Assembly: GCA_963664115.2 (NCBI GenBank)
Contig: CAXWPJ010000009.1
Coordinates: 96,001 to 160,000, forward strand
DNA length: 64,000 nucleotides
Origin: Terriglobia bacterium
GTDB lineage: Bacteria > Acidobacteriota > Terriglobia > 20CM-2-55-15
Reading direction: 5' to 3'
The notes below the pieces were generated by a model. It was not told where the DNA came from and ran no database searches. It saw only the letters and a list, made by a program, of their open reading frames with translations. Of this stretch, positions 1-64,000 are shown one piece after another. The position numbers and the translations under genes are program-made. Positions within the stretch are counted from its first letter, which is position 1, and each line of letters begins with the position of its first letter.

Positions 1-69
1 ACTTACCTTCGCAGTCATCGATTCCGACAATTATGAACAGTGTCGTGATCGTCCGGAAATCACGGCGAA

Positions 70-78
70 TGATATAAT
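70..78 (+). promoter_or_regulatory. Extended -10 promoter element (TGaTATAAT) upstream of the kinase/phosphatase/transporter operon
   Basis: Perfect TGnTATAAT about 40 nt upstream of the ATG at 117, which has an AGGAG RBS. Confidence 0.55.
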
Positions 79-116
79 GGTTGAAAACCCCTAACAGTTC
101 CTGCCAGGAGACGAAT

Positions 117-968
117 ATGCAGAAGTCGAGAGCTGTTTGCTTCAGTCTTGCCGCTTTCCTTTGTGTTTTGGTGACGGTCCCGATTGCGTGGGGCCAGAAC
201 GTAGCACCCGGCCCAGAGGAATGGACAGACGCCGAAAGGGAAGTTTTCCTGCAGACGGCCGAAATCCTTTCGGTCGAAGACATCGGAATCGGCATCACTC
301 GCGCCCAACGTGCGACGCTCAGCGACGGCAGCGTCACACACGACGCTCAGATCCAGGCGATCGACGTGTTCCGGCGCGGCATAACGCAACTGCAGGGCAC
401 CGTGGTAGTCAACTTCAAGGACAGTTACAAGTTCAACATCGCCGGATACCGTCTGGACCGCTTGCTGGATCTCAACATGGTCCCTGTCTACGTGGAACGA
501 ACGGTGCGGCGCAGCAGATGCTCCGTATCGTGGTGGGTGGACGACGTTCAAATGATGGAACTGGATCGTTTCAACAACGGGATCGATCCTCCCGATATCG
601 AGGCCTGGAACGATCAGATGAGCAGTGCTCGGATTTTCACGAAACTAATTTACAACACCGACCCTAATCTCGGAAATTTTCTGATCACCAGCGACTGGGA
701 ACTCCACCTGATCGACTTCACACGCGCTTTCCGGGTGTTTGATCGCCTTCGAGAACCTGAAAACGTCACACCACGCATTGAGCGGCGCTTCTATGAGGGC
801 CTTCGTGCCTTGAACAAAGAGCGGCTGGAGGAGGTCATGGACGGAATGCTTACCGGCAGTGAGATGGACGGCGTTCTCCATCGACGGGACCTCATTCTGG
901 AGATACTGGACGCCCAGATCGCAGAGAGGGGCGAATCCGCGGTTGTTTACGACGTGCCGGGGCAATGA
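117..968 (+). CDS. Exported atypical kinase-fold protein (PI3/4-kinase- or FAM20-like)
   Basis: Signal peptide (VCFSLAAFLCVLVTVPIAWG-Q). Kinase-like motifs AGYRLDRLLDLNMVP, catalytic-loop-like IYNTDPNLGNFLI and metal-binding-like LIDFTRAF. Start set at MQKSRA by the AGGAG RBS. Confidence 0.65.
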   Translation: MQKSRAVCFSLAAFLCVLVTVPIAWGQNVAPGPEEWTDAEREVFLQTAEILSVEDIGIGITRAQRATLSDGSVTHDAQIQAIDVFRRGITQLQGTVVVNFKDSYKFNIAGYRLDRLLDLNMVPVYVERTVRRSRCSVSWWVDDVQMMELDRFNNGIDPPDIEAWNDQMSSARIFTKLIYNTDPNLGNFLITSDWELHLIDFTRAFRVFDRLREPENVTPRIERRFYEGLRALNKERLEEVMDGMLTGSEMDGVLHRRDLILEILDAQIAERGESAVVYDVPGQ

Positions 969-989
969 TTCACTTTGAGAGAGCGACCT

Positions 990-2291
990 GTGTATCGCGT
1001 TAAATCAAAGTTCGGAATCGGAACGCTGTTGCTGGCCATAGCTCTGATGTGGGCTCCGGTTCCCCTCCTGCGGAGCCAGGACGGGGAACGCATCCTGGCA
1101 ATGGCCGACATCCATGGCAACTTTGAGGCGGCCGCATCCCTGCTGCAGCGTAATGGCGTGATCGATGACGCATTGAACTGGGTCGGTGACAAGACCACGT
1201 TCGTACAGACCGGAGACTTCACCGACCGGGGGCCTGAAGTCCGGCGGCTGATGGATTTCCTGATCTCTCTGGATGGTGATGCCCCGGACGACAGTGTGAT
1301 CGTTCTCCTGGGCAATCACGAGAGCCTGAACATCATTGGGGACTTGCGCGACGTGACTGCGGCCGATTACGCAAGCTTCGCCGATTCGGATTCCGAGAGT
1401 CGCCGGCAGGAGGCTTTCCAAGCGTATGTCGATTTTGAGAAGCGACGCTCCGAACGACTCGGGAAGCCTCCAGTGTCGCCAACTCCAGAGATCGAGCGGG
1501 CCTGGATGGACGCGCATCCTCCCGGATTCCTCGAACACCGCGAAGCGTTCGGTCCTGAGGGAAAATACGGTCGATGGATCCGAGAGCTATCCACGGTGGC
1601 GAAGGTGGACGAAACTCTTTTTCTCCATGCCGGAATCCATCCCTCGCTTGCCGAGCTCTCCATCGATGAGATCAATGCCCGGGTCCGCGACGAGATCCGC
1701 GCCTTCGACCAGTCCTTCGAGTACCTGGTCTCCCGGGGGATCGCGCTGTCCTATTTCACCCTTGACGAACTCCTCGAAGCAGCGCGGGAGTCGCTTGATT
1801 TTGCGAATCGAACCAACGACCCGGAAAACCGAGATAGTGAGGCACAACGGGATGTTCAAGTCCTGGAGGGCCTGCTTGGCCTGGGAAGCTGGTTGATGGT
1901 CCACCCTGACGGCGTTCTCTGGTACCGGGGTTATAGCAATTGGTCCGATGAAGAAGGCCCAGCCCAAATCGAACAGTTGCTCGACAGCTACGATGTGGAA
2001 CAAATCGTTGTCGGCCACAGTCCCCAACTGCCCGGGGAGATTCGCGTTCGATTCGATGGACGCCTTTACCTGGCCGATACGGGGATGCTTTCAAGCTACT
2101 ACGCGGGAGGACGCGCTTCGATGTTGGAGATCCGGGATGGCGTCATTCGCGCAATCTATCTGGATGCCGAAGCGCGGCTGATGCAACCGGCATTGTCGCG
2201 GGCAAGGGCTCGGGCCAGCGTGGCCCTCGATCAGCCCAGGCAAATCATCGCGGTCAAGGGCCGGGCCACAGCCACGATTCCGGCCCTCTAA
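990..2291 (+). CDS. Exported calcineurin-like metallophosphoesterase (Shewanella-like phosphatase)
   Basis: Motifs ADIHG, GDFTDRG, GNHE, HAG, GHS and LADTG; hydrophobic N-terminal signal. Start is 975 or 990. Confidence 0.85.
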   Translation: MYRVKSKFGIGTLLLAIALMWAPVPLLRSQDGERILAMADIHGNFEAAASLLQRNGVIDDALNWVGDKTTFVQTGDFTDRGPEVRRLMDFLISLDGDAPDDSVIVLLGNHESLNIIGDLRDVTAADYASFADSDSESRRQEAFQAYVDFEKRRSERLGKPPVSPTPEIERAWMDAHPPGFLEHREAFGPEGKYGRWIRELSTVAKVDETLFLHAGIHPSLAELSIDEINARVRDEIRAFDQSFEYLVSRGIALSYFTLDELLEAARESLDFANRTNDPENRDSEAQRDVQVLEGLLGLGSWLMVHPDGVLWYRGYSNWSDEEGPAQIEQLLDSYDVEQIVVGHSPQLPGEIRVRFDGRLYLADTGMLSSYYAGGRASMLEIRDGVIRAIYLDAEARLMQPALSRARARASVALDQPRQIIAVKGRATATIPAL

Positions 2292-2300
2292 CCTTCACTT

Positions 2301-5057
2301 ATGTCCCACTGGATTGAGCGTCTCTTGAGCCTGCGGCGGGGAGAGCTCGGGGGTGGACTCCTCTTCTTCGCGTACTACTTCCTGATCATATCCTCTTATG
2401 TCGTCGGTCAGGTCGCTCGGGACGCCTTGTTTCTTGATCGCTTCGCTGCCGATCAGCTTCCGTACGCCGACATCGCGATAGCTGCGATGGTGGGTCTCGT
2501 TGTGGCCGGCTATATCCGGGCCGGCCGCCGGGTCGACCTTCGAGAGCTGCTGGTCGGTAGCCTTGCACTCTTTGCGGCTATTGCCTTCTTTTTCTGGTGG
2601 GCGATCCGCACGGTTCAATGGGCCTGGCTGATTCCAGCCCTCTACGTTTGGATCGGAATCTTTGGCGTTCTGGCCATCGCGCAGGTCTGGACCTTAGCGA
2701 ACTTCATGCTAACCACACGCGAAGCCAAACGGGTGTTTGGACTCGTCGGGGCAGGTGGAATTCTGGGCGGTATCTTCGGAGGCTTCCTATCCAATGCCAT
2801 TGCACGCAGCTTAGGGACCGAGAGTCTCCTGCTCCTGGTCGCAGCGTTCCCCGCGGTCTGCGTGATGCTTGTGATTCAGATTTGGCGTCAAGAATCCAAG
2901 GATACTGACCTTGTCGTTAACGACTCCAGCATGACGAGTTTAGAGAGTTCCTGGAGTCTGCTAGGCAGTTTGCAAATCATCCGTTCTTCTTCCCACCTGA
3001 AATCCATTGCAGCGCTGATTTGCATCACCTCCGTCGTCACCACGGCAGCAGGCTGGCAGTTCAAGGCAATCGCTAAGGCGTCCATCGTCGAAACCGACGC
3101 ACTGGCAGCCTTTCTGGGCTCGTTTCAGGGATACGCTGGCATTCTGGCCCTCTTGGCGCAATTGTTGTTGACCACCAGGGTGCTGCAGCGCTTCGGCGTC
3201 GGCGCGGTATTGTTCGCTCTCCCCGTCGCTCTCGTCCTGGGCACCGCCGGAGTTCTCGTTTTCGGGAGCCTATCGGCCGTGATTCTTCTCAAGGGAAGCG
3301 ATAAGGTGTTGCGTTATTCCCTCGACAACTCCGCGCTTCAACTGCTCTACCTCCCGGTGCCGACCGGTATCAAAGTCCAGGTCAAATCTTTCATCGACAC
3401 CGTCATCTGGCGACTTGGAGATGGAATGGCGGGAGTCACGCTGCTCGTCTTCGTGACGTATCTTCAGTTCACGCCTCGACAGGTGGGTTGGATTAACCTG
3501 ATGGCTATCGTTCTGTGGCTCTTTTTTGCAGACCGGGCACGGCAACAGTATCTGGCAACTCTTGGCGAGCGGGTACAGGAACACCGGATCGATACGGAAA
3601 GCACGTCGGTTCCGGTTCTTGATCGATCGACGAGCTCTGTTCTGGCGACGAAGCTCGACTCGGGCAACGCGGAGGAAATCTTATACGGACTGCGCCTGTT
3701 CGAAGTCGGGTACCACCAGACCGCCCACCCGTCGATCGTGGGCCTCATACACCATGACTCGGCCGAGGTCCGGGCGAGAGCTGTAGCAATTCTCAACGCT
3801 GTCGGTAACGCTTCGGTGAAGGACGAGATCGAAGCGCTTCTTGAAGATAACGCTCTAAGCGTGCGTACCGAAGCTCTGTTGTACTTGACACAACACACCG
3901 ACGTCGATCCCTTAGCCCGCATCCGTGAGCTGGGAGACTTTCCGGACTCCACCATCCGGTCCGCTATCGTCGCTTTCCTGAGTCGGCCTGGAAGTGCCCA
4001 GAACCTGGACGGCGCAAGGCTCATGTTGGACATGATGCTGGACGAGAAGGGATCGTCCGGACGCGGGACCCGTCTGGAAGCCGCCCGGTTGATCGGCCTC
4101 CTCCCTGCTGAGTTCGAAAACCAGGTATCGAGGCTCCTCGCAGATTCCGATCCGAAAATCGCAGGCTACGGCATATCCGCTGCCGGAAGCCTCCGTCGTC
4201 AGAAATTCGTTCATGCCTTACTGGAGCGGCTGGGCGATCCCGACAACGGTCAGGCCTCGGCCAGCGCACTTGAGAACTTTGGGGATAGAATCGTGGGGAC
4301 GCTCGGCGATTATCTCAGAGATTCCGAGGTTTCCATCGCCATCCGCCTTGAAATCCCAACGGTGTTGACCAGGATCGACACACTGGGGGTGCCGGACGCG
4401 TTGATTGAAAGTCTCCTCGAAGGAAACACGACTCTGCGCCACCGTATCCTTGCAGCGATAAACAAATATCAACAATCGCACCCGGACGTCCGTATCGATC
4501 CGCAATGGATAGAAACCGTTCTGGCTGCTGAGATCCTCGGCCATTACCGCTCATACCAGGCTTTGGGATTACTCGGGAGTGCCTTGAAGGGGAACGACCC
4601 TTCACTGGCCGCACTCGAAGAATCCATAGCTCACGAGCGGGAGCGAATCTTCCGCCTGCTGGGAGTTCTCTTCCCTGAACACGACATGCATGCGGCCTAC
4701 TTGGGAATTACCGCACACAACTCCCGGGTTCGCGACAACACGCTGGAGTTCCTCGACAGCATGCTCCGCCCTGAACTGCGTTCTCTAGTCATCCCGTTGA
4801 TCGACGACGGCGTTACCGTCAACGAAAGAGTTAGCCTGGCCAATGATGTCGTGGGAACCGGCGTGGAAACAGAAGAAGAAGCGGTCGAGATGCTCATCCA
4901 CAGCGGGGATCCCTGGTTGAAGTCGTGCGCAGCTTACGCCATCGGTGCTTTGGGGCTGAAGTCGCTCGAAAGCGAACTGGACGCATGGCAAGACGACCCG
5001 GACCCCCTCCTGTCAGAAACTGTCCGTCAGGCAAAACTGCGCCTGGCTAAAATCTAA
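2301..5057 (+). CDS. NTP/NDP-exchange (TLC/Npt-like) MFS transporter fused to HEAT repeats
   Basis: About 12 TM segments with ARDALFL, REAKRVFGLVGAGG, QLLYLPVP and KSFIDT motifs, followed by HEAT/PBS-like helical repeats (EVRARAV, DPWLKSCAAYAIG). Confidence 0.8.
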   Translation: MSHWIERLLSLRRGELGGGLLFFAYYFLIISSYVVGQVARDALFLDRFAADQLPYADIAIAAMVGLVVAGYIRAGRRVDLRELLVGSLALFAAIAFFFWWAIRTVQWAWLIPALYVWIGIFGVLAIAQVWTLANFMLTTREAKRVFGLVGAGGILGGIFGGFLSNAIARSLGTESLLLLVAAFPAVCVMLVIQIWRQESKDTDLVVNDSSMTSLESSWSLLGSLQIIRSSSHLKSIAALICITSVVTTAAGWQFKAIAKASIVETDALAAFLGSFQGYAGILALLAQLLLTTRVLQRFGVGAVLFALPVALVLGTAGVLVFGSLSAVILLKGSDKVLRYSLDNSALQLLYLPVPTGIKVQVKSFIDTVIWRLGDGMAGVTLLVFVTYLQFTPRQVGWINLMAIVLWLFFADRARQQYLATLGERVQEHRIDTESTSVPVLDRSTSSVLATKLDSGNAEEILYGLRLFEVGYHQTAHPSIVGLIHHDSAEVRARAVAILNAVGNASVKDEIEALLEDNALSVRTEALLYLTQHTDVDPLARIRELGDFPDSTIRSAIVAFLSRPGSAQNLDGARLMLDMMLDEKGSSGRGTRLEAARLIGLLPAEFENQVSRLLADSDPKIAGYGISAAGSLRRQKFVHALLERLGDPDNGQASASALENFGDRIVGTLGDYLRDSEVSIAIRLEIPTVLTRIDTLGVPDALIESLLEGNTTLRHRILAAINKYQQSHPDVRIDPQWIETVLAAEILGHYRSYQALGLLGSALKGNDPSLAALEESIAHERERIFRLLGVLFPEHDMHAAYLGITAHNSRVRDNTLEFLDSMLRPELRSLVIPLIDDGVTVNERVSLANDVVGTGVETEEEAVEMLIHSGDPWLKSCAAYAIGALGLKSLESELDAWQDDPDPLLSETVRQAKLRLAKI

Positions 5058-5151
5058 ATCGGCGTGTACCAGAAAAGTATCAACGGGTAGGCAAGTGGAG
5101 CCTGAACCCCGCGTTGGGGAATTCGTCCGAGCCCCGCCGTGCTGCGCTCGA

Positions 5152-6228
5152 CTAAAGTCGCTCTTCCCGCCAGAGGCCCAGGGCCTTTTGCGCTGCGCGA
5201 TCTGAAAAACTGAACAGCACCGCACCTTTTTCGCTTTGATGGGAGACCGGATGCCATGGCGGGACTACAAACACGTCGCGTTCTTTCCACTCAATGGTCA
5301 TGTTGCCAATCTGGCTTCGCCCGCTGCCTTCGGTGGGACTGAACACTGTCCCATCCGTAGAACGATACAGCTTCCCGTTAAACCCCGGCGGTAGTAACTG
5401 CATAAAACCCGCGATCGACGGCAGCGGGTATCCGCCTGTGAGCGGATTGACGAACTGCAGCTTGACGCCATGACAGTCATCGACAGGGCCGTTCTTGTAC
5501 AGCTGTTCGACGACTTCCCGGCTTCGCGAATACGGGTAGTTGAAGATCGGCGATGCCATCGTGGAGGGCTGGTGTTCGACGGGAAGCAAATTGTTTCCAT
5601 ACCGCATCCCGGCATCTTCTTCTTTCTTGGTCACCGGATAAGTGGGTTCCGGCCACTCTTCGGTAAAGGTGACGCCCATCATGTCGATGAACGGGTTATC
5701 CAGGCCGTCCATCCAGATTGTAGGCTCGTTCCCGAGATTCCCGTGGTCGTGAAAAGTCCATGAAGGCGTTAAGACGAAATCACCCGGTTGCATCATGGAT
5801 CGCTCACCGTCGACCGAGGTATAGCCACCCCCGTCCCCCTCCAACATGAACCGGAAGGCCGAGGCCGTGTGGCGATGCGCCGGGGCAACCTCCTGCGGCA
5901 TCACCAACTGGACTGCCGCAAACAGGCTCTGTGTGATCCAGGACTCGCCCCGAAGTCCGGGGTTTTCCAGTATCAACACCCGGCGTTCCGCCTGATCGGG
6001 TGTGATCAAATCCGCGGCCTCCATGAGCATTGGACGGATTTCATCGTAGCGCCAAATCGCCGGTACGCAGCGTGGTATCGGTTCCGCTGTTGCGAGATCC
6101 CCGAAGACCTCCCACAATGGCGCGAGGTTCAGCGCGTCCAGCTGATCATGGAATGCCTTCAGCTCCTCGGTCAGCTCCGGCTTTTGAAAGCTAAAGGCTT
6201 GCCCTTTTTTTTTATTCGCTTCCTTCAC
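5152..6228 (-). CDS. gtdA: Gentisate 1,2-dioxygenase (bicupin)
   Basis: AERRVLILENPGL, APAHRHTASAFRF, TPSWTFHDHGN, WMDGLD and LFSFSDR motifs. Confidence 0.85.
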   Translation of the reverse strand: MKEANKKKGQAFSFQKPELTEELKAFHDQLDALNLAPLWEVFGDLATAEPIPRCVPAIWRYDEIRPMLMEAADLITPDQAERRVLILENPGLRGESWITQSLFAAVQLVMPQEVAPAHRHTASAFRFMLEGDGGGYTSVDGERSMMQPGDFVLTPSWTFHDHGNLGNEPTIWMDGLDNPFIDMMGVTFTEEWPEPTYPVTKKEEDAGMRYGNNLLPVEHQPSTMASPIFNYPYSRSREVVEQLYKNGPVDDCHGVKLQFVNPLTGGYPLPSIAGFMQLLPPGFNGKLYRSTDGTVFSPTEGSGRSQIGNMTIEWKERDVFVVPPWHPVSHQSEKGAVLFSFSDRAAQKALGLWREERL

Positions 6229-6731
6229 GTCTCACGCTCCTCGGGCAAGTATACAGTTGCCTGATGCCCGTTTCTGTTCGATCAACCGGCCGGTACCTGA
6301 TCTCCCGTCGCTCCAATGCTCAGGATCGTCGCGACGATCGTGGCTTCCAAAAAAGTTTGGCTGAGACCCTCGACCGTGAAGCCTGCCACTAGGCGGATTG
6401 AAGCAGTCCGGCGAATCGGGAGTTGGAGACTCGTGGTAAATTTGCGTTCAACCGTCTTTTCGAGAAGACCTTTCCTGTCTACAACCAGCGAACAAACCGC
6501 GGCTTCCACCGGGGGGGACCCGAACCAAAACCCGATCGCGAAGTCACCGCTTTCCCCTAGAAGGCAAGGTCGTTTCCCATTAGAATGCACCCCCATGCCC
6601 TTCTCCCAGGATTCGAAGCGCACTCGTTCCGTTTGTCATGTTCTTCAGCGCCAAGTCTTTTCTACTTTCGCTTATGCGCGGTTCCGTTCTTTGGACAGAG
6701 CCCATCTTCGACGAAAGGCATAAAGGTGCAC

Positions 6732-7841
6732 GTGAACACTAAATTGAGCAAAACAAAGTTTATTTCGATCGCTGCTTCCTTTGCGTTATTTATGGCTGGG
6801 GTGGGTGTCGTGAACCCGGTACGGGCCCAGGCCCAGAACGTCCCCCGGTATGCGGTCGATCCGTTCTGGCCCAAACTGCCTCTGCCCGACCGATGGATCA
6901 CGGGCGGTCTGGGCGGAATGTGCATCGACGGCCGCGATCATTTGTACATCCTCAATCGGGGGAACGTAGACCCCGAAGATCTGGATGGAGCCAGCATGGC
7001 GCCTTCGGTGATCGAGTTCGATCCCGATGGAAATGTCGTCCGCTCTTGGGGAGACCCCTCCATGTTGGGAGACCGACTGCATGATTGCCATGTCGACCAA
7101 GACCAGAACGTGTGGATCATCGCTTCCGCAACAGGCATCGCACAGAAGTACTCCAGCGATGGCAGCGAGCTCCTGCTCCAAATCGGGGAGGCGGGCGTTT
7201 ATGACTCCTCGGACGGGACCCGAGAAGGCCAGGCCCTGAATTCAAACCGTGCCCAGTTCTTTCTGCCCGCCAGCATCGATTTGGACGCCGCAACCGGCGA
7301 CATCTATATCGCCGATGGCGAGCTACCCGGAGGAAACCAGCGAATTGCCGTACTCGACCGCAACGGGCGGTTTCTCCGCCAGTGGCCGCTCCACCGCAGC
7401 GATGCCGATGGCAACATCGTCCCCTTACCTCACTGTCTTCGCTTAAGCGACGACGGCCTTGTGTACGTCTGTGACCGGGAGGCGGATCGGATCCAGGTAT
7501 TCGATCAAATGGGGAACTTCATCCGGAACATCGACGTGCCCTGGCAACCCTATACATCGCCCGCGGGCCGTCTGAGCGGGATGCGTGGCACTGCCGTCGT
7601 CCTGGCTTTCTCCCACGATCCAGGTCAGCGCCTCATGTTCGTCGCGAATCAGCTTAGTTCGGAAATCGATATCCTGGATCGCCAGACCGGACAGGTCCTG
7701 TCGAGTTTCGGTGGAGGTCCCGGACGCTATCCGGGGCAGTTCACGCTACCGCACGGCATCGCGGTCGATTCAGCGGGCAATGTATACGTTGCCGAACAGG
7801 AAGGACGACGCATTCAGAAGTTCAGAATCGTAAATCCTTAG
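6732..7841 (+). CDS. Exported NHL-repeat beta-propeller protein (PAL-like)
   Basis: Signal peptide; YAVDPFWPK, PHC, VYVCDRE and PHGIAVDSAGNVYVAE motifs. Start codon uncertain (GTG at 6726 or 6732). Confidence 0.8.
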   Translation: MNTKLSKTKFISIAASFALFMAGVGVVNPVRAQAQNVPRYAVDPFWPKLPLPDRWITGGLGGMCIDGRDHLYILNRGNVDPEDLDGASMAPSVIEFDPDGNVVRSWGDPSMLGDRLHDCHVDQDQNVWIIASATGIAQKYSSDGSELLLQIGEAGVYDSSDGTREGQALNSNRAQFFLPASIDLDAATGDIYIADGELPGGNQRIAVLDRNGRFLRQWPLHRSDADGNIVPLPHCLRLSDDGLVYVCDREADRIQVFDQMGNFIRNIDVPWQPYTSPAGRLSGMRGTAVVLAFSHDPGQRLMFVANQLSSEIDILDRQTGQVLSSFGGGPGRYPGQFTLPHGIAVDSAGNVYVAEQEGRRIQKFRIVNP

Positions 7842-8015
7842 GAATGCTGAAAGGAGCAGCGGAGGTCAGCCGGAACTTCGCTGATGTCTCTCACAACCCG
7901 TTCTGGTGATTACTATCGGACGGGCACACCCCGGGGCAAACTGCCGGGTCATGACCCCGTACCAGGCCAGCAGGCCAGTCGGGTGTCCGAAAAACTAAGG
8001 TTCAGAGGATCAAAG

Positions 8016-8462
8016 ATGGTCATCTACGGTGTCGCATTGTTGGCCAGCTGTCTGTTGGCGGGCATGCTTGCAGGAGAAGTATTGGGAGTGCTGCTCGGAG
8101 TCAGCGCCAATGTCGGTGGTGTCGGCATTGCGATGCTCTTGCTGGTTCTTGCTTGCAGCTCGACGCGATTGAAATCCCTTGTTGATGGAGCGTCCGGCAC
8201 CGGAATCAAATTCTGGAGCGCCATGTATATCCCGATCGTCGTCGCCATGGCCGCCAGTCAGAACGTTGCGGCAGCGGCAGCCGGAGGATTGCTGGCCCTG
8301 GTTGCCGGGAGCGGTGCAGTCGTCGTTAGTTTCGCTCTGGTGCCCGTGCTCAGCAGAATAGGTTCGAGCGGCGGGACTGGCGGCCGAAGTGGCGGCGATG
8401 CTGTCGAAGAAAATCAACAAGGCTCTACGGATAAGCCCGAATCAGAGACCGGAGCCCCATGA
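8016..8462 (+). CDS. madL: Malonate transporter subunit MadL
   Basis: MVIYGVALLA, ANVGGVGIAMLLL and FWSAMYIPIVVAMAASQNV; AGAGGA RBS. Confidence 0.9.
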   Translation: MVIYGVALLASCLLAGMLAGEVLGVLLGVSANVGGVGIAMLLLVLACSSTRLKSLVDGASGTGIKFWSAMYIPIVVAMAASQNVAAAAAGGLLALVAGSGAVVVSFALVPVLSRIGSSGGTGGRSGGDAVEENQQGSTDKPESETGAP

Positions 8463-9220
8463 TGGAATTGTTGCTAAAGGTCGCTGACAGAAACTATCTC
8501 GTGGTTGCCTTCGCCGTGGTAGGCGCGACGGTGTGGATATCGTATCTCATATCCGACAGGCTAACGCGCGGTCGCATCCACGGTTCGGCCATAGCCATCG
8601 TTGCGGGCCTGATCGCTGCTTATTGGGGCGGCACACTGACCGGTGGTCAGATCGGGGTGGCCAACATCCCTTTATTGGCCGGCATCGGTGTCATGGGCGG
8701 CGGCATGCTGAGAGATTTCGCCATAGTGGCTACTGCTTTTGGTGTCCGTTTGAGTGAACTCAAGAAAGCGGGACTTGCCGGCGTGATTTCAATTGTTGCG
8801 GGTGTCGTGGTTTCATTTGTAGTGGGGGCGATCGTTGCGGTTGCGTTTGGCTATAGCGATGCCATCAGCATCACGACTATCGGCGCGGGAGCGGTGACCT
8901 ATATTGTGGGTCCGGTAACAGGTGACGCTATTGGAGCTGACAATGCAGTCATCGCACTGAGCGTTGCGGCCGGACTGGTTAAATCGATACTGGTCATGGT
9001 CGGAACACCGATGGTCGCACCGTTTATCGGTCTCAATAATCCCCAATCAGCCATGGTTTTTGGCGGGCTCATGGGCACGACCAGTGGTGTCGCCGGTGGT
9101 TTGGCGGCGACCGATCCCAAGCTGGTGCCCTATGGTGCGATGACCGCTACTTTCTATACGGGCTTTGGTGCCCTGATGGCTCCATCGGTCTTGTACTTCA
9201 TCGTCAGAGCTCTCACCTGA
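8459..9220 (+). CDS. madM: Malonate transporter subunit MadM
   Basis: GRIHGSAIAI, GGGMLRDFAIVATAFG and LVPYGAMTATFYTG; ATGA overlap with madL. Confidence 0.9.
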   Translation: MMELLLKVADRNYLVVAFAVVGATVWISYLISDRLTRGRIHGSAIAIVAGLIAAYWGGTLTGGQIGVANIPLLAGIGVMGGGMLRDFAIVATAFGVRLSELKKAGLAGVISIVAGVVVSFVVGAIVAVAFGYSDAISITTIGAGAVTYIVGPVTGDAIGADNAVIALSVAAGLVKSILVMVGTPMVAPFIGLNNPQSAMVFGGLMGTTSGVAGGLAATDPKLVPYGAMTATFYTGFGALMAPSVLYFIVRALT

Positions 9221-9268
9221 TCGACCGCGACAGAATCCTTAAATAAGACGTTGCCGCAAAGGCCATCC

Positions 9269-10795
9269 ATGAACGATCCGTCAATCGAAACTCAAGGCTT
9301 CTTTCCCAGGCTGAGCGACACAAACACCAAAGTCGCACTGGCCTTTGCCCAAGGCAGCTGTACATACGCCGAGCTGAATCGACGTGTCCATGAGTTTGCC
9401 TGTGGATTGTTAGGGGATGGGATGGATCTGTCCCAACAGCGGATCGCTTTTATCATGCCGGCGAGCCTCGATTATGTGACCACCTTGCTCGGCATTTGGA
9501 GAGCCGGGGGCATCGCGGTGCCTTTGAACGTAAGCGCCACAATCCCTGAGCTGGACCACGCGCTGTCCTCGGCCGGTGTAAGCCGTCTGATCGCAGACTC
9601 AGAATATCAAATGAAACTTGAAGGACTCTGTTCTTCGATCGACCTAAAAATGTCTACGGTAGAAGAAGTATTACAAGACGAACTCCGACCACTGCCGACC
9701 ATCAGTGATGGCCGTCGGGCGATGATTTTATTTACCAGTGGAACCACGAACAAACCGAAAGGAGTGATCAGCACACACAGCAACATCCGTTCACAGATCA
9801 GCACGCTTATCGAGGCTTGGGCCTGGGAGGAAGACGACACGATTCCACTGTTCTTACCCCTCCACCATATCCATGGAATTATCAATATATTGTGTTGTGG
9901 ATTGTGGTCGGGCGCCTCGGTTCATCTCTTCCCGAAATTCGAGTTGCCGACCATTCTTGCCCAGGTGGCCCGCCGTGAGTATTCCGTTTTCATGGCGGTG
10001 CCCACTATCTATATCAAATTGATCCAATACCTTGACACCGTGTCCGAACAGGATAGAAGCAAGATCTGCGCTGGATTTAAGGCCATGCGACTCAACGTTT
10101 CAGGTTCGGCAGCGTGCCCGGTCAATCTTTTCAATAAATGGTTGGAGCTTACCGGTCAAACCTTATTGGAACGCTATGGAATGACGGAAATCGGCATGGG
10201 GCTTTCGAATCCGTATACAGGAGAACGCCGGGCAGGGGCAGTAGGCGTTCCCTTGCCGGGTGTGGAGGCGGCGCTGTTTGATGAGGACAACAAGCTCGTA
10301 GTTGAGGAAAATGTTCCCGGTGAAATCAGAATAAAGGGACCCAATGTCTTTCTCGAATACTGGAATGATGCCAAAGCGACCAGAGAAAGTTTTCATGACG
10401 GTTGGTTCTGTACCGGCGATATTGCGGTTTTGGAGGCAGGCTACTACCGGATTATGGGTCGATCTTCGGTCGACATCATCAAGTCTGGTGGTTATAAATT
10501 GTCCGCCCTGGAAATCGAAGGGGCCCTCCTCAACCATGAAAATATCAGCGAATGTGCAGTCATCGGCGTGGCAGATGAGACCTGGGGAGAAGCGGTTACG
10601 GCCTTCGTTGTTCTGAAGCCGGATACCACGCTGAGTCTCGGGGAATTGAAAGCCTGGTGTAAAGGGCGCACATCCGGGTACAAGATCCCCAAAACCTTGA
10701 GGATAGTAGATGCGCTCCCACGAAACGCCATGGGCAAGGTTGCAAAACCCACGCTTAAGGAATGGGTGCGGGCCGACCCCGCAGCGGATCGATGA
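9269..10795 (+). CDS. matB: Acyl-CoA synthetase, malonyl-CoA synthetase (MatB/ACSF3)-like
   Basis: AMP-binding motif FTSGTTNKPKG, ERYGMTEIGM, DIIKSGGYK and PRNAMGKV; directly after madLM. Confidence 0.75.
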   Translation: MNDPSIETQGFFPRLSDTNTKVALAFAQGSCTYAELNRRVHEFACGLLGDGMDLSQQRIAFIMPASLDYVTTLLGIWRAGGIAVPLNVSATIPELDHALSSAGVSRLIADSEYQMKLEGLCSSIDLKMSTVEEVLQDELRPLPTISDGRRAMILFTSGTTNKPKGVISTHSNIRSQISTLIEAWAWEEDDTIPLFLPLHHIHGIINILCCGLWSGASVHLFPKFELPTILAQVARREYSVFMAVPTIYIKLIQYLDTVSEQDRSKICAGFKAMRLNVSGSAACPVNLFNKWLELTGQTLLERYGMTEIGMGLSNPYTGERRAGAVGVPLPGVEAALFDEDNKLVVEENVPGEIRIKGPNVFLEYWNDAKATRESFHDGWFCTGDIAVLEAGYYRIMGRSSVDIIKSGGYKLSALEIEGALLNHENISECAVIGVADETWGEAVTAFVVLKPDTTLSLGELKAWCKGRTSGYKIPKTLRIVDALPRNAMGKVAKPTLKEWVRADPAADR

Positions 10796-10916
10796 TTCGC
10801 TGCTGTCGGGGCATTAATCTTGGGCCCGTTGCCGAAGACGGTTATACTGGCGCCGTTCAGAACCACATCCGAATCCTGTGTTTCAACTACTTGCTCCTTA
10901 TGGGAGGACCCACGTC

Positions 10917-12104
10917 ATGCAGAAACCGAAATCTTATGTCGCGCTGGCCTGTCTCGCAGTTCTGGTAACGCTCGGCTGTGGGGCCGGGACCGCGGTCGAG
11001 AGTGCCGCTCCGGACGAGGTGGCCACCGGACCTCAGGCACCGATGTTCGAGGTCGATCCGCTGTGGCCGAAGCCCCTGCCCAACCACTGGATCCTGGGCT
11101 CAACGATAGGCGTCTCAGTAGACTCGCGAGATCACATCTGGGTTATTCACCGGCAAACCACCCTCAATCCGATCACGGAGAGCGGAGCCGCAGCTGATCC
11201 TCCGATCAGCGTGTGCTGCATCCCCGCCCCGAACGTTCTGGAGTTTGATCAGGAAGGGAACCTGGTGAGTTCATGGGGCGGCCCGGGCGAAGGATACGAG
11301 TGGCCCTCGTCCAATCATGGAATTACGGTTGACTACATGGATAACGTTTGGATTGGTGGCAACGGGGAAACCGATGCACATATCTTAAAGTTCGCGCGCG
11401 ATGGAACCTTCCTGATGCAGATTGGCCGCGCCGGCATGAACGGCGGCAGCAACGATCTGGAAAACTTCGGGCGCGTGGCCAAGATTTCCGTCGACCCAAA
11501 CACGAACGAAGCCTATATCGCCGATGGCTATCTCAACAAACGCGTCGCCGTGATCGATGCGAGCACGGGAGAGTTCAAGCGTTACTGGGGCGCCTACGGC
11601 AACATGCCCGACGATACTGATCTCGGACCATACGACCCGGACGCGGAGCCCGCCCAGCAGTTCCGCAATCCTGTCCATTGCGCCGAGATCTCGAATGACA
11701 ACTTCGTTTATGTGTGCGACCGCGTGAACAATCGCATTCAACAATTCCAGACCGATGGCACGTTCGTCGCCGAAGTGATGATCGCGCCGCAAACGCTGGG
11801 CGCGGGTTCGGTATGGGATCTCACGTTTTCGAGAGATCCCGAACAGACCTATATCTATCTCGCCGATGGCGTCAATGAGAAGGTATACATCATTCAACGT
11901 GACACCCTGGAAGTCCTGACCAGCTTTGGCGATGGCGGACGCTATCCGGGCCAGTTCTTCGGCGTCCACAGCATCGCGACCGACTCGTCCGGTAACATTT
12001 ATACGACAGAGACCTACGAAGGAAAGCGTCTACAGAAATTCGTAAACATGGGTCTCGGTCCCGTCACCGAGCAGGATCAGGGCGTGGTCTGGCCCGACAA
12101 TTAA
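10917..12104 (+). CDS. NHL-repeat beta-propeller lipoprotein
   Basis: Lipobox VTLGC; FEVDPLWPKPLP, HGITVD, VHC and VHSIATDSSGNIYTTE motifs; GGAGG RBS. Confidence 0.85.
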   Translation: MQKPKSYVALACLAVLVTLGCGAGTAVESAAPDEVATGPQAPMFEVDPLWPKPLPNHWILGSTIGVSVDSRDHIWVIHRQTTLNPITESGAAADPPISVCCIPAPNVLEFDQEGNLVSSWGGPGEGYEWPSSNHGITVDYMDNVWIGGNGETDAHILKFARDGTFLMQIGRAGMNGGSNDLENFGRVAKISVDPNTNEAYIADGYLNKRVAVIDASTGEFKRYWGAYGNMPDDTDLGPYDPDAEPAQQFRNPVHCAEISNDNFVYVCDRVNNRIQQFQTDGTFVAEVMIAPQTLGAGSVWDLTFSRDPEQTYIYLADGVNEKVYIIQRDTLEVLTSFGDGGRYPGQFFGVHSIATDSSGNIYTTETYEGKRLQKFVNMGLGPVTEQDQGVVWPDN

Positions 12105-12237
12105 GACAGAAGGGGCGGTGATTCGCTTGTATTACCGCTCCTTCTGATCCTCGCAGTTGCGACGGCACTCTCAGTGGCCGCGTCCCGCGCCCATAGACCA
12201 TGGACCCCGCAGCCAAACTCTCCGCTGATTTCCCTGT

Positions 12238-14301
12238 ATGAGCTGGTTTGAACACGCATCGATCGATTACGCCTCTTTGTCCAAAGCGAGATCGGCTGAA
12301 ATCAAGGTACAACTGAGCCGTCTCGGGGAGTCTGGCGATCTGGCCCATAGGTGGTCTAGAGTTTCAAAACAGATACTACAACCGTCCGACCCATTTGAGA
12401 TTCACAGAGATCTGTTTCGCGAAAACTACCGGGAGTGGAGCCCGGGTCGCGGCCCGGAACCCGCCGTTCTTCCCGAACAGGCCAAGATATCAGCGTCGAA
12501 CCTCGGAATGTGGTTGACGGAATTCGGCTTTGGGCGGTATTCGGAGCTTCACGATTTCAGTGTAAATCAACGAGAAGAGTTTACAAAAAGGGCGGTAGAT
12601 AGACTCAACATTCGGTTTCAAAAGGAATTTGATCAGGTATTGGATCTCACACAAGGAGTGGAGCGGCCCTCTTGGTTCAAGGGAGCCAAGATGAATATTG
12701 TTGACAGCATTTTTGATGTCGGACTCGAAACTGAGTCAGAACGAACCGCAATCGTATTTCAACGCGAAGGCAGTGAAGGAAACACGCCCGTTGAACGCTG
12801 GTCGCTGGGACAACTCAAGGCCTTGTCGGGTCGTGTGGCCAACGGATTGACGAAGATGGGTCTTGGGCCCGGCGATCGTGTGGCCATCGATATGCCCATG
12901 ACAGCGGATTGTGTGGCCATTTATTTGGGCATCGTTCGAGCCGGCATGTGTGTGGTCTCTGTTGCCGACAGTTTTGCGGCTGAAGAAATAGCGACACGAC
13001 TTCGAATATCAGGGGCAAAAGCGATCTTCACTCAAGACGTAATCTTGCGTGGCGGAAAGATTGTCCCTTTATATAAAAAGGTGGTCAACGCCAAAGCGCC
13101 GACGGCCATAGTTCTTCCGGCCCTGAAGTCATCGCAGACCAGACTCCGTGAAGAAGATATGACTTTCGATCTTTTTCTTTCCGCCGATCAGGAATTCGAA
13201 ACCGCCGGCCGGGAACCGGGGAACGCGATCAACATTCTGTTTTCCTCCGGTACAACGGGTGACCCCAAGGCGATACCCTGGGATCACACGACCGCTTTTC
13301 GCTGCGCATTGGACGGGTTTGTTCACCAGAACATACAACCGGGAGACGTTGTGGCCTGGCCGACGAACGTGGGCTGGATGATGGGGCCGTGGCTGATATT
13401 TGCCGCCCTGATAAACGAAGGCTGCATTGCCCTTTATGAAGGCATGCCTCACACGCGCCGCTTCGGCATGTTTGTCGAGAACTCGAGGGTAAATCTGTTG
13501 GGTGTAGTGCCCAGTCTGGTTAAAGTGTGGAAAAACAGTGAGTGCATGACGGGGCTGGATTGGAGCGCTATCAAAGCATTCAGTTCAACGGGAGAATCTT
13601 CAAACCGTGAGGAAATGCTATTCCTGATGTCGTTGGCCGGTTATAAACCCGTTATCGAATATTGCGGGGGGACCGAAATCGGTGGGAGTTATGTATCTTC
13701 AACAGTCATTCAACCCAACTGCCCCTCTTACTTCTCAGCAAAATCAATCGGCATGGATTTCAGAATTCTGAACGAAGGCGGCCAGAATTCCCATACGGGC
13801 GAGGTCTATCTGGTTCCACCTGCGATCGGACTATCGACTCAACTCTTGAACAAGGATCATCATGATGTCTACTTCAAAGACTGCCCAACCGGAAGCGACG
13901 GGGAAGTGCTCCGCCGTCACGGAGATGAAATGCAGGTTTTGCACGGTGAGTATTTTAGGGCGCTGGGCAGAGCCGATGACACGATGAACCTTGGAGGAAT
14001 CAAAATAAGCTCGGTGGAACTCGAAAGCGTCATGAACCGCGTCGAAGGCGTTGCTGAAACAGCCGCAATCGCGGTAACCCCCAAATCGGGGGGAACAAGC
14101 CAACTCGTAGCTTATGCAGTAACCGAACTCGGCAGATGGAGTGATGGGGGCGAGTTAAAGACAGCACTCCAAGACCAGATCCGTCAACACCTGAATCCTC
14201 TTTTTAAAATCACTGCTGTAGTTGTCGTAGATGAACTCCCGAGAACAGCCTCGAACAAAGTAATGAGGCGGGTCTTGAGAGCCGAATGTGAGGCTCAGTA
14301 A
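12238..14301 (+). CDS. AMP-dependent acyl-CoA synthetase (acetyl-CoA synthetase-like, AAE17/18 type)
   Basis: LFSSGTTGDPKAIPW, WPTNVGWMMGPW, EYCGGTEIGG, GRADDTMNLGG and LPRTASNKVMRR. Confidence 0.85.
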   Translation: MSWFEHASIDYASLSKARSAEIKVQLSRLGESGDLAHRWSRVSKQILQPSDPFEIHRDLFRENYREWSPGRGPEPAVLPEQAKISASNLGMWLTEFGFGRYSELHDFSVNQREEFTKRAVDRLNIRFQKEFDQVLDLTQGVERPSWFKGAKMNIVDSIFDVGLETESERTAIVFQREGSEGNTPVERWSLGQLKALSGRVANGLTKMGLGPGDRVAIDMPMTADCVAIYLGIVRAGMCVVSVADSFAAEEIATRLRISGAKAIFTQDVILRGGKIVPLYKKVVNAKAPTAIVLPALKSSQTRLREEDMTFDLFLSADQEFETAGREPGNAINILFSSGTTGDPKAIPWDHTTAFRCALDGFVHQNIQPGDVVAWPTNVGWMMGPWLIFAALINEGCIALYEGMPHTRRFGMFVENSRVNLLGVVPSLVKVWKNSECMTGLDWSAIKAFSSTGESSNREEMLFLMSLAGYKPVIEYCGGTEIGGSYVSSTVIQPNCPSYFSAKSIGMDFRILNEGGQNSHTGEVYLVPPAIGLSTQLLNKDHHDVYFKDCPTGSDGEVLRRHGDEMQVLHGEYFRALGRADDTMNLGGIKISSVELESVMNRVEGVAETAAIAVTPKSGGTSQLVAYAVTELGRWSDGGELKTALQDQIRQHLNPLFKITAVVVVDELPRTASNKVMRRVLRAECEAQ

Positions 14302-14327
14302 ATGATCAGAAAGCCCCGTGAACAATC

Positions 14328-14714
14328 TCAGAGAAGCGAATCATCGATAGGATTTGAAGCGGGAACGCTTCGACGTGGGCTCTTTTCCGCCGGGACTTTG
14401 GTCTTCGGATCCAGGTACTGACGCAGCCTGACCTTAGACCCATCGAAGTAAGTGGCGATGAGTCCGTTCAACGCGTCAGCCCGTGCCTCCCCCTCCGTAA
14501 AGGTCGGCTCGTAGACGTGGGCACGCGATTTCTTGGCCCGACGCAGGGCTCCCTTCTTGAACAGACGGTCCATCACGGTCATGACTGTCGTGTAGGCGAG
14601 CTTGCGCTCTGGGAGAAGGTCGGCCTGCACCTCGCGGACAACCCCCGAGCGACGCCGCCATAGGGATTTCATGATCGCCAGTTCCAGGGGTGTCAGGTTG
14701 GTAGGAACACTCAC
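14328..14714 (-). CDS. BlaI/MecI/CopY family transcriptional regulator
   Basis: LTPLELAIMKSLW and LAYTTVMTVMDRLFKKG winged-helix signature. Confidence 0.9.
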   Translation of the reverse strand: MSVPTNLTPLELAIMKSLWRRRSGVVREVQADLLPERKLAYTTVMTVMDRLFKKGALRRAKKSRAHVYEPTFTEGEARADALNGLIATYFDGSKVRLRQYLDPKTKVPAEKSPRRSVPASNPIDDSLL

Positions 14715-14980
14715 AGATCGATCTCTCTCTTCAGGTCTTCCAGAACCTCGATCAGCTCTCGTGCTTCGGCTTTGCCAGGAGACCGGGCGGGAATAGACCG
14801 GACTCGAAACTTCAGCACCCGACGGGGCAGGAGCACCGACACGACATCGTCAACATGCAGGTCTCGCCCGGCGCGGGCGACATGACCGCTGACCCGGACA
14901 TGCCCCGCGTCGCAGGTCGCTTTAGCCATGGAACGCCGCGGAATGACACGACACCATTTAAGAAACTGATCCAGACGCAA
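14711..14980 (-). CDS. RNA-binding S4 domain protein (Hsp15-like)
   Basis: RLDQFLKWCRVIPRRSMAKATCDAGHV; TTG start at 14980. Confidence 0.85.
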   Translation of the reverse strand: MRLDQFLKWCRVIPRRSMAKATCDAGHVRVSGHVARAGRDLHVDDVVSVLLPRRVLKFRVRSIPARSPGKAEARELIEVLEDLKREIDL

Positions 14981-15011
14981 TAGGTGTACCGGGGAGAACA
15001 AAAACCGTGGA

Positions 15012-15078
15012 AGGGGACGGACACTTCAGCCGCAATACATTCGTCAGGCCACAATGTCGCATGCAGTGTCCGTCCCCT
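15012..15078. repeat. REP/MITE-like palindrome, copy 1
   Basis: AGGGGACGGACACT...AGTGTCCGTCCCCT inverted repeat; near-identical to 59844-59914, including the spacer GGCCACAATGTCGCA. Confidence 0.85.
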
Positions 15079-16066
15079 ATGGCACGGACCCTGCATCCGT
15101 ATAGCCGTCTAAGACCGACACGAAACCCGTGGTTCGCAATTCGGTCAGATATTCTCGAATCTTGCCCTGGAGCTGCTCGCTAAAAATTAAACCTTCGATC
15201 TCCTGGCGCGCCAGCTCGAAAGCCAGGATCCCACCAACGTGACGATCGAGAAGGCTCAAAATGACGAGTTCGCCCTCAAGTTCGGCCACCTCGCTTACGT
15301 CCCCGCGCCCGAGTTGGCTGATGATTTCTTCGTAATCCTCCCTCAGGGCCCCGGTGGCGAAATACCCGAGATCACCCCTGTTCGTCCTTGAGGGCGCCTC
15401 GGAAACCTCAGCCGCCACAACACCGAATTCCTCTCCCTCGTCCTCGATGCGTACACGGGCCTCTTCGGCTCGATTCCGGGCATCTTCAGTCTGTTCGAGT
15501 GTCAGGCCGGCGGTTGTTATTACGATTTCCTGAATCCGGCTTCCCTCAGGCCGGTCAAAGTCTTCCGTGTTCGCATCGTAGTACGTCCGCAGCACCTCGG
15601 TGGTGAGGACGATCTTCGGATAAACCTCTCGCTGGAGGACCTGCTGGGTCACGTACTGCGTCCGAATCGTATCCTTGAAGAATTCGATGTCGGTCCCCTG
15701 CGCAGCAATCGCGGCTTCGAGATCTTCGAGCGCGTCGAAGTCAAATTCCTGACGCATCTGCTCCATCGTTCGGATCACTTCCAGGTCGGTACGAATTCCC
15801 AACTCTTCACCTTTCTGGAGAAGCAGGCTGCGATCGATCAGATCTCTCAGCGCAGTCGGTTCGGCTTCAACAATAGCGTTTTCAAGCTCTGCGCCCTGAA
15901 GCTGCTCGGCCAACTCTTCGCGCAACAACGTCCTCTGCTCCTCAAGCTCCGATCGCAGGATCACGTCGGTGTTGACCCGGACCACGATCTCGTCGATCGT
16001 TCTTTGGGCGAAACACGTCCCGGCCAACATAATAATTCCAAATACTGATAGCGCTATTCGACTCAT
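15077..16066 (-). CDS. SurA/PrsA-like peptidyl-prolyl isomerase (parvulin)
   Basis: Signal peptide, SurA N-terminal IVVRVNTDVILRSEL and rotamase motif FGVVAAEVSEAPSRTNRGDLGYF; downstream of mfd. Confidence 0.85.
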   Translation of the reverse strand: MSRIALSVFGIIMLAGTCFAQRTIDEIVVRVNTDVILRSELEEQRTLLREELAEQLQGAELENAIVEAEPTALRDLIDRSLLLQKGEELGIRTDLEVIRTMEQMRQEFDFDALEDLEAAIAAQGTDIEFFKDTIRTQYVTQQVLQREVYPKIVLTTEVLRTYYDANTEDFDRPEGSRIQEIVITTAGLTLEQTEDARNRAEEARVRIEDEGEEFGVVAAEVSEAPSRTNRGDLGYFATGALREDYEEIISQLGRGDVSEVAELEGELVILSLLDRHVGGILAFELARQEIEGLIFSEQLQGKIREYLTELRTTGFVSVLDGYTDAGSVP

Positions 16067-16109
16067 AAAGTTCCTCTGGGAAAGTAGGGATCAACAGCTT
16101 AAGGATATA

Positions 16110-19100
16110 TCAAGAAAGTTCCGCGAGCACACTTTGTATCCGTTCGAAAACACTTCGTCCCGGGCCCGGACTCTTGATTCGAAGGGTCGCCGGAGGCGTG
16201 AAGATGACGTCCGGACTTCCCTCAACGAGTTGGACGATCCGCTCCGGGTCGATGTGAGCCTTTTGATCAAACACAATATTGATGACATCCCGTTTGCGTT
16301 CGATGGTGTGGACGCTGAGCGAACGACCTTCAAGTCTCAAGCGGGCGTACTCGAGTAGATTCTCAACCGCAGGAGGGAGCGGTCCAAAACGGTCTTCCAG
16401 ATCCCGGTACTGGAGGTCGATGGCTTCTTCCGTGCGGGCCGACGCGATGCTCTTGTAGACGCGCAGACGAAACATTTCGTCGGAAACGAAACTCTCCGGT
16501 ATCTTCAAATCCGCGCCCAGCCGAATTGTCGTTTCGACTTCCGGTCCGACCTCGCCCGTCCGCAGTTCTTCCATCGCCCGTTCCAGCATCTGGCAATATA
16601 AGTCGAAACCGATCGCCTCGATATGCCCGTGCTGCTGACCGCCGAGAAGATTACCGGCGCCACGGAGTTCGAGATCCAAGGCCGCAACGCGGAAACCAGA
16701 CCCCAGCTCGCTGAACTCACGGATAGCGGCAAGGCGTCGCCGGGCGATCGGCGTGAGAATCTTGTCGGAAGGAATCAAAAGATACGCGTAAGCGCGTCTA
16801 TTGGACCGGCCGACACGCCCTCGGAGTTGATAGAGCTGCGCCAGACCGTATCGGTCAGCCCGATTGACAATCAAAGTGTTTGCCAGCGGGATGTCCAACC
16901 CGTTCTCGATAATCGTTGTCGCGACGAGGACATCAAACTCATGATGCATGAATTGCAGCATGACACGTTCCAGCTCTTTCTCACCCATCTGACCATGCCC
17001 AACGCCTATACGCGCCTGAGGGCATATGCGCCGGATAAAATCCGCCATTGAATAGATCGACTCCACACGGTTGTGGACCAAATAGACCTGCCCACCGCGA
17101 TCCAGTTCGAAATTGATCGCACTTTCGATCACCGGAGTGTTGAATTTAAGAACAGTCGTATTGATGGCCAGCCGGCCCCGGGGCGGTGTTTCAATAACTG
17201 ACATGTCCCGCAATCCGGTAAGAGCCATGTGGAGTGTTCTGGGGATCGGCGTCGCCGTCATCGTGAGGACATCGACTTGTTTCTTGAGCTGCTTCAACCG
17301 TTCTTTGTGGGCGACGCCGAAGCGTTGTTCTTCGTCGACGATCAGCAGTCCAAGATCGTGGAAATGGACGTCCTTTGAAAGGATTCGATGGGTCCCGATC
17401 AGAACGTCCACCTTCCCGAATCCTGTCTCAGTGATTAGCTGTTTCTGCTGCTTCGGCGAAACGAACCGGCTGAGCATGGAGATCGTCACTGGAAAAGCGG
17501 CGAATCGTTCCTTAAAGGTCTCGAAGTGCTGGAAGGCGAGCACGGTCGTCGGAGCCAGAACTGCAACCTGTTTGCCGTCGGCGACCGCCTTGAAGATGGC
17601 CCGCATCGCCACTTCCGTTTTTCCGTAACCAACGTCACCGCAAACCAGGCGATCCATCGGGATCTGCAATTCCATATCGCCCTTGATGTCCCGAATCGCC
17701 GTCTGCTGATCCGGCGTTTCTTCGTATTGGAACGCGTCCTCGAATTCCTTCTGCCACTCCGTGTCGGGGGAAAACGCATGTCCCAGGGCCACTTTCCGTT
17801 CGGCATAGAGTGCGAGGAGCTCCTGAGCCATGTCGCGGATGGCTTTGCGGACTCGCGTCTTCCTTTGGATCCAGCTTGTCCCGCCCAATCGGTCGAGCTT
17901 GGGGTGGCTGCCCTCGGTGGCCGAGTACCTCTGAACCAGATCCAGTCTTTCCAGTGGAACGTACAAGCGGGCGTCGTCGTGATAGGTCAGAACCATGCAC
18001 TCCTGCCCGTGGATGGTTTCCAGTCCACCGTAGTTACCGACACCATGGTCGACGTGAACGACGTAGTGTCCCGGCTTGAGGTCCTGCAGGTCAGAAACAA
18101 AGGCCGACGCCTTGGACTTGGAGCGGGCCGACGGCGTGAAATGCTCCGTTTCGTCAAGAACATCCGTTTCAGCAAAGACTTCCAAGTTGGCGTCGGGCAG
18201 TCTGAAACCGCCCGAGATTCGCCCGACGACAACGACAGGGGCATTCCCATCTGAGGATGATTTCAGCGGTACCTCTCCGAACTCGGCGCGAATCGGCAAC
18301 TCGTACTCGTGAAGAATGTCCCTCAGGCGCTCGGCCATGCCGAGCGTACTGCCCATCAGCAGAACCTGACGCCCGGCTTCGAACGAATCCCGTATCGCTT
18401 CCACCAACTCGCGCATTCGCCCGTGGAACCGCCGGGCGGGCTGGCCTACGACGATGAAGTTCGAACCGCTCTCACCCAGCTCCTCCAGTTTCAGCCAGGG
18501 ATACTGTTCCAACGACCCGGCCAGTTCATCCGGAGAAAGGAAAGCCTCTTCCGGTGGGAGCGCCAGTCCGCCGACGGATTCGGTTTGCTCATACCGATGC
18601 TGCAAGGTGTGGAAGTATTCCGAGTACCCTTCATTCAGGAGCTCCGGTTCATCGAGGACGAAAACCGCTTCGTCGAGATAGTCGACCAGCGTCGCGCTCA
18701 AGGGCTGTGAAGCCGGGATTAGGAACTGGGAGCCGGGAAAGGGTTCGCCGTCGTCGGCAAAGACCAACTTTTCGTTCAGATCATCGTGGTAGCGTTCGTT
18801 CTCCCAACGGCGCCGCGCCTTGCCAGCCCAATCCCGGAACATCTCACGCGTTACGAACTGCTCCTGCATGGGAAGGATGTCGATTCGGCGGAGTGGATTT
18901 GTAGATCTCTGATCGTCGGGATCAAACTCCCGGAGCGATTCCACAGTGTCCCCAAAGAACTCGATCCGGACAGGGTTCGGCATCAACGGTGAAAACACAT
19001 CGACAATGCCGCCGCGCTTAGAGAACTCACCCACCGAACTCACGGGTTCCTGGGCCAGGTAGCCGGCCGTCGACAGGTGATCGAGCATCAGTTCCTGAGA

Positions 19101-19595
19101 TACTTCATCGCCCAGCGAAATGTGGAGGCCATAGGAATCGAAGCGGGCCGGACGTGGCAGTCGCGTCCCCAGCGCCCGGACACTCGTCGCTACGATGTCG
19201 GTTTCCCCTGAACGAAGCCGCCAGAGCGTCCGGGCCCGGGCCTGGCCGATATCGGCATGAGGCGAAAGCCCCGAGTAAGGATCGGTATCCCAGGCCGGAA
19301 AACTGGAGACGGAATCCGCCGGACGTTCATTGAGTTCGGAATGGAAATATCCGATATCAGACGAAAAACTCTCGGTCGACGTATCGTTAGCCGTCACCAG
19401 CACGATCGTGCGTCTCAAACCTTGCCACAGGGCGGCGAGAAAGAGGCTTTTCGCGGATCCGGTGCCGAGACCGGCGATCGTCACCGGCACCTGTTTCTTT
19501 AAGGTTTCGGCCGCGATCAGACGAATGTCAGCGAGGTCAAGAATTCTGGACAGAGATTCCCGGAGCTTGTTTCGCGGATCGTTCTGGGGGGACAC
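16110..19595 (-). CDS. mfd: Transcription-repair coupling factor
   Basis: UvrB-like N-terminus, CarD-like VVHVDHGVG, GDVGYGKTEVA, DEEQRFG, TATPIPRT and QLRGRVGR. Likely GTG start at 19595 (ORF open to 19637). Confidence 0.97.
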   Translation of the reverse strand: MSPQNDPRNKLRESLSRILDLADIRLIAAETLKKQVPVTIAGLGTGSAKSLFLAALWQGLRRTIVLVTANDTSTESFSSDIGYFHSELNERPADSVSSFPAWDTDPYSGLSPHADIGQARARTLWRLRSGETDIVATSVRALGTRLPRPARFDSYGLHISLGDEVSQELMLDHLSTAGYLAQEPVSSVGEFSKRGGIVDVFSPLMPNPVRIEFFGDTVESLREFDPDDQRSTNPLRRIDILPMQEQFVTREMFRDWAGKARRRWENERYHDDLNEKLVFADDGEPFPGSQFLIPASQPLSATLVDYLDEAVFVLDEPELLNEGYSEYFHTLQHRYEQTESVGGLALPPEEAFLSPDELAGSLEQYPWLKLEELGESGSNFIVVGQPARRFHGRMRELVEAIRDSFEAGRQVLLMGSTLGMAERLRDILHEYELPIRAEFGEVPLKSSSDGNAPVVVVGRISGGFRLPDANLEVFAETDVLDETEHFTPSARSKSKASAFVSDLQDLKPGHYVVHVDHGVGNYGGLETIHGQECMVLTYHDDARLYVPLERLDLVQRYSATEGSHPKLDRLGGTSWIQRKTRVRKAIRDMAQELLALYAERKVALGHAFSPDTEWQKEFEDAFQYEETPDQQTAIRDIKGDMELQIPMDRLVCGDVGYGKTEVAMRAIFKAVADGKQVAVLAPTTVLAFQHFETFKERFAAFPVTISMLSRFVSPKQQKQLITETGFGKVDVLIGTHRILSKDVHFHDLGLLIVDEEQRFGVAHKERLKQLKKQVDVLTMTATPIPRTLHMALTGLRDMSVIETPPRGRLAINTTVLKFNTPVIESAINFELDRGGQVYLVHNRVESIYSMADFIRRICPQARIGVGHGQMGEKELERVMLQFMHHEFDVLVATTIIENGLDIPLANTLIVNRADRYGLAQLYQLRGRVGRSNRRAYAYLLIPSDKILTPIARRRLAAIREFSELGSGFRVAALDLELRGAGNLLGGQQHGHIEAIGFDLYCQMLERAMEELRTGEVGPEVETTIRLGADLKIPESFVSDEMFRLRVYKSIASARTEEAIDLQYRDLEDRFGPLPPAVENLLEYARLRLEGRSLSVHTIERKRDVINIVFDQKAHIDPERIVQLVEGSPDVIFTPPATLRIKSPGPGRSVFERIQSVLAELS

Positions 19596-19596
19596 T

Positions 19597-20085
19597 TCAG
19601 ATCTTTCCCAGACGGGAGAGGACGCGCTCGATAACACCTGTGCTCGATTGACCGGCGATCAAACCCACCGCGACGACTTCGCCACCCCACGCCTCCACTT
19701 CTTCCTGTCCGACAATGCCCTTGTCCGCCCAGTCGGAGCCTTTGACAAGTACGTCGGGATGGATCTTGAGGATCGTCTCCAAGGGAGTGTCTTCGTCGAA
19801 GACGCATACAAAATCGACGGGCTCCATCGCGATCAATACTTCGGCCCGCTCGGACTGATCAAAGATAGGACGCCCTGGCCCCTTGAATCGCCGGACGGAC
19901 TGATCGCTGTTGATGGCAACCACCAGGACATCTCCGTGCTCCCGGGCCGCCCGAAACAGTTCGATATGCCCCTTGTGGAGTATGTCGAAGCAACCGTTGG
20001 TAAACACGATCCGCTTCCCCCCGGCCTTCAAATCACGAACGGTCCCGGCAAGAGAGTCGATGGCTTCTATATTGTAGGTGGACAT
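19597..20085 (-). CDS. rfaE2: D-glycero-beta-D-manno-heptose 1-phosphate adenylyltransferase
   Basis: VFTNGCFDILHKGH, INSDQSVRRFKG and PDVLVKG. Confidence 0.92.
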   Translation of the reverse strand: MSTYNIEAIDSLAGTVRDLKAGGKRIVFTNGCFDILHKGHIELFRAAREHGDVLVVAINSDQSVRRFKGPGRPIFDQSERAEVLIAMEPVDFVCVFDEDTPLETILKIHPDVLVKGSDWADKGIVGQEEVEAWGGEVVAVGLIAGQSSTGVIERVLSRLGKI

Positions 20086-20138
20086 GCCCTTGTGGGGTTT
20101 CCAGAAGCTTCAGCCGTCTGGCGTTGCGGTCTTAAATT

Positions 20139-20147
20139 AGTATAGCA
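20139..20147 (-). promoter_or_regulatory. Extended -10 element (TGCTATACT) for the rfaE2-mfd operon
   Basis: Near-consensus TGnTATAcT about 55 nt upstream of the rfaE2 ATG. Confidence 0.4.
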
Positions 20148-20155
20148 TCGCCCTT

Positions 20156-21574
20156 GTGCGTCTCCGACTGACTGCCATAGCGGTATGTTCCGGCGCTTTT
20201 CTCCTCGGATGGATGGGTCTTCGGTCTGCCACACCGGAATTCGAAAGAGGAGTCCTGCCGCTCGACCCCGCAACGCCCTACATACGCTTTACTCCCGACT
20301 CTTCACCAAGCGCAACCGCTCTCCTCGTTCACGGCCTGAACTCCAACAAAGAATTCATGCAGACGTTCGCGATGGCATTGGCCGATGCCGGCGTTGAAAC
20401 CTATGCGATCGACCTTCCCGGTCACGGAGACTCGTCCGCACCGTTCAACTATTCTGACAGCCGTCGAGTGGTCGATACCTTGCTCGATTCGATGGAGCCC
20501 GGACCCGGCAATCTCATTGTCGTCGGTCACTCGATGGGGGGCGCCCTCCTGACGGATCTGGCACCCGCGCGGGGGTTTCGAACGATGCTCCTTCTGTCGC
20601 CGGCGCCCATCCCCTTAACCGAATTCTCGACTGAACGGTTTCTCATTGTGACCGGTGCGTTGGAGGCCCCGCGCATCAACCAGTTCATCCCCAGTCTGAT
20701 CGACGCCGCTGCTGGTGAGATCTTGTGGTGGAAGTTTCCTGACGCTGCGCATTCTACCGCCCTCTTCGATCCCGACAAAATCCGGCGAATGGTGGAGTGG
20801 GTCATCGACAGCAACGCAAGCGAGGAAAGCGAGAACAGCGCGGCGCGACTCGGGACTCTCGCCCGCTACGGATGGTTGATGCTGATGGCTCTGGCTGGAA
20901 TCGCCGGCGCGGTGCCACTGATGTGGAGACCCCGCACAATCCCCGGCGAAACACCACCTTCCGTTTCCCTGACACACGCGCTGGTCGCTTACATCGCAGC
21001 TTCGGGCGGCGGCGTCCTGTTGCTAAGGTTAATCAACCCGATGGGGTGGCTGAGTGTCTTTCGAGCGGACTATCTGATCGGTTTCATTCTGGTGGTGGGA
21101 CTGTTGCTGTGGCGAGGGCGCGGCTTCTCTGCCACCGGAGGGGGCCTCGCGATCGCTTTGATTGGCGCGGTCTACGTGATCGCCATTCTGGTAGTGGGCG
21201 TGGCGGGCAATCTCGTTCACCTGGTTCCATCGGGCATCCAGTGGTTCTGGTTCCCGACCCTGACAGTGGCCGGTCTGCCACTATTCCTTCATGACGAGCA
21301 GACGCTTCGGCCCGTCGGACTCGCATGGAAACGCTGGGGTATGTTCCTGCTGACCCGGGTCATCCTGTGGGCGGCGGTCGTGACCGGGGTGTTGCTCCTG
21401 AACACAGAAAACACCTTTCTCGTTTTGATCATGCACCTGGTTGTAGTGTTCTGGGTGCTGCTCTGGTGGATGACCGGGTTCATCGCCCGCAGGACAGGGG
21501 AGGCTGGGGCCGCGGCGCTTTTCGCCGCCGTCGTCCATGCCTGGGCCCTAGCCGCGCTGTTAGTCCGGGTTTGA
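20156..21574 (+). CDS. Alpha/beta-hydrolase fused to a multi-pass membrane domain
   Basis: LVHGL, DLPGHG, nucleophile elbow GHSMG and AAHS; about 7 C-terminal TM helices. Confidence 0.8.
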   Translation: MRLRLTAIAVCSGAFLLGWMGLRSATPEFERGVLPLDPATPYIRFTPDSSPSATALLVHGLNSNKEFMQTFAMALADAGVETYAIDLPGHGDSSAPFNYSDSRRVVDTLLDSMEPGPGNLIVVGHSMGGALLTDLAPARGFRTMLLLSPAPIPLTEFSTERFLIVTGALEAPRINQFIPSLIDAAAGEILWWKFPDAAHSTALFDPDKIRRMVEWVIDSNASEESENSAARLGTLARYGWLMLMALAGIAGAVPLMWRPRTIPGETPPSVSLTHALVAYIAASGGGVLLLRLINPMGWLSVFRADYLIGFILVVGLLLWRGRGFSATGGGLAIALIGAVYVIAILVVGVAGNLVHLVPSGIQWFWFPTLTVAGLPLFLHDEQTLRPVGLAWKRWGMFLLTRVILWAAVVTGVLLLNTENTFLVLIMHLVVVFWVLLWWMTGFIARRTGEAGAAALFAAVVHAWALAALLVRV

Positions 21575-21578
21575 AATG

Positions 21579-21656
21579 GGGGTCAGAGCCCTATATCCCC
21601 ATTTTAATTACACGAATAACTGTAGGACTAAATAGGGGATATAGGGCTCTGACCCC
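21579..21656. repeat. Perfect 22-bp inverted repeat (REP-like, probably a bidirectional terminator) between convergent genes
   Basis: GGGGTCAGAGCCCTATATCCCC, 34-nt AT-rich spacer, GGGGATATAGGGCTCTGACCCC. Confidence 0.85.
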
Positions 21657-21659
21657 TAT

Positions 21660-22877
21660 TTAATTTATTTCCACCAGTCCTATGCGGTTCGAACTGGTTT
21701 GATGAATAAGCAGGTTGCCGGCCTCGGTCACCCAAAAATTCCGGACGATGCCGACACCGGAGGGGATAGCCCAGCTTTGGAACTGTTCCGTCTCCGGCTC
21801 GAATCGCACGAGCGCATCCGGCCTCATCCCCGACTCGTTGTACCAGATGACGTCGTCGACTACGGCGAAAGCATAGGGATGGGAGTCCGGTCCACTCGGT
21901 GATGGCCACTCCCGGATCTCGCCCGTCTCCGGGTTGAGCCTTCCAATACGCCCCATAGTCGAGTTCCCGTACCAGACCATGCCATCACTGGTGATGCCGA
22001 GCCGGCGAACGCGCGAGGCTTCGTTCGGCACCTCGTAATAGCGGACCGCCATCGTCTCCGGATTGAGGGCCCCGATCTTGTTGGTGCCGTTGTATGCGAT
22101 CCAGACGGTACCGTCAGGAGCCACCTGGAGACCGTATGGCCTCTGCTCCGTCTGTATCTCGGTAATCTCACCAGTCTCCGGGCTGAGGCGCCCAAGCATA
22201 TTGGCGGCCTGGGAGGTGAAGAAGAGCCTGCCGTTGGGATGGAAGGTGGCGCTATGGGGATCACGGGCCTCGGTCTCGTATTCGGTGATCTCGCCTGTCC
22301 TGGGATCAAGCTTGCCAACTGTGGCGTTGCTGTTTCCCGTGTACCAGATGTTACCGTCCGCGTCGGGAACGATGGTGTGCGGCCGGGCATCGGGCGGAAG
22401 GAGAAACTCTTCCATCTCTCCCGTCTCCGGATCGAGCCGCCCAGCGAGGCTGGCCCACATCCCCGTCCACCAGATCGAGCCGTCCGGCGCCTCGACCACA
22501 TCACGCGAGCGCTGGCCGAGGGTCGGCACCATCCATTCCGTAATCTCGATCGATGCGTCACCCGGGACCAGGGTGGGACGCCGCCCCGCCTGCTCGGGGA
22601 AGTGCTCGGCCAGATACTGGGACACGGTGTTGGCCTGGGCGTCGGGCATCGACACCATGGTGGCTACGAGCATGTTCCAGTCGTCCTTGTCATATCCCGC
22701 CGAGTTGGTGATCTGGTTGAGTCCGTGGCACTGGGTACACTGGCTCTGAATAAGTCCTTGACCGGCGCCTGCCGGCAACTGAATTGGCTGACCTCCTCGC
22801 TGCGCTTCGGCCGGGACAGCTACAAGCAAACAGAAGAACACCGCGATGGTCAGGACTCGGAACACAATGCTTCGCAT
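21660..22877 (-). CDS. Cytochrome c domain fused to a Vgb-like beta-propeller, exported
   Basis: Signal peptide, CTQCH heme motif and repeated DGxIW(W/Y)T / GRLDPETGE blades. Confidence 0.8.
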   Translation of the reverse strand: MRSIVFRVLTIAVFFCLLVAVPAEAQRGGQPIQLPAGAGQGLIQSQCTQCHGLNQITNSAGYDKDDWNMLVATMVSMPDAQANTVSQYLAEHFPEQAGRRPTLVPGDASIEITEWMVPTLGQRSRDVVEAPDGSIWWTGMWASLAGRLDPETGEMEEFLLPPDARPHTIVPDADGNIWYTGNSNATVGKLDPRTGEITEYETEARDPHSATFHPNGRLFFTSQAANMLGRLSPETGEITEIQTEQRPYGLQVAPDGTVWIAYNGTNKIGALNPETMAVRYYEVPNEASRVRRLGITSDGMVWYGNSTMGRIGRLNPETGEIREWPSPSGPDSHPYAFAVVDDVIWYNESGMRPDALVRFEPETEQFQSWAIPSGVGIVRNFWVTEAGNLLIHQTSSNRIGLVEIN

Positions 22878-23582
22878 AAGGCTTACCTCGATCCTCAAAA
22901 GATTCGCGTCCCTATCGCGACCATTGACGGATCGCTGCGGGCCATTCCCCGACAGATACAAGACGCATTGGGTACTGCTAGTATAGGCCGATACTACACT
23001 TCGCTACCGACACGAGCAAGTTCTTCCCGCCGCATCTGCACTCGACCTAAGGTATCGGGGCCATCACTTCAAACAATCGACGACGCCCTTCTCAGCAGTT
23101 ACAGATGTTGATGAACTCACTGGGGATCACGGCCGACCGATCGACTTTGACGGCGCACCCCCCTCGGAAGCGCCGGCCGACAGCAAATCTCCAACCAAGA
23201 CAGCAGCCCGATATCCAGGCCTGCACGGCTTCGGATCGCTATTTCCCGAAGAGGCTCTAAGAAGTGTATGTGTTGGGGTTCGAAGAGCTTCCACGCTATG
23301 CTGATTTTCGTCGCCGTTTCACCTCCCACTTTCGGGAAATAGGACTTGTGAGGAATGCCGGCCAACGGAGTCAACTGTCGCTTCCGCGCAATGCTTCGTG
23401 TCTTGCGATCAGACGCCGGGGCACTGCCATTGCTCATGCACATTGACTGCCTGATGTCCAGGCTGTAAAGTCCAGGCACTTAAGGATTCCATAACTCCAT
23501 AACGTCGACCGTGATGGCGTTACCGAACAAGAGTCGGAATTGAGCACCCTCGCTGGGGCACTGCCTACTGAGACTGCAGCCA

Positions 23583-26500
23583 ATGAGCAAACCTTCAAGA
23601 CGCAGGTTGGCCGACAGGCTCCTCGTTTTAGCCGTCCTGACTTGCGTTCTGGTCTCTTTCAACCTGACATCCGCGGCAAATCCCTCTGCTGTTCAAGAGC
23701 CCTCCGGCGGAGCAGACCCCAACCGTCTGTGGGCAATCGTCATCGGCGTCTCGAATTATACTCATGCCGAACCTCTACTTTATGCGGCGTCCGATGCGGC
23801 GGCCTTCGGGGAGTTTCTGAAAAGTCCGCGGGGCGGAGGCATCCCTGAGGATCACATTTTCGTCTTGCTCGAAGACGAGGCAACGCGGTTTGGCGTCCTG
23901 GTGGCACTGGAGGAACTGCAGGGCAAGGTTCAACGGGGAGACACGGTGTATGTATACATCGCTGGACACGGTTTCATCAAAAACCGGGTGGGCTATTTCA
24001 TCCCCAGTGATGGCGCTTTGAACCTACCTGCCGCTACCGCAATCAACTTCTCGCATCTCAAAGATATGGTCGAATCCGGCCTGGCCCACGCAAACACACG
24101 CATCCTGGTGACCGACATGTGCAACGCGGGGCGTATCGGGCCGGATCAGTCGGAGCTGGGGGCAGGAATACAGAACCTCATCAACGCAAACCTTCTCGAC
24201 CTCAACGCGGGTGAGGGGACATTTCTGAACCTTCTGGCCAGTCGCCCGACGGAGGCGTCGTGGGAAAGCGACGAACTGCAACAGGGTGTATTTACCTACA
24301 CGCTCCTCGAAGCCTTGAACGGAAGGGGTAGCCCGGAGGGCCAGACCGTCGCTTCGGCAAGCGACGTCGTGAACTACGTTCGTACCGAAGTCGCCAGCTA
24401 TACGGCAAGCCAACAGAATCCGATGGCCAACGAGGGCTTCGATCCTCAGTTGCCACTCGCTTATCTGGATCTTCCCGGACCGGATGTTTCGGCCACGGAT
24501 CCACGGACGAGCCTCGTCATCGTCAACGCGGGACAGTTCGGTTATGACCGTGTTGCGTGGCAAGAGTCTCTGACCCAAGCCCAAGCAATGTTACTGCTCC
24601 CCGAGGGTCAGGAGAGCATCGAAATTGCCCCCCTGGAGACGGGCGAACTCGAATTGGTATTTCGCGGTTCCGAGGATCAGGAACGCACTGTAAGGGTAGA
24701 ACTTGAATCGGGAGAGAATACACTGACACTCGACGCCGCTCGGTTCGATTTCCAGCCGGCGGGTCCGGTTCAGTTTGCGGCACTGACTCCATCCCCTCCA
24801 CCCCCGGCGCAGCTTGCCGTTCCGGTTGGGACGTCGATGTTGTTCCTGAGGCTGGAGGCAGACACCGAAATTTATGTCGACGATCAGTTTTTCGGGAGCA
24901 GTGGTGCGAATGAACGACTTGTCGAACTCCGCGGTCTTGCACCCGGTATCCGAAACCTCCAGCTTCTCGAAGGAGCCGACCGGGAATATCGCTTCCGCCT
25001 GGAACTGTTTTCCGGACCGCACGCTCTGGATCTGTCGAGTGGTGAATTACGCTTCCTCGCAGCAAGACCCCCGGCCCCGTCTCCGGACAATGTCCCGCCG
25101 ACTCTTCCCGTCGGGTCCGTTCAAACTTATCAGGATTTTGAGCGCGCGTTGTGGGCCAGCGACCTGATCGAACCGGACGGACAATCCGCCTGGGACTACT
25201 ACAACCAGATCTCCAATCTGGTTTCGGCGGACATCGCCAACGACATGCGAGTCCGCTTGGTTGTTGCCCTGGGAGATCAAGCGCAACAAACGATTTTGAA
25301 GTATCGGAAAGGCGGTGATATCCGATGGAGCGCCGATATCTTTGAAGATGCATCTGTGTTGACCCAACGCGTACTCGATCTTTTTCCGACAACACCGGAG
25401 CTGGAATCTCAACGCCAGTTCTTCGATGGCCGCGCACTTGTGGAAAACGGCCAGTACGTGGAGGCGGTCCAAACGCTCCAAGAGGCGATCGATCTGGACC
25501 CCGAAGCAAGTCACGCCCATAACGCAATCGGGCTCTCATTCTGGCAGCAGGGACTGCTCGACAGAGCGATCCCCTCTCTCCAACAGGCGATCGCCCTGAC
25601 TCCGGAATGGAACTATCCCCGATATACACTGTCGTTGGTCTACCTCGAACAACGCCTCTACGACCAGGCCGAACAGGGATTCCAGGCTGCACTCGCCAAC
25701 GATGCTGAGGACAGTGCGGCGTACCACGGTTTGGGCCAGATCTACCTGTTAGAGGGTCGAAACGACGAAGCTGAAACTCAACTCCAACAGGCAGTCCTTT
25801 TCAACCCCGGGAACGCATACGCCCATCATACCTACGGACAATTTCAGCAGCGGCTGGGCGTGCTCGACCAAGCAGAAGAGATGTTTCGGCTTGCGATCCG
25901 AATCGAGCCAGAAGAGCCGGCTTTTCGCGCCAGCCTGGGTGCATTGCTTGCCGATAACGGCTTGGTGGCCGAGGCCGAGGCCGTTTTTGCCGAGGTTGCA
26001 GCGACAGATCCGAACAGCATCCCGGTCGTACAGGCATACCGAGGTTTCTTAGAGTCGGAAAACAGACTGGATGAAGTTGAGGACTTGCTCGAACGGGCGA
26101 TCGAGCGGTCTCCCGAAGATCCCAACCTCCATGTCCTCTATGGAGGATTTCTTCGAGAGCAGGGACGGCCGGACGATGCCGAGGAAGAATATGAAGAGGC
26201 CATCGAGTTAGATGGTACCAATGCCTTCGCGCACCATGATCTGGCGACCTTGGAGTTGGAACGTCAGAATCTCGATGACGCCGAACGAGAGCTCCAGCTT
26301 GCGGTTGAGGCTGACCCTCGATTCCCTGCGCCCCGGCGCCTCTTGGGCCAGATCCGATCCGCGCAGGGTCGATTCGAGGATGCTCTTAGGGAATACGAAA
26401 TCGCCCTTGAGTTTTCAGTTGAGCCGGAACAGCGACAGGAGTTCGAGAGTGCAGTTGCCGAAACCCGCACATTGGTGGTTGCCGCCATGCTCGACAACGG

Positions 26501-27413
26501 CGGGGAAGCTTTTAACGACGAGCGCTATGGAGACGCATGGGAAGTTTATCTCGATGCTGCGACGGTGTCTCCTGAAGATGTTGATGTGAGGAACGCGATT
26601 TTGAGGTTCCAGTATGAGCGCCCTCTGGAGGGTGAAACCGGCGCGCTGCCCGTATCAGAGTTGGCGTCGGTCCTCAATACGGAGTTTTGGCGGCAGCAAA
26701 CCGCGGCTGAAAGTTTGTGGAGAGATGGCCGAAGCGATGAAGCGCTCGCGATGTTCCGGGCAGCCTTGATTGACCTGGATTCCGATGAGAGAATCCGGAT
26801 CGCAGGAACGCAATTTAATCTGCGCAACGACGCGTACGGCATCCACGAGATCGTCTACCGCTGGGCTATGAGGATGATCGGTGAGCGTGACTACGCGGGA
26901 GCCGAAGAACTTATGGCCCGTGCCCGCGAGCTCAACCTTTACGCTCCGGTTCCCGGCTTCTCTCCACTTACGATCGATAGTTTGATGTATCCCGAGGACG
27001 CTGTTGACCCCCAGGTGTTTGCAGATTTCGAGATCGCGCATCATCCCGATGAACGGGCCCACGAAATCTATGCAATTCTGATCGCCGTGGCCGGATCGAG
27101 CGATGAGGTTCCGACATATCTCGAGACCTTTGAAGGGCGCGGTCCCAACATCAGAATCCGAATGTCCGTAGCCGAGGCCTTAAGTCGGGAGTCCATGTTC
27201 GAAGAAGCGGTGCCTGTGCTCGAGCCCATCGTCTCAAACGAGGGACAGGTCCTCGAGAGGGAGTCACTCCCGTCAGTCTACGTGTTGTTGGCCGCATTGG
27301 AATGCTCCGCCGGTGACTGCCGAGCAGCTCTCGAAACACTGGAGGCGGGGCAAGGGCTGTTTCCCGACAGCGAATTGATCCGGGATGCAATCGGACGGAT
27401 AAGACAGCCTTGA
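23583..27413 (+). CDS. Exported caspase-family (peptidase C14) protein with PEGA-like linkers and a long TPR array
   Basis: Signal peptide; WAIVIGVSNY, catalytic His in YIAGHG and Cys in TDMCNAG, GVFTYTLLEALNG and QNP; more than 10 TPR repeats (e.g. EAIDLDPEASHAHNAIG). Confidence 0.88.
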   Translation: MSKPSRRRLADRLLVLAVLTCVLVSFNLTSAANPSAVQEPSGGADPNRLWAIVIGVSNYTHAEPLLYAASDAAAFGEFLKSPRGGGIPEDHIFVLLEDEATRFGVLVALEELQGKVQRGDTVYVYIAGHGFIKNRVGYFIPSDGALNLPAATAINFSHLKDMVESGLAHANTRILVTDMCNAGRIGPDQSELGAGIQNLINANLLDLNAGEGTFLNLLASRPTEASWESDELQQGVFTYTLLEALNGRGSPEGQTVASASDVVNYVRTEVASYTASQQNPMANEGFDPQLPLAYLDLPGPDVSATDPRTSLVIVNAGQFGYDRVAWQESLTQAQAMLLLPEGQESIEIAPLETGELELVFRGSEDQERTVRVELESGENTLTLDAARFDFQPAGPVQFAALTPSPPPPAQLAVPVGTSMLFLRLEADTEIYVDDQFFGSSGANERLVELRGLAPGIRNLQLLEGADREYRFRLELFSGPHALDLSSGELRFLAARPPAPSPDNVPPTLPVGSVQTYQDFERALWASDLIEPDGQSAWDYYNQISNLVSADIANDMRVRLVVALGDQAQQTILKYRKGGDIRWSADIFEDASVLTQRVLDLFPTTPELESQRQFFDGRALVENGQYVEAVQTLQEAIDLDPEASHAHNAIGLSFWQQGLLDRAIPSLQQAIALTPEWNYPRYTLSLVYLEQRLYDQAEQGFQAALANDAEDSAAYHGLGQIYLLEGRNDEAETQLQQAVLFNPGNAYAHHTYGQFQQRLGVLDQAEEMFRLAIRIEPEEPAFRASLGALLADNGLVAEAEAVFAEVAATDPNSIPVVQAYRGFLESENRLDEVEDLLERAIERSPEDPNLHVLYGGFLREQGRPDDAEEEYEEAIELDGTNAFAHHDLATLELERQNLDDAERELQLAVEADPRFPAPRRLLGQIRSAQGRFEDALREYEIALEFSVEPEQRQEFESAVAETRTLVVAAMLDNGGEAFNDERYGDAWEVYLDAATVSPEDVDVRNAILRFQYERPLEGETGALPVSELASVLNTEFWRQQTAAESLWRDGRSDEALAMFRAALIDLDSDERIRIAGTQFNLRNDAYGIHEIVYRWAMRMIGERDYAGAEELMARARELNLYAPVPGFSPLTIDSLMYPEDAVDPQVFADFEIAHHPDERAHEIYAILIAVAGSSDEVPTYLETFEGRGPNIRIRMSVAEALSRESMFEEAVPVLEPIVSNEGQVLERESLPSVYVLLAALECSAGDCRAALETLEAGQGLFPDSELIRDAIGRIRQP

Positions 27414-27452
27414 TGATTCTGGCCAGACGGCGCCATCGACGACCCTAGCTAA

Positions 27453-30400
27453 ATGGCAATACTGCTTCTTCTAATTGGAATTCCATTGTCGAACATTGCC
27501 GATACGCTCACGGGCGAGGCCCGCGGCACGGTTCTTGACATCGTCAGCCAGAATCCCATCGAAGACACAACCATGACGCTGACCAACGTCGACCGGGGAT
27601 GGTCGAGACAGGTTCCAAGTGACGCGACCGGAAATTACGTTTTTATTCAACTTGAGCCCGGCAACTATGGGGTTACAGCCGAGAAGGAAGGCTATTACAC
27701 GAGCGAACGTACCGACGTTCTGGTCCGACTCAATCAACCCAAGGTTGTGATTCCACCGTTCGAGCTTCGCAGCCTCGTTGCCACACCGACGCAACAAATC
27801 ACGGTTCAGGGAGAGCAGGCGCGTGTGGCGCTCATTGATCTCACCGCTCCAGGGCCATCTCCAGCGATTCTGGCTTTCATTAACGAGCCGGGCTTCACCT
27901 CTCTGGCCTCCACACTCGACTGGACTCTCCGGTACAACTTTGACAGCCAGATGCTCGATCTTCTTCCCTTGAGGGGCAGTAGAAGTTTCGACCAACTGTC
28001 CCTGCTTTCGCCAGGGGTGTTCAGGGTACCATTTTCGGGCGGATCGGGACCTGCCGTAGGAAATGGCGTCGGTTCGACAGGCCAGTTCTCTGTGAATGGA
28101 ATGCGCAGTCGAAGCAATAACTTCACCGTCGACGGGTCGGACAACAACGATGCAGACATCGGAGTACGCCGGCAAGGTTTCGTAGCCATGGTGCCGCAGA
28201 CCGTCGAGAGCGTCCAGGAATTTCAGATCGTCACTGCAGGTTTTCCCGCCGAATCTGGCAGAAACACGGGCTCCATGGTGAATGCTGTGTCACGCTCGGG
28301 CCAACAAGACGTTCATGGCAGCGTCTATGGTTTCTTTACAGATGACAGGCTCGCAACGCGGGACTACTTCGACCACTCCTTCGAAGACACCGTCAACCCT
28401 TCGAACCTGAGTGGAGGCAGCTACAGCGGGCAAGACTTCGATCATTATCAACTGGGCGGTGTCGTTGGCGGCCCCATCCTTCCCGACCGCTTGTACTATT
28501 TCGTCTCCGCAGAAAAACAGAGGAGCCGTGGCGCGGCGCTCGGGCACTTTATCGTCCCGACTGTTGAAGAACGAGGGCTGAGGACCATGAACGGAGTCAC
28601 TCCGATCGAAGAACTCGGTCAATTTCTTGAAACACGAGGCATTCCCTATTCTGATCAGGCAGGAAAAGGTGTCTTCTCTTTGTACCCACTTCCGAACGAC
28701 TCCTCGGGTCCATTTGGCGCGAACAACTATGCGTCAAGCCGTCTCTACAGGGGAGATGGCGTGGTCCTGTCGGGCCGGGTCGACTGGTACCTTTCCTCCG
28801 CTCACAGTTTCACGGGAAGATACAACTTCACCGATGACGATTCTGTCATTCCGTTCACCGGTAACGCGATCAACTCCTCTCTGGGAACAGCGACACGAAC
28901 TCAAAATGTGTCGTTGTTCTTTAACACTTCGACCGGGAACTTCGGGAACATGGTCCGATTCTCTTACGGGAGAACACACTTGGAATTCCCTGCTGATGAG
29001 GGCGATCCTCTTCTCTTCGGCTCTCTCCCGTCCGCCGATTGGCCTGCAGAATTCAGCAACAGCATCGATACCGGCTATGGGCGATTCGGGCCCTTCGGGG
29101 CCACAGGTCCCATCGGCCAGCTTCAAGTTCTGCCCTACAGTATGGTCGGCATCGACGTGTTCAACTTTCCACAGGGTCGCGTTGACAATACATTCCAGAT
29201 CAGCGACTTCGTGACTTTGACCGGTGAGCGACATACGACGAAGTTTGGCTTCGACATCCGGCGGTCCCAGTTGAATAGTTTCAGCGACCGCAACAGCAGG
29301 CCGCTGGTTGTTTTCGGTAGTGGCACTGTTTCCTCCGGTTGCATGGCCAACCCCTTGTGCCCGTTCGCCACGCCGGACGGACGACTCGAGGGAACGGATC
29401 TTGCCGCGCTCGGAGCTCCTGCCGGTTTCCTCCAGACGATCAGTACGAATCCCGCAGCCGATACGACCATTGGTCTTCGCTATTCTCAGTTCGATTTCTT
29501 CTTACAGACAGACCTAAGACTCCGCTCCAACCTGAACTTGAACATCGGCGCCCGCTACGAATTGCAAACGGTCCCTCGTGAGGTGAATTCGCGAATCGAA
29601 GATACCTTTGGCGTTCGCCCCGACCAATTCAGCCACCTCGAACCGACGGGCAGTGCCCGGGATCGCTTGATCATACGAGCCGGAAATGCCGCGTTCGATC
29701 AGGCCGTGGTAGCGCTCGGGAATTTCACGGCAGGACGAGAAAAGATATATGACTCCAACGTGAGCAATATTGGGCCCCGCATCGGTTTCGCGTGGGATCC
29801 AGTGGGCGACGGTCGAGCGGTCGTTCGCGGTGGCTACAGTCTGCAATTCGACGCAAATCTCGGCGCGTTTACGAGCCAGTCCAGAAACGTGTTTCCTACG
29901 TTTGCGCCACTGAACCTTGATCTGAATTTCCGTCCGCCTAACGGTCAATTCCTGAACAGCCCGGCGTTCTTTTCGTTTCTACCGACTGACGAACCACTCA
30001 TCACGCCGGGGACATTGAATGCCTACAATCTGACCGGCGACTCGTTTGCGACAGGATTAGGAACACTCTTCTTGCAGGCGCCACCGATTCCCGGCGCTAG
30101 CTTGAGTAGCAACGGCTTGGCATTCCGTTTGCCGGAACGCGATCTGGAATCTAGTTACGCACAGCATTTTGTCGTTTCAGCTGAGACACAGTTCGGCCAG
30201 CACTGGCTGGTAACCCTGAGCTACGTTGGAACAAAAGGACATAATCTAGCGCGCTTCACGAGTCCAAACGGAGGACTCATTTCAACACCTGTCCTCTTAA
30301 TCTTCTCCAAGGCTGCCTTTGACGATATTGGATTTGCCGCCTACAGTCGGGAGCACGCTTGGAGGACGCGCGGTTCCGGGACTCGGGGCTTTCGATATCC

Positions 30401-31113
30401 TCGAAAATTCAGCCACTTCCAACTACCATTCGCTTCAATTATCAGCTGAAAAGAGATTGAGCCGGGGATTTCAATTCCGCTCAAGCTGGACCTGGTCACA
30501 CACCATCGACGACATCTCGGACCCCTTCAACGGTCGCGGCTTCTTCTATCTGCCGCAGGACATTTCAGACGTTGGCGCTGAGCGCGCGTCTGCGAGTTTC
30601 GACGTGCGACATCGCCTGAGTGGATTCCTGGTTTGGGAACTACCTGGAACCGGACGATTGTTGGGGAATTGGAAAGTGGCTGCGGTCGCGGAACTTCAGG
30701 GCGGGCAACCTTTCACTGTAAATACGTCTATAGACCGAAACCACGATGGAAACCTGACGGACCGACTGGACCAAACCGCAGGATTGACGGTCAATCCAGA
30801 AAGCGAAGAAGCAATCAAACTCGATCCAGCAGTCCAGACACTCGATCTGATCGCGAAATCCGGAGAGGCTGGGCGGGTCGGTAGAAACAGTTTTCGGGGC
30901 GATGGGCTGGCGACGCTCGACACTGCGGTGTCACGAAGTTTCTCCCTGGGAGAATCTCGCTCACTCGATCTGCGTGTTGAAATCTTCAACGTCTTCAACA
31001 ACACCGCTTTTGGAACGCCGATCCGGATTCTCGAGTCTCCGGGCTTCGGGCGGGCATTCGACACGCAAACCGATGCTAGAAGGATGAGACTCGCGTTGAA
31101 ATTGAAGTTCTGA
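27453..31113 (+). CDS. Oar-type TonB-dependent receptor with an N-terminal carboxypeptidase-regulatory-like domain, split by a +1 frameshift near 30299
   Basis: FSVNGMRSRSNNFTVDGSDNND, SVQEFQIVT and GPRIGFAWDP in ORF 27453-30449; SNYHSLQ, LRVEIFNVFN and C-terminal Phe (LKLKF) in ORF 30319-31113. Removing one base at TTAATC joins the two ORFs. Confidence 0.85.
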
Positions 31114-31129
31114 TTCTGCGGAGGTCACC

Positions 31130-32005
31130 ATGTATTCGACACGCACAGTTTTGCTACTTTTGCTGGTCGGCGGCCTAATGACTCTGCCTGTAAAGGCACA
31201 GGGTGGCCCGCCTTTGGGGATGGTTCTGGAGGCAAGCGGTACGGTTGAAATTGAACGCGACGGGGTCCGCGACGGAGGGCGTCTGGCTGATCTTCTTTAT
31301 GCCGGCGACCGTGTCATCACCGGAACTGGGCAGATCTCATTCGTCTTTTGCCCAACCGAAAGCCGTATCAGTCTGGTCGAGAATGCAAGTATCGAGTTGA
31401 CTGAAACGGGGATAACGTCCCTTGACGGACCAGAACCGACATCGAATCCTGTTCCTTGCGTTTTACCCCAGGTGTCTCTTGGCGCCGAAAGCATGGAACG
31501 CGTTGGAGCCTTGCGTGGAAGGGGATATCCGGCCATCGAACTCTATCTGGGCGGACAGATCAGTCAAATCCGGCCATCGTTCCGCTGGGGAGCCCTCGAA
31601 GGAGTCGATTCCTATCATGTCTCGCTGACGACAGAAGACGGAGCTTTCGTTTGGGAGACCGATACCAGCGATAGTTCGGCAGTGTATCCCGAGTCAATGT
31701 CAGCGCTTGAGGACGGTCAGATCTATCGGTGGGAGGTCACCGCTCGTTCGGGAAATGACATTGTGGGTCAGCAGGCAGCAAACTTGACGGTTATGGGCAA
31801 CGCGTCGTTCGAGGAAGCAGAATTTGATGAAGCCCTCGTTCGCGCTGTTGCCCTTGAGAATGCCGGGTTTTATTCCGAGGCCGCGGCTGTTTATCGTCAA
31901 TTCCGTGAGAGCGAAGGTGACCGTATTGGTCGCCGTCTGGCCTGGCTCTATTGGAATTCAGGCCTGATCGCAGCGGCGAACGCGGAACTGGATCGCCTGC
32001 AGTAG
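31130..32005 (+). CDS. Exported FecR-like/DUF928-like protein
   Basis: Signal peptide, FecR-like SGTVEI..LYAGDRVITG, Ig-like PSFRW..YRWEV and a helical tail LENAGFYSEA resembling DUF928; GGAGG RBS. Confidence 0.6.
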   Translation: MYSTRTVLLLLLVGGLMTLPVKAQGGPPLGMVLEASGTVEIERDGVRDGGRLADLLYAGDRVITGTGQISFVFCPTESRISLVENASIELTETGITSLDGPEPTSNPVPCVLPQVSLGAESMERVGALRGRGYPAIELYLGGQISQIRPSFRWGALEGVDSYHVSLTTEDGAFVWETDTSDSSAVYPESMSALEDGQIYRWEVTARSGNDIVGQQAANLTVMGNASFEEAEFDEALVRAVALENAGFYSEAAAVYRQFRESEGDRIGRRLAWLYWNSGLIAAANAELDRLQ

Positions 32006-33844
32006 TTGATTCGAATGCCGAGTTTGAACAAACGGGCTGCGAGCCTGCTGGCGTGGATTTCGATCAGTGTCGCTGGCCTTGTGTTCGGCAGTGCGGTTCA
32101 AGAATCGTCGATCGGGAACTGGGTCGAACAGCGCACGTATGACCTGAGATTCGCTTATCGTGGATCACTCCCTCCTTCTACGGAAGCCCCTATTACGCTT
32201 CTGGCGATTGATGAAGAGTCTCTCGTCCGTCTGCCAGCTCCCCTCATGCTCTGGCATTCTTACTTTGCCCCAGTCATAGAAAAACTCGCCGAGAACGGTG
32301 CGGCAACCGTGGGTGTCGACTTCATCTTTTCCGACATCATTAACTTTGATCCCGACGGCCAGCGAGCGCTCAGTGCCGCTCTCCTGAGTGCAGGAACAAA
32401 TGGCATGCCGGTAGTGCTTGCCTATCGCGTGGGGCGACTTGGTGTCCAGCAGCCACCTGAAGCGATACGTTTTGCCGCACTGGCTGTCGGCCACACGGTT
32501 GCGTTTGCAAATTTGACCACCGATGACGACGATTTTGTCCGACGGCAGGAAATCGTAGCCCGCTCCGCAGATGCCTTCGAACCGAGTTTTGCATTGGCCA
32601 TCGCGCAAGCTTTCGCGAACAAGACGGATGGTGTCACACCAGTCAGCGATGAATCAAACGGGGCGGTCTTGATCAACTTTCGAGGACCCGAGCAATTTGA
32701 AAGAGTCTCGTTCGCCGACGCCGTCGAAGCCGCCAACGCGAACGATCTTGAATTCTTCAGACGCTTTACCGGCAGGATCGTACTGATCGGCCGGATCGGG
32801 GAAAGGGGCGATGAGGACTTCCATTCGACGCCGCAGTATTTCTGGGGCGACCGGTCGGACCCAAGCCAGCCACTGCGGACACCGGGCGTCGAAATCCACG
32901 CCAATACCATCACGACGCTCGTCGAAAGAGACGCGATCGTAGAAGTGACTTCAAATTGGCAGTGGGCGACGACGCTGGCGTTGGCCGCGACTGTGACTCT
33001 ACTCGGCCTTTACCTGTCGGCATCATGGGCCGTCGGGAGCAGTCTGATCCTTGTCGGGGGATTCGTTTTGATTGCATTCGCCTTGCTGTTTCCCCTGGGT
33101 TATTGGCTTCACATTGTCGCCCCGGTATCTGCGGCTGCTCTGTCGATGGGGTCATCCCAGGTGTGGAACTACGTTCGGGAGGGCCGCGAGAAGAGGTATC
33201 TGCGTAGTGTATTTAAACGATACGTCAACGATGCCGTCATCGAGAAAATATTGGAGTCTGCCGAAGGCCTTTCTCTCCAGGGCGAAACGAAAGAAGTCAG
33301 CGTCCTGTTTGCTGATATTCGGAATTTCACCTCACGCTCAGAGGGAATTCCAGCGGAAAAGCTCGTACTTCTGCTCAACCGGTATTTCGAAGGGATGGTC
33401 AAGGCGATACAGAGTAACGGGGGAATGATTGATAAGTTCATCGGAGACGGCATCATGGCCCTGTTCGGGGCGCCCCTGGAGGACAAAGACGCGCCATTGA
33501 ATGCGGTGAAAGCGGCACTCGACATGATTGCCGCACTGGAACAATTGAACAAAGATCTAGTCGAAGAGGGACTCGAACCGATCGGCATCGGTGTCGGTGT
33601 TCATACCGGTCAGGTGGTAATCGGAAATGTTGGATCGCCGGAACGGATGGAATATACGGCGATTGGAGATGTCGTCAATACAGCCTCGCGTATCGAAAGC
33701 CTGACTCGCAAGTTCGATGCAGATATCCTGATCAGCGCGGATACCTTCAGGGCGGTCGGGGAGGCTGTGCGAACCCATTATCGGGGATCGGCAGAGGTCA
33801 AAGGGAAAGCGCATCTCGTCGAAATTTATCAAGTATTGCCCTAG
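32006..33844 (+). CDS. CHASE2-domain class III adenylate/guanylate cyclase
   Basis: CHASE2 motifs LLAIDEES, DDDDFVRR and PGVEIHAN; 3 TM helices; cyclase motifs LFADIRNFT, DKFIGDGIMALFG and YTAIGDVVNTASRIE. Confidence 0.92.
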   Translation: MIRMPSLNKRAASLLAWISISVAGLVFGSAVQESSIGNWVEQRTYDLRFAYRGSLPPSTEAPITLLAIDEESLVRLPAPLMLWHSYFAPVIEKLAENGAATVGVDFIFSDIINFDPDGQRALSAALLSAGTNGMPVVLAYRVGRLGVQQPPEAIRFAALAVGHTVAFANLTTDDDDFVRRQEIVARSADAFEPSFALAIAQAFANKTDGVTPVSDESNGAVLINFRGPEQFERVSFADAVEAANANDLEFFRRFTGRIVLIGRIGERGDEDFHSTPQYFWGDRSDPSQPLRTPGVEIHANTITTLVERDAIVEVTSNWQWATTLALAATVTLLGLYLSASWAVGSSLILVGGFVLIAFALLFPLGYWLHIVAPVSAAALSMGSSQVWNYVREGREKRYLRSVFKRYVNDAVIEKILESAEGLSLQGETKEVSVLFADIRNFTSRSEGIPAEKLVLLLNRYFEGMVKAIQSNGGMIDKFIGDGIMALFGAPLEDKDAPLNAVKAALDMIAALEQLNKDLVEEGLEPIGIGVGVHTGQVVIGNVGSPERMEYTAIGDVVNTASRIESLTRKFDADILISADTFRAVGEAVRTHYRGSAEVKGKAHLVEIYQVLP

Positions 33845-33860
33845 CGTGCGGTCGGAAGGA

Positions 33861-36800
33861 ATGAGACACGAAATCCGGCAACAATTCGTTCTGCTCGTCC
33901 TCGTTTTGTTCGGAGGATTGGGTTGGCAGGGCTACGCCCAGGACACGTTGCAACTGGGCTATGGCGTGGTGCGTCTGGAGAGTGGGACGGGGGTTCCGGA
34001 ATCGACGGCCGTGGTTGGCCTGAAGAATGGCGACGGCGTTCTGGTGACCGAAGCCGGCATCGGCGCGGTGGAACCGATCGAGAGGGGCCGGATTTTTGTG
34101 GATGCCGCCCGAACCCAAACCCTATTAGCTCTGGTGAATCCGGGGACCGGCTCGGCGCTGGTGAACCTGGTGTTGCGGGACGGGAGCGGAACGACGGTGG
34201 GGGAAAAGAGCCTGCCGATAAACCCGGGTGAACACGTGCTCCAATTCGCGGACGAACTCGGAACCGGACCGGGGTTTGAGGGCAGCCTGACCTTTGAGAA
34301 TGGGGCCGGATTGGGAGCGACCGCAATCCGGTTGGGAACGAACGGATTCGGCGAACCCGTGTTTACAACCCTGCCGGTGGTGAATCTCGAATCCGAAGCG
34401 GGCACTGGGGAAACTGTGTTGCCGTTGGTGGCCGTTGGAGGCGGGTTCCGGACCCAGGTGATGCTAGTCAACCCCGGCGGGGAGAGTATTTCCGGGCGAA
34501 TCCGGCTCGCGGGATCGGACGGGACTCCGTTGGAAGTGGACTGGGACGGGGCGCCCGCTTCAGAGGCGAGCTATCAGATCGCCTCCCATGGGGTCTACCG
34601 GGCCGAGCTGAGCGGAGATGCGGGCGTGTTCGGGGTAGGGTATGCGCGGGTGACTCCCGAAGCAGGTGTGACACCATCGGCGAGTGCGGTGGTTCAACTC
34701 TGGAATGGGGAGGCGTTGGTGACCGAAGCCGGCATCGGAGAAGCGGCGGAAACCACCGCTGCGCGGATTTCGCTGGACAACGTGGGACGGCAAACCGTGG
34801 TGGCGATAGCCAACCGGGGGACGGCATCGGCGGCGGTGGAGTTCGTCCTCCAGGACCGGTTTGGAGCCGAACAGGAGCGGGAGACGCAGACCATTGCGGC
34901 CGGAGGATATTTTCTAGCGACGGCACAGGACCTGTTCCCCACCGTGGCGAGCGGCTACACCGGGCAGATTGAGATTCGGAGTTCGGTCCCTGTGGCACCC
35001 GTCACGCTGGGGTTCACCTTCAATACGCGGGGAGAGGTGGTGCTGGCGACGCTGCCGGTGGCCGATCTGACCGGGCCCCAGACCGCGGCGATGAAGGTGT
35101 TTCCGACGGTCGTGATCGGCGCTGGGTTTGAGACACGGATGGTGTTCCTCAACGGGGAGACGTCCCAAGTCGGGCTGGAGTTCTACGAAGCGAACGGGAC
35201 ATCGATGACCGTCCCGTTGGGTCTGGAGACCTCCAACCAGTTTACGTTCGACTTTGCGGCCAATGAAGGTCAACGTTTGTTCCCCGGCGATACAGCGACG
35301 GTCGCAACGCTGTCGCTGAGGGACCTGGTGACGAACCAATCGAGCGAGGAAGTCAACGTGAACGTCGACGGTTCTGTCCGTCTGCGGGTCCTGGTTCTCG
35401 ATAGCAGTGGGAAGTCACGCGACGATTTTGCTGTGACTTACAGCAGCCTCAGTACAGACATCGCGAGCGTAGACACAAGCGGAAACATCCAGGGCATCAC
35501 GACTGGCTTTTCCACTTTGACCCTTAGCTCGGGTAACGCGATTGCGACTGCAACCATTGCGGTAACCGATGTCGTATCCGGGGTTACGGGCTTTGATGCC
35601 ATTGGCGTCGCGCAGGATGAGTCGGGCACGCTGTACCTGGCCTCCAGTGAATCTCATACCGTACTGGCGGCCGCCGATCTGACCCAGGCACCTGAACTTT
35701 ATGCGGGCGTGGAGGGCAGCCCGGGGTTGAAGAATGCGGCTCGACTGGAATCTCAGTTCAGCAATCCCGCCTACCTGTCTTTCAGCAACGCCGAGGGCGA
35801 CCTCTATGTGAGCGACGGCTCGAACCATGTCATCCGCCGCATACAGCCTGGAAACGATGGGCAAGTGGAAACCCTCTCCGGAACGGGTGTGGCCGGAAAT
35901 GCCGACGGGCTATCGGCGTCGTTTGACAACCCTCAGGGCATCGCGCTCGACGGGCGGGGAAACATCTGGGTGGCCGATTCCGGAAACCATACGATTCGAC
36001 GGATCAACCTCGAGAGCGGCGAGACCGAAACTCTCGCGGGTTTGGCGGGCAACGCGGGTTTGGCGGACGGAGTCGGTTCGGCGGCACGGTTCAATACGCC
36101 GACTGGAATTGCACTCGAGGTCGAGTCCCTGGCCCAGCAGCTGCAGAGGGAACTCTCAGGAGACCCACCGCCTCCGATACGGATGCTCGTGACGGACTCG
36201 AACAACGGAGTGGTTCGCCGGGTCTGGGAGACGGGCCAAGTTGACACCATAACTTCGCTTGCCTCCGCTTCAGCGCTTCGAGCGGGTGAAGGGAATTCGA
36301 AAAGTTCCGCCGAATTGGCGGCAACAGCTCTGCAGTTTTCCGCGCCAGCCGGCATCGCCTCCGACGCGTTCGGAAACATTTACGTCACCGAGCCGGGCAT
36401 CGACCAGGTGCGTGTGATTCTGCCCAACGGCCGCGTCCGACGTCTGGGACAGCGAAACACATTTCAAGAGCCGCGTGGAGTGCTCGTCACCGACGATGGA
36501 AAGGTTCTCGTGTCCGACAGGCAGAGCCTGGCCCGGTCCATCGAGTTCGGGGCTCCGACAATCGGGAGCATCTCGCCCCTGAAAATCTTGAACACCGGCG
36601 GCGAGAGCGTGATCATTCGCGGGAGCAATTTCGCTCCCGGAACGCTGGTCCTCCTCGGCAGAGTCGGGATAGACGCCACAGTGGAGAGCAGCGGCCGCAT
36701 CACGTTCACGGCCCCTCCGGCGGAGAGCGGGATCCGGACCTTGACGATTCTGAACCGGGGAGGCGTCGCCCAGACCCCCCTCTGGGTCGATGCCGTGGGG

Positions 36801-38930
36801 CTCACCGAAACTGCGGCGGGCAATATCACAACCGTTGCCGGTGGCAGCGATTTTGTCGGTGACGGACTCAAAGCGCGCCAGGCGGCGATCGGCTCTCCTT
36901 TTGCCACGGCATTTGTTCGGGGCCGGGGCGCCATGCTGATCGTTGACCGCGGAAACAACCGCATCCGTCGCTACGACTTCAAGACGGGAATCATCACAAC
37001 GATCGCGGGCACCGGCGATCGGGAATCGTCCGGCGACGGCGGACCCGCCGTTGCCGCCGCCCTCAACAGGCCGGCCGATGTCCTCGTCGACCGGGTGGGC
37101 AACGTCTTCATAGCGGAAGATAGGGGACATCGCATCCGGATGATCGACGCGGCGACGGCCGTCATCACGACCATCGCCGGCACTGGAGCGCGAGGGTATT
37201 CCGGAGACGGGGGTCCCGCCGTTTCTGCGCAAATGTCACGACCTATAGCCCTCGCGCTCGATGCCGAGGGTCGTTTGCTGGTTGCCGAGTTTACGAACCA
37301 CGTCATCCGCCGAATCGATCTTTCTGACCAGACGATCTCCACGATCGCCGGAACCGGAGAACAGGGCTTTTCCGGTGATGGTGGCCCCGCAACGGCGGCC
37401 AAGCTGAACCTCCCCCAAGGGATTGTCCCCGATGCTTCCGGCAACCTGTTGATCTCCGACAGCAGGAACAATCGCATCCGTCGCGTGGACACCGGAACCG
37501 GTGTGATCACGACCATTGCCGGAACCGGAGAGCAGGACTTTTCTGGTGATGGTGGCCCCGCAACGGCGGCGAGCTTGAACCAGCCCGGTGGGATTGCCGC
37601 GGACGCAAGCGGAAACCTCTACCTGGCCGACCGCCGCAACAACAGGGTCCGCCGAATCGATAGCGAGACCGGTTTGATTTCAACGATCGCCGGCGGGGAT
37701 TCTCAGGGCTTTGCAGGAAACAATGGACCGGCGACGGACGCACTTCTGCACGGCCCTCAGAGCGTTACGGTCAACCGAAACGGTAATTTCATCGTCATCG
37801 CCGACACCCGCAACAACAGGGTCCGACGGGTGCGGGGGCGCGACGACAGCATCCGGACCCTGGCGGGAAATGGCGAGGCGCGAATCATCGGGGACGATGC
37901 TCCTGCCACCGCCGCGGGCCTCTACGGGCCATCGGACCTGGCATTCGACTTATCGGGAAACCTGGTTGTGGCCGACAGGTATAATCATCGCGTTCGCTCG
38001 ATTGATTCGGGCTCCCGGAGGATCACCTCAATCGCTGGGGGCGGGAACGAAGGGCTGCGGGCCGGTCGCGGCAGCGGCGGCTATGGGGGGGACGACGGGC
38101 CTGCACTCGACGCTTCGCTGGACGAACCAAACGGGGTCTTGATCGACGCGGCGGGAAATGTCGTGATTGTCGACCGCAGAAACAATCGCATCCGGGAGGT
38201 CGACCGGGCGACGGGAAACATTCGGACGATCGCGGGCACCGGGGGGCAGGGTGATTCTGGCGACGGAGGGCCAGCCGTCGAGGCCGAAATCTTCGAGCCG
38301 AGGGGCATCGCCTCAGACAGCGCAGGGAACCTGTATTTCAGCGACACCGGGAATAACAGGGTGCGCCGGATTGATCGGGAGACCGGCGTGATCACGACAG
38401 TGGCCGGTAACGGGCCAAGAGGCTTCTCGGGAGATGGTGGATCGGGGGTCGAGGCCTCCCTGGATGGTCCCGTGGGACTCGCCTTCGACGCGGCTGACAA
38501 TCTTTTCATCGCCGACGTTTTCAATCACCGGATCCGAAGGGTGGATGCCGTGACGGGCGTGATCACGACAGTTGCGGGGAGCGGCGCAGTCGGACGCGGT
38601 GAAGGGAGCTTCTCTGGAGACGAAGGTCTTGCGACCGAAGCCCAGCTCAACTTCCCCATCGATGTCACCGTAGATACGGCCGGCAACTTGTGGATCGCCG
38701 ACTTCCTCAACAACAGAGTGCGACGCGTCAGCGGCACAACCGGCCTCATCACGACAGTGGCCGGAAGTGGACCGTTCGGTTCGAGGGTGGAGGCTTCCGG
38801 AGACAACGGCCCCGCGACGTCGGCCACGCTAAAGTTTCCCCGAGCCGTGGTTCTCGACTCGAACGGGAACCTGTTCATCGCGACCTCGGCCGGCCGCGTT
38901 CGGGCTGTCCGCGGGATCGGGAATCAGTGA
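33861..38930 (+). CDS. Giant exported NHL-repeat (teneurin-like) protein with Ig-like and IPT/TIG domains
   Basis: Signal peptide, repeated beta-sandwich modules, IPT motif (IIRGSNFAPGT) and about 12 repeats of roughly 56 aa (ITTIAGTG..GFSGDGGPA..A.LN.P). Confidence 0.88.
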   Translation: MRHEIRQQFVLLVLVLFGGLGWQGYAQDTLQLGYGVVRLESGTGVPESTAVVGLKNGDGVLVTEAGIGAVEPIERGRIFVDAARTQTLLALVNPGTGSALVNLVLRDGSGTTVGEKSLPINPGEHVLQFADELGTGPGFEGSLTFENGAGLGATAIRLGTNGFGEPVFTTLPVVNLESEAGTGETVLPLVAVGGGFRTQVMLVNPGGESISGRIRLAGSDGTPLEVDWDGAPASEASYQIASHGVYRAELSGDAGVFGVGYARVTPEAGVTPSASAVVQLWNGEALVTEAGIGEAAETTAARISLDNVGRQTVVAIANRGTASAAVEFVLQDRFGAEQERETQTIAAGGYFLATAQDLFPTVASGYTGQIEIRSSVPVAPVTLGFTFNTRGEVVLATLPVADLTGPQTAAMKVFPTVVIGAGFETRMVFLNGETSQVGLEFYEANGTSMTVPLGLETSNQFTFDFAANEGQRLFPGDTATVATLSLRDLVTNQSSEEVNVNVDGSVRLRVLVLDSSGKSRDDFAVTYSSLSTDIASVDTSGNIQGITTGFSTLTLSSGNAIATATIAVTDVVSGVTGFDAIGVAQDESGTLYLASSESHTVLAAADLTQAPELYAGVEGSPGLKNAARLESQFSNPAYLSFSNAEGDLYVSDGSNHVIRRIQPGNDGQVETLSGTGVAGNADGLSASFDNPQGIALDGRGNIWVADSGNHTIRRINLESGETETLAGLAGNAGLADGVGSAARFNTPTGIALEVESLAQQLQRELSGDPPPPIRMLVTDSNNGVVRRVWETGQVDTITSLASASALRAGEGNSKSSAELAATALQFSAPAGIASDAFGNIYVTEPGIDQVRVILPNGRVRRLGQRNTFQEPRGVLVTDDGKVLVSDRQSLARSIEFGAPTIGSISPLKILNTGGESVIIRGSNFAPGTLVLLGRVGIDATVESSGRITFTAPPAESGIRTLTILNRGGVAQTPLWVDAVGLTETAAGNITTVAGGSDFVGDGLKARQAAIGSPFATAFVRGRGAMLIVDRGNNRIRRYDFKTGIITTIAGTGDRESSGDGGPAVAAALNRPADVLVDRVGNVFIAEDRGHRIRMIDAATAVITTIAGTGARGYSGDGGPAVSAQMSRPIALALDAEGRLLVAEFTNHVIRRIDLSDQTISTIAGTGEQGFSGDGGPATAAKLNLPQGIVPDASGNLLISDSRNNRIRRVDTGTGVITTIAGTGEQDFSGDGGPATAASLNQPGGIAADASGNLYLADRRNNRVRRIDSETGLISTIAGGDSQGFAGNNGPATDALLHGPQSVTVNRNGNFIVIADTRNNRVRRVRGRDDSIRTLAGNGEARIIGDDAPATAAGLYGPSDLAFDLSGNLVVADRYNHRVRSIDSGSRRITSIAGGGNEGLRAGRGSGGYGGDDGPALDASLDEPNGVLIDAAGNVVIVDRRNNRIREVDRATGNIRTIAGTGGQGDSGDGGPAVEAEIFEPRGIASDSAGNLYFSDTGNNRVRRIDRETGVITTVAGNGPRGFSGDGGSGVEASLDGPVGLAFDAADNLFIADVFNHRIRRVDAVTGVITTVAGSGAVGRGEGSFSGDEGLATEAQLNFPIDVTVDTAGNLWIADFLNNRVRRVSGTTGLITTVAGSGPFGSRVEASGDNGPATSATLKFPRAVVLDSNGNLFIATSAGRVRAVRGIGNQ

Positions 38931-39014
38931 TTGAATGGCGTCAGCCCGGCGCCGTGGCCATGTTGGCGTCGGCCATGCTGGGCGTTCGAGCAACTGTTTG
39001 TTAGGATTTAAACC

Positions 39015-40373
39015 ATGATCCGCACATTGAAACGTACCGCTTCCGTCTTCTTCATGCTGGCAGTCGTCCTGGCTCTGCCGGCCCAGGATACCGACTCGGA
39101 ACCGTCTCTCTCGATGCCCGCTCCCCTCGTCTACGAAGAACATCAGTTGAGTAACGGGCTGAGCGTCATCACGCATGAGGATCACTCCGCACCCGTCGTG
39201 AACGCCCAATTGTGGTATCACGTGGGCTCCAAAAACGAAGTCGAGGGACGAAGCGGATTTGCCCACCTGTTTGAACACCTGATGTTCCAAGGCTCGGAGA
39301 ACGTGGCCCCCGAAGAGCACTCCGCACTGATTAATGGCGTTGGCGGCGTCATGAACGCCTATACCAGCGATGACGTGACGGTTTACTGGGAAACAGTGCC
39401 GTCCAACTACCTGGAACGGGTGCTCTGGCTTGAAGCCGATCGAATGCGCTCGCTCGACGTGTCGGAGGAGAACTTCTCTTCAGAGCGGGAAGTGGTGAAG
39501 GAAGAACGCAGGGTGCGGGTGGAGAGTCCACCCTACGGCGACCTGTTCGAAACACTCTATGCAAGCGCATTCGACGTTCACCCATACGGCCATACGCCAA
39601 TCGGAAGCATGGAAGATCTCGACAACGCGACGATAGCCGACGTCCGCGATTTCTACGAAACCTACTACGTGCCGTCGAACGCTTACCTGATCCTCGCGGG
39701 GGATTTCGAAACCGAGCAGGCGATGGTCTGGATCGAAGAGTACTTCGGGGACATTCCTGCCGGACAAGATCCGGTTCCGAGGGTTACAGTTCGAGAACCC
39801 GCCCATGACGCTGAGCGCCGCGTTGCACGGGAAAAGGCGGTACCGCTAGCGGCATACGTGGCGGGCTATTACGTCCCGGAAGACGGGCATCCCGATTCGT
39901 ATCCCCTAGTGATCGCTTCGAGTATTCTTGCCGAGGGGCGCAGCTCGCGCGTCTATACATCCCTCGTGTACGAAAGCCAACTCGCGCTCCAGGCCGACTC
40001 TGGAGCGAGTTTCCGCGAACACCCCAACCTGTTCTTCGCCTTCCTGATCATGAACCAGGGAGCGTCGATCGAGGACGGTGAAGCCCGATTGAACGCCGAA
40101 TTCCAGCGCATGATGGAAGAGCCTGTGACCGAAGAAGAATTGGAAAAGGCCAGAAATCAGATGCGAGCCTCCTACATCATGGGACGGCAATCGGTGCAAG
40201 ACAAAGCCGGCGCCCTGGGCCACGCCGCGGTAATCCACCAGGACACGGCATCGGCAAACGACGAACTGGAGCTCTTTCTGAACGTAAGCGCCGAAGACAT
40301 CATGCGCGTGACCCGGCAATACCTGAACCCGGAAAACCGGACGGTCCTCACCGTTGTGCCCCCGGGAGAATAA
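39015..40373 (+). CDS. M16 family zinc peptidase, catalytic subunit
   Basis: Inverted zinc motif HLFEH, NAYTSDD and EREVVKEERR. Confidence 0.92.
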   Translation: MIRTLKRTASVFFMLAVVLALPAQDTDSEPSLSMPAPLVYEEHQLSNGLSVITHEDHSAPVVNAQLWYHVGSKNEVEGRSGFAHLFEHLMFQGSENVAPEEHSALINGVGGVMNAYTSDDVTVYWETVPSNYLERVLWLEADRMRSLDVSEENFSSEREVVKEERRVRVESPPYGDLFETLYASAFDVHPYGHTPIGSMEDLDNATIADVRDFYETYYVPSNAYLILAGDFETEQAMVWIEEYFGDIPAGQDPVPRVTVREPAHDAERRVAREKAVPLAAYVAGYYVPEDGHPDSYPLVIASSILAEGRSSRVYTSLVYESQLALQADSGASFREHPNLFFAFLIMNQGASIEDGEARLNAEFQRMMEEPVTEEELEKARNQMRASYIMGRQSVQDKAGALGHAAVIHQDTASANDELELFLNVSAEDIMRVTRQYLNPENRTVLTVVPPGE

Positions 40374-40377
40374 GACT

Positions 40378-41829
40378 GTGCTCGGAAAAACTGTCATCAA
40401 ACTAATCGTCGCCATCTTGTTGTCTTCGGGACTGAGCTCGCACGCACAAAGACAGGAACCGCCCGCGGCACTGCCTCTCGGCCGGGTCGATTTTCCGCCT
40501 TACCAGGAACGGACTTTGGAGAACGGCCTGCGTGTATTCGCTATCGAACATGACGAACAGCCGGTGATCTCGATCCAATTGATCGTTGCCGCAGGGAGCG
40601 CCAATGACCCCGCCCAACTTCCGGGACTCGCGACCTTTACAAGCGATTTGTTGATGAGCGGAACAGGAACGCGGAGCGCTCAGGAAATTGCCGGAGTGAT
40701 TGACTTTGCGGGCGGTGACATCTCGACCCGGGCAGCACGCGAAGCCATAATCGTTTCGGCATCGGTTCTCGCCGACAGCACGGCCCTGGCCTTCGAACTG
40801 CTTCGGGACATCGTGCTCGATCCCGCGTTTGCACCCGCGGAAATCGAACGCCTGCGGGCGCAAACGGCTTCGGCCATGTCTGCCAACCTTCAGGATCCGG
40901 ACTTCATCGCCGACACCGTTTTCAATGTGGCACTTTATGGTGACCACCCCTACGGCCATCCCGCCGATGGAACCCTGTCTTCTGTTCAACGCATTCAAAG
41001 AGAGGATATCGTCCGGTTTCACGACACTTACTTTGCGCCAAACATGACTTCAGTTGTTGTCGCTGGAGCACTCGAACCTTCCGAGGCGTTTCGACTGGTG
41101 GAAGAGTGGTTCGGCGAGTGGCAGGAAAGGGACGTCATGCCCCTGGATCTGACGCTCTCGGAGCGGCTGGAAAGTCGACGCATCATCGTTATCGATAATC
41201 CCGACAGCGTCCAGACAGAAATACGCATCGGTCAGACCATGGTCGCGCGAACCGATCCGGACTACTTTCCGATTCTGGTCGCGAGCGACGTGCTGGGAGG
41301 GCCGCAAGGACGCCTGGGAGACGTCTTGAGAGAAGAACGCGGACTGACCTATGGGGCTTATGAGGCAATCGTTCCGCGGATCGGTCCCGGAAGCCTCTAC
41401 GCGGCGACGGAAACCCGAACCGAGGCAACGATCGAGGCAATCGAATTGATTCTGGCGGAAATCGAGCGATTGCGAACCGTCCGCGTTCCCGAAGACGAAT
41501 TGGAAGAGGTGAAAGCTTTCCTCATCGGCAGCTTCCCACTGACGATAGAGACGCCGAACAATCTGAGCAGTCGTCTGGCTGCCCTGTCGATTTACAACCT
41601 TGGAGCCGACTATCTCGCTACATATAGGGACGCATTGGCTGCAATTACCTCCGAGGACATCGCCCGCGTTGCGAGTGAGCAAGTTCTTGATGATGAGGTT
41701 CTCATCGTGCTCTTCGGGAACGCGGATGCCTTCCTGGAAGAACTCGAATCTCTGGGGCCGGTCGAAGTGATCCCGCTCTCCGGTTTGGACCTGGATTCCC
41801 CCGCGCTTAAGCGAACCACCGTACAATAA
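40378..41829 (+). CDS. M16 family peptidase, non-catalytic partner subunit
   Basis: LENGLRV, HPYG and LREERGLTYG; lacks HxxEH. Start approximate. Confidence 0.85.
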   Translation: MLGKTVIKLIVAILLSSGLSSHAQRQEPPAALPLGRVDFPPYQERTLENGLRVFAIEHDEQPVISIQLIVAAGSANDPAQLPGLATFTSDLLMSGTGTRSAQEIAGVIDFAGGDISTRAAREAIIVSASVLADSTALAFELLRDIVLDPAFAPAEIERLRAQTASAMSANLQDPDFIADTVFNVALYGDHPYGHPADGTLSSVQRIQREDIVRFHDTYFAPNMTSVVVAGALEPSEAFRLVEEWFGEWQERDVMPLDLTLSERLESRRIIVIDNPDSVQTEIRIGQTMVARTDPDYFPILVASDVLGGPQGRLGDVLREERGLTYGAYEAIVPRIGPGSLYAATETRTEATIEAIELILAEIERLRTVRVPEDELEEVKAFLIGSFPLTIETPNNLSSRLAALSIYNLGADYLATYRDALAAITSEDIARVASEQVLDDEVLIVLFGNADAFLEELESLGPVEVIPLSGLDLDSPALKRTTVQ

Positions 41830-41837
41830 ACGGCTCA

Positions 41838-43172
41838 ATGGGAGCCTCCTCTGCGCCGAAAAACGATCCTGCCAGTATTTTCGGGTGGTGCATGTACGAT
41901 TGGGCCAACTCCGCGTACGTCACCACGGTTTCAGTCGGGCTGCTGGGCCCCTATCTGCTCAACGTGGTTATCCCGGATTCCGGCGTCGTCCTATTCGGAA
42001 CTGAATTCGGCGCATCCAGCCTGTTCCCGTTAGCGGTTGGAGTTTCCGCGGCAATAGTGTTTCTGCTCGCTCCTGTGCTCGGCGCCATCGCGGATTTTTC
42101 AGGAGCAAAAAAACGCTTCCTACTCTTCTTCGCCTATATGGGTGCGCTGGCGACGTTACCCCTGTATTTCTCCGGATCCGGGGACGTTCTGATCACCCTG
42201 CTGCTCTTCGTCGTGGCCCAGACTGCCTTTGTCGCCGCCAACGTTTTCTACGATGCTTTCCTGCCCAATATCGCATCAGACGATGACATGGATCGCGTAT
42301 CCGCAAAGGGCTACGCCTATGGCTACGTGGGCGGGGGACTGCAGTTCGCGATGAGTCTGTTGTTGGTTGTGGGATACGAACAGGTAGGAATCACCCAGGA
42401 ACGAGCGGTTCAAATTGCCATGGCGACGGCCGGCATCTGGTGGGCCGGCTTCACGTTATTTACGCTCCGGTACCTCAAGGAAACCCGCACTGAGACTCCG
42501 TTGCCGGACGCGTATCGGCGCATGGGCAGCTTGGTCGGATACCTGGCCCTCGGATTCTCCCGCACGATTCAAACGACCCGAAAAGTCGGACGGTATCGTC
42601 ATCTGGTTTTGTTTCTCATAGCTTTCATGCTCTATAACGATGGAATCCAAACCGTACTGTCGGTAGCCAACCTGTACGGAGCTGACGAGTTGGGATTGGG
42701 TTACGGGGCACTGCTCGGCACCCTGTTGATGATACAGTTCGTCGCCATCGGCGGGGCCTTGTTCTTCAGCTGGCTGGCGGGCCGCATCGGCACCAAGCAA
42801 ACGGTCATGCTAACGCTGGTCATCTGGTCCGTCGCCGTTAGCTATGCCTACTTCATAGAGACAGCGACGGAATTTTTCATACTCGGCGGCGTGATCGGTG
42901 TTGTGCTCGGAGGTTCCCAGGCGCTGAGCCGGTCCTTCTATGGTTCCATGATTCCGGCCGAGGCGAGTGCGGAATTTTACGGCTTCTACTCTGTGTTTTC
43001 CAAGTTCTCCGCCATCTGGGGACCGTTCGTCTTTTTCTTCATCAACCAGCTCACAGGATCGTCCCGGAACGCGATCGTTTCGTTGATCATATTCTTCGTC
43101 CTCGGGCTCGTACTGCTCTACTTTGTCGATGAAGACAAGGCTCGACTGGCAAGAAACGAAAGCGCTTTTTGA
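41838..43172 (+). CDS. MFS transporter, UMF1/Atg22-like family
   Basis: WCMYDWANSAY, FYDAFLP, GYVGGG and SQALSRS. Confidence 0.88.
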   Translation: MGASSAPKNDPASIFGWCMYDWANSAYVTTVSVGLLGPYLLNVVIPDSGVVLFGTEFGASSLFPLAVGVSAAIVFLLAPVLGAIADFSGAKKRFLLFFAYMGALATLPLYFSGSGDVLITLLLFVVAQTAFVAANVFYDAFLPNIASDDDMDRVSAKGYAYGYVGGGLQFAMSLLLVVGYEQVGITQERAVQIAMATAGIWWAGFTLFTLRYLKETRTETPLPDAYRRMGSLVGYLALGFSRTIQTTRKVGRYRHLVLFLIAFMLYNDGIQTVLSVANLYGADELGLGYGALLGTLLMIQFVAIGGALFFSWLAGRIGTKQTVMLTLVIWSVAVSYAYFIETATEFFILGGVIGVVLGGSQALSRSFYGSMIPAEASAEFYGFYSVFSKFSAIWGPFVFFFINQLTGSSRNAIVSLIIFFVLGLVLLYFVDEDKARLARNESAF

Positions 43173-43204
43173 GCCCAACAGACTGTATCGGTGCTCTGCT
43201 ATAA

Positions 43205-43708
43205 TCAGGGATTGATACTGAGAGGCGGCGCAAACAGAGCCACGGCCGATGCATCCTGAACGGCCTCAAGAAGTCGACCTACTGTCTGATTCCGGACAGG
43301 ATCCATCTGATCAGAAGCAATTTCAGACAGCGGTTGGAGAACGAATCGGCGTCCCGCGTATCGCGGATGCGGAATTTCGAGGTCCTGGCTCTGAACAACA
43401 CGATCGTCAAACAGAATGATGTCGATATCCAGCGTGCGGGGCCCGTTACTCAAATGCCGGTGACGCTGGCTGGAGTTTTCGATCTCGAGGCAAACCCGCA
43501 GAAGGTCTTCTGGTTCAAATTCCGTTTCGGCTTCCACGGCAGTGTTCAAAAACCAGGGCTGGGAGAGGATCTCCTTCGGCTGGGTCGAGTACACTGAGGC
43601 GGATCGAAGAACGGAGATACCGTGGGCTTCCAAACCGGACAGGCCGGATTTCAGGTGTCCCAGGCGATCGCCAAGATTGGAACCCAGAGCCAGGTAACAC
43701 CGAAACAT
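43205..43708 (-). CDS. folK: 2-amino-4-hydroxy-6-hydroxymethyldihydropteridine diphosphokinase
   Basis: YLALGSNLGD, GPRTLDIDII, IPHPR and RRFVLQPL. Confidence 0.95.
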   Translation of the reverse strand: MFRCYLALGSNLGDRLGHLKSGLSGLEAHGISVLRSASVYSTQPKEILSQPWFLNTAVEAETEFEPEDLLRVCLEIENSSQRHRHLSNGPRTLDIDIILFDDRVVQSQDLEIPHPRYAGRRFVLQPLSEIASDQMDPVRNQTVGRLLEAVQDASAVALFAPPLSINP

Positions 43709-43835
43709 GCAACCATTAGAACATGCTGGCCTATTCAGCCTGACCCCCTGTCCTTGCCCGGGTCGGGGCGGGTAGTCAGGCCGGGCAAGAGGGGACAGTT
43801 GCCGTCACACTAGCGGGGAGACGCACTCAATATCC

Positions 43836-44390
43836 ATGAAAACGAATCTGACGCAGACTCCTCTCGAAGACCTCGTCGTCATCGACATCGACTATTTCGA
43901 GGACGAACGCGGGTTTTTCATCGAATCCTGGAACCAAAGAGAATTCGCGGCAGCGGGTCTGGATCTCCAGTTCGTGCAGGACAGTCACTCACGTTCCAAT
44001 CAGGGCGTGTTGCGCGGATTGCACTATCAGGACATGACTGCTCCGATGGGAAAGCTGGTCCGTTGCACGCTGGGTGCTGTATTCGACGTCGCCGTTGACC
44101 TTCGCGTGACATCCCCCTCGTTCGGAAAGTGGTTCGGCGTCGAATTGGGCGAGGAGAACAAGAGGCTCATCTATGTCCCCGTCGGCTTTGCTCATGGGTT
44201 TGCGACTCTCTCTGACGTCGCCGAAATTCAATACAAGCAAACAGGCTTCTACGCTCCCCCGGCGGAAGGATCCATACGATGGGATGATCCCGACATCGGG
44301 GTCGACTGGCCTCTCGCTGATCCGATCCTGTCGGACCGCGATCAAAGCGGAATGAGTTTCGCCGAGTACAAGAATAATCCCGCCTTCTGA
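43836..44390 (+). CDS. rfbC: dTDP-4-dehydrorhamnose 3,5-epimerase
   Basis: DERGFF, GVLRGLHYQ, DVAVDLR, GFAHGF and LSDRD. Confidence 0.95.
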   Translation: MKTNLTQTPLEDLVVIDIDYFEDERGFFIESWNQREFAAAGLDLQFVQDSHSRSNQGVLRGLHYQDMTAPMGKLVRCTLGAVFDVAVDLRVTSPSFGKWFGVELGEENKRLIYVPVGFAHGFATLSDVAEIQYKQTGFYAPPAEGSIRWDDPDIGVDWPLADPILSDRDQSGMSFAEYKNNPAF

Positions 44391-44471
44391 TCGGGTATTC
44401 CCTGTTCGCTGGGGTTTACGGGTTTTCTCTCGACGAAGTACTCGCAGCTTCTGATAAAAACTCAGAAATTC

Positions 44472-45440
44472 TTAAGGGCAAATGGCATCGGCCATGGTGT
44501 GCGCCAGGGTGGTGATGAATGGCGATAAAGGCATCAGGTCTTTTCCGTCGGAGACGACGATCTGCTTCTTCTCGACGGCGGAAATCAGGCGCAAGAAAGG
44601 ATCATCCCGCATCCAGCGCTGCAGCTCCTCGTCGCCTTTGCCCGGTACCGACCATGTAAAGACCCACTCCGGGTTCCAGCCCATGATCGCCTCGCTTTCG
44701 ATTCTCTCGTAGGTGTGGAGCCCGCCTCGCGCGGCTACGTTGATACCCCCGACCAGGCGCACAAGATCATGAAACAGGGTCTGGTCACCATAGCTGAATC
44801 CCACCATGGACAGGCCAAATATGCTGACCTCGGGGTGAGGCTCGATGCACTGTTCCGCGATTTCAGCGATCTCTCGTTCAAACCGCTCCCGCTCCTGGCG
44901 AGCCATCTCGTCCTGACCGGTGATGTAGCCGAGCACGGTGATGTTCTCGCCCACCTGCTCTAGGTTGGTATTCAGCGTGTCCAGACCGAACACGGGAATC
45001 CCCGCCGCCTCAAGCTGGTACACGGCCTCTCCGCCAGACGAGGCAGATTCGATCACCAGATCGGGTTCGAGCCGCAGGATGGTCGCGACATCATTCGCGA
45101 CATCAGGTTGATACTGCTCCATCAGGCCCAGCAGGTTGCTGAACTCTTCGTCGTAGGCAGAGGGACTGACACCCACGACGAATTCCGGCGGAACGACTTT
45201 GTAGAGGTACTCGTCGGTGTTCGAGGACAGCGACACGATCCGTTGCGGTGGGGCTTCGAGTTTAATGGTGCCGCCCCGGGGGTCCATCGCCGTTCGGGGA
45301 TAGGCGAGTGGCCCCAGCCGTCCGAGCGAGACGTCGACGCTCGGGCGCTCCACCTGCGCCTGGGCCGGGATTAGAGCCACGCTCAACAAGACACACATTG
45401 TGCTGAACAGATTGGTCAGAAGTAAGTTGCGATGTCGCAC
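44472..45440 (-). CDS. BtuF/FecB-like ABC substrate-binding protein, paralog 1
   Basis: PQRIVSLS, LEPDLVI and GGINVAA; GTG start after an AGAGGAGG RBS shared with the other paralogs. Confidence 0.85.
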   Translation of the reverse strand: MRHRNLLLTNLFSTMCVLLSVALIPAQAQVERPSVDVSLGRLGPLAYPRTAMDPRGGTIKLEAPPQRIVSLSSNTDEYLYKVVPPEFVVGVSPSAYDEEFSNLLGLMEQYQPDVANDVATILRLEPDLVIESASSGGEAVYQLEAAGIPVFGLDTLNTNLEQVGENITVLGYITGQDEMARQERERFEREIAEIAEQCIEPHPEVSIFGLSMVGFSYGDQTLFHDLVRLVGGINVAARGGLHTYERIESEAIMGWNPEWVFTWSVPGKGDEELQRWMRDDPFLRLISAVEKKQIVVSDGKDLMPLSPFITTLAHTMADAICP

Positions 45441-45594
45441 GGCTGGTCCTCCTCTGTTGGTAGTCGCCGTCGAGGAACGCTCTGTTGCCATCGTCGAACG
45501 AAGCTTCAGTCAAAGTGTAGTTTGCCTGGATCTCCGTGGGTGCACGTACGTGAAACTGGCCACAGGATGTCTCCTGTAGCGTGAATGCTGTCGC

Positions 45595-46578
45595 TTAGTT
45601 GCCTCCCGTGCAAATGGCATCGGCCATGGTGTGCGCCAGGGTGGTGATGAATGGCGATAAAGGCATCAGGTCTTTTCCGTCGGAGACGACGATCTGCTTC
45701 TTCTCGACGGCGGAAGTCAGGCGCAAGAAAGGATCATCCCGCATCCAGCGCTGCAGCTCCTCGTCTCCTTTGCCCGGTACCGACCATGTAAAGACCCACT
45801 CCGGGTTCCAGCCCATGATCGCCTCGCTTTCGATTCTCTCGTAGGTGTGGAGCCCGCCCCGCGCGGCTACGTTGATACCCCCGACCAGGCGCACAAGATC
45901 ATGAAACAGGGTCTGGTCACCATAGCTGAATCCCACCATGGACAGGCCAAATATGCTGACCTCGGGGTGAGGCTCGATGCACTGTTCCGCGATATCGGCA
46001 ATCTCTCGTTCAAACCGATCTCGCTCCTGGCGAGCCATCTCGTCCTGGCCGGTGATGTAGCCGAGCACGGTGATGTTCTCGGCCACCTGCCGCAACTCTG
46101 TGTTCCGCGTGTCCAGACGGAACACAGGAACCCCTGCAGCCTCAACCTGGAACAAGAGGTCTCCGCCAAGTGCGGCGGATCCGATCACCAGATCGGGTTC
46201 GAGCTCCAGGATGGTTGCGACATCGTTGGCGACCACGGGATGATACTGCGCTATCAGTCCCAGCAAGTTGCTGAACTCTTCGTCGTAGGCCGAACTGCTG
46301 ACACCCACGACGAGTTCCGGAGGAACCACTTTGTAGAGATAATCGTTGGTGGTCGTCGACACTGACACGATCCGTTGCGGCGGGGCTTCGAGTTTAATAG
46401 TGCCGCCCTGGGGACCCATCGCCAGCCTTGGGTAATCGAGTGGCCCCAGACGTCCAAGCGAAGCGGCGACCCTCGGGCGTAGGGACTGCGACTGGGCCTG
46501 CACCGCGATTGGAGCTACGCTCAACAGAACGCATACGATGTGGATAAGATTCGTCAGAAGAAGCTTGCGATGTCGCAC
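45595..46578 (-). CDS. BtuF/FecB-like ABC substrate-binding protein, paralog 2
   Basis: Same motifs; GTG start at 46578 with AGAGGAGG RBS; 3' half nearly identical to paralog 1. Confidence 0.85.
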   Translation of the reverse strand: MRHRKLLLTNLIHIVCVLLSVAPIAVQAQSQSLRPRVAASLGRLGPLDYPRLAMGPQGGTIKLEAPPQRIVSVSTTTNDYLYKVVPPELVVGVSSSAYDEEFSNLLGLIAQYHPVVANDVATILELEPDLVIGSAALGGDLLFQVEAAGVPVFRLDTRNTELRQVAENITVLGYITGQDEMARQERDRFEREIADIAEQCIEPHPEVSIFGLSMVGFSYGDQTLFHDLVRLVGGINVAARGGLHTYERIESEAIMGWNPEWVFTWSVPGKGDEELQRWMRDDPFLRLTSAVEKKQIVVSDGKDLMPLSPFITTLAHTMADAICTGGN

Positions 46579-46619
46579 GGCCAGCCCTCCTCTCGTTGGT
46601 AGTCGCCGTTCAGTGACGC

Positions 46620-47600
46620 TTAGTTGTTTCCGGTACAAACAGCATCGGCCATGGTGCGCGCCCGCGTGGTGATAAATGGCGACAAACGCCTCGTGTCTCT
46701 TCCGTCGGAGACGACAATCTGCTTCGTCCGCGCGGCAGAAGTCTGGCGCAGGTAGGGATCCTCCATCCAGCGGCCCAGTTCCTCGGCCTCTTTGCCAGGT
46801 ACCGACCAGGTAAACACCCACTCCGGGTTCCAGCCCATGATCGCCTCGCTATCGGCTCTCTCGTAAGTGTGGAGCCCACCTTCCGCCGCCACGTTGATAC
46901 CACCGACCAGGCGTACCAAATCATGAAACAGGGTCTGGTCGCCATAGCTGAATCCAGTCATGGAATGGCCAAACATACGTGCCTCGGGGTGAGGCGCGGC
47001 GCATCGTTCCGCAATTTCGTAAAGCTCTCGTTCAAACCGTTCCCGCGCCTGGCGTGCCATCTCATCCTGGCCGGTGATGTAGCCGAGCACGGTGATGTTC
47101 TCGGCCACCTCCTCCAACTTGGTGTTCAGCGTGTCCAGGCGGAACACCGAAATCCCCGCCGCCTCAAGCTGGCCTACAAGGTCCCCGCCAGAGGACGCGG
47201 ATCCGATCACAAGATCGGGTTCGAGTCCCAGGATGGTCGTGACGTCGCCAGCGACATCCGGATGGTACGGCGCCATAAGCCCCGACAGATGGCTGAATTC
47301 TTTATCGTAGGCCGAGGGGCTGACACCCACGAGAAGCTCCGCTGGAACAACCGTGTAGAGGTACTCGTCGGTGTTCGAGGACAGGGACACGATCCGCTGT
47401 GGCGGGGCTTCAAACCGGACTGTGCCGCCAAGGGGGTCCATCGCCGTTCTCGGATAGTCGAATGGCCCCAGTCGTCCACGCAACGCGTCGACCCTCGGGC
47501 GCTCCAACTGCGATTGCGCCTGTGCCGGGATTAGAGCCACGCTCGACCAGACACATATCAGGCAAAGCAGCTGGGCCATAAGTAGTTTGCCATGTCGCAC
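46620..47600 (-). CDS. BtuF/FecB-like ABC substrate-binding protein, paralog 3
   Basis: Same motifs; GTG start at 47600 with AGAGGGGG RBS. Confidence 0.85.
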   Translation of the reverse strand: MRHGKLLMAQLLCLICVWSSVALIPAQAQSQLERPRVDALRGRLGPFDYPRTAMDPLGGTVRFEAPPQRIVSLSSNTDEYLYTVVPAELLVGVSPSAYDKEFSHLSGLMAPYHPDVAGDVTTILGLEPDLVIGSASSGGDLVGQLEAAGISVFRLDTLNTKLEEVAENITVLGYITGQDEMARQARERFERELYEIAERCAAPHPEARMFGHSMTGFSYGDQTLFHDLVRLVGGINVAAEGGLHTYERADSEAIMGWNPEWVFTWSVPGKEAEELGRWMEDPYLRQTSAARTKQIVVSDGRDTRRLSPFITTRARTMADAVCTGNN

Positions 47601-47658
47601 GGCGGGTCCCCCTCTTCTGAAGATCGCCGCCGCCAGGAAACGCCTTCTTCTCATCGTT

Positions 47659-49026
47659 TTAGCCCTGCCGCGACGAGTTGAAATACTCCGGCAGACCCTG
47701 CTTGGTTTCGATCAGGATTTCGAGTAGATCGCGCCGACGGACGGCGCCGAGCTCGGCGAAACCGCTGTCGGTGACGCTTCCCGTCAACACACCATAAAGT
47801 CTCTGGTAGATCTGCTCGCGTGCCGCCTCGGGCAAGCCGTCGAAGCTTCGGCTGTAGATCATGTATGAGAGTGGATACTGGAACAGTCGCGTCTGGAGAT
47901 CAAAATCTCGCAGTGATCTGCCCTCGCTGTCACGCGGACCACGCTCTGGAAACGTTCCGCTGAACGTGGAAACGCCCTCAATAGGCGATTCCATCGGAGT
48001 CTCGCCAACGAACAACATATAGGAAACGAGCTTGTCGACCTCCGCCGCGAGTTCCTCGGCAGGCAAGGGAAACGTCTCCGATGCACGGAACTGCGCGCCC
48101 ACGCTCGTTAACAGGTTGATCATTCCAGTCTGATGTTCCAATGTCATCAGGGCGACTATGTCGCTAGTCGGCTCAAGGTACTTGGATATGTCGAAGCGGT
48201 CAGCCAACGAGGTGATATTGCCCGTTTCAGACGTGTCCAGCTCATACGGCTGGTCGGGGTCGGATGCCATGGCGTTGCCGCGGTGCGTGATGTCGCCGTG
48301 GGTGCCCGTCACGTAGAAACCACCCCAGCGATCCTCGAACGGCGAACGGTGATTGGTCAACTGGAACAGGCCTTCGCCGTCGTGACGTGCCGTCCCAGTT
48401 GGAGTCGGGAACACGCTTGCCACGATTAGTCCTGGCGCATACCGGTTCACCGGACCGTGGCATGCTGCGCATCCGAACTCACGCTGAAAATGCGGGCCGC
48501 CCTCAATGCCCTCGCCCTGGTTACTTGAATCCGGCCCTGCCGGATTCAAGTTGGTCCCCGTGTTGTCTTCCGCGCTCGCGGGTCCCGCCTGATCAAAGGT
48601 GTAGAAAAGCAGGCCCTCGTCGGGATCGAGCGATGCAAACTCCAACAGTGAACTGTCCTGAACGACACCCAGCATGACGTCGTCGTTGAAGTACAGCGCT
48701 CGTGGCTTCTCCGGGCTGATCACAGTCGCCTGGAAGCTGGTTTTGGAAAAAACCAGCACCTGGGAATCCGGGTTCAGGTCGAGGTGCTCCATCAGGCTGG
48801 GCACATAGCGAAAGTCATCGCTGTGTTCGAGCTCCACTTCGCCCGCTTCAAGCTTCTCGTTCAGTTGCCCGACCGGATCATTTACCTGCCGAGTGGTTTG
48901 CGCAGCCAACGTCCAGGTCATGACGAAAGCCACTGCGATAGAAAAGACTGGTGTCATTGGCCGCATCGTTAAAGTTCCTCTACGTTTCCCGTTTCTCAAG
49001 AGGTGGTCCCGATTACCTTTGCTCAT
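47659..49026 (-). CDS. Exported hypothetical protein with a single CxxCH (c-type heme) motif
   Basis: Signal peptide, SQVLVFSKTSFQ, PRALYF, CAACH, RWGGFYVTG and SDIVALMTLEHQ. Start is 49026 or 48966. Confidence 0.65.
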   Translation of the reverse strand: MSKGNRDHLLRNGKRRGTLTMRPMTPVFSIAVAFVMTWTLAAQTTRQVNDPVGQLNEKLEAGEVELEHSDDFRYVPSLMEHLDLNPDSQVLVFSKTSFQATVISPEKPRALYFNDDVMLGVVQDSSLLEFASLDPDEGLLFYTFDQAGPASAEDNTGTNLNPAGPDSSNQGEGIEGGPHFQREFGCAACHGPVNRYAPGLIVASVFPTPTGTARHDGEGLFQLTNHRSPFEDRWGGFYVTGTHGDITHRGNAMASDPDQPYELDTSETGNITSLADRFDISKYLEPTSDIVALMTLEHQTGMINLLTSVGAQFRASETFPLPAEELAAEVDKLVSYMLFVGETPMESPIEGVSTFSGTFPERGPRDSEGRSLRDFDLQTRLFQYPLSYMIYSRSFDGLPEAAREQIYQRLYGVLTGSVTDSGFAELGAVRRRDLLEILIETKQGLPEYFNSSRQG

Positions 49027-49033
49027 CGAACCC

Positions 49034-50190
49034 CTAGTGGTCCCCGTTAAACAGACTGTAACTTATCAAGATTTCGCCGGCCGCGCTGGACTTTAGCAAG
49101 GATGTCGGAAGCCGTTGCAGTCCAGATGAAGGGTTTCGGGTCTTCATTGTGACGAGCGAGGTAGTCCTCCACGGCCTGGATCAACTCGGGGACCGAGCGG
49201 AAAACGCCACGCCGGAGTCGTTGCTCGGACAGATCCCGGAAAAAGCGCTCGACCATGTTGAGCCACGACGCACTGGTTGGCGTGAAGTGCACATGAAAAC
49301 GCTTGTTACGCTTGAGCCAGTTGACGACTTTCTGATGTTTGTGAGTCGCATAGTTGTCGCAAATAATGTGGATCTCCTTATCTTTCGGCATGGCGCGTTT
49401 GATCTGATTCAGAAACCGGATCCATTCCTGATGGCGATGCTTTGGCATGCAGGTTCCGATGACCGAACCGTCCAGGATGTTGAGCGCGGCGAAAAGCGTG
49501 GTTGTCCCGTTACGTTTGTAATCGTGGGTCATGGTGCCACACCGCCCCTTCTTCAGAGGTAACCCGGGTTGCGTGCGGTCCAGGGCCTGCATCTGGCTCT
49601 TCTCATCGCAGGACAAGACAATGGCGTTTTCCGGTGGGCTCAGATACAGACCGACCACATCCTCCAGCTTTTCGGCGAATCGTTTGTCGTTGGATAGTTT
49701 GAAGGTTCGTGACAGATGAGGCTTCAGTCCATGGACCCGCCAGATTTTCCCGACCGTGGACTCGCTCACGCCAACGGCCTTCGCCATCGAGGCCCGACTC
49801 CAGTGCGTCGCGTTCGGGGGCTTCTCTTCCAGTGTCTTCTTGACGATCCGGGCTCGCTTCCGGCGACTGATCGTGGGAATCCGTCCGCTTCGCGGCGCAT
49901 CCTTTTCGATCCCAGCCAAGCCCTGTTCCACAAAACGATTGCGCCAGCGGCCCGCTTTCTGGCGCGTGATCTCCAAGCGGGCGGCGATCTCATAATTGTT
50001 CCGACCTTCAGCGGCCAGTAATACAATTCGGGATCGTTCCGCCAACCGGACCGATGTACTCCGGCTTCGACTCAGTCGCTCCAACTCCATCCGCTGCTTG
50101 TCATCCAATTCAATGGTCGGTGCTTTCCTCATTCTCTATTGGACGTTGGAAAGCTATTTTAGTTACATTACTTCGAGCGGGGTACACTAG
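49034..50190 (-). mobile_element. Complete IS630-family insertion sequence
   Basis: CTAG at both ends with imperfect IRs CTAGTGgtCCCCG / CTAGTGtaCCCCG enclosing a transposase. Confidence 0.88.
49047..50132 (-). CDS. IS630 family transposase
   Basis: HTH region, DEK, YKRNGT, DNYATHK and SWLNMVE. Confidence 0.95.
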   Translation of the reverse strand: MRKAPTIELDDKQRMELERLSRSRSTSVRLAERSRIVLLAAEGRNNYEIAARLEITRQKAGRWRNRFVEQGLAGIEKDAPRSGRIPTISRRKRARIVKKTLEEKPPNATHWSRASMAKAVGVSESTVGKIWRVHGLKPHLSRTFKLSNDKRFAEKLEDVVGLYLSPPENAIVLSCDEKSQMQALDRTQPGLPLKKGRCGTMTHDYKRNGTTTLFAALNILDGSVIGTCMPKHRHQEWIRFLNQIKRAMPKDKEIHIICDNYATHKHQKVVNWLKRNKRFHVHFTPTSASWLNMVERFFRDLSEQRLRRGVFRSVPELIQAVEDYLARHNEDPKPFIWTATASDILAKVQRGRRNLDKLQSV

Positions 50191-50191
50191 C

Positions 50192-50263
50192 CTAGTCGAG
50201 GCCGGAGGATCAACCGACTGAAGAGTTCCTGAATTCTTCGTCAGGACGGATAACGGCGATGCA
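50192..50263 (-). repeat. 72-bp duplicated leader, copy A
   Basis: 67 of 72 positions identical to 52118-52189. Confidence 0.85.
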
Positions 50264-50333
50264 GACAAGATAGAAGAAGTTTGGAAACAGCCGTTGCCCA
50301 CTGAGAGAACATCCAGCTATTCACACAATACGT

Positions 50334-51929
50334 TCAGCTGTTCCCTTGATCTCCAGCCTGCAGACGTTCGACGCGCCATGTCGGACGCATTAGCTTTCCG
50401 AAACGGCGACCGTGCCGCCGGAGCCGTTTGACCATAGCCCAAAGTGTGCTGCCGCTCAAAACGTTGCCCCCGATACTCAGCAGGATGACCGCAAGGTCCC
50501 AGAGTGGACGACGCTCGTAGAGAAAAGGGACATCGAACTCGTGCAGGGCGTTATAGAGCCAACGCCTCATCCGGCTGAAGCGGGTTTGCTGAGAAACGGT
50601 CCCGCGCTGAGGATCCAGATACAGCCAACTCCGTTGATCGTCCAGATAGCGGACCCTCAACACCGGTAGCGGACGCGCATTGTCTCGGCTCCGATAGTAA
50701 TTGTCGTATTCATGGAGCCATTCGCTGTCCTGAACGGGTACTCCGGCCATGGTCTCCTCTGCGATGTCCTCCATGACGGAATTTTCGAACTTCGTGAAGG
50801 TTCCGTCCTCGGGACGCGCCAGCCAGACCATCCGGTGATCGACAGGCCCGGTTCCAACTTCCGGATTGCTTTTCGACGGCGGACTCTCGGCCGCGAGATA
50901 AAGCTCTCCGCGAAACTGCCGTACGTCGATTTCTTTCGCGGGGAAATGCTCTCCGATGGCCGCAACACCCTTGCTCATTGCGTCCAAGCTGACGGGGTCA
51001 AAGTTGACAGGACCTCCTGTAAGGACCTCACGCTGCTCGCGGGTCAGCCTTTGCCCTCCCGAAAACATTCCGAAGGGATTCACAGAAAACGCGCCGCTGA
51101 TGATCCAGGTGAACGTAAGCAGCCCGAAAAGAAGCCCGGAATAGTGATGCCAGCGCATCAATCCGGAGTAGGGCGTATGCGAGGCCTGCCGTTTCTGGCG
51201 AAACCGGCCGCTCATGGACAGGCGCCAGACACCGATCCCCAGTCCAGTGAGGCACATCAGGCCTCCAGCAAAGGATCCCCAGATGATGAACTGATTCCAG
51301 GCGTAGCCGTGCTTTCTGAGCGGCACGAAATAGACCCAGTGGAGGACGCCACTCCAGAAACCCTTGAAGCGGCTCGATCGGTCGGTCTTCATCACGATCT
51401 CGCCACTCCACTCCGCAACGTAGTAGAACGTGTCTTGATCGTCATCAAGCGCAATCCGCTGCAGAGGCATTTGACTCCGCTGGGCACCTTGAAGCGTCCA
51501 CTGGTCGGAGTCCTCCAACCAGGCGTCATATCTGAGGGATGACGCATGCTCGGGAACCCACTTTCGGACGATCTCCAAAGCTTGATCCGCATCGGCACGG
51601 GAACGCACAAAGTCACCCGTATCCGCGTATATGAGATCCCTTCCAATCCGGTACACAGGACGGACCCCGCGCATCTCAATCCTAAGGCTGGCAGGTGAGA
51701 CGTTCTGGCCGAGCGCGGCCGCCACCGGCGTAAGTGTCGCAGAAGAAGGGTCGACCGCTTCCTGGTGGTCCAATCGTTCCTCTGCGCTCAAGGCAGGCAT
51801 CCCCCAGTAGCATGAACGCGATGCCGGAAATGAACCACGACACGAAGAGCAGGCCAAAGGCGATGCCCAATCCAGCGGTGGGAGTAAATGAGTAGTTTGC
51901 GCCAGTCGAGAAGCTTTCGAACGTTCAAG
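50334..51929 (-). pseudogene. PepSY-associated TM-helix protein with two single-base insertions near the 5' end (pseudogene or sequencing error)
   Basis: Frames read NVRKLLDWRKLLIYSHRW, then GIAFGLLFVSWFISGIAFM, then YWGMPAL. Later motifs LHWVYF, RWHHYSGL and RWLYNALH. Indels at about 51870 and 51810. Confidence 0.7.
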
Positions 51930-52117
51930 GGAACCTCTCGGTCAAATTTGGTTCACAATGCTTCGTCATCCCGTACAGATTGGCCCACAACGAGATAGGA
52001 AAGCAGGGAGGCCGTACCCCCCTTTCGGCCCGAACGCGTAGGCTCCTGTGAAGACGCCCGTGTACCCCTTAAAACAGGAGTTGCTCGTCGATTGCCTTTC
52101 CTCGTCGAACAGGAAGT

Positions 52118-52189
52118 CTAGTCGAGGCCGGAAGAACAACCGACTGAAGAGTTTCTGAATTCTTCGTCAGCACAGATAACGGCGATGCA
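52118..52189 (-). repeat. 72-bp duplicated leader, copy B
   Basis: Near-identical to 50192-50263. Confidence 0.85.
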
Positions 52190-52222
52190 CGTAAAGATGT
52201 TTGTGATGCTGGGGTCGGGACG

Positions 52223-53494
52223 CTACACACCCTCGTACAATAGTCCTTCATAAAGAAAGGCGCCTGCGACGCGTTCGCACTCCCGTTCGCCAAGGCCAGC
52301 CCGTTGCATGACGGGACGCCACTCGTTCCTAACGGTGTCGAAGACCGTCTCCAGTACGGCTGTGGCATCTTCCCGGTTCAGGAGAAAACGGCCATGACCA
52401 GACAATAGGTTCGCCTTGTTTGCGATACGGCCCTCCAAACCGCACTCCATCGCGAGATCGCGCCGTTCTTTTGAAATCACCGGACTCGGTGTCAGGTCGT
52501 AGACCGGGCTGAGACGCCAGTCTTGGTTCTTAGCCAGCATCGCATGATTACGTGGGTGATCATCGAGGTTCGAAATCGCGGCATTCAGGCACATCCGGCC
52601 GAACAGCTCGCGCAAATCCTCTGCGGGCCGAGCGCTGACCCGGCGGACCTCATCGGCGAGAAGCAGGTAAGACCAGTCGGTTCGTGTCGTCGCGTAATCG
52701 TCGGTGCGGAGCAGGGTGAGTGCGCTGATCATGCGGTAACGGTAGTAGCCGCCTTCGGCGCGGTCACGGTCAAAACGGCGCACAAGCAGGACATCGCGCC
52801 CTGCCACAGCAGTGAGCCGACTGTCTGCGGCATTCAGCCCACAGGTCCTGGCGAGTTCGAGGAGTGCATGCTCGATGCGCGGATAGTTGTAACGATCGTC
52901 ATCGCGTGCGAATTTTGCAATCCACAGCACATCCCCGTCTTCGACAACGGCTTTCGGACGGGCTCCGCCCATCGACGATCCACCGAGCAGCAGCAGGTCT
53001 TCGGCCTGTTCGGCGGCGCTGCCCGCAAGCTCCGGATCGTCCTTGACGATCCGATCGGCGGCGCGCTGCAGGCGTTCGAGATCGAGCCTGCGGTTGAATT
53101 TGTTCTGCGGGAGGGGCGGCCGAGCATCGCGATCGAAACCCAGTGCACCCGCACGATCGTCGGACGCGCGTAACAGATAGTCGATGTCTTCGAGCGGCTT
53201 ACTGGCGTGGCGTTCGATGACCCTGCGGCCCCAGGAGTCGGGCATCGCATCGCGGATCGCGCCGAAGAACCCGTCCATTTTGGCGGTCTCGAACTCACCG
53301 GGCCGCAGGCGTAGTTCGACCGGGTCGAGTTCGACCGCATCTCGGCGTTCTCGGTAGCTGCGCCCGTATATGAATTTACCTACGGTGGCACCCTGCCGGG
53401 TTTCATTGAGGCGAAAGCGGCCAACCGTTACGAATTTGGTCTCGCCGGGGAGCACAATATGGACGAAGCAGTCGCGCTCAGAAGTCGTCATCAA
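52223..53494 (-). CDS. hipA: HipA-family kinase toxin
   Basis: DAMPDSWGR, SMGGARPK, WIAKF, RRFDR, NLDDHPRNH and LSPVYDL. Confidence 0.92.
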   Translation of the reverse strand: MMTTSERDCFVHIVLPGETKFVTVGRFRLNETRQGATVGKFIYGRSYRERRDAVELDPVELRLRPGEFETAKMDGFFGAIRDAMPDSWGRRVIERHASKPLEDIDYLLRASDDRAGALGFDRDARPPLPQNKFNRRLDLERLQRAADRIVKDDPELAGSAAEQAEDLLLLGGSSMGGARPKAVVEDGDVLWIAKFARDDDRYNYPRIEHALLELARTCGLNAADSRLTAVAGRDVLLVRRFDRDRAEGGYYRYRMISALTLLRTDDYATTRTDWSYLLLADEVRRVSARPAEDLRELFGRMCLNAAISNLDDHPRNHAMLAKNQDWRLSPVYDLTPSPVISKERRDLAMECGLEGRIANKANLLSGHGRFLLNREDATAVLETVFDTVRNEWRPVMQRAGLGERECERVAGAFLYEGLLYEGV

Positions 53495-53819
53495 ATGCCT
53501 TGCGTTTGGGTGCAGTCTTCGGGCTGCGGGCGGCCTCCAGTATCTTGCCTTCGAGATCGCGGTCGGGATCGGCGAGTTCGTCCATCTGGCTTAGCAATCC
53601 GAGAGCCCACAATGCGCCCAGATAGGCAACGATCCCCGTGGTCGGTTTGCCTCGCTCGATATCCGCCAGAACATAGCGGGATATCCCGATCCGCTCGGCG
53701 AGTTCCCGGCGGGCAAGCTTCCGACGTAACCGCGCAGTGCGAATATTCCGCCCGAGCGTGATCAGGGCCTGCTCGACAGCATGGGGAGGGGATTCAGCTA
53801 TCTTACTCGTGCGGGGCAT
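53478..53819 (-). CDS. XRE/Cro HTH protein, probable antitoxin partner of HipA
   Basis: LGRNIRTARLRR, ELAERIGIS and IERG; overlaps the hipA start; ATG at 53819 with AGAGAGG RBS. Confidence 0.88.
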   Translation of the reverse strand: MPRTSKIAESPPHAVEQALITLGRNIRTARLRRKLARRELAERIGISRYVLADIERGKPTTGIVAYLGALWALGLLSQMDELADPDRDLEGKILEAARSPKTAPKRKAFDDDF

Positions 53820-53895
53820 GTTGACGTTAAACCTCTCTAGTCTTAGACATGTTGATTGAAATAAACATATCTCAATCAACTGCCCTGGTCAAATA

Positions 53896-53950
53896 AAATG
53901 TATATTTAAATAAACTTTAAACGTATATATGTTGTTTTAAAGATACATTT
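53896..53950. promoter_or_regulatory. AT-rich inverted repeat, probable autoregulatory operator/promoter of the HTH-hipA module
   Basis: AAATGTATATTTAAA-N25-TTTAAAGATACATTT (14 of 15 positions complementary). Confidence 0.55.
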
Positions 53951-54505
53951 ATGACTCTTCCTGCCCACCTGACCCGCTCTCAGACTTCGATCTGCTCAAA
54001 GTGCCTCATTAAGGAAAGAACCTGAGACGGCAGACGACGGTTCGAAGGAGCAGACTCCCAATGCCCAATGATCACTATGGTCATCCACACGGTGCAAAGA
54101 AAACGAAATCTCTGTCATCGAAAACGGCACAATGATCAGCGCTTCTGGACCAATGGATAGAGGAAAATAAACGGGCCTGCCCCGTTTGACGGGGATGGAT
54201 ACGCTGACCCTCACCCTAACAGCTAAGGGGTTCACCCGACAGTCACGAAGGAGTAGGAGACGATGAGACTTCTTTTGCTCGCCTGGAGTCTCGGCAAAAA
54301 ACCGCGCGGTAAGAAGGCAAGACCTCGTGTAGGGCCACGTCCGACTATCCCCCGCGTCGGCTGACGATCGATTCTTACGAGAAATTCATTAACTTTTAAG
54401 TAACCGCTAGGTGCCCCGATTTTATAGACTTAAGTGTTCAAAGGTTCTATCTTCGGCTATCGTTGATGCGCAGTGCGCGACCCCAGCCGAAATTTGGAGA
54501 AAAGC

Positions 54506-54829
54506 ATGAAGCATGCAAGGTTGATTTTTGCCGGGCTGTTGATCGCCGGTTTATTTGTCGGGGTTCCCTCAGCCTCTGCTCACACTCCCATATGCAACTG
54601 CTATGACAACGGTGACGAAACGATAACCTGCGAAGGTGGATTTTCCGACGGAGGATCGGCCGAAGGCGTTCCGATTCGAGTCCTTGATCTCCGTGACCGG
54701 GTTCTGATCGACGGCAAGATGGAGACCGACAGCACCTACTCCTTTACGAAACCGGATGAAGAGTTTCACGTTGTCTTCGATGCCGGTGAGAGCCATATTG
54801 TCACGATCTACGCAGAGGATATCGAGTAG
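54506..54829 (+). CDS. Small exported FpvJ-like protein
   Basis: Signal peptide ending ASA-H; HTPICNC..CEGGFSDG..FHVVFDAGESH resembles P. aeruginosa FpvJ. Confidence 0.7.
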   Translation: MKHARLIFAGLLIAGLFVGVPSASAHTPICNCYDNGDETITCEGGFSDGGSAEGVPIRVLDLRDRVLIDGKMETDSTYSFTKPDEEFHVVFDAGESHIVTIYAEDIE

Positions 54830-55684
54830 TTGAAGTTGAAGGTCGTAGATCATTGCAGGGGAGTCGGTGTCATTGTCACCACCGTAGCTCTGGTGTCCGG
54901 GCTCGCAATGCCGGTCAGCGGCCACTTTCAGTTGCTGTATACCGAAGAGGCGGCGCTCAACGGCGGACAGGCAACCGACCTGCTGCTGCTGTTTACCCAT
55001 CCTGCGCACGGTGGCCCCAATATGGATATGGGTGTACCTGAAGCCTTCTACGTCGTCAGCCAGCGTGGCGAAGAGGCCGAGCCTGTGACCACCGATTTGA
55101 TCGAATATCTGGAACCCATTACTTGGACCGGTGAGACCGGCTCCAGCCAGGCGTATGAAGCCAGCCTGCCACGCGCGGTGACGCGTTCGCTTGGGGACTA
55201 TGTGTTCGTCCTGCAGCCGGCGCCTTACTATGAAGGCGGTGAGGACAAGTACATACAGCAGTTCACGAAAATGATGATGAACATCGGCGGCGTGCCCGGC
55301 AACTGGGCGGATCCCGTGGGGCTGCCCACCGAAATCCTGCCGCTGGACAAACCCTACGCGAACTGGACGGGCGGCGTATTTCGGGGAGTCGTTTTGTCCT
55401 CAGGGCGTCCGGTACCGAATGCAGAACTCGAAGTAGAATATATCAACCATGCGCCGGACTTAGCCGGACACAGCTTCGCGACCGATCCGGATGTCGTCTT
55501 GCCCCAGGGCTCCTTCGGCACAATGTCGATTAAGACCAACGCCCTCGGTGAATTCACGATCGGGTTGCCCAAGGCCGGGTGGTGGGGCATCTGCGCCCTG
55601 GCCGTGGGTCCGGACACGGAACACGAAGGGAAACCGTTGTCGCAGGACGCGGTCATATGGGTCCAGGTCAAGGACATACAATGA
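54830..55684 (+). CDS. DUF4198 exported metal-uptake accessory protein
   Basis: SG-HFQLLY, FTHP, PAPYYE..DKYIQQFTK, EVEYIN and PKAGWWG. Confidence 0.8.
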   Translation: MKLKVVDHCRGVGVIVTTVALVSGLAMPVSGHFQLLYTEEAALNGGQATDLLLLFTHPAHGGPNMDMGVPEAFYVVSQRGEEAEPVTTDLIEYLEPITWTGETGSSQAYEASLPRAVTRSLGDYVFVLQPAPYYEGGEDKYIQQFTKMMMNIGGVPGNWADPVGLPTEILPLDKPYANWTGGVFRGVVLSSGRPVPNAELEVEYINHAPDLAGHSFATDPDVVLPQGSFGTMSIKTNALGEFTIGLPKAGWWGICALAVGPDTEHEGKPLSQDAVIWVQVKDIQ

Positions 55685-56322
55685 AATCAGAATCCGATAT
55701 CGTCAGGCCGTTAAGTAGCCGCGCCGAATCCTGGCTAATTGCCGGCATCACCGTTTTCATCTTGTTGGCGACCGGGATCGCCGTTGCCAGTCGCCGCGTC
55801 GAAGATACCGGGCAGCGTCTATTCGATTGGCAGATCAGCGCATTCTACGACTTGAAGCAGACGGATCAGGCCGTATATAGCGCTCTATTGGCCGCCTCTG
55901 AAGAACTCTGGTGGATTCACGACGAATTCCTCACTTTCGGCACACCGGAACAACTCGCAGACCCCTGGCCGACGGTTGAACAGTTGAGTGAAGAGTATCT
56001 GTTACCGCCATTTGCCCAGGATGTGGCCTGGTCGCAACAGGGCGAAATACACTGGGAGCGGATCGCTTCATATTCGTTTGAAGGGTCGACCGTGTATTTC
56101 GGAACGGGCGGCACACTACCGGGTCAGAGCGCCTATCTTGTCATGCTGTCGCACGTGCATAAAGGTGCCATCTGGGCCAACGGCGAGTTTATCTGGGTGC
56201 ATCCGGATGTCAATGTTCCCTCACCGCCGACGATCACACGCGATTCGCTGATTCTTAACGGCTGGAAGGAAGTGGTGCCCTACAACGGGGCCATGGAAGT
56301 CAACCGCCTCAGAGGAGAGTAA
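55681..56322 (+). CDS. DUF6162/FpvK-like membrane-anchored protein
   Basis: IVRP..E, a single TM helix, QISAF..L...DQAVY..L..A.EE, LPPF and GWKEV. Confidence 0.65.
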   Translation: MKSESDIVRPLSSRAESWLIAGITVFILLATGIAVASRRVEDTGQRLFDWQISAFYDLKQTDQAVYSALLAASEELWWIHDEFLTFGTPEQLADPWPTVEQLSEEYLLPPFAQDVAWSQQGEIHWERIASYSFEGSTVYFGTGGTLPGQSAYLVMLSHVHKGAIWANGEFIWVHPDVNVPSPPTITRDSLILNGWKEVVPYNGAMEVNRLRGE

Positions 56323-56323
56323 G

Positions 56324-57244
56324 ATGCCGCGTCTTAGAACAACTGTTACTCGGGCCGCGCTGCTGTCGTTATTGATCGCCTGCTCGGGTCTGACCGTAGC
56401 GCAAGCGCAATCCCTGCGAATCGGCGTGACCCTCCATCCCTATTACAGCTTCGCTGCGAATGTCGTGGGCGATCGGGCCGAGGTCATACCCCTGATCGAA
56501 GCCGGGGCCAACCCCCACAACTACACGCCTCGACCCGACGACATGAGGCGGGTACTATCCATGGACGTCCTGATCGTCAATGGTATCGGTCACGATGAGT
56601 GGGCATTCGAAATCGTGAAAGCCGCTGGTCGCGAGGAGACGTTGCCTCTCCTTTATGCGAACGACGACGTCGCTTTGATTCCGATCGCTGCTGATGAGGG
56701 TGAAGCCAAGGTCGTCAATCCACACACTTTCGTCTCGACGACCGCCGCGATTCAGCAGATCTATACGATTGCGAGCGAACTCGGAGAACTCGACCCTGAC
56801 AATGCAGCCTACTATCGTAACAACGCGCGCGCATACGCATTAAGAATCCGGCGCCTGAAAGCCCAATTCATGACCGAGCTCGTTGATCTGGATACATCGA
56901 CGTTTCAGTGCGCAACAATGCACGGGGCTTACGGTTATTTAATGCAGGAATTCGGTCTGCAGGTGACGGCCGTCATCGAGCCTCGGCACGGCGTGGAACC
57001 GACGGCACGTCAGTTGGCCGATACGATAGACAAAATCAAGACCGCCGACGTGAACGTACTGTTCGCTGAGAAATTTTTTGCAAGCGCGCTGTCTGAAACG
57101 ATACAGGAAGCCACCGGTGTCGAGATGTACTCGTTCTCCCATATGTCGGACGGCGCCTATACGCCGGAACTCTTCGAACAGGAAACTCAGGCCAACCTGG
57201 AAACTCTGCTGGCGGCCATGAGATCGGTCGCCGAAAGCAACTGA
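56324..57244 (+). CDS. Metal ABC substrate-binding protein (ZnuA family, FpvC-like)
   Basis: IGVTLHPYYS, NPHNY, NGIGHD, NPHT, HGAYGY and IEPRHG. Confidence 0.88.
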   Translation: MPRLRTTVTRAALLSLLIACSGLTVAQAQSLRIGVTLHPYYSFAANVVGDRAEVIPLIEAGANPHNYTPRPDDMRRVLSMDVLIVNGIGHDEWAFEIVKAAGREETLPLLYANDDVALIPIAADEGEAKVVNPHTFVSTTAAIQQIYTIASELGELDPDNAAYYRNNARAYALRIRRLKAQFMTELVDLDTSTFQCATMHGAYGYLMQEFGLQVTAVIEPRHGVEPTARQLADTIDKIKTADVNVLFAEKFFASALSETIQEATGVEMYSFSHMSDGAYTPELFEQETQANLETLLAAMRSVAESN

Positions 57245-57250
57245 CACTGA

Positions 57251-57961
57251 ATGCGCGGCCCTAAGATTACTTTCACCGGAGTCAATCTTCAGCTTTCCGG
57301 CAACGAAATCCTGCGCGACGTGAACCTGTCTGTTGAGCCCGGCACCATCCATTGTCTGATTGGGCCGAATGGCGGGGGCAAGACCTCTCTGATTCGTTGT
57401 CTTCTCGGCCAAATGCCGCATACCGGAACGATTTCCATCGACTGGGACAAAGACAGGACGATAGGCTACATTCCCCAGTATCTCGATTTTGACAAAAACC
57501 TGCCGATCAGCGTCACCGACTTCATGTCCATGATCTGCCAGCAATACCGACCGGCCTTCGCCGGCCTTGGCAAGCGCCATCGTGCGCGCGCAGGCGAGGC
57601 TTTGGATCGCGTGGGCCTGGGCGGAAAGCGCAAAGCCCGGCTCGGCAGTCTCTCCGGTGGCGAACGTCAGCGTGTGTTGTTCGCTCAGGCTTTGATCCCG
57701 GAACCGTCGCTGCTGGTGCTCGACGAACCCATGACGAGCATGGACGAGGTCGGGGAGGAGATCTTCGTTGCCGTAATCAAAGAACTCGCAGCAGAGGGAG
57801 TCACCGTCGTCTGGATTGCACACGACCTTGCAAAGGTCAGGGCGACCGCTGGCGAGGTGAGCTGCGTGAATCGGACGATACTGTTCAGCGGTCCGCCAGC
57901 GGAAGTGCTGACCGGTCGCCACGCCGATGTGTTGTTCGGCCAGATAGGAAGTTTGGCGTGA
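57251..57961 (+). CDS. Metal ABC transporter ATPase (FpvD/ZnuC-like)
   Basis: GPNGGGKT, LSGGERQR and LDEP. Confidence 0.92.
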   Translation: MRGPKITFTGVNLQLSGNEILRDVNLSVEPGTIHCLIGPNGGGKTSLIRCLLGQMPHTGTISIDWDKDRTIGYIPQYLDFDKNLPISVTDFMSMICQQYRPAFAGLGKRHRARAGEALDRVGLGGKRKARLGSLSGGERQRVLFAQALIPEPSLLVLDEPMTSMDEVGEEIFVAVIKELAAEGVTVVWIAHDLAKVRATAGEVSCVNRTILFSGPPAEVLTGRHADVLFGQIGSLA

Positions 57962-58863
57962 CCGATTTCTACGAGTTCGTACGTGTAACCCTGCAGGAGC
58001 TGGCTTACGCGGGCACCCTCCCGCTGTCGTTTCAATACGGCTTCGTAATCAATGCGCTGATGTGCGCGCTTTTGATCGGACCGGTGCTTGGCGGTGTCGG
58101 TACGATGGTCGTGACCAAGCGCATGGCGTTTTTTTCTCAGGCCATCGGCAATGCGGCGATGACCGGGGTTGGAATCGGCGTCTTACTCGGTGAGTCCTAC
58201 ACAGAACCCTATATATCGACGTTTTCGTTCTGCGTCCTCTTTGCCCTGGTGCTCAACTACACAAAGGGTCGCACGCAAATCTCGGCCGATGTACTGATCG
58301 GCGTGTTTCTTTCCATTTCTCTGGCCATTGGTTCCTCGTTGCTGTTGTTCGTGTCCGCGCAGGTCAACACGCACATTCTTGAGGCCGTGTTGTTTGGCTC
58401 GGTATTGACGGTCAGTGACACCGACATGAACGTGCTGATCGTCGCGACGATTCTCGTCGTAGCGGTCGGCATACCGCTGTTCAACCGCATGCTGCTGGCC
58501 AGTCTCAACCCGAGTCTGGCGAGTGTGCGCGGTGTACGCGTCCAGTTAATGGAATACGTGTTTGTGCTGATGATCACGCTGCTGACCGTCGCTTGTTTGA
58601 AAATTGTCGGGGCCGTGCTGGTCGAAGCGCTGTTGCTGATCCCGGCCGCGGCCGCACGAAACATAGTCAGCTCGATGCGGGGATTCGTGCTTTGGAGCGT
58701 GATTATTTCAACCGTGAGCTGCATCGCGGGTGTCTTGATACCCATGCAGTTTGGCCTTCCAATCCCCTCCGGCGGCGCGATTATCATGGTCGCGGCAAGC
58801 ATCTTTTTCCTCACCACGCTGTTCCGGATGACACTGGGGCGGTTTCGCGAGGCCCGGGTCTGA
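57958..58863 (+). CDS. Metal ABC transporter permease (FpvE/ZnuB-like)
   Basis: KRMAFFSQAIG, LFGSVLTV and GAVLVEALLLIPAAAA. Confidence 0.92.
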   Translation: MTDFYEFVRVTLQELAYAGTLPLSFQYGFVINALMCALLIGPVLGGVGTMVVTKRMAFFSQAIGNAAMTGVGIGVLLGESYTEPYISTFSFCVLFALVLNYTKGRTQISADVLIGVFLSISLAIGSSLLLFVSAQVNTHILEAVLFGSVLTVSDTDMNVLIVATILVVAVGIPLFNRMLLASLNPSLASVRGVRVQLMEYVFVLMITLLTVACLKIVGAVLVEALLLIPAAAARNIVSSMRGFVLWSVIISTVSCIAGVLIPMQFGLPIPSGGAIIMVAASIFFLTTLFRMTLGRFREARV

Positions 58864-58864
58864 C

Positions 58865-59845
58865 ATGAAAGCTTTGGCATTTTATCTGGCAACGTTAACC
58901 GTGGTAGTCGGGATCGGACCAGTCGCCCGGGCGCAGGGGACTGCCGACGCTGGGAGCGATGCCGTTGTCGTCCTGACTGCGCTACCGGCAGCTTATTCAA
59001 TCACTTCGGCGCTGGTAGAAAATACGTCGATTACAGTGGAAAATCTTCCCGCCCGGCCCCGCCCCATGAGCGCGCTGGGAAACTATTTTGAATCCCGCGC
59101 CGAGCAGTTGAGCGATCAGTTCGAAAACACTCAGGCGGTTATTACTATTGGCAAGCTTTGGAATGATGACCCGCTCTTTACCGCCGTGCGGGCTGGAAAT
59201 ATTCGCGTCGTCAACATCGACGCGAGTAAGCCATGGTCCACAACTCTGGAAGGAGTCTCGGTAGCGTTTGAGCCGCAGTCCGACGTTCCCTGGATCGAAC
59301 TCGAGCAAGCCGATCGAGTTCCTTCCGTGTACTTTTGGTTAAGTCCGGCCAACGGTGTCCGGGTGGCAGAGATTATTGCCTCTGATCTTATGCGCTTGTC
59401 CCCCCCCGACAGCGCACAAATTGAACAGAACCTGGCCGACTATCGACAGCAGCTATTGGAACTCAAGCGAGAATATGAGGTCAAATTCGCGACCCTGCTC
59501 GACCTCACAGTGTTTGCGCTGGCGCCGGAATTTGTCTACTTGACGTCCGACATGGCCCTTTATGTCGATGGCTATTTCTTGAAACAGGACATTGATTGGA
59601 CGGCCGAAGATGTGCGGGAATTCGAGTCGTATCTAACGAACAACGACATCAAAGTCGCAATCCACAAGTGGGAGCCGGACGAGCCGATTCAGGCCGCAAT
59701 CGATCGCGCTGATGTGAACCTGGTCGTGCTCGATATGATCGACCTGGGAATTGTTGAAGACGGACAGTTAAGAGAAGACAGCTATATCGCACTGATGAGA
59801 ACCAACCTGGAAGCGCTCTACACCGCCTTCAGCGCGGCAAATTAA
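58865..59845 (+). CDS. Second ZnuA-fold binding protein (FpvF-like)
   Basis: LWNDDPLF, NIRVVNIDA and FWLSPAN; lacks the His metal ligands of the first binding protein. Confidence 0.75.
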   Translation: MKALAFYLATLTVVVGIGPVARAQGTADAGSDAVVVLTALPAAYSITSALVENTSITVENLPARPRPMSALGNYFESRAEQLSDQFENTQAVITIGKLWNDDPLFTAVRAGNIRVVNIDASKPWSTTLEGVSVAFEPQSDVPWIELEQADRVPSVYFWLSPANGVRVAEIIASDLMRLSPPDSAQIEQNLADYRQQLLELKREYEVKFATLLDLTVFALAPEFVYLTSDMALYVDGYFLKQDIDWTAEDVREFESYLTNNDIKVAIHKWEPDEPIQAAIDRADVNLVVLDMIDLGIVEDGQLREDSYIALMRTNLEALYTAFSAAN

Positions 59846-59914
59846 AGGGGACGGACACTTCAGTCGAAATACACCCGCCTGGCCACAATGTCGCATGAAG
59901 TGTCCGTCCCCTTT
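59844..59914. repeat. REP/MITE-like palindrome, copy 2, between convergent genes
   Basis: Perfect 19-bp IR AAAGGGGACGGACACTTCA / TGAAGTGTCCGTCCCCTTT. Confidence 0.85.
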
Positions 59915-59931
59915 CCCCTTTCCGCGTCCCT

Positions 59932-60939
59932 TTATCGCAAGCTGCGGTAGGCAGCCACCGCACGATTGTGTTCGGTAAGCGTGCGGGAGAAGGCATGGCG
60001 ACCGCCTTCGGTCCGGACAAAGAAAACGTAGTCCGTCTCCGCTGGCTGGACTGCGGCCAGCATGGCGAGGTACCCCGGGTTGGCGATGGGCCCGGGAGGC
60101 AGGTCTCCATAGAGGTAAGTGTTGTAGGGTGAATCGTAGCTGAGGTCTTCCCTCAACAGCCGCCCCCGATAGTTCCCGTCCTGGATCATCGCATAGACTA
60201 CCGTCGGATCGCATTCCAGCCGCATTCTCCGTTCCAGACGGTTAAGAAAGACCGACGAAACCAGCACCCGTTCCTCCGCAACTGCCGCTTCGCTTTCGAT
60301 CAGGGAAGCCAGAATCAACATCCGGTTCAGATCCAAAGGCCACAACTCCGGGTCCACTGCCTCTTGAAGCCTCACGAGGGCGTCACGAAGCCCGCGGGTC
60401 ATAGCGTCGACAGCGTCTTGCGCCGTGACAGCCCTGGGAAATGAATAGGTTTCGGGAAAGAGATAACCTTCCACCGAGACGGCCTCGGGGTCAATCTCTC
60501 GAACCCGGGGCAAGGCCGCTTGGGCTGCCTCAAGAAAGCCCGTGCGGTCACCAAACCCGGACTCTTCCCAGAGGTCGGCGATCTGATCGAGCCTCAGGCC
60601 TTCCGGCACGGTGAATGTGTACAGCCGAACCTCACCCCGGGCCAATTTTTCGAAGACGTCTGGCGCCCGAAGCGGTGCGTCGAACAGGTATTCACCCGCC
60701 TGAAGCCGGCCCCGGGATTCACTGATGTAGAGATAGCCGAGAGAAGGATAGCGATACTGGAGGACACCCTGCGTGATCAGGAGGTCTACAATCTCGATCG
60801 AACCGAGACCGGGCGGAATATCGACGATGGTTTCACCCGAGTAACCCTGATAAGGCTCATGCACCTCATACCAGGCGTAAGTGCCTGCGCCCGACGCAAG
60901 AACAAGCAGTGGAAGCGCCGCCAAGGCCAACTTTTTCAC
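59932..60939 (-). CDS. mltG: Endolytic transglycosylase MltG
   Basis: LQAGEY, VPEG, EGYLFPETY, LASLIESE, SPYNTY and LPPGPIANPG; GTG start overlaps the ruvX stop. Confidence 0.95.
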   Translation of the reverse strand: MKKLALAALPLLVLASGAGTYAWYEVHEPYQGYSGETIVDIPPGLGSIEIVDLLITQGVLQYRYPSLGYLYISESRGRLQAGEYLFDAPLRAPDVFEKLARGEVRLYTFTVPEGLRLDQIADLWEESGFGDRTGFLEAAQAALPRVREIDPEAVSVEGYLFPETYSFPRAVTAQDAVDAMTRGLRDALVRLQEAVDPELWPLDLNRMLILASLIESEAAVAEERVLVSSVFLNRLERRMRLECDPTVVYAMIQDGNYRGRLLREDLSYDSPYNTYLYGDLPPGPIANPGYLAMLAAVQPAETDYVFFVRTEGGRHAFSRTLTEHNRAVAAYRSLR

Positions 60940-61352
60940 GCGCGCTGCCTCAAGTAGTCTTCCAGTATCAAGGTCGCAGCCAGTTCGTCCACATGGTTCC
61001 GGCGCTTCCGCCAACCCATACCCATTTCTTCCAGCCGTTCTTCGGCATCGAAGCTCGTCAGGCGTTCATCCCACAAAACCACCGGCACGGGCAAAACGGT
61101 CTTGAGCTGCTCGGCAAACGCTTCTGTCTTATCGGTCTGGCGCGTGCGTGTTCCATCCATATGCCGTGGATGCCCGACGACGACCTCGACGACGCCATCC
61201 TCTTCGACCAAAGCTCGGATGTACTCCACATCCGCAGACGGACTCTTGCGTCCTCGGGTCGGGCGGCCCTGGACCGTCATGCCGAGGGCGTCGGTGACCG
61301 CGATTCCAATTCGCTTATCACCGACATCCAAAGCCATTGTTCTCAAGGGCAT
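60936..61352 (-). CDS. ruvX: Holliday junction resolvase-like RuvX/YqgF
   Basis: ALDVGDKRIGIAVTD, WDERLTS and VDELAATLILEDYL. Confidence 0.95.
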   Translation of the reverse strand: MPLRTMALDVGDKRIGIAVTDALGMTVQGRPTRGRKSPSADVEYIRALVEEDGVVEVVVGHPRHMDGTRTRQTDKTEAFAEQLKTVLPVPVVLWDERLTSFDAEERLEEMGMGWRKRRNHVDELAATLILEDYLRQRA

Positions 61353-61468
61353 GTCGGAACTCACGCACCTATAATACCTCACCTCAACGGCAGGGACACG
61401 GCATCCCTAGTGCCTCGAGTTGGCCAGTGTTCCTGATTTGTGAACGATCCTTCACTTGTTATACTAGT

Positions 61469-63315
61469 CCCAAAACAAGCGCATAACCAGTCCGCCGAGG
61501 CCCAGTTCGCGCCGATAGAATTCGAGGCATAGAATCCCGTTCCCGGATGGCCTGTTCCAGGTATCGAGTTTCTGTTGAATCTGTTTCAGTTCAGCCTCGC
61601 TGGTGTTGGACGGTTGACAGAAACCGGGACCTCGATCGCCCGGGCTCAGAGTCATGATCGGGTCAACATCGCAGAGGCTGACGCAACACATCCACCCCGC
61701 GGAACAAGACCGGCAACCACCGGTTCCAGGCCAGGATCCGGAACAGAATGCGCCGCCCGGTGCGCACGAGTTGGCACGGCACAAGCATGAAAGCGTTCAA
61801 GAAGGTTTTGAACTTCATGCGCAGCACGGTTTGCTTCTCAGCCTGATATTTTTGGCCCCAACGTCCGGTTTCGGGAAGCAGCAATGCAAACCACGCTTTC
61901 AGTGTCCAGGCCAGTGACGCGATCACCATGTAGGCCCAGTTGCTGGTCTGATCTCCGACCGGCATCCGCAACGCCTGAACGCCGTTCTTCAACTGCTCAA
62001 TGAGATTCTCCTGATTGCACCGTTGATTGGCACGCATCACAATCTGGTCGGCCGGATCCGAACGGTTGGTAATGTAGAAGAAGTACCGGATGTCGTCAAA
62101 CAACACCTGCTCTCCTTTGGCCACCGACAGATTCTTCCGCACCACGACGACACGGTAGTCCCGATCGCAGGCTCCGGGTCGATACCGAAACTCGGCCACA
62201 TCCTCACCCTGCAAGCGGATATTGTCGAAACCGCGCTGCCGAACGATCTCTTCCTTCACGTTGTCGGGACGTTGGCGCGGTTCGGTCGCCACGTCGTATT
62301 TCGCGGGCCGTTCCAGGCGCTTCCACTGGCGCGGCTCCAGTTCATCGGCCCGGGCCTTCAGGTTCGCCATCGCGTCAATCCCGAATATGAAACCCACCTG
62401 CTGGTCGTCCCATCCGTCCAGATGCCGGGTCTGGCTGAAGTCCGTGTCCCCGCGCAGCAGGATCTGGCGAAACCCCGCATGCCGGCACAATGCGATGGCT
62501 TGGTCGAACCGGACCGCGGCTCCTTCATGCGACGGCCGGTTGCCGCTACGATTGACCAGATACAGCGGTTCGGCGGTGTTGGCCAGCGAGATCATCAGCG
62601 GGTGATATCCCCACGTCCCGTCGTAGGCCACGTCCATCCCTTGCTTGCATTCCCCCGTGGTTTCGGCCAGTGTCCCGTCCGCGTCCAACACCGCTTCTTC
62701 GAAAAACGCCGCCGGTTGCTGTCGCCAGACTCCGAGCCGGACTTGATTGGTTGCCTCCATCAGACACTCCACGTCGTCGGCCTCGAATCTCCGGCAGAAG
62801 TCTCCCGCCGTCGTCGGATCCGGAATCCGTTGCGCTCCCAGCGCATCCAGATACACCGCATCGTTGCGCCGCAGTTCGATGTCTTCCAGGCACGTTCCTC
62901 CGCTCAAGGCGTTGTAGGCGATGTTCAGCACGTGATCCGACTCGTGATACGGCAGGTGCCGCTTCAACACATGCACGCCCTTGTCGATGGCTTCGATCAG
63001 CCCGGTCCGCCGCGCCACCAGTTGCATCGTCCCGATACCACCAACCGATGTGCCCCGCGTCCGCTCTCCCATCTCGTACTGAATGTTGCTCGCCGAAAAC
63101 ATCGGCTCTACCTGATCCGTCCAATGCCGGTCCCCAAGCCGACGTTCGATTCGCCGCTTGCGGTTCCTCATGTTCTTGCGCGTATAATCGTTCATCTGAA
63201 ATGCCTCCTTTTCCGAAGAATCTGTTCAAGGTTTTTTTCGCACGGAGACGGGGCATTTCGGGTACTTCCGCTCTTATTGCACTATCATTTCCTCGTCAAT
63301 CACGCTTGTTCAGGG
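61469..63315 (-). mobile_element. Complete IS1380-family insertion sequence
   Basis: Terminal IRs CCCaaAACAAGCG / CCCtgAACAAGCG, each flanked by ACTAGT. Confidence 0.85.
61663..63195 (-). CDS. IS1380 family transposase
   Basis: IPDPTTAGDFCRRF, LDADGT, GYHPL, LRGDTDF and RCNQENLIEQLK. Confidence 0.92.
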   Translation of the reverse strand: MNDYTRKNMRNRKRRIERRLGDRHWTDQVEPMFSASNIQYEMGERTRGTSVGGIGTMQLVARRTGLIEAIDKGVHVLKRHLPYHESDHVLNIAYNALSGGTCLEDIELRRNDAVYLDALGAQRIPDPTTAGDFCRRFEADDVECLMEATNQVRLGVWRQQPAAFFEEAVLDADGTLAETTGECKQGMDVAYDGTWGYHPLMISLANTAEPLYLVNRSGNRPSHEGAAVRFDQAIALCRHAGFRQILLRGDTDFSQTRHLDGWDDQQVGFIFGIDAMANLKARADELEPRQWKRLERPAKYDVATEPRQRPDNVKEEIVRQRGFDNIRLQGEDVAEFRYRPGACDRDYRVVVVRKNLSVAKGEQVLFDDIRYFFYITNRSDPADQIVMRANQRCNQENLIEQLKNGVQALRMPVGDQTSNWAYMVIASLAWTLKAWFALLLPETGRWGQKYQAEKQTVLRMKFKTFLNAFMLVPCQLVRTGRRILFRILAWNRWLPVLFRGVDVLRQPLRC

Positions 63316-63316
63316 A

Positions 63317-64000
63317 CTAGTGGCCTGTAACCATTGAATCGGGAGTAATTCTTCGAGTGGGATCAAAGTACTTCCACTTCACGGGTTTGGGCTTCTTGTT
63401 GTACTGACGGATGTAGCGCATGAGTTTTCGTTTGAGGTCGGCTACGGAAGTAAATACACCGCGGGCGATCACATCGCGTTCGATCTTGGCAAACCACAGT
63501 TCGACTTGATTCAGCCAGGAAGAATACGTTGGGGTGAAGTGCAGATGAACGTTGGTGTTCGCGGCCAAGAATGCATCAACGCTCTTGGTCTTGTGGGCCG
63601 AGAGGTTATCGGCAATCACGTGAATCTCTTTCCCTTTGGATTGGTTCGCCACGATGTCGGTGAGAAAGGCGACGAACTCTGCCGAGGTGTGACGTTGAGC
63701 GGTTTTGCCCAACACCTCTCCGGTTCGGGTATTGAAGGCTGCGTAGAGCGACAGCGTCCCATGACGAAAGTACTCAAAGCCGTGCCGTTCGGCACGCCCC
63801 GGCGACAACGGGAGGACCGGATCCTTGCGGTCCAGCGCTTGGATCGCAGTCTTTTCATCCACGCTGAATACCGCAGCATGCTGCGGCGGATTCAAATACA
63901 GCCCGATCACATCCGCGGCCTTGGCCTCGAAGTCCGGATCGTTCGACATCAGATAGCCTTCGAGTCGGTGCGGCTTGATGCCGTGCTTGGCCCAGATGCG
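63317..64000 (-). mobile_element. IS630-family transposase, 5' end beyond the window; its stop codon lies in the terminal CTAG
   Basis: DEKT, YFRHGT, DNLSAHK and SWLNQVE; ends VTGH-stop. Confidence 0.92.

Follow-up and report, generated by a model that had tools for sequence, protein, structure and literature searches.

A three-gene acidobacterial operon that may link nucleotide export to reversible phosphorylation in the periplasm

The periplasm is treated as free of ATP, so that reversible phosphorylation in this compartment would be unexpected. This locus raises the question of whether a kinase-fold protein, a phosphatase and a nucleotide-carrier-family protein, encoded by three adjacent genes, could support such phosphorylation. 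An earlier note on the same DNA had proposed this function. The genes lie in the window, the whole 64,000-nucleotide stretch of Terriglobia DNA that was analysed.

The three genes and their products

The following features were assigned.

70-78, + strand: extended -10 promoter-like site TGATATAAT (from sequence), uncommon genome-wide, present again at loci L112 and L119
106-110, + strand: AGGAG ribosome-binding site (from sequence)
117-968, + strand: gene 1 (K), 283 aa ORF; kinase-like protein with a Fam20 fold, Gln/Asn clade, predicted to be exported (fold, profile, alignment, hydropathy)
354 and 435, + strand: swapped residues Q80 and N107 of K, in place of Lys/Glu
420, 660, 675 and 714, + strand: kept residues D102, D182, N187 and D200 of K
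975-2291, + strand: gene 2 (P), 438 aa ORF with a TTG start; Shewanella-like PPP phosphatase, predicted exported (Pfam, PDB profile, motifs, hydropathy)
2301-5057, + strand: gene 3 (T), 918 aa ORF
2301-3575, + strand: N-terminal NTT/TLC carrier domain of T, aa 1-425 (Pfam TLC, TIGR00769)
3576-5057, + strand: C-terminal HEAT-repeat region of T, presumably cytoplasmic (HEAT_2)

As had been described, the three genes are co-oriented and closely set behind a TGnTATAAT element, with gaps of 6 nt (K-P) and 9 nt (P-T). The 4.89 Mb genome contains 31 copies of this element, and approximately 0.0004 occurrences are expected per 116 nt on one strand. A -10-like site also lies 5' of gene 1 in two of three congeneric loci, as an exact copy in L112 and as TGATACAAT in L119, and none was seen in the compared stretch of the third, L111. 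A sigma-70 scan that requires a -35 box detected no promoter. Downstream, gene 3 is followed by a convergent cupin gene, and no cNMP-binding gene follows it in this locus.

In the Foldseek search with K, the best 10 matches were all Fam20C (E 5e-11, TMq 0.64), and profile A4 of the K family matched Fam20A (E 3e-13), Fam20C (E 3e-8) and Fam20B (E 3e-6). K contains the motifs NTDPNLGN (D182 and N187) and IDFT (D200), and thus both the Fam20-type catalytic Asp and the DFG-type Asp. The Mn-binding acid before helix αC, Glu306 in Fam20C and Gln258 in Fam20A, is present in K as D102, which aligns with the Fam20C glutamate, while the Fam20A alignment has a one-residue gap in that stretch. An excerpt of PMC5865150 describes this Fam20C glutamate as essential for catalysis. 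Among the 283 domain rows of the family alignment, D102 is found in 271, D182 in 272, N187 in 271 and D200 in 274, with 6-8 gaps per column. However, the β3 Lys and αC Glu pair is absent from K, and for this reason we call K a kinase only by inference. The fold and catalytic motifs of the atypical kinase in the earlier note are therefore confirmed, but the loss of the Lys/Glu pair had been missed.

For P, Metallophos was matched at E 4e-13, and the best PDB match in the profile search was the Shewanella phosphatase 1v73 (E 3e-25), compared with E 1e-7 for Rhilph. P carries the motifs ADIHG, GDFTDRG, GNHE, HAG, GHS and ADTG, the first and last of which open with Ala, and an insert of approximately 100 aa between GNHE and HAG. 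The Shelph motif set (GDxHG, GDxxDRG, GNHE, H(A/G)G and D(S/T)G) is present; the PPP signature motifs together with the bacterial D(S/T)G motif define Shelphs in an excerpt of PMC535813. The 1v73 match and the PPP motifs agree with the previous assignment of gene 2.

Hydropathy analysis reveals one hydrophobic segment in K (aa 6-24), within a signal-like region (aa 1-26) with a putative A-W-G cleavage site, and one in P (aa 14-32), whose putative cleavage site is less canonical. In the K family, an N-terminal hydrophobic stretch occurs in 206 of 217 single-domain members, compared with 78 of 217 for the whole mature parts, and twin-arginine-like signals occur in 18 of 240 N-termini, compared with 26 of 981 body windows. 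Moreover, in five fusions (P0123, P0124, P0142, P0177 and P0188), a cytoplasmic-type Ser/Thr kinase is followed by a hydrophobic segment and then the K domain. Hydropathy thus supports the signal peptides suggested for genes 1 and 2, as do, for K, the retention of the N-terminal stretch across the family and the topology of the fusions, and both K and P are predicted to be exported.

T matches TLC (E 4e-13; PF03219, 49.5 bits, cut-off 21) and HEAT_2 (E 4e-16), as expected for the proposed TLC/Npt-like carrier fused to HEAT repeats. The NTT family profile matches the chlamydial NTT1 structure at E 6e-45 and the plant NTT1 structure at E 9e-39, while T scores 40 against TIGR00769, for which the cut-off is 387. 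Of the four AtAATP1 residues K155, E245, E385 and K527, mapped through the 9j3j alignment with a single offset of 84 that fits all four, T keeps none and has D57, G119, G251 and D374; similarly, none of the 51 K-linked NTTs keeps more than two. This residue test goes against T as a standard ATP/ADP exchanger. The description of Npt carriers as chiefly those of parasites and plastids is outdated with regard to distribution: NTT-HEAT fusions are widespread in free-living bacteria, where their function is uncharacterised (PMC5381601).

The Gln/Asn clade and its place in the operon

The Gln/Asn pair at positions 80/107 is found in 215 of the 283 family rows, and 38 rows pair Lys/Arg with Glu/Asp. 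In the tree, Lys and Glu were lost together in one clade (support 99, one change), and the metal and catalytic residues remain at 97-100% despite the swap. Residue 78, two positions before Gln80 on β3, is mostly His, Ser, Ala or Gln. The residue following the catalytic Asp is Arg in 82% of the Lys/Glu members and Pro in K. No conserved basic residue specific to the Gln/Asn members that could stand in for Lys was found in the alignment. As a natural experiment, the clade bears on the question of catalysis by a kinase fold that lacks its lysine-glutamate pair.

In comparison with the operon of a sister genus, identity is 53-54% for P and 67% for T but 37-38% for K, whereas stand-alone Gln/Asn genes share 54-62% identity with K. 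The slot of K in the sister-genus operon holds a Lys/Glu kinase, and the Gln/Asn K appears to have replaced such a kinase within this operon. Because the metal and catalytic residues are kept and a Lys/Glu kinase fills this slot in the operon of the sister genus, the Gln/Asn enzyme is presumed to be active and to do the same job as its Lys/Glu relatives. Neither partner is nearby for 66 of 98 Gln/Asn genes; in a first scan of 79 loci of close K relatives, 67 had neither partner and none had both. A phosphatase is fused to a Gln/Asn K in P0121.

Co-occurrence, linkage and fusions

Co-occurrence was counted in 151 genomes, all from the phylum to which this locus belongs, and the counts include kin. 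All 38 genomes with K carry an NTT, and none of the 86 NTT-less genomes carries K. K and NTT lie within 10 kb of each other in 15 of the 38 genomes, against 1.4 expected, and a phosphatase is also present in 12 of 14 fetched loci of this kind, which represent 9 families and many gene orders. In family f9, the sole K genome (1 of 11) is also the sole NTT genome, and the two genes are adjacent. The NTTs linked to K are spread over at least five distinct regions of the NTT tree, and an NTT is present in 28 of 77 metagenome loci. Proteins in which kinase and phosphatase are fused exist both as K-P and as P-K. The link between K and NTT is thus not explained by chance, given 38/38 against 0/86 and 15 close pairs against 1.4. 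The three-gene neighbourhood and the fusions recur elsewhere, and none of the results on fold, export signals or co-occurrence contradicts the earlier note.

The NTT also occurs without K: of the 65 genomes with an NTT, K is missing from 27 and both K and K2 from 21, and the close T ortholog in genomes G013 and G021 has neither K nor P beside it. K2 is another kinase-fold family that carries export signals and is CtkA/HipA-like (E 2e-4); its genes, like those of Tat-signal NAD-dependent enzymes, also adjoin NTTs. NTT-HEAT genes are often near cNMP-domain, histidine-kinase and response-regulator genes, and some fusion loci (L160 and L164) are beside TonB-dependent receptors. No conserved substrate gene was found near the examined loci, and no nucleotide-catabolism genes recurred in the neighbourhoods examined.

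Proposed function, alternatives and known systems

Based on these observations, we infer that T exports a nucleotide, probably ATP with ADP returning, into the periplasm. There, an acceptor in the periplasm or envelope would be phosphorylated by K, and the phosphoryl mark would be taken off by P. That the operon combines nucleotide export by T with such writing by K and erasing by P has, in our judgement, an even chance of being correct. Proteins are our first guess for the acceptor, because the writer is Fam20C-like and the eraser protein-phosphatase-like, and a glycan is the second, because the writer is also Fam20B-like. A broader proposal is more tentative: NTT carriers of free-living bacteria might act in reverse as dedicated nucleotide exporters for enzymes in the periplasm, namely two exported kinase families that are unrelated to each other, NAD enzymes exported by Tat and an exported PPDK-like enzyme. 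In this view, the operon would be a complete writer-eraser-fuel system whose Fam20-like writer catalyses without the Lys-Glu pair regarded as essential for kinases, a solution common to a large acidobacterial clade.

It is rather unlikely, but worth considering, that the export logic is the same and the chemistry differs, the Gln/Asn enzyme being active with a different donor or orientation (a different NTP, ADP, PPi, or a nucleotide flipped for nucleotidyl transfer) and the carrier supplying that molecule in place of ATP. The single joint loss of Lys and Glu with intact metal and catalytic residues, the composition of residue 78, the Pro after the catalytic Asp and the missing exchange residues of T would fit this reading, and kinase folds that transfer other groups are described in an excerpt of PMC7948968; however, the T ortholog of the sister genus serves a Lys/Glu kinase, and the retained phosphomonoesterase partner fits phosphoryl transfer. 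Import in place of export is improbable. In that case, nucleotides or phosphorylated solutes from the environment would be the substrates of the exported enzymes, and the NTT would import the product. Exported phosphatases are common scavenging enzymes, and TonB-dependent receptors lie near some fusion loci. Moreover, the bacterial NTTs of known activity import nucleotides or NAD (PMC5381601). Nevertheless, a kinase can work outside only if a donor is present there, the fusion of kinase and phosphatase is easier to reconcile with a reversible mark than with salvage, and nucleotide-catabolism genes do not recur in the neighbourhoods examined.

Quite improbable, too, is a signalling role, in which the Gln/Asn protein would be a pseudokinase that binds periplasmic nucleotide and NTT-HEAT(-cNMP) would relay the signal to the cytoplasm. 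The occurrence of Gln/Asn-type domains beyond the membrane segment of receptor-like Ser/Thr kinases, the regulatory genes near NTT-HEAT genes and the fact that most Gln/Asn genes stand alone point in this direction. In contrast, the catalytic Asp and the metal ligands hardly vary, the metal-binding motifs of P are intact, and one protein (P0121) even joins the phosphatase to a Gln/Asn K. Furthermore, K is the only K-family gene in the source genome and no K2 or CotH match was found there, so no active paralog is available for a Fam20A-like role. Finally, adjacency by chance or by common descent alone, with no link in function, would agree with the absence of both neighbours from most close K relatives, but this reading is very improbable and is largely refuted by the co-occurrence counts, together with the many gene orders, the several NTT clades and the fusions.

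Nucleotide export feeding reversible phosphorylation would be novel as a kind of system only if T exports; its parts are known families, and the module is absent from the literature searched. Because the three-gene kit can be expressed in E. coli, the question is directly testable. If true, the widespread uncharacterised NTT-HEAT carriers would gain a function, and a bacterial relative, possibly a source, would be placed beside the animal Fam20 kinases.

Fam20 kinases (the protein kinase Fam20C, the xylosylkinase Fam20B and the pseudokinase Fam20A) share with K the fold, profile homology, the Fam20-specific acid ahead of helix αC (D102), the catalytic Asp and the metal ligands, and K has a predicted export signal of their type. 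K differs in being bacterial and 283 aa long, with 13-16% identity and three Cys, two of them within the signal, and in its linkage to phosphatase and carrier genes; no bacterial member was described in the Fam20 literature searched. Fam20A keeps both Lys and Glu and lost the Mn-binding Glu, whereas K has Gln/Asn in place of the pair. POMK/SgK196 and WNK are active kinases without the canonical β3 lysine, which has moved elsewhere; in the Gln/Asn K, no specific basic residue was found in place of the moved lysine.

P resembles the Shelphs (PDB 1v73) in its best PDB match and in the shared PPP signature and D(S/T)G motifs, as far as an excerpt of PMC535813 describes them, and differs in having a cognate kinase as neighbour or fusion partner and in its long helical insert. 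According to an excerpt of PMC9769683, a Toxoplasma Shelph sits in the ER. T shares the NTT domain and HEAT repeats with the NTT-HEAT(-cNBD) clade of Major, Embley and Williams (2017, PMC5381601) and comes from a free-living-type genome; Acidobacteria appear in a table of that paper, which reports no NTT-HEAT member as characterised and does not connect the clade with exported kinases or phosphatases. In contrast to that clade, this locus has no cNBD gene and T lacks the four AtAATP1 transport residues.

In eukaryotes, lumenal phosphorylation is fed by SLC35B1, the ATP/ADP exchanger of the ER and Golgi. No bacterial equivalent was found in the searches made. The carrier families are unrelated, but the proposed operon would follow the same logic, in which kinases outside the cytosol receive their ATP through an exchanger.

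Layout of the operon

As the earlier note had described, the operon comprises three tightly spaced, co-oriented ORFs, separated by 6 nt (K-P) and 9 nt (P-T), behind an extended -10 promoter-like site:

70-78, + strand: promoter-like site TGATATAAT (sequence pattern)
117-968, + strand: ORF of K, the Fam20-fold kinase-like protein
975-2291, + strand: ORF of P, the Shewanella-like PPP phosphatase
2301-5057, + strand: ORF of T, the carrier

The pattern TGnTATAAT occurs in 31 copies in the 4.89 Mb genome, and the site also precedes gene 1 in two of three congeneric loci. P matches the Shewanella phosphatase 1v73 (E 3e-25) and carries the PPP motifs, as defined in excerpts of PMC535813, while domain and profile searches identify T as a TLC-type nucleotide transporter (NTT) fused to HEAT repeats; both earlier assignments therefore stand. 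PMC5381601 describes NTT-HEAT fusions as a known clade in free-living bacteria with no characterised member. In the L113, L114 and L119 assemblies, T appears as two or three ORFs owing to a frameshift or stop, which may be real or a sequencing error.

Downstream of T, the genes at 5152-14301 appear unrelated to the operon. They include two putative acyl-CoA-synthetase-like ORFs, two small membrane proteins (7884-9220) that presumably resemble a malonate transporter pair, and:

5152-6228, convergent: bicupin
6717-7841 and 10878-12104: NHL beta-propellers with export-like N-termini

Genomic linkage of K, P and NTT genes

Of 41 related genomes, 14 encode a close T ortholog, at 43% identity or above. 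Each of these 14 also has K; the two genes lie side by side in 11 but not in G013 or G021, and the G019 locus stops at a contig edge inside P. K or a second kinase-fold family, K2, occurs in 21 of 23 NTT genomes vs none of the 18 NTT-less ones, four weak K2 matches being excluded. In a phylum sample of 151 genomes at least 90% complete, K was found in 38 and NTT in 65; all 38 K genomes contain NTT, and none of the 86 NTT-less genomes contains K. NTT is also present in all five further K genomes, including those of K's closest stand-alone relatives. P accompanies 12 of the 14 retrieved loci in which K lies within 10 kb of NTT; these span nine families, and the genes are arranged and oriented in many different ways. 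Both K-P and P-K fusions exist. Neighbourhood conservation and fusions were among the checks that the earlier note had proposed. Among 77 metagenome loci, retrieved by the fused Lys/Glu type (defined below), 28 contain NTT, and K and NTT occur together in 10 of the 17 with a 2.5 kb flank on each side. In a tree of 119 domains, the K-linked NTTs, single-domain ones included, occupy no fewer than five separate parts.

In L116 and L117, a close T ortholog (66-68%) has neither K nor P beside it and is oriented divergently to two genes for cytoplasmic Ser/Thr kinases; both genomes carry K elsewhere. In L173:9849-11543 and L223:9892-11550, an NTT ending in an Ig-like (He_PIG) domain is convergent with P-K genes, and adenylate/guanylate cyclase-TPR genes lie upstream of a P-K fusion and NTT in L150 and L155. 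The source genome's second NTT, single-domain, adjoins a lactate permease (contig C12, L144:7222-8562); in L128, a close relative of this NTT comes after a K gene of the Lys/Glu type.

K2 (3264 homologues; ~520 aa, no Pfam match) keeps its Lys intact, carries predicted export signals and resembles CtkA/HipA in fold (E 2e-4); 23 of 28 K2 genomes contain NTT. An Omp85 barrel gene always adjoins K2 in L127, L131, L132, L137, L145, L146, L040 and L263-L266, usually with one or two NTTs and an exported metallophosphatase nearby. Elsewhere, single-domain NTTs of one clade adjoin twin-arginine NAD-dependent epimerase/dehydratase-like proteins (L227:4778-7290, L231:4695-7238, L239:2-2488), perhaps supplying NAD(P) to the periplasm. 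The last gene of one NTT-HEAT operon encodes a PPDK-domain protein of 990 aa whose N-terminus is signal-like (L232:9095-12067), and one NTT lies downstream of a SelO gene (L142:4692-8526).

Fold, predicted export and active-site residues of K

Domain-library searches gave only weak matches for K. The kinase fold proposed earlier is supported by its AlphaFold model (pLDDT 90), for which a structure search ranks Fam20C first (E 5e-11), followed by Fam20A, Fam20B and PI4K II; a 56-row family profile matches Fam20A (E 3e-13) and Fam20C (E 3e-8). At an E-value cutoff of 1e-10, the family numbers 2179 representatives. The source genome is probably acidobacterial: of 79 GTDB loci carrying K relatives, nearly all bear the label Acidobacteriota, and for two of those genomes the phylum sample was the same as for the source genome. 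Bacterial clusters in the ESM Atlas match the Fam20C Pfam, and thus the homology is already visible in databases. Searches of a literature collection that leaves out most subscription papers listed neither a Fam20-like kinase from bacteria nor a link between NTTs and kinases.

Hydropathy shows one hydrophobic segment in K and one in P, both N-terminal, in agreement with the signal peptides predicted earlier. Such a segment occurs in 206 of 217 single-domain K proteins vs 78 of 217 when their mature parts are scanned, and in 83 of 97 P homologues, the other 14 being mostly signals cut by the analysis window. A twin-arginine pattern is found in 18 of 240 K proteins, some unconvincing. In P0123, P0124, P0142, P0177 and P0188, a Ser/Thr kinase domain is followed by a hydrophobic segment and a Fam20-like K domain, which is thereby predicted to lie outside; these receptor-like proteins would carry a kinase fold on each membrane side.

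The family alignment covers 278 proteins in 283 domain rows; D102, D182, N187 and D200 are each kept in 271-274 of these rows, with 6-8 gaps each. D102 pairs in the profile alignment with a Fam20C glutamate described as essential in excerpts of PMC5865150 and, according to parts of PMC7948968, lost in the pseudokinase Fam20A. Unmentioned in the earlier note, Gln80 replaces the beta3 lysine and Asn107 the alphaC glutamate. This Gln/Asn type occupies 215 rows vs 38 with Lys/Arg and Glu/Asp (Lys/Glu type), in a sample biased towards the query's clade. In a 159-domain FastTree tree built without the two pair columns, a single branch (support 99) sets the Gln/Asn state apart, with one change. The family alignment showed no basic residue peculiar to this clade. 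NTT-linked K domains in L249, L253, L254, L257 and L258 show His/Gln, His/Asn and Gly/Asp; given such states outside the Gln/Asn clade, the Lys/Glu pair was lost more than once. In L250:5351-12878, a phosphatase gene is followed by five K paralogs in tandem, divergent from NTT; in the first paralog, Arg replaces the catalytic Asp.

Proposed mechanism and comparison with known transporters

The likeliest reading, which we consider an even prospect, is that T exports nucleotide, probably ATP for ADP, that K would phosphorylate a periplasmic or envelope acceptor, and that P would remove this phosphorylation. That the genes are chance neighbours is highly improbable: read from coordinates, K lies within 10 kb of NTT in 15 of the 38 K genomes vs 1.4 expected. 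Evidence against the linkage is that a first scan of 79 loci found P in six, T in six and both in none, that 21 of the 65 NTT genomes lack both K and K2, and that neither partner is near 66 of 98 Gln/Asn genes vs 1 of 46 Lys/Glu genes, the loci being chosen differently for each. A reading of K as a pseudokinase sensor we regard as improbable. The K-P-T order recurs in a sister genus, where P shows 53-54% and T 67% identity; K there is of the Lys/Glu type and only 37-38% identical to gene 1, vs 54-62% for stand-alone Gln/Asn genes. The operon slot of a Lys/Glu kinase thus seems to have been taken over by a Gln/Asn enzyme; this direction presupposes that Lys/Glu came first, as in Fam20. Moreover, the source genome has a single K gene and no match to K2 or CotH, and hence no active paralog for K to regulate. 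Chiefly on these two grounds, K is predicted to be active.

Nucleotide export by T, with K as writer and P as eraser, must also be set against scavenging with import, which we judge rather unlikely. Exported nucleotide users adjoining NTT carriers may point to export as the direction. A different donor or chemistry is doubtful, if the most plausible of these alternatives. Four residues are needed for ATP transport by AtAATP1, according to excerpts of PMC10654386; T has D57, G119, G251 and D374 at these positions (9j3j alignment), and none of 51 K-linked NTTs retains more than two of the four. T retains other charged positions common to NTT1, namely R40, R144, R338, K362 and D366, and R371 is present in 50 of the 51 K-linked NTTs.

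Follow-up and report, generated by a model that had tools for sequence, protein, structure and literature searches.

Within the window, a 64,000-nucleotide stretch of a contig from a Terriglobia bacterium of the Acidobacteriota (genome G000), four genes are co-oriented on the forward strand and separated by gaps of 39, 16 and 0 nt, in line with the arrangement that had been noted at first (about 40, 16 and 0 nt); the last gap widens to 9 nt when the cyclase is read from the ATG of its 609-aa database form. A fifth co-oriented gene, encoding an NHL-repeat protein, begins 1 nt past the cyclase, is kept beside it in related loci and belongs to the gene set, making five (Table 1). The original prediction of a four-gene operon thus named four real genes, but it missed this fifth one, and its barrel gene consists of two open reading frames. 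Purifying selection acts on each of the five (dN/dS 0.06–0.22). Promoter and terminator scans gave chance-level results (6 versus 5.0 and 11 versus 15.0, respectively), and no RNA run was among the matches listed as containing the sequence. No paper on this gene set was found in the literature searched, which covered few subscription papers.

Table 1. Features of the five-gene set, with positions counted from the first letter of the window
Feature	Positions	Strand	Basis
Likely exported C14 caspase-like protease, 1276 aa	23583..27413	+	ORF, PF00656, TPR families, hydropathy
Catalytic dyad, His129 to Cys180	23967..24122	+	Alignment of homologues; Asp178 inside span, Asp71 upstream
Oar-like TonB-dependent barrel gene, split	27453..31113	+	Domain matches in two consecutive pieces
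One-base insertion breaking the barrel frame	30296..30301	+	Gap versus L024 and L025; site ~30298
MtxA-like adaptor, 291 aa, likely periplasmic	31130..32005	+	AlphaFold model, Foldseek, profile, Atlas
Adaptor linker, residues 110–134, candidate cut site Arg131 (31520–31522)	31457..31531	+	Conservation, pLDDT
CHASE2 membrane receptor with class III cyclase domain, predicted adenylate cyclase	32006..33844	+	PF05226, PF00211
Likely exported NHL-repeat protein, 1694 aa	33846..38930	+	ORF, Pfam, Atlas, related loci

The protease consists of a signal-peptide-like N-terminus with one hydrophobic stretch in the hydropathy profile, a caspase domain (residues 50–282), a middle region outside any assigned domain and, from about residue 610, a superhelix of many TPRs. 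PF00656 matched the isolated domain at 55.4 bits against a cut-off of 21.4 and did not appear in the list from a scan of the full-length protein; a phmmer search with the single caspase domain matched no caspase-fold structure, whereas the profile search did. Of 56 aligned homologues, 54 have the His and Cys of the dyad, and the other two are N-terminally truncated; D71, H129, D178 and C180 are invariant in 50 of 50; dN/dS for this gene is 0.12–0.14. In a profile alignment, D71 and D178 coincide with aspartates of yeast and plant metacaspases (4f6o, 6w8s), and the second (pocket) Cys of active metacaspases is replaced by Ala. According to the available text of one source, the non-animal C14 enzymes characterised to date cleave after Arg or Lys, and loss of the pocket Cys lowered activity in two metacaspases (PMC5756287). 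The window protease is predicted to cut after Arg, its acidic pocket for Arg/Lys being placed by alignment only. The early description of a caspase with an intact His/Cys dyad and many TPRs is borne out, and the signal peptide is likely; rather than cytoplasmic or inactive, the enzyme looks, from sequence alone, catalytically complete and exported, probably to the periplasm.

The barrel gene is broken. Its first piece (27453–30449, 998 aa) is in register to about residue 949 and its second (30319–31113, 264 aa) ends in Phe; the pieces carry CarboxypepD_reg, a weak plug match below the cut-off and PF25183, the domains of a TonB-dependent transporter of this type, in two frames instead of one. 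The label "Oar-like", used in the early description, is a presumptive one for this barrel family. Compared with the orthologues L024 and L025, the window carries one extra base, which splits the frame in two; a whole orthologue in genome G001 has 1219 aa. Since the same letters at the insertion are bridged without a gap in contigs of five public runs from four studies (X1, X3, X4, X5 and X6; the best-matching runs may include the source sample), an assembly error is ruled out. Programmed slippage was rejected by inspection, there being no homopolymer at the site and the orthologues being in frame. Of 15 long barrel clusters in the genome, 12 are open in one frame; the three flagged are the barrel of this locus, a pair of tandem genes merged into one cluster, and a further case. 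The genome has 6 TonB_C matches, and no TonB box was identified in the barrel. The barrel is a recent pseudogene in this genome, and the input arm has likely been lost here, with the remaining four genes intact.

The adaptor had been described as FecR/DUF928-like. Neither family was matched: PF04773 gave no hit at E up to 1 and PF06051 none in the window protein, and both assignments are ruled out. DUF928 appears weakly, below cut-off, in adaptor homologues and above cut-off in one distant relative (L075). The best Foldseek match of the AlphaFold model is MtxA (4Z29; rank 1, TM 0.52 by target, about 16% identity), the adaptor profile matches MtxA over positions 23–278 (E 0.0044), and the Atlas assigns the protein to an MtxA cluster at 0.94. 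Because DUF7354 remains below its cut-off (21.9–24.5 versus 31.4 bits, with three homologues passing) and no MtxA_IG-like or MtxA_C match was found with Pfam, we call the adaptor MtxA-like and not an MtxA orthologue. The model comprises a signal-peptide-like start, a beta N-domain, a conserved linker, an Ig domain and TPR-like helices. The linker is the most conserved region (0.68 versus 0.48–0.54), and the only invariant columns across 76 adaptor sequences are C74, C110, W153 and R131, the last of which, present in 76 of 76, lies at the linker's end. Most of the phylum matches (76/301) and many of the best 150 matches in the representative library cover the Ig part only and were not counted as adaptors. 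In the lone adaptor model (pTM 0.60) the linker has low pLDDT, 55 for residues 111–120 and 48 for residues 121–130.

The fourth gene encodes a CHASE2–class III cyclase, as first read, with PF05226 and PF00211 both above cut-off. It keeps D437, K477, D481, T551, N558, R562 and K599, which we take, by analogy with class III cyclases, to be the metal-binding Asp pair, the ATP-selecting Lys/Thr and the Asn/Arg; the receptor likely makes cAMP. In the genome no CRP was seen that combines a cNMP domain with an HTH domain. The NHL protein combines an Acidobacteriota-type N-region, Ig/IPT domains and teneurin-like NHL propellers, and the 30 Atlas matches listed for its residues 30–490 include only unnamed clusters.

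The expectation that the genes are conserved together was supported by the neighbourhood survey. Of 22 related stretches, 15 contain all four genes, whole or in pieces, which is more than expected by chance, with whole copies in 8 of the 15 (two are cut by a stretch or contig end); whole sets occur in G029 (L027), L048, L055, L056, L059 and L060. The adaptor and the CHASE2 cyclase share a stretch in 18 of 22, adjacent in most, and the other genes have been inverted or reordered (L042, L052, L035) yet the set is retained. A soil locus (L049) has the other genes and no barrel within its 15-kb contig. Among 35 genomes of the family the caspase is present in 12, the adaptor in 13 and both in 11, a patchy distribution, and only one of nine operon-holding genomes of genera g1, g4 and g10 has the four genes whole: near relatives are losing the operon. 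None of the conclusions depends on the unpublished genome G082.

Beyond these relatives, a CHAT or C14 gene lies in the fetched stretch around distant adaptors at 13 of 17 loci; the background in G000 is low, with 3 CHAT genes and a single match to the C14 domain of the window protease over 4.9 Mb. CHASE2 is in the stretch at 6 of the 17 and absent at 11. The analogy that had been drawn with the CHAT/ShlB module proved apt, and this same genome has that version around an adaptor paralogue (43% identical), with a TPR-CHAT, a TpsA passenger and ShlB, and with CHASE2 not nearby. In zf-HC2 anti-sigma proteins encoded next to CHAT proteases, the same linker-Ig-TPR module makes up the outer part, and these loci have no linked barrel. 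The position that matches Arg131 is Arg or Met, and a candidate pocket Asp is found in 8 of 8 CHATs encoded next to soluble adaptors with an Arg linker and in 0 of 5 beside Met linkers, a match that is not independent because it involves two clades only. Two anti-sigma fusions keep the Arg and have a CHAT without the candidate Asp. In a tree of 28 rows, none left out, the CHAT-linked adaptors form one clade (100/100) within a 23-row group; the branching is open, and so no order of events is claimed for CHAT- and C14-linked adaptors.

Among 401 genomes of the class, 17 (19 places, 3 families) encode the adaptor and the C14 caspase as one protein, a stop-free frame of signal peptide, adaptor N-domain, linker, adaptor helices and caspase, without the Ig domain. 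The architecture was confirmed in 18 of 20 fetched stretches as well as in L084 and P0103, and the linker Arg is present in 17 of 20 fusion rows. A barrel lies at 15 of 18 fusion loci and CHASE2 in the stretch at 7, being absent at 11; with the counts at distant loci, this makes CHASE2 the less constant partner. An AlphaFold model of one fusion (pTM 0.83) gives the linker pLDDT of 80 (111–120) and 68 (121–130), a rise over the lone adaptor that sets two unlike proteins and their alignments side by side and says nothing of contacts; residues 126–130 are helical and not an extended substrate strand. Among the matches listed for this model, Foldseek returned only TPR or helical-repeat proteins. 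A separate group of CHASE2-cyclase/adaptor read-through proteins (P0225, P0196, L074, L107) was excluded as fusion evidence because each keeps an internal signal-peptide-like stretch or an overlap. The fusions, the invariant Arg and the acidic pocket support a putative tie between protease and adaptor that is closer than the original prediction could tell.

A precedent for part of this arrangement is the mtx cluster of magnetotactic bacteria, in which MtxA is followed by a CHASE2 adenylate cyclase (PMC4439547); there, too, an exported two-lobed protein directly precedes the cyclase gene. MtxA has a trypsin-sensitive link between its N-domain and its Ig and TPR-like part, and carries Arg-Arg where the adaptor profile has the end of the linker. 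In contrast to the window locus, the available text of that report names no protease or barrel; it describes the function of MtxA as unsolved, with no phenotype of the mtxA deletion in standard conditions (PMC4439547).

Taken together, these data suggest a tentative model, to which we give somewhat less than an even chance, in which the protease cuts the adaptor linker and thereby switches the CHASE2 cyclase. The periplasmic enzyme would bind the adaptor and cut after Arg131 in its flexible linker; once cut, the adaptor would switch the CHASE2 receptor next to it, the predicted source of cAMP; the Oar-like barrel and the large NHL protein would serve as the outer-membrane input, in the slots that ShlB and the TpsA filament occupy in the CHAT version. 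Export of all parts, Arg specificity, linker cleavage and adaptor–CHASE2 coupling are what we infer here. The model is favoured by the recurrent fusion, the invariance of R131, the alignment of D71 and D178 with metacaspase aspartates, the higher linker pLDDT and pTM of the fusion, and the frequency of CHAT or C14 genes at distant loci compared with their scarcity in G000, the co-occurrence in the family, the adaptor–CHASE2 pairing, which the mtx cluster shares, and the low dN/dS. Against it stand the helical residues 126–130, the Ala in place of the pocket Cys, the fusions lacking an Ig domain, the many fusion and distant loci without CHASE2, the two Arg-keeping anti-sigma fusions, the silent mtxA deletion, the barrel-less soil locus and the fact that no CRP with both domains was seen in the genome. 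The trigger is the weakest part of the explanation, and threat or contact sensing, as once suggested, is pure conjecture.

A bolder form of the cleavage model, possible and yet doubtful in our view, would make the locus a bacterial protease-activated receptor. The MtxA/DUF928-type linker would be the universal cut site of exported caspase-fold proteases, its Arg or Met matched to the pocket; the cut would expose a tethered ligand that is the CHASE2 signal or, in the anti-sigma versions, would release an ECF sigma factor, and barrel plus surface protein (Oar-like with NHL, ShlB with TpsA) would be a swappable trigger.

The cleavage model has rivals. In a secretion or maturation module, the barrel would export or display the NHL protein or the protease, the protease would mature the cargo, the linker would act as a pro-peptide or pseudo-substrate holding the protease off, and the CHASE2 cyclase would be an optional monitor. 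The frequency of the barrel relative to CHASE2 at fusion loci agrees with this, as do the prodomain place of the adaptor part in the fusions, the plain TpsA/ShlB secretion pair at the paralogous locus, and the requirement of Myxococcus Oar for secretion of the protease PopC, a TonB-type barrel being tied there, too, to an exported protease (PMC6434023). That system differs in that no cyclase or adaptor is involved. PopC, moreover, is not known to be a caspase-fold enzyme. The unfused adaptor and the cyclase stay together despite rearranged neighbours, and the linker-Ig-TPR module recurs in anti-sigma proteins, which points to signalling rather than secretion; we regard such a module as rather unlikely. 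Unlikely as well is a scaffold without cleavage, in which the adaptor links the protease TPRs or the barrel with CHASE2 and its binding is itself the signal; the invariant Arg would then be a binding residue, and the protease would have another substrate or none. It would account for a linker that gains order yet is partly helical in the fusion model, for the missing pocket Cys, and for CHASE2 receptors paired with FecR-domain proteins where no protease is named, at locus L002 and in the available text of two reports (PMC9239204, PMC5192318); the dyad, however, is kept in every full-length aligned protease homologue, and the residue at the Arg/Met position follows the pocket Asp of the CHATs, if only across two clades. 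Very improbable, and for the family largely refuted, is a loose island of genes for exported proteins that share no pathway, with a copy that is simply decaying here, since the patchy distribution and the rarity of whole sets in genera g1, g4 and g10 are set against repeated fusion, retention through inversions and reorderings, whole copies in related stretches and low dN/dS.

As of 2016, the signals recognised by CHASE2 were described as unknown in the available text of one report (PMC5192318), and no later paper on a CHASE2 ligand was found in the literature searched. The locus offers candidates for the enzyme, its substrate and the one bond to be cut, which reduces the question to a simple cleavage and cAMP assay. 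It thereby provides a testable lead on what CHASE2 sensors detect and bears on MtxA, which has a structure without a function; if the cleavage model is true, bacterial C14 proteases would gain a dedicated extracytoplasmic role. With its broken barrel, the window copy is not the one for study of the whole system, and fusion proteins such as L104 and L105 join the enzyme and the candidate site in one chain.

Several known systems share elements with the proposed pathway. DdvA/DdvS of Myxococcus xanthus has a periplasmic caspase-fold domain with TPRs and a proposed trans-envelope proteolytic signal, but DdvA is a single transmembrane anti-sigma protein with a CHAT domain, an incomplete dyad and sigma release as its output (PMC11506125), whereas in the window the C14 enzyme is a soluble protein of its own with a full dyad, its partner is MtxA-like and the predicted output is that of a cyclase. 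With Pfam, no DdvA-type zinc anti-sigma domain, membrane helix-TPR-CHAT fusion or ECF sigma was found in the five-gene set, and the analogy is one of presumed function only. In Craspase (Csx29/Csx30), a TPR-regulated caspase-fold protease controls a signal by cutting a flexible loop of a dedicated partner, at residues 427–429 and with a requirement for Met427; it differs in being cytoplasmic, of CHAT type, activated by CRISPR RNA and coupled to a sigma factor (PMC10028731). In Campylobacterota, CHASE2 cyclases are found in clusters together with FecR-domain proteins and TPR proteins (PMC9239204); a CHASE2 cyclase system compared alongside these is CyaD1/D2/K of Sinorhizobium meliloti (PMC5498481). 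As in the window, a CHASE2 cyclase is tied in these systems to exported partners and an outer-membrane protein. NsrA is reportedly linked with the Sinorhizobium system. Their partner is of FecR type and the available texts name no protease, whereas in the window and its relatives the partner is MtxA-like and the caspase is its most constant neighbour.

The four co-oriented genes of the original prediction were all recovered on the forward strand between 23583 and 33844, with the barrel as two reading frames. A hydropathy scan found a single N-terminal hydrophobic stretch each in the protease, barrel and adaptor, and in the cyclase one stretch ahead of CHASE2 and at least two behind it, a pattern that suggests export of the parts of the set.

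Reading frames of the gene set, with domains assigned by Pfam (model positions for the barrel in brackets)
Feature	Position	Strand	Length	Domains
C14 protease	23583-27413	+	1276 aa	TPRs; Peptidase_C14 found in the isolated N-domain
Barrel, first piece	27453-30449	+	998 aa	CarboxypepD_reg, weak plug, PF25183 (1-570)
Barrel, second piece	30319-31113	+	264 aa	PF25183 (578-837)
Adaptor	31130-32005	+	291 aa	weak DUF7354
Cyclase	32006-33844	+	612 aa	CHASE2, class III cyclase
NHL protein	33846-38930	+	1694 aa	NHL/teneurin propellers, Ig domains

The N-region of the NHL protein (33846-35300) is a domain repeated twice, without a Pfam family, whose best Atlas clusters are unnamed and mostly from Acidobacteriota. 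Directly 3' of this gene (39015-43172) lie two M16 peptidase genes in tandem and a gene for an Atg22-like MFS transporter.

An AlphaFold model of the adaptor from 40 sequences (pTM 0.60) consists of a β N-domain, a low-confidence linker (pLDDT 55 for block 111-120 and 48 for 121-130), an Ig domain and four helices. Its top Foldseek match is the C-terminal domain of MtxA, the adaptor profile extends to MtxA across positions 23-278, and in the Atlas an MtxA cluster, whose members bear DUF7354, matches the adaptor. MtxA is described as an exported, two-lobed protein that crystallized only once trypsin had removed its first 141 residues, with a CHASE2 cyclase gene downstream of its own (PMC4439547); the five-gene set extends this unsolved pair. 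Conservation within the adaptor is highest in the linker, where 15 of 27 positions reach at least 70%. Only four columns are invariant among 76 aligned sequences, and one of them is the linker's R131, the candidate site of cleavage.

In the protease, the dyad H129 and C180 is retained in 54 of 56 homologues, and D71 and D178, invariant in 50/50 sequences, correspond in the alignment to metacaspase aspartates from yeast and plants; the metacaspase pocket Cys position is Ala. Characterised non-animal C14 enzymes are reported to have an acidic pocket and to cleave after Arg or Lys, and the same source cautions that the dyad is no proof of an active enzyme and that activity fell when the pocket Cys was lost (PMC5756287). 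The window protease is predicted to be Arg-specific.

The tie between protease and adaptor is the firm part of our model. In one relative (G027), a signal peptide, adaptor N-domain, linker, adaptor helices and C14 caspase form one frame directly after a CHASE2 cyclase, and this query gave 19 end-to-end, stop-free matches; of 401 class genomes searched, 17 had one or more, and these came from three families. Twenty stretches were fetched, 18 as end-to-end matches and two as caspase-only matches; the fusion was verified in 18/18 of the former, of which 15 also hold the barrel and seven a CHASE2 cyclase. In the 20-row alignment the linker residue is Arg in 17, Gln in one, a gap in one and a misaligned read-through in one, and the dyad is present in 19. 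The Ig domain is absent from the fusions, and in the one modelled (pTM 0.83) linker blocks 111-120 and 121-130 are up to pLDDT 80 and 68. These adaptor-C14 caspase-TPR fusions (L084:9916-12015, L103-L120) usually adjoin a TonB-type barrel.

A phylum search matched 76 of 301 genomes, mostly by the Ig domain only; 19 of the strongest or longest matches, when fetched, comprised two full operons and 17 distant adaptor relatives, whose stretches include a CHAT or C14 gene in 13/17 and CHASE2 in 6/17. Eight of these 17 relatives are anti-sigma-like proteins that have the linker-Ig-helix part at their C terminus (zf-HC2 match in six), and the gene upstream had weak sigma-70 matches in 5 of 6 tested. 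At these loci (L064, L065, L067-L071, L073) a divergent sigma-like gene is followed by a zf-HC2 membrane anti-sigma protein ending in the module, and an exported TPR-CHAT adjoins the anti-sigma gene at 7/8. Judged by eye, the residue equivalent to R131 is Arg in eight and Lys in one of nine soluble forms, and Met in five, Arg in two and Leu in one of eight anti-sigma forms. The W-x-V/I-x-D aspartate, which by analogy with separase we take to line the P1 pocket of these CHATs, occurs in 8/8 CHATs next to soluble adaptors and 0/7 next to anti-sigma forms, a linker-pocket match that fails in the two Arg-bearing anti-sigma cases and compares groups that are kin. The source genome also encodes an adaptor paralogue (43% identity) divergent to TPR-CHAT, TpsA passenger and ShlB genes (the whole block at L001:2367-11229, contig C12), an arrangement shared by G007, G013, G021 and G029; one adaptor family therefore serves two protease-barrel-passenger sets. 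No CHASE2 gene lies in the 20-kb stretch around this paralogue.

Our preferred reading, held tentatively, is that the protease cuts the adaptor and thereby switches the cyclase. The likely exported C14 protease would cleave at R131, and the adaptor, whose gene adjacency suggests coupling to CHASE2, would then switch the cyclase; any trigger is a guess. The set would work like DdvA, where a caspase fold in the periplasm is proposed to start a trans-envelope signal (PMC11506125), and like Csx29-Csx30, where a dedicated partner is cleaved in a loop (PMC10028731), but is a member of neither. An unlikely alternative, for which Oar-dependent protease secretion is a precedent (PMC6434023), is a secretion and maturation module in which the adaptor linker is inhibitory; binding without cleavage is quite improbable. 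Publications already describe CHASE2 clusters in which the partners are FecR and TPR proteins (PMC9239204, PMC5192318, PMC5498481) and one cyanobacterial CHASE2-DUF928-WD40 cluster (PMC5587647); the literature searched yielded no paper on the caspase-barrel-adaptor-cyclase set.

That the genes share no common pathway is very doubtful. The adaptor is present in 19/61 relatives, and 15 loci were taken from the species collection; the expected joint conservation was borne out, all four genes occurring together in 15 of the 22 related stretches examined (whole in eight of those 15, and two of these eight run into the end of their stretch or contig). Across 35 genomes at family level, the caspase domain occurs in 12, the adaptor in 13 and both in 11. 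The NHL gene lies before or after the rest, and in two loci (L042, L052) the set falls into two halves that diverge or converge. The barrel is missing from L049, the cyclase from the stretches of L030 and L035, and both adaptor and cyclase from L087.

The predicted TonB-type barrel is borne out by its domains, but not as an intact gene: one extra base near 30298, relative to the G001 and G002 orthologues, splits the frame. Contigs from five public runs of four studies (X1, X3, X4, X5, X6) span the site gap-free, those from X12, X13 and X16 fail to cross it, and parts of the barrel gene occur with identical sequence in two sponge-metagenome runs. The break is recent, since both pieces still have dN/dS of 0.06-0.09 against G001/G002, the lowest among the five genes (range 0.06-0.22). 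Among nine operon-bearing genomes of three related genera (g1, g4, g10), G029 alone keeps the four genes intact; the rest, as assembled, carry insertions, stops, frame changes or deletions, with inserted frames judged by eye to be transposases, and a second G021 copy ends at a contig end. Interruption or rearrangement recurs across these genera (L024-L029, L036, L037, L087-L090), NHL genes are tandemly duplicated in L078, L026 and L088, and a barrel-like gene elsewhere on the window's contig (G000:C9:1073152-1075765, minus strand), with matches split between two reading frames, is possibly another broken barrel.

The cyclase retains the class III catalytic residues, including the ATP-selecting Lys, with roles presumably as in other class III cyclases. 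The source genome has two CHASE2 genes; the second, also an adenylate cyclase (L002:10528-14104, contig C12), has a gene for an exported FecR-domain protein downstream and no protease in the L002 stretch. Three cNMP-binding proteins are encoded, and the sole HTH_Crp_2 match of the genome is in none of them. One, on the window's contig (L081:4582-6672), fuses the domain to an MshEN-PilB/GspE ATPase, possibly a cAMP-controlled pilus or secretion motor; other candidate cAMP readers are a metallo-beta-lactamase-REC-cNMP-GGDEF protein (L080:3468-5738) and a sodium/proton exchanger that likewise carries a domain for binding cNMP (L079:2396-5062). Another output swap is the CHASE2-Ser/Thr kinase fusion adjoining distant adaptor relatives (L062:10430-12892, L063:3349-5553).
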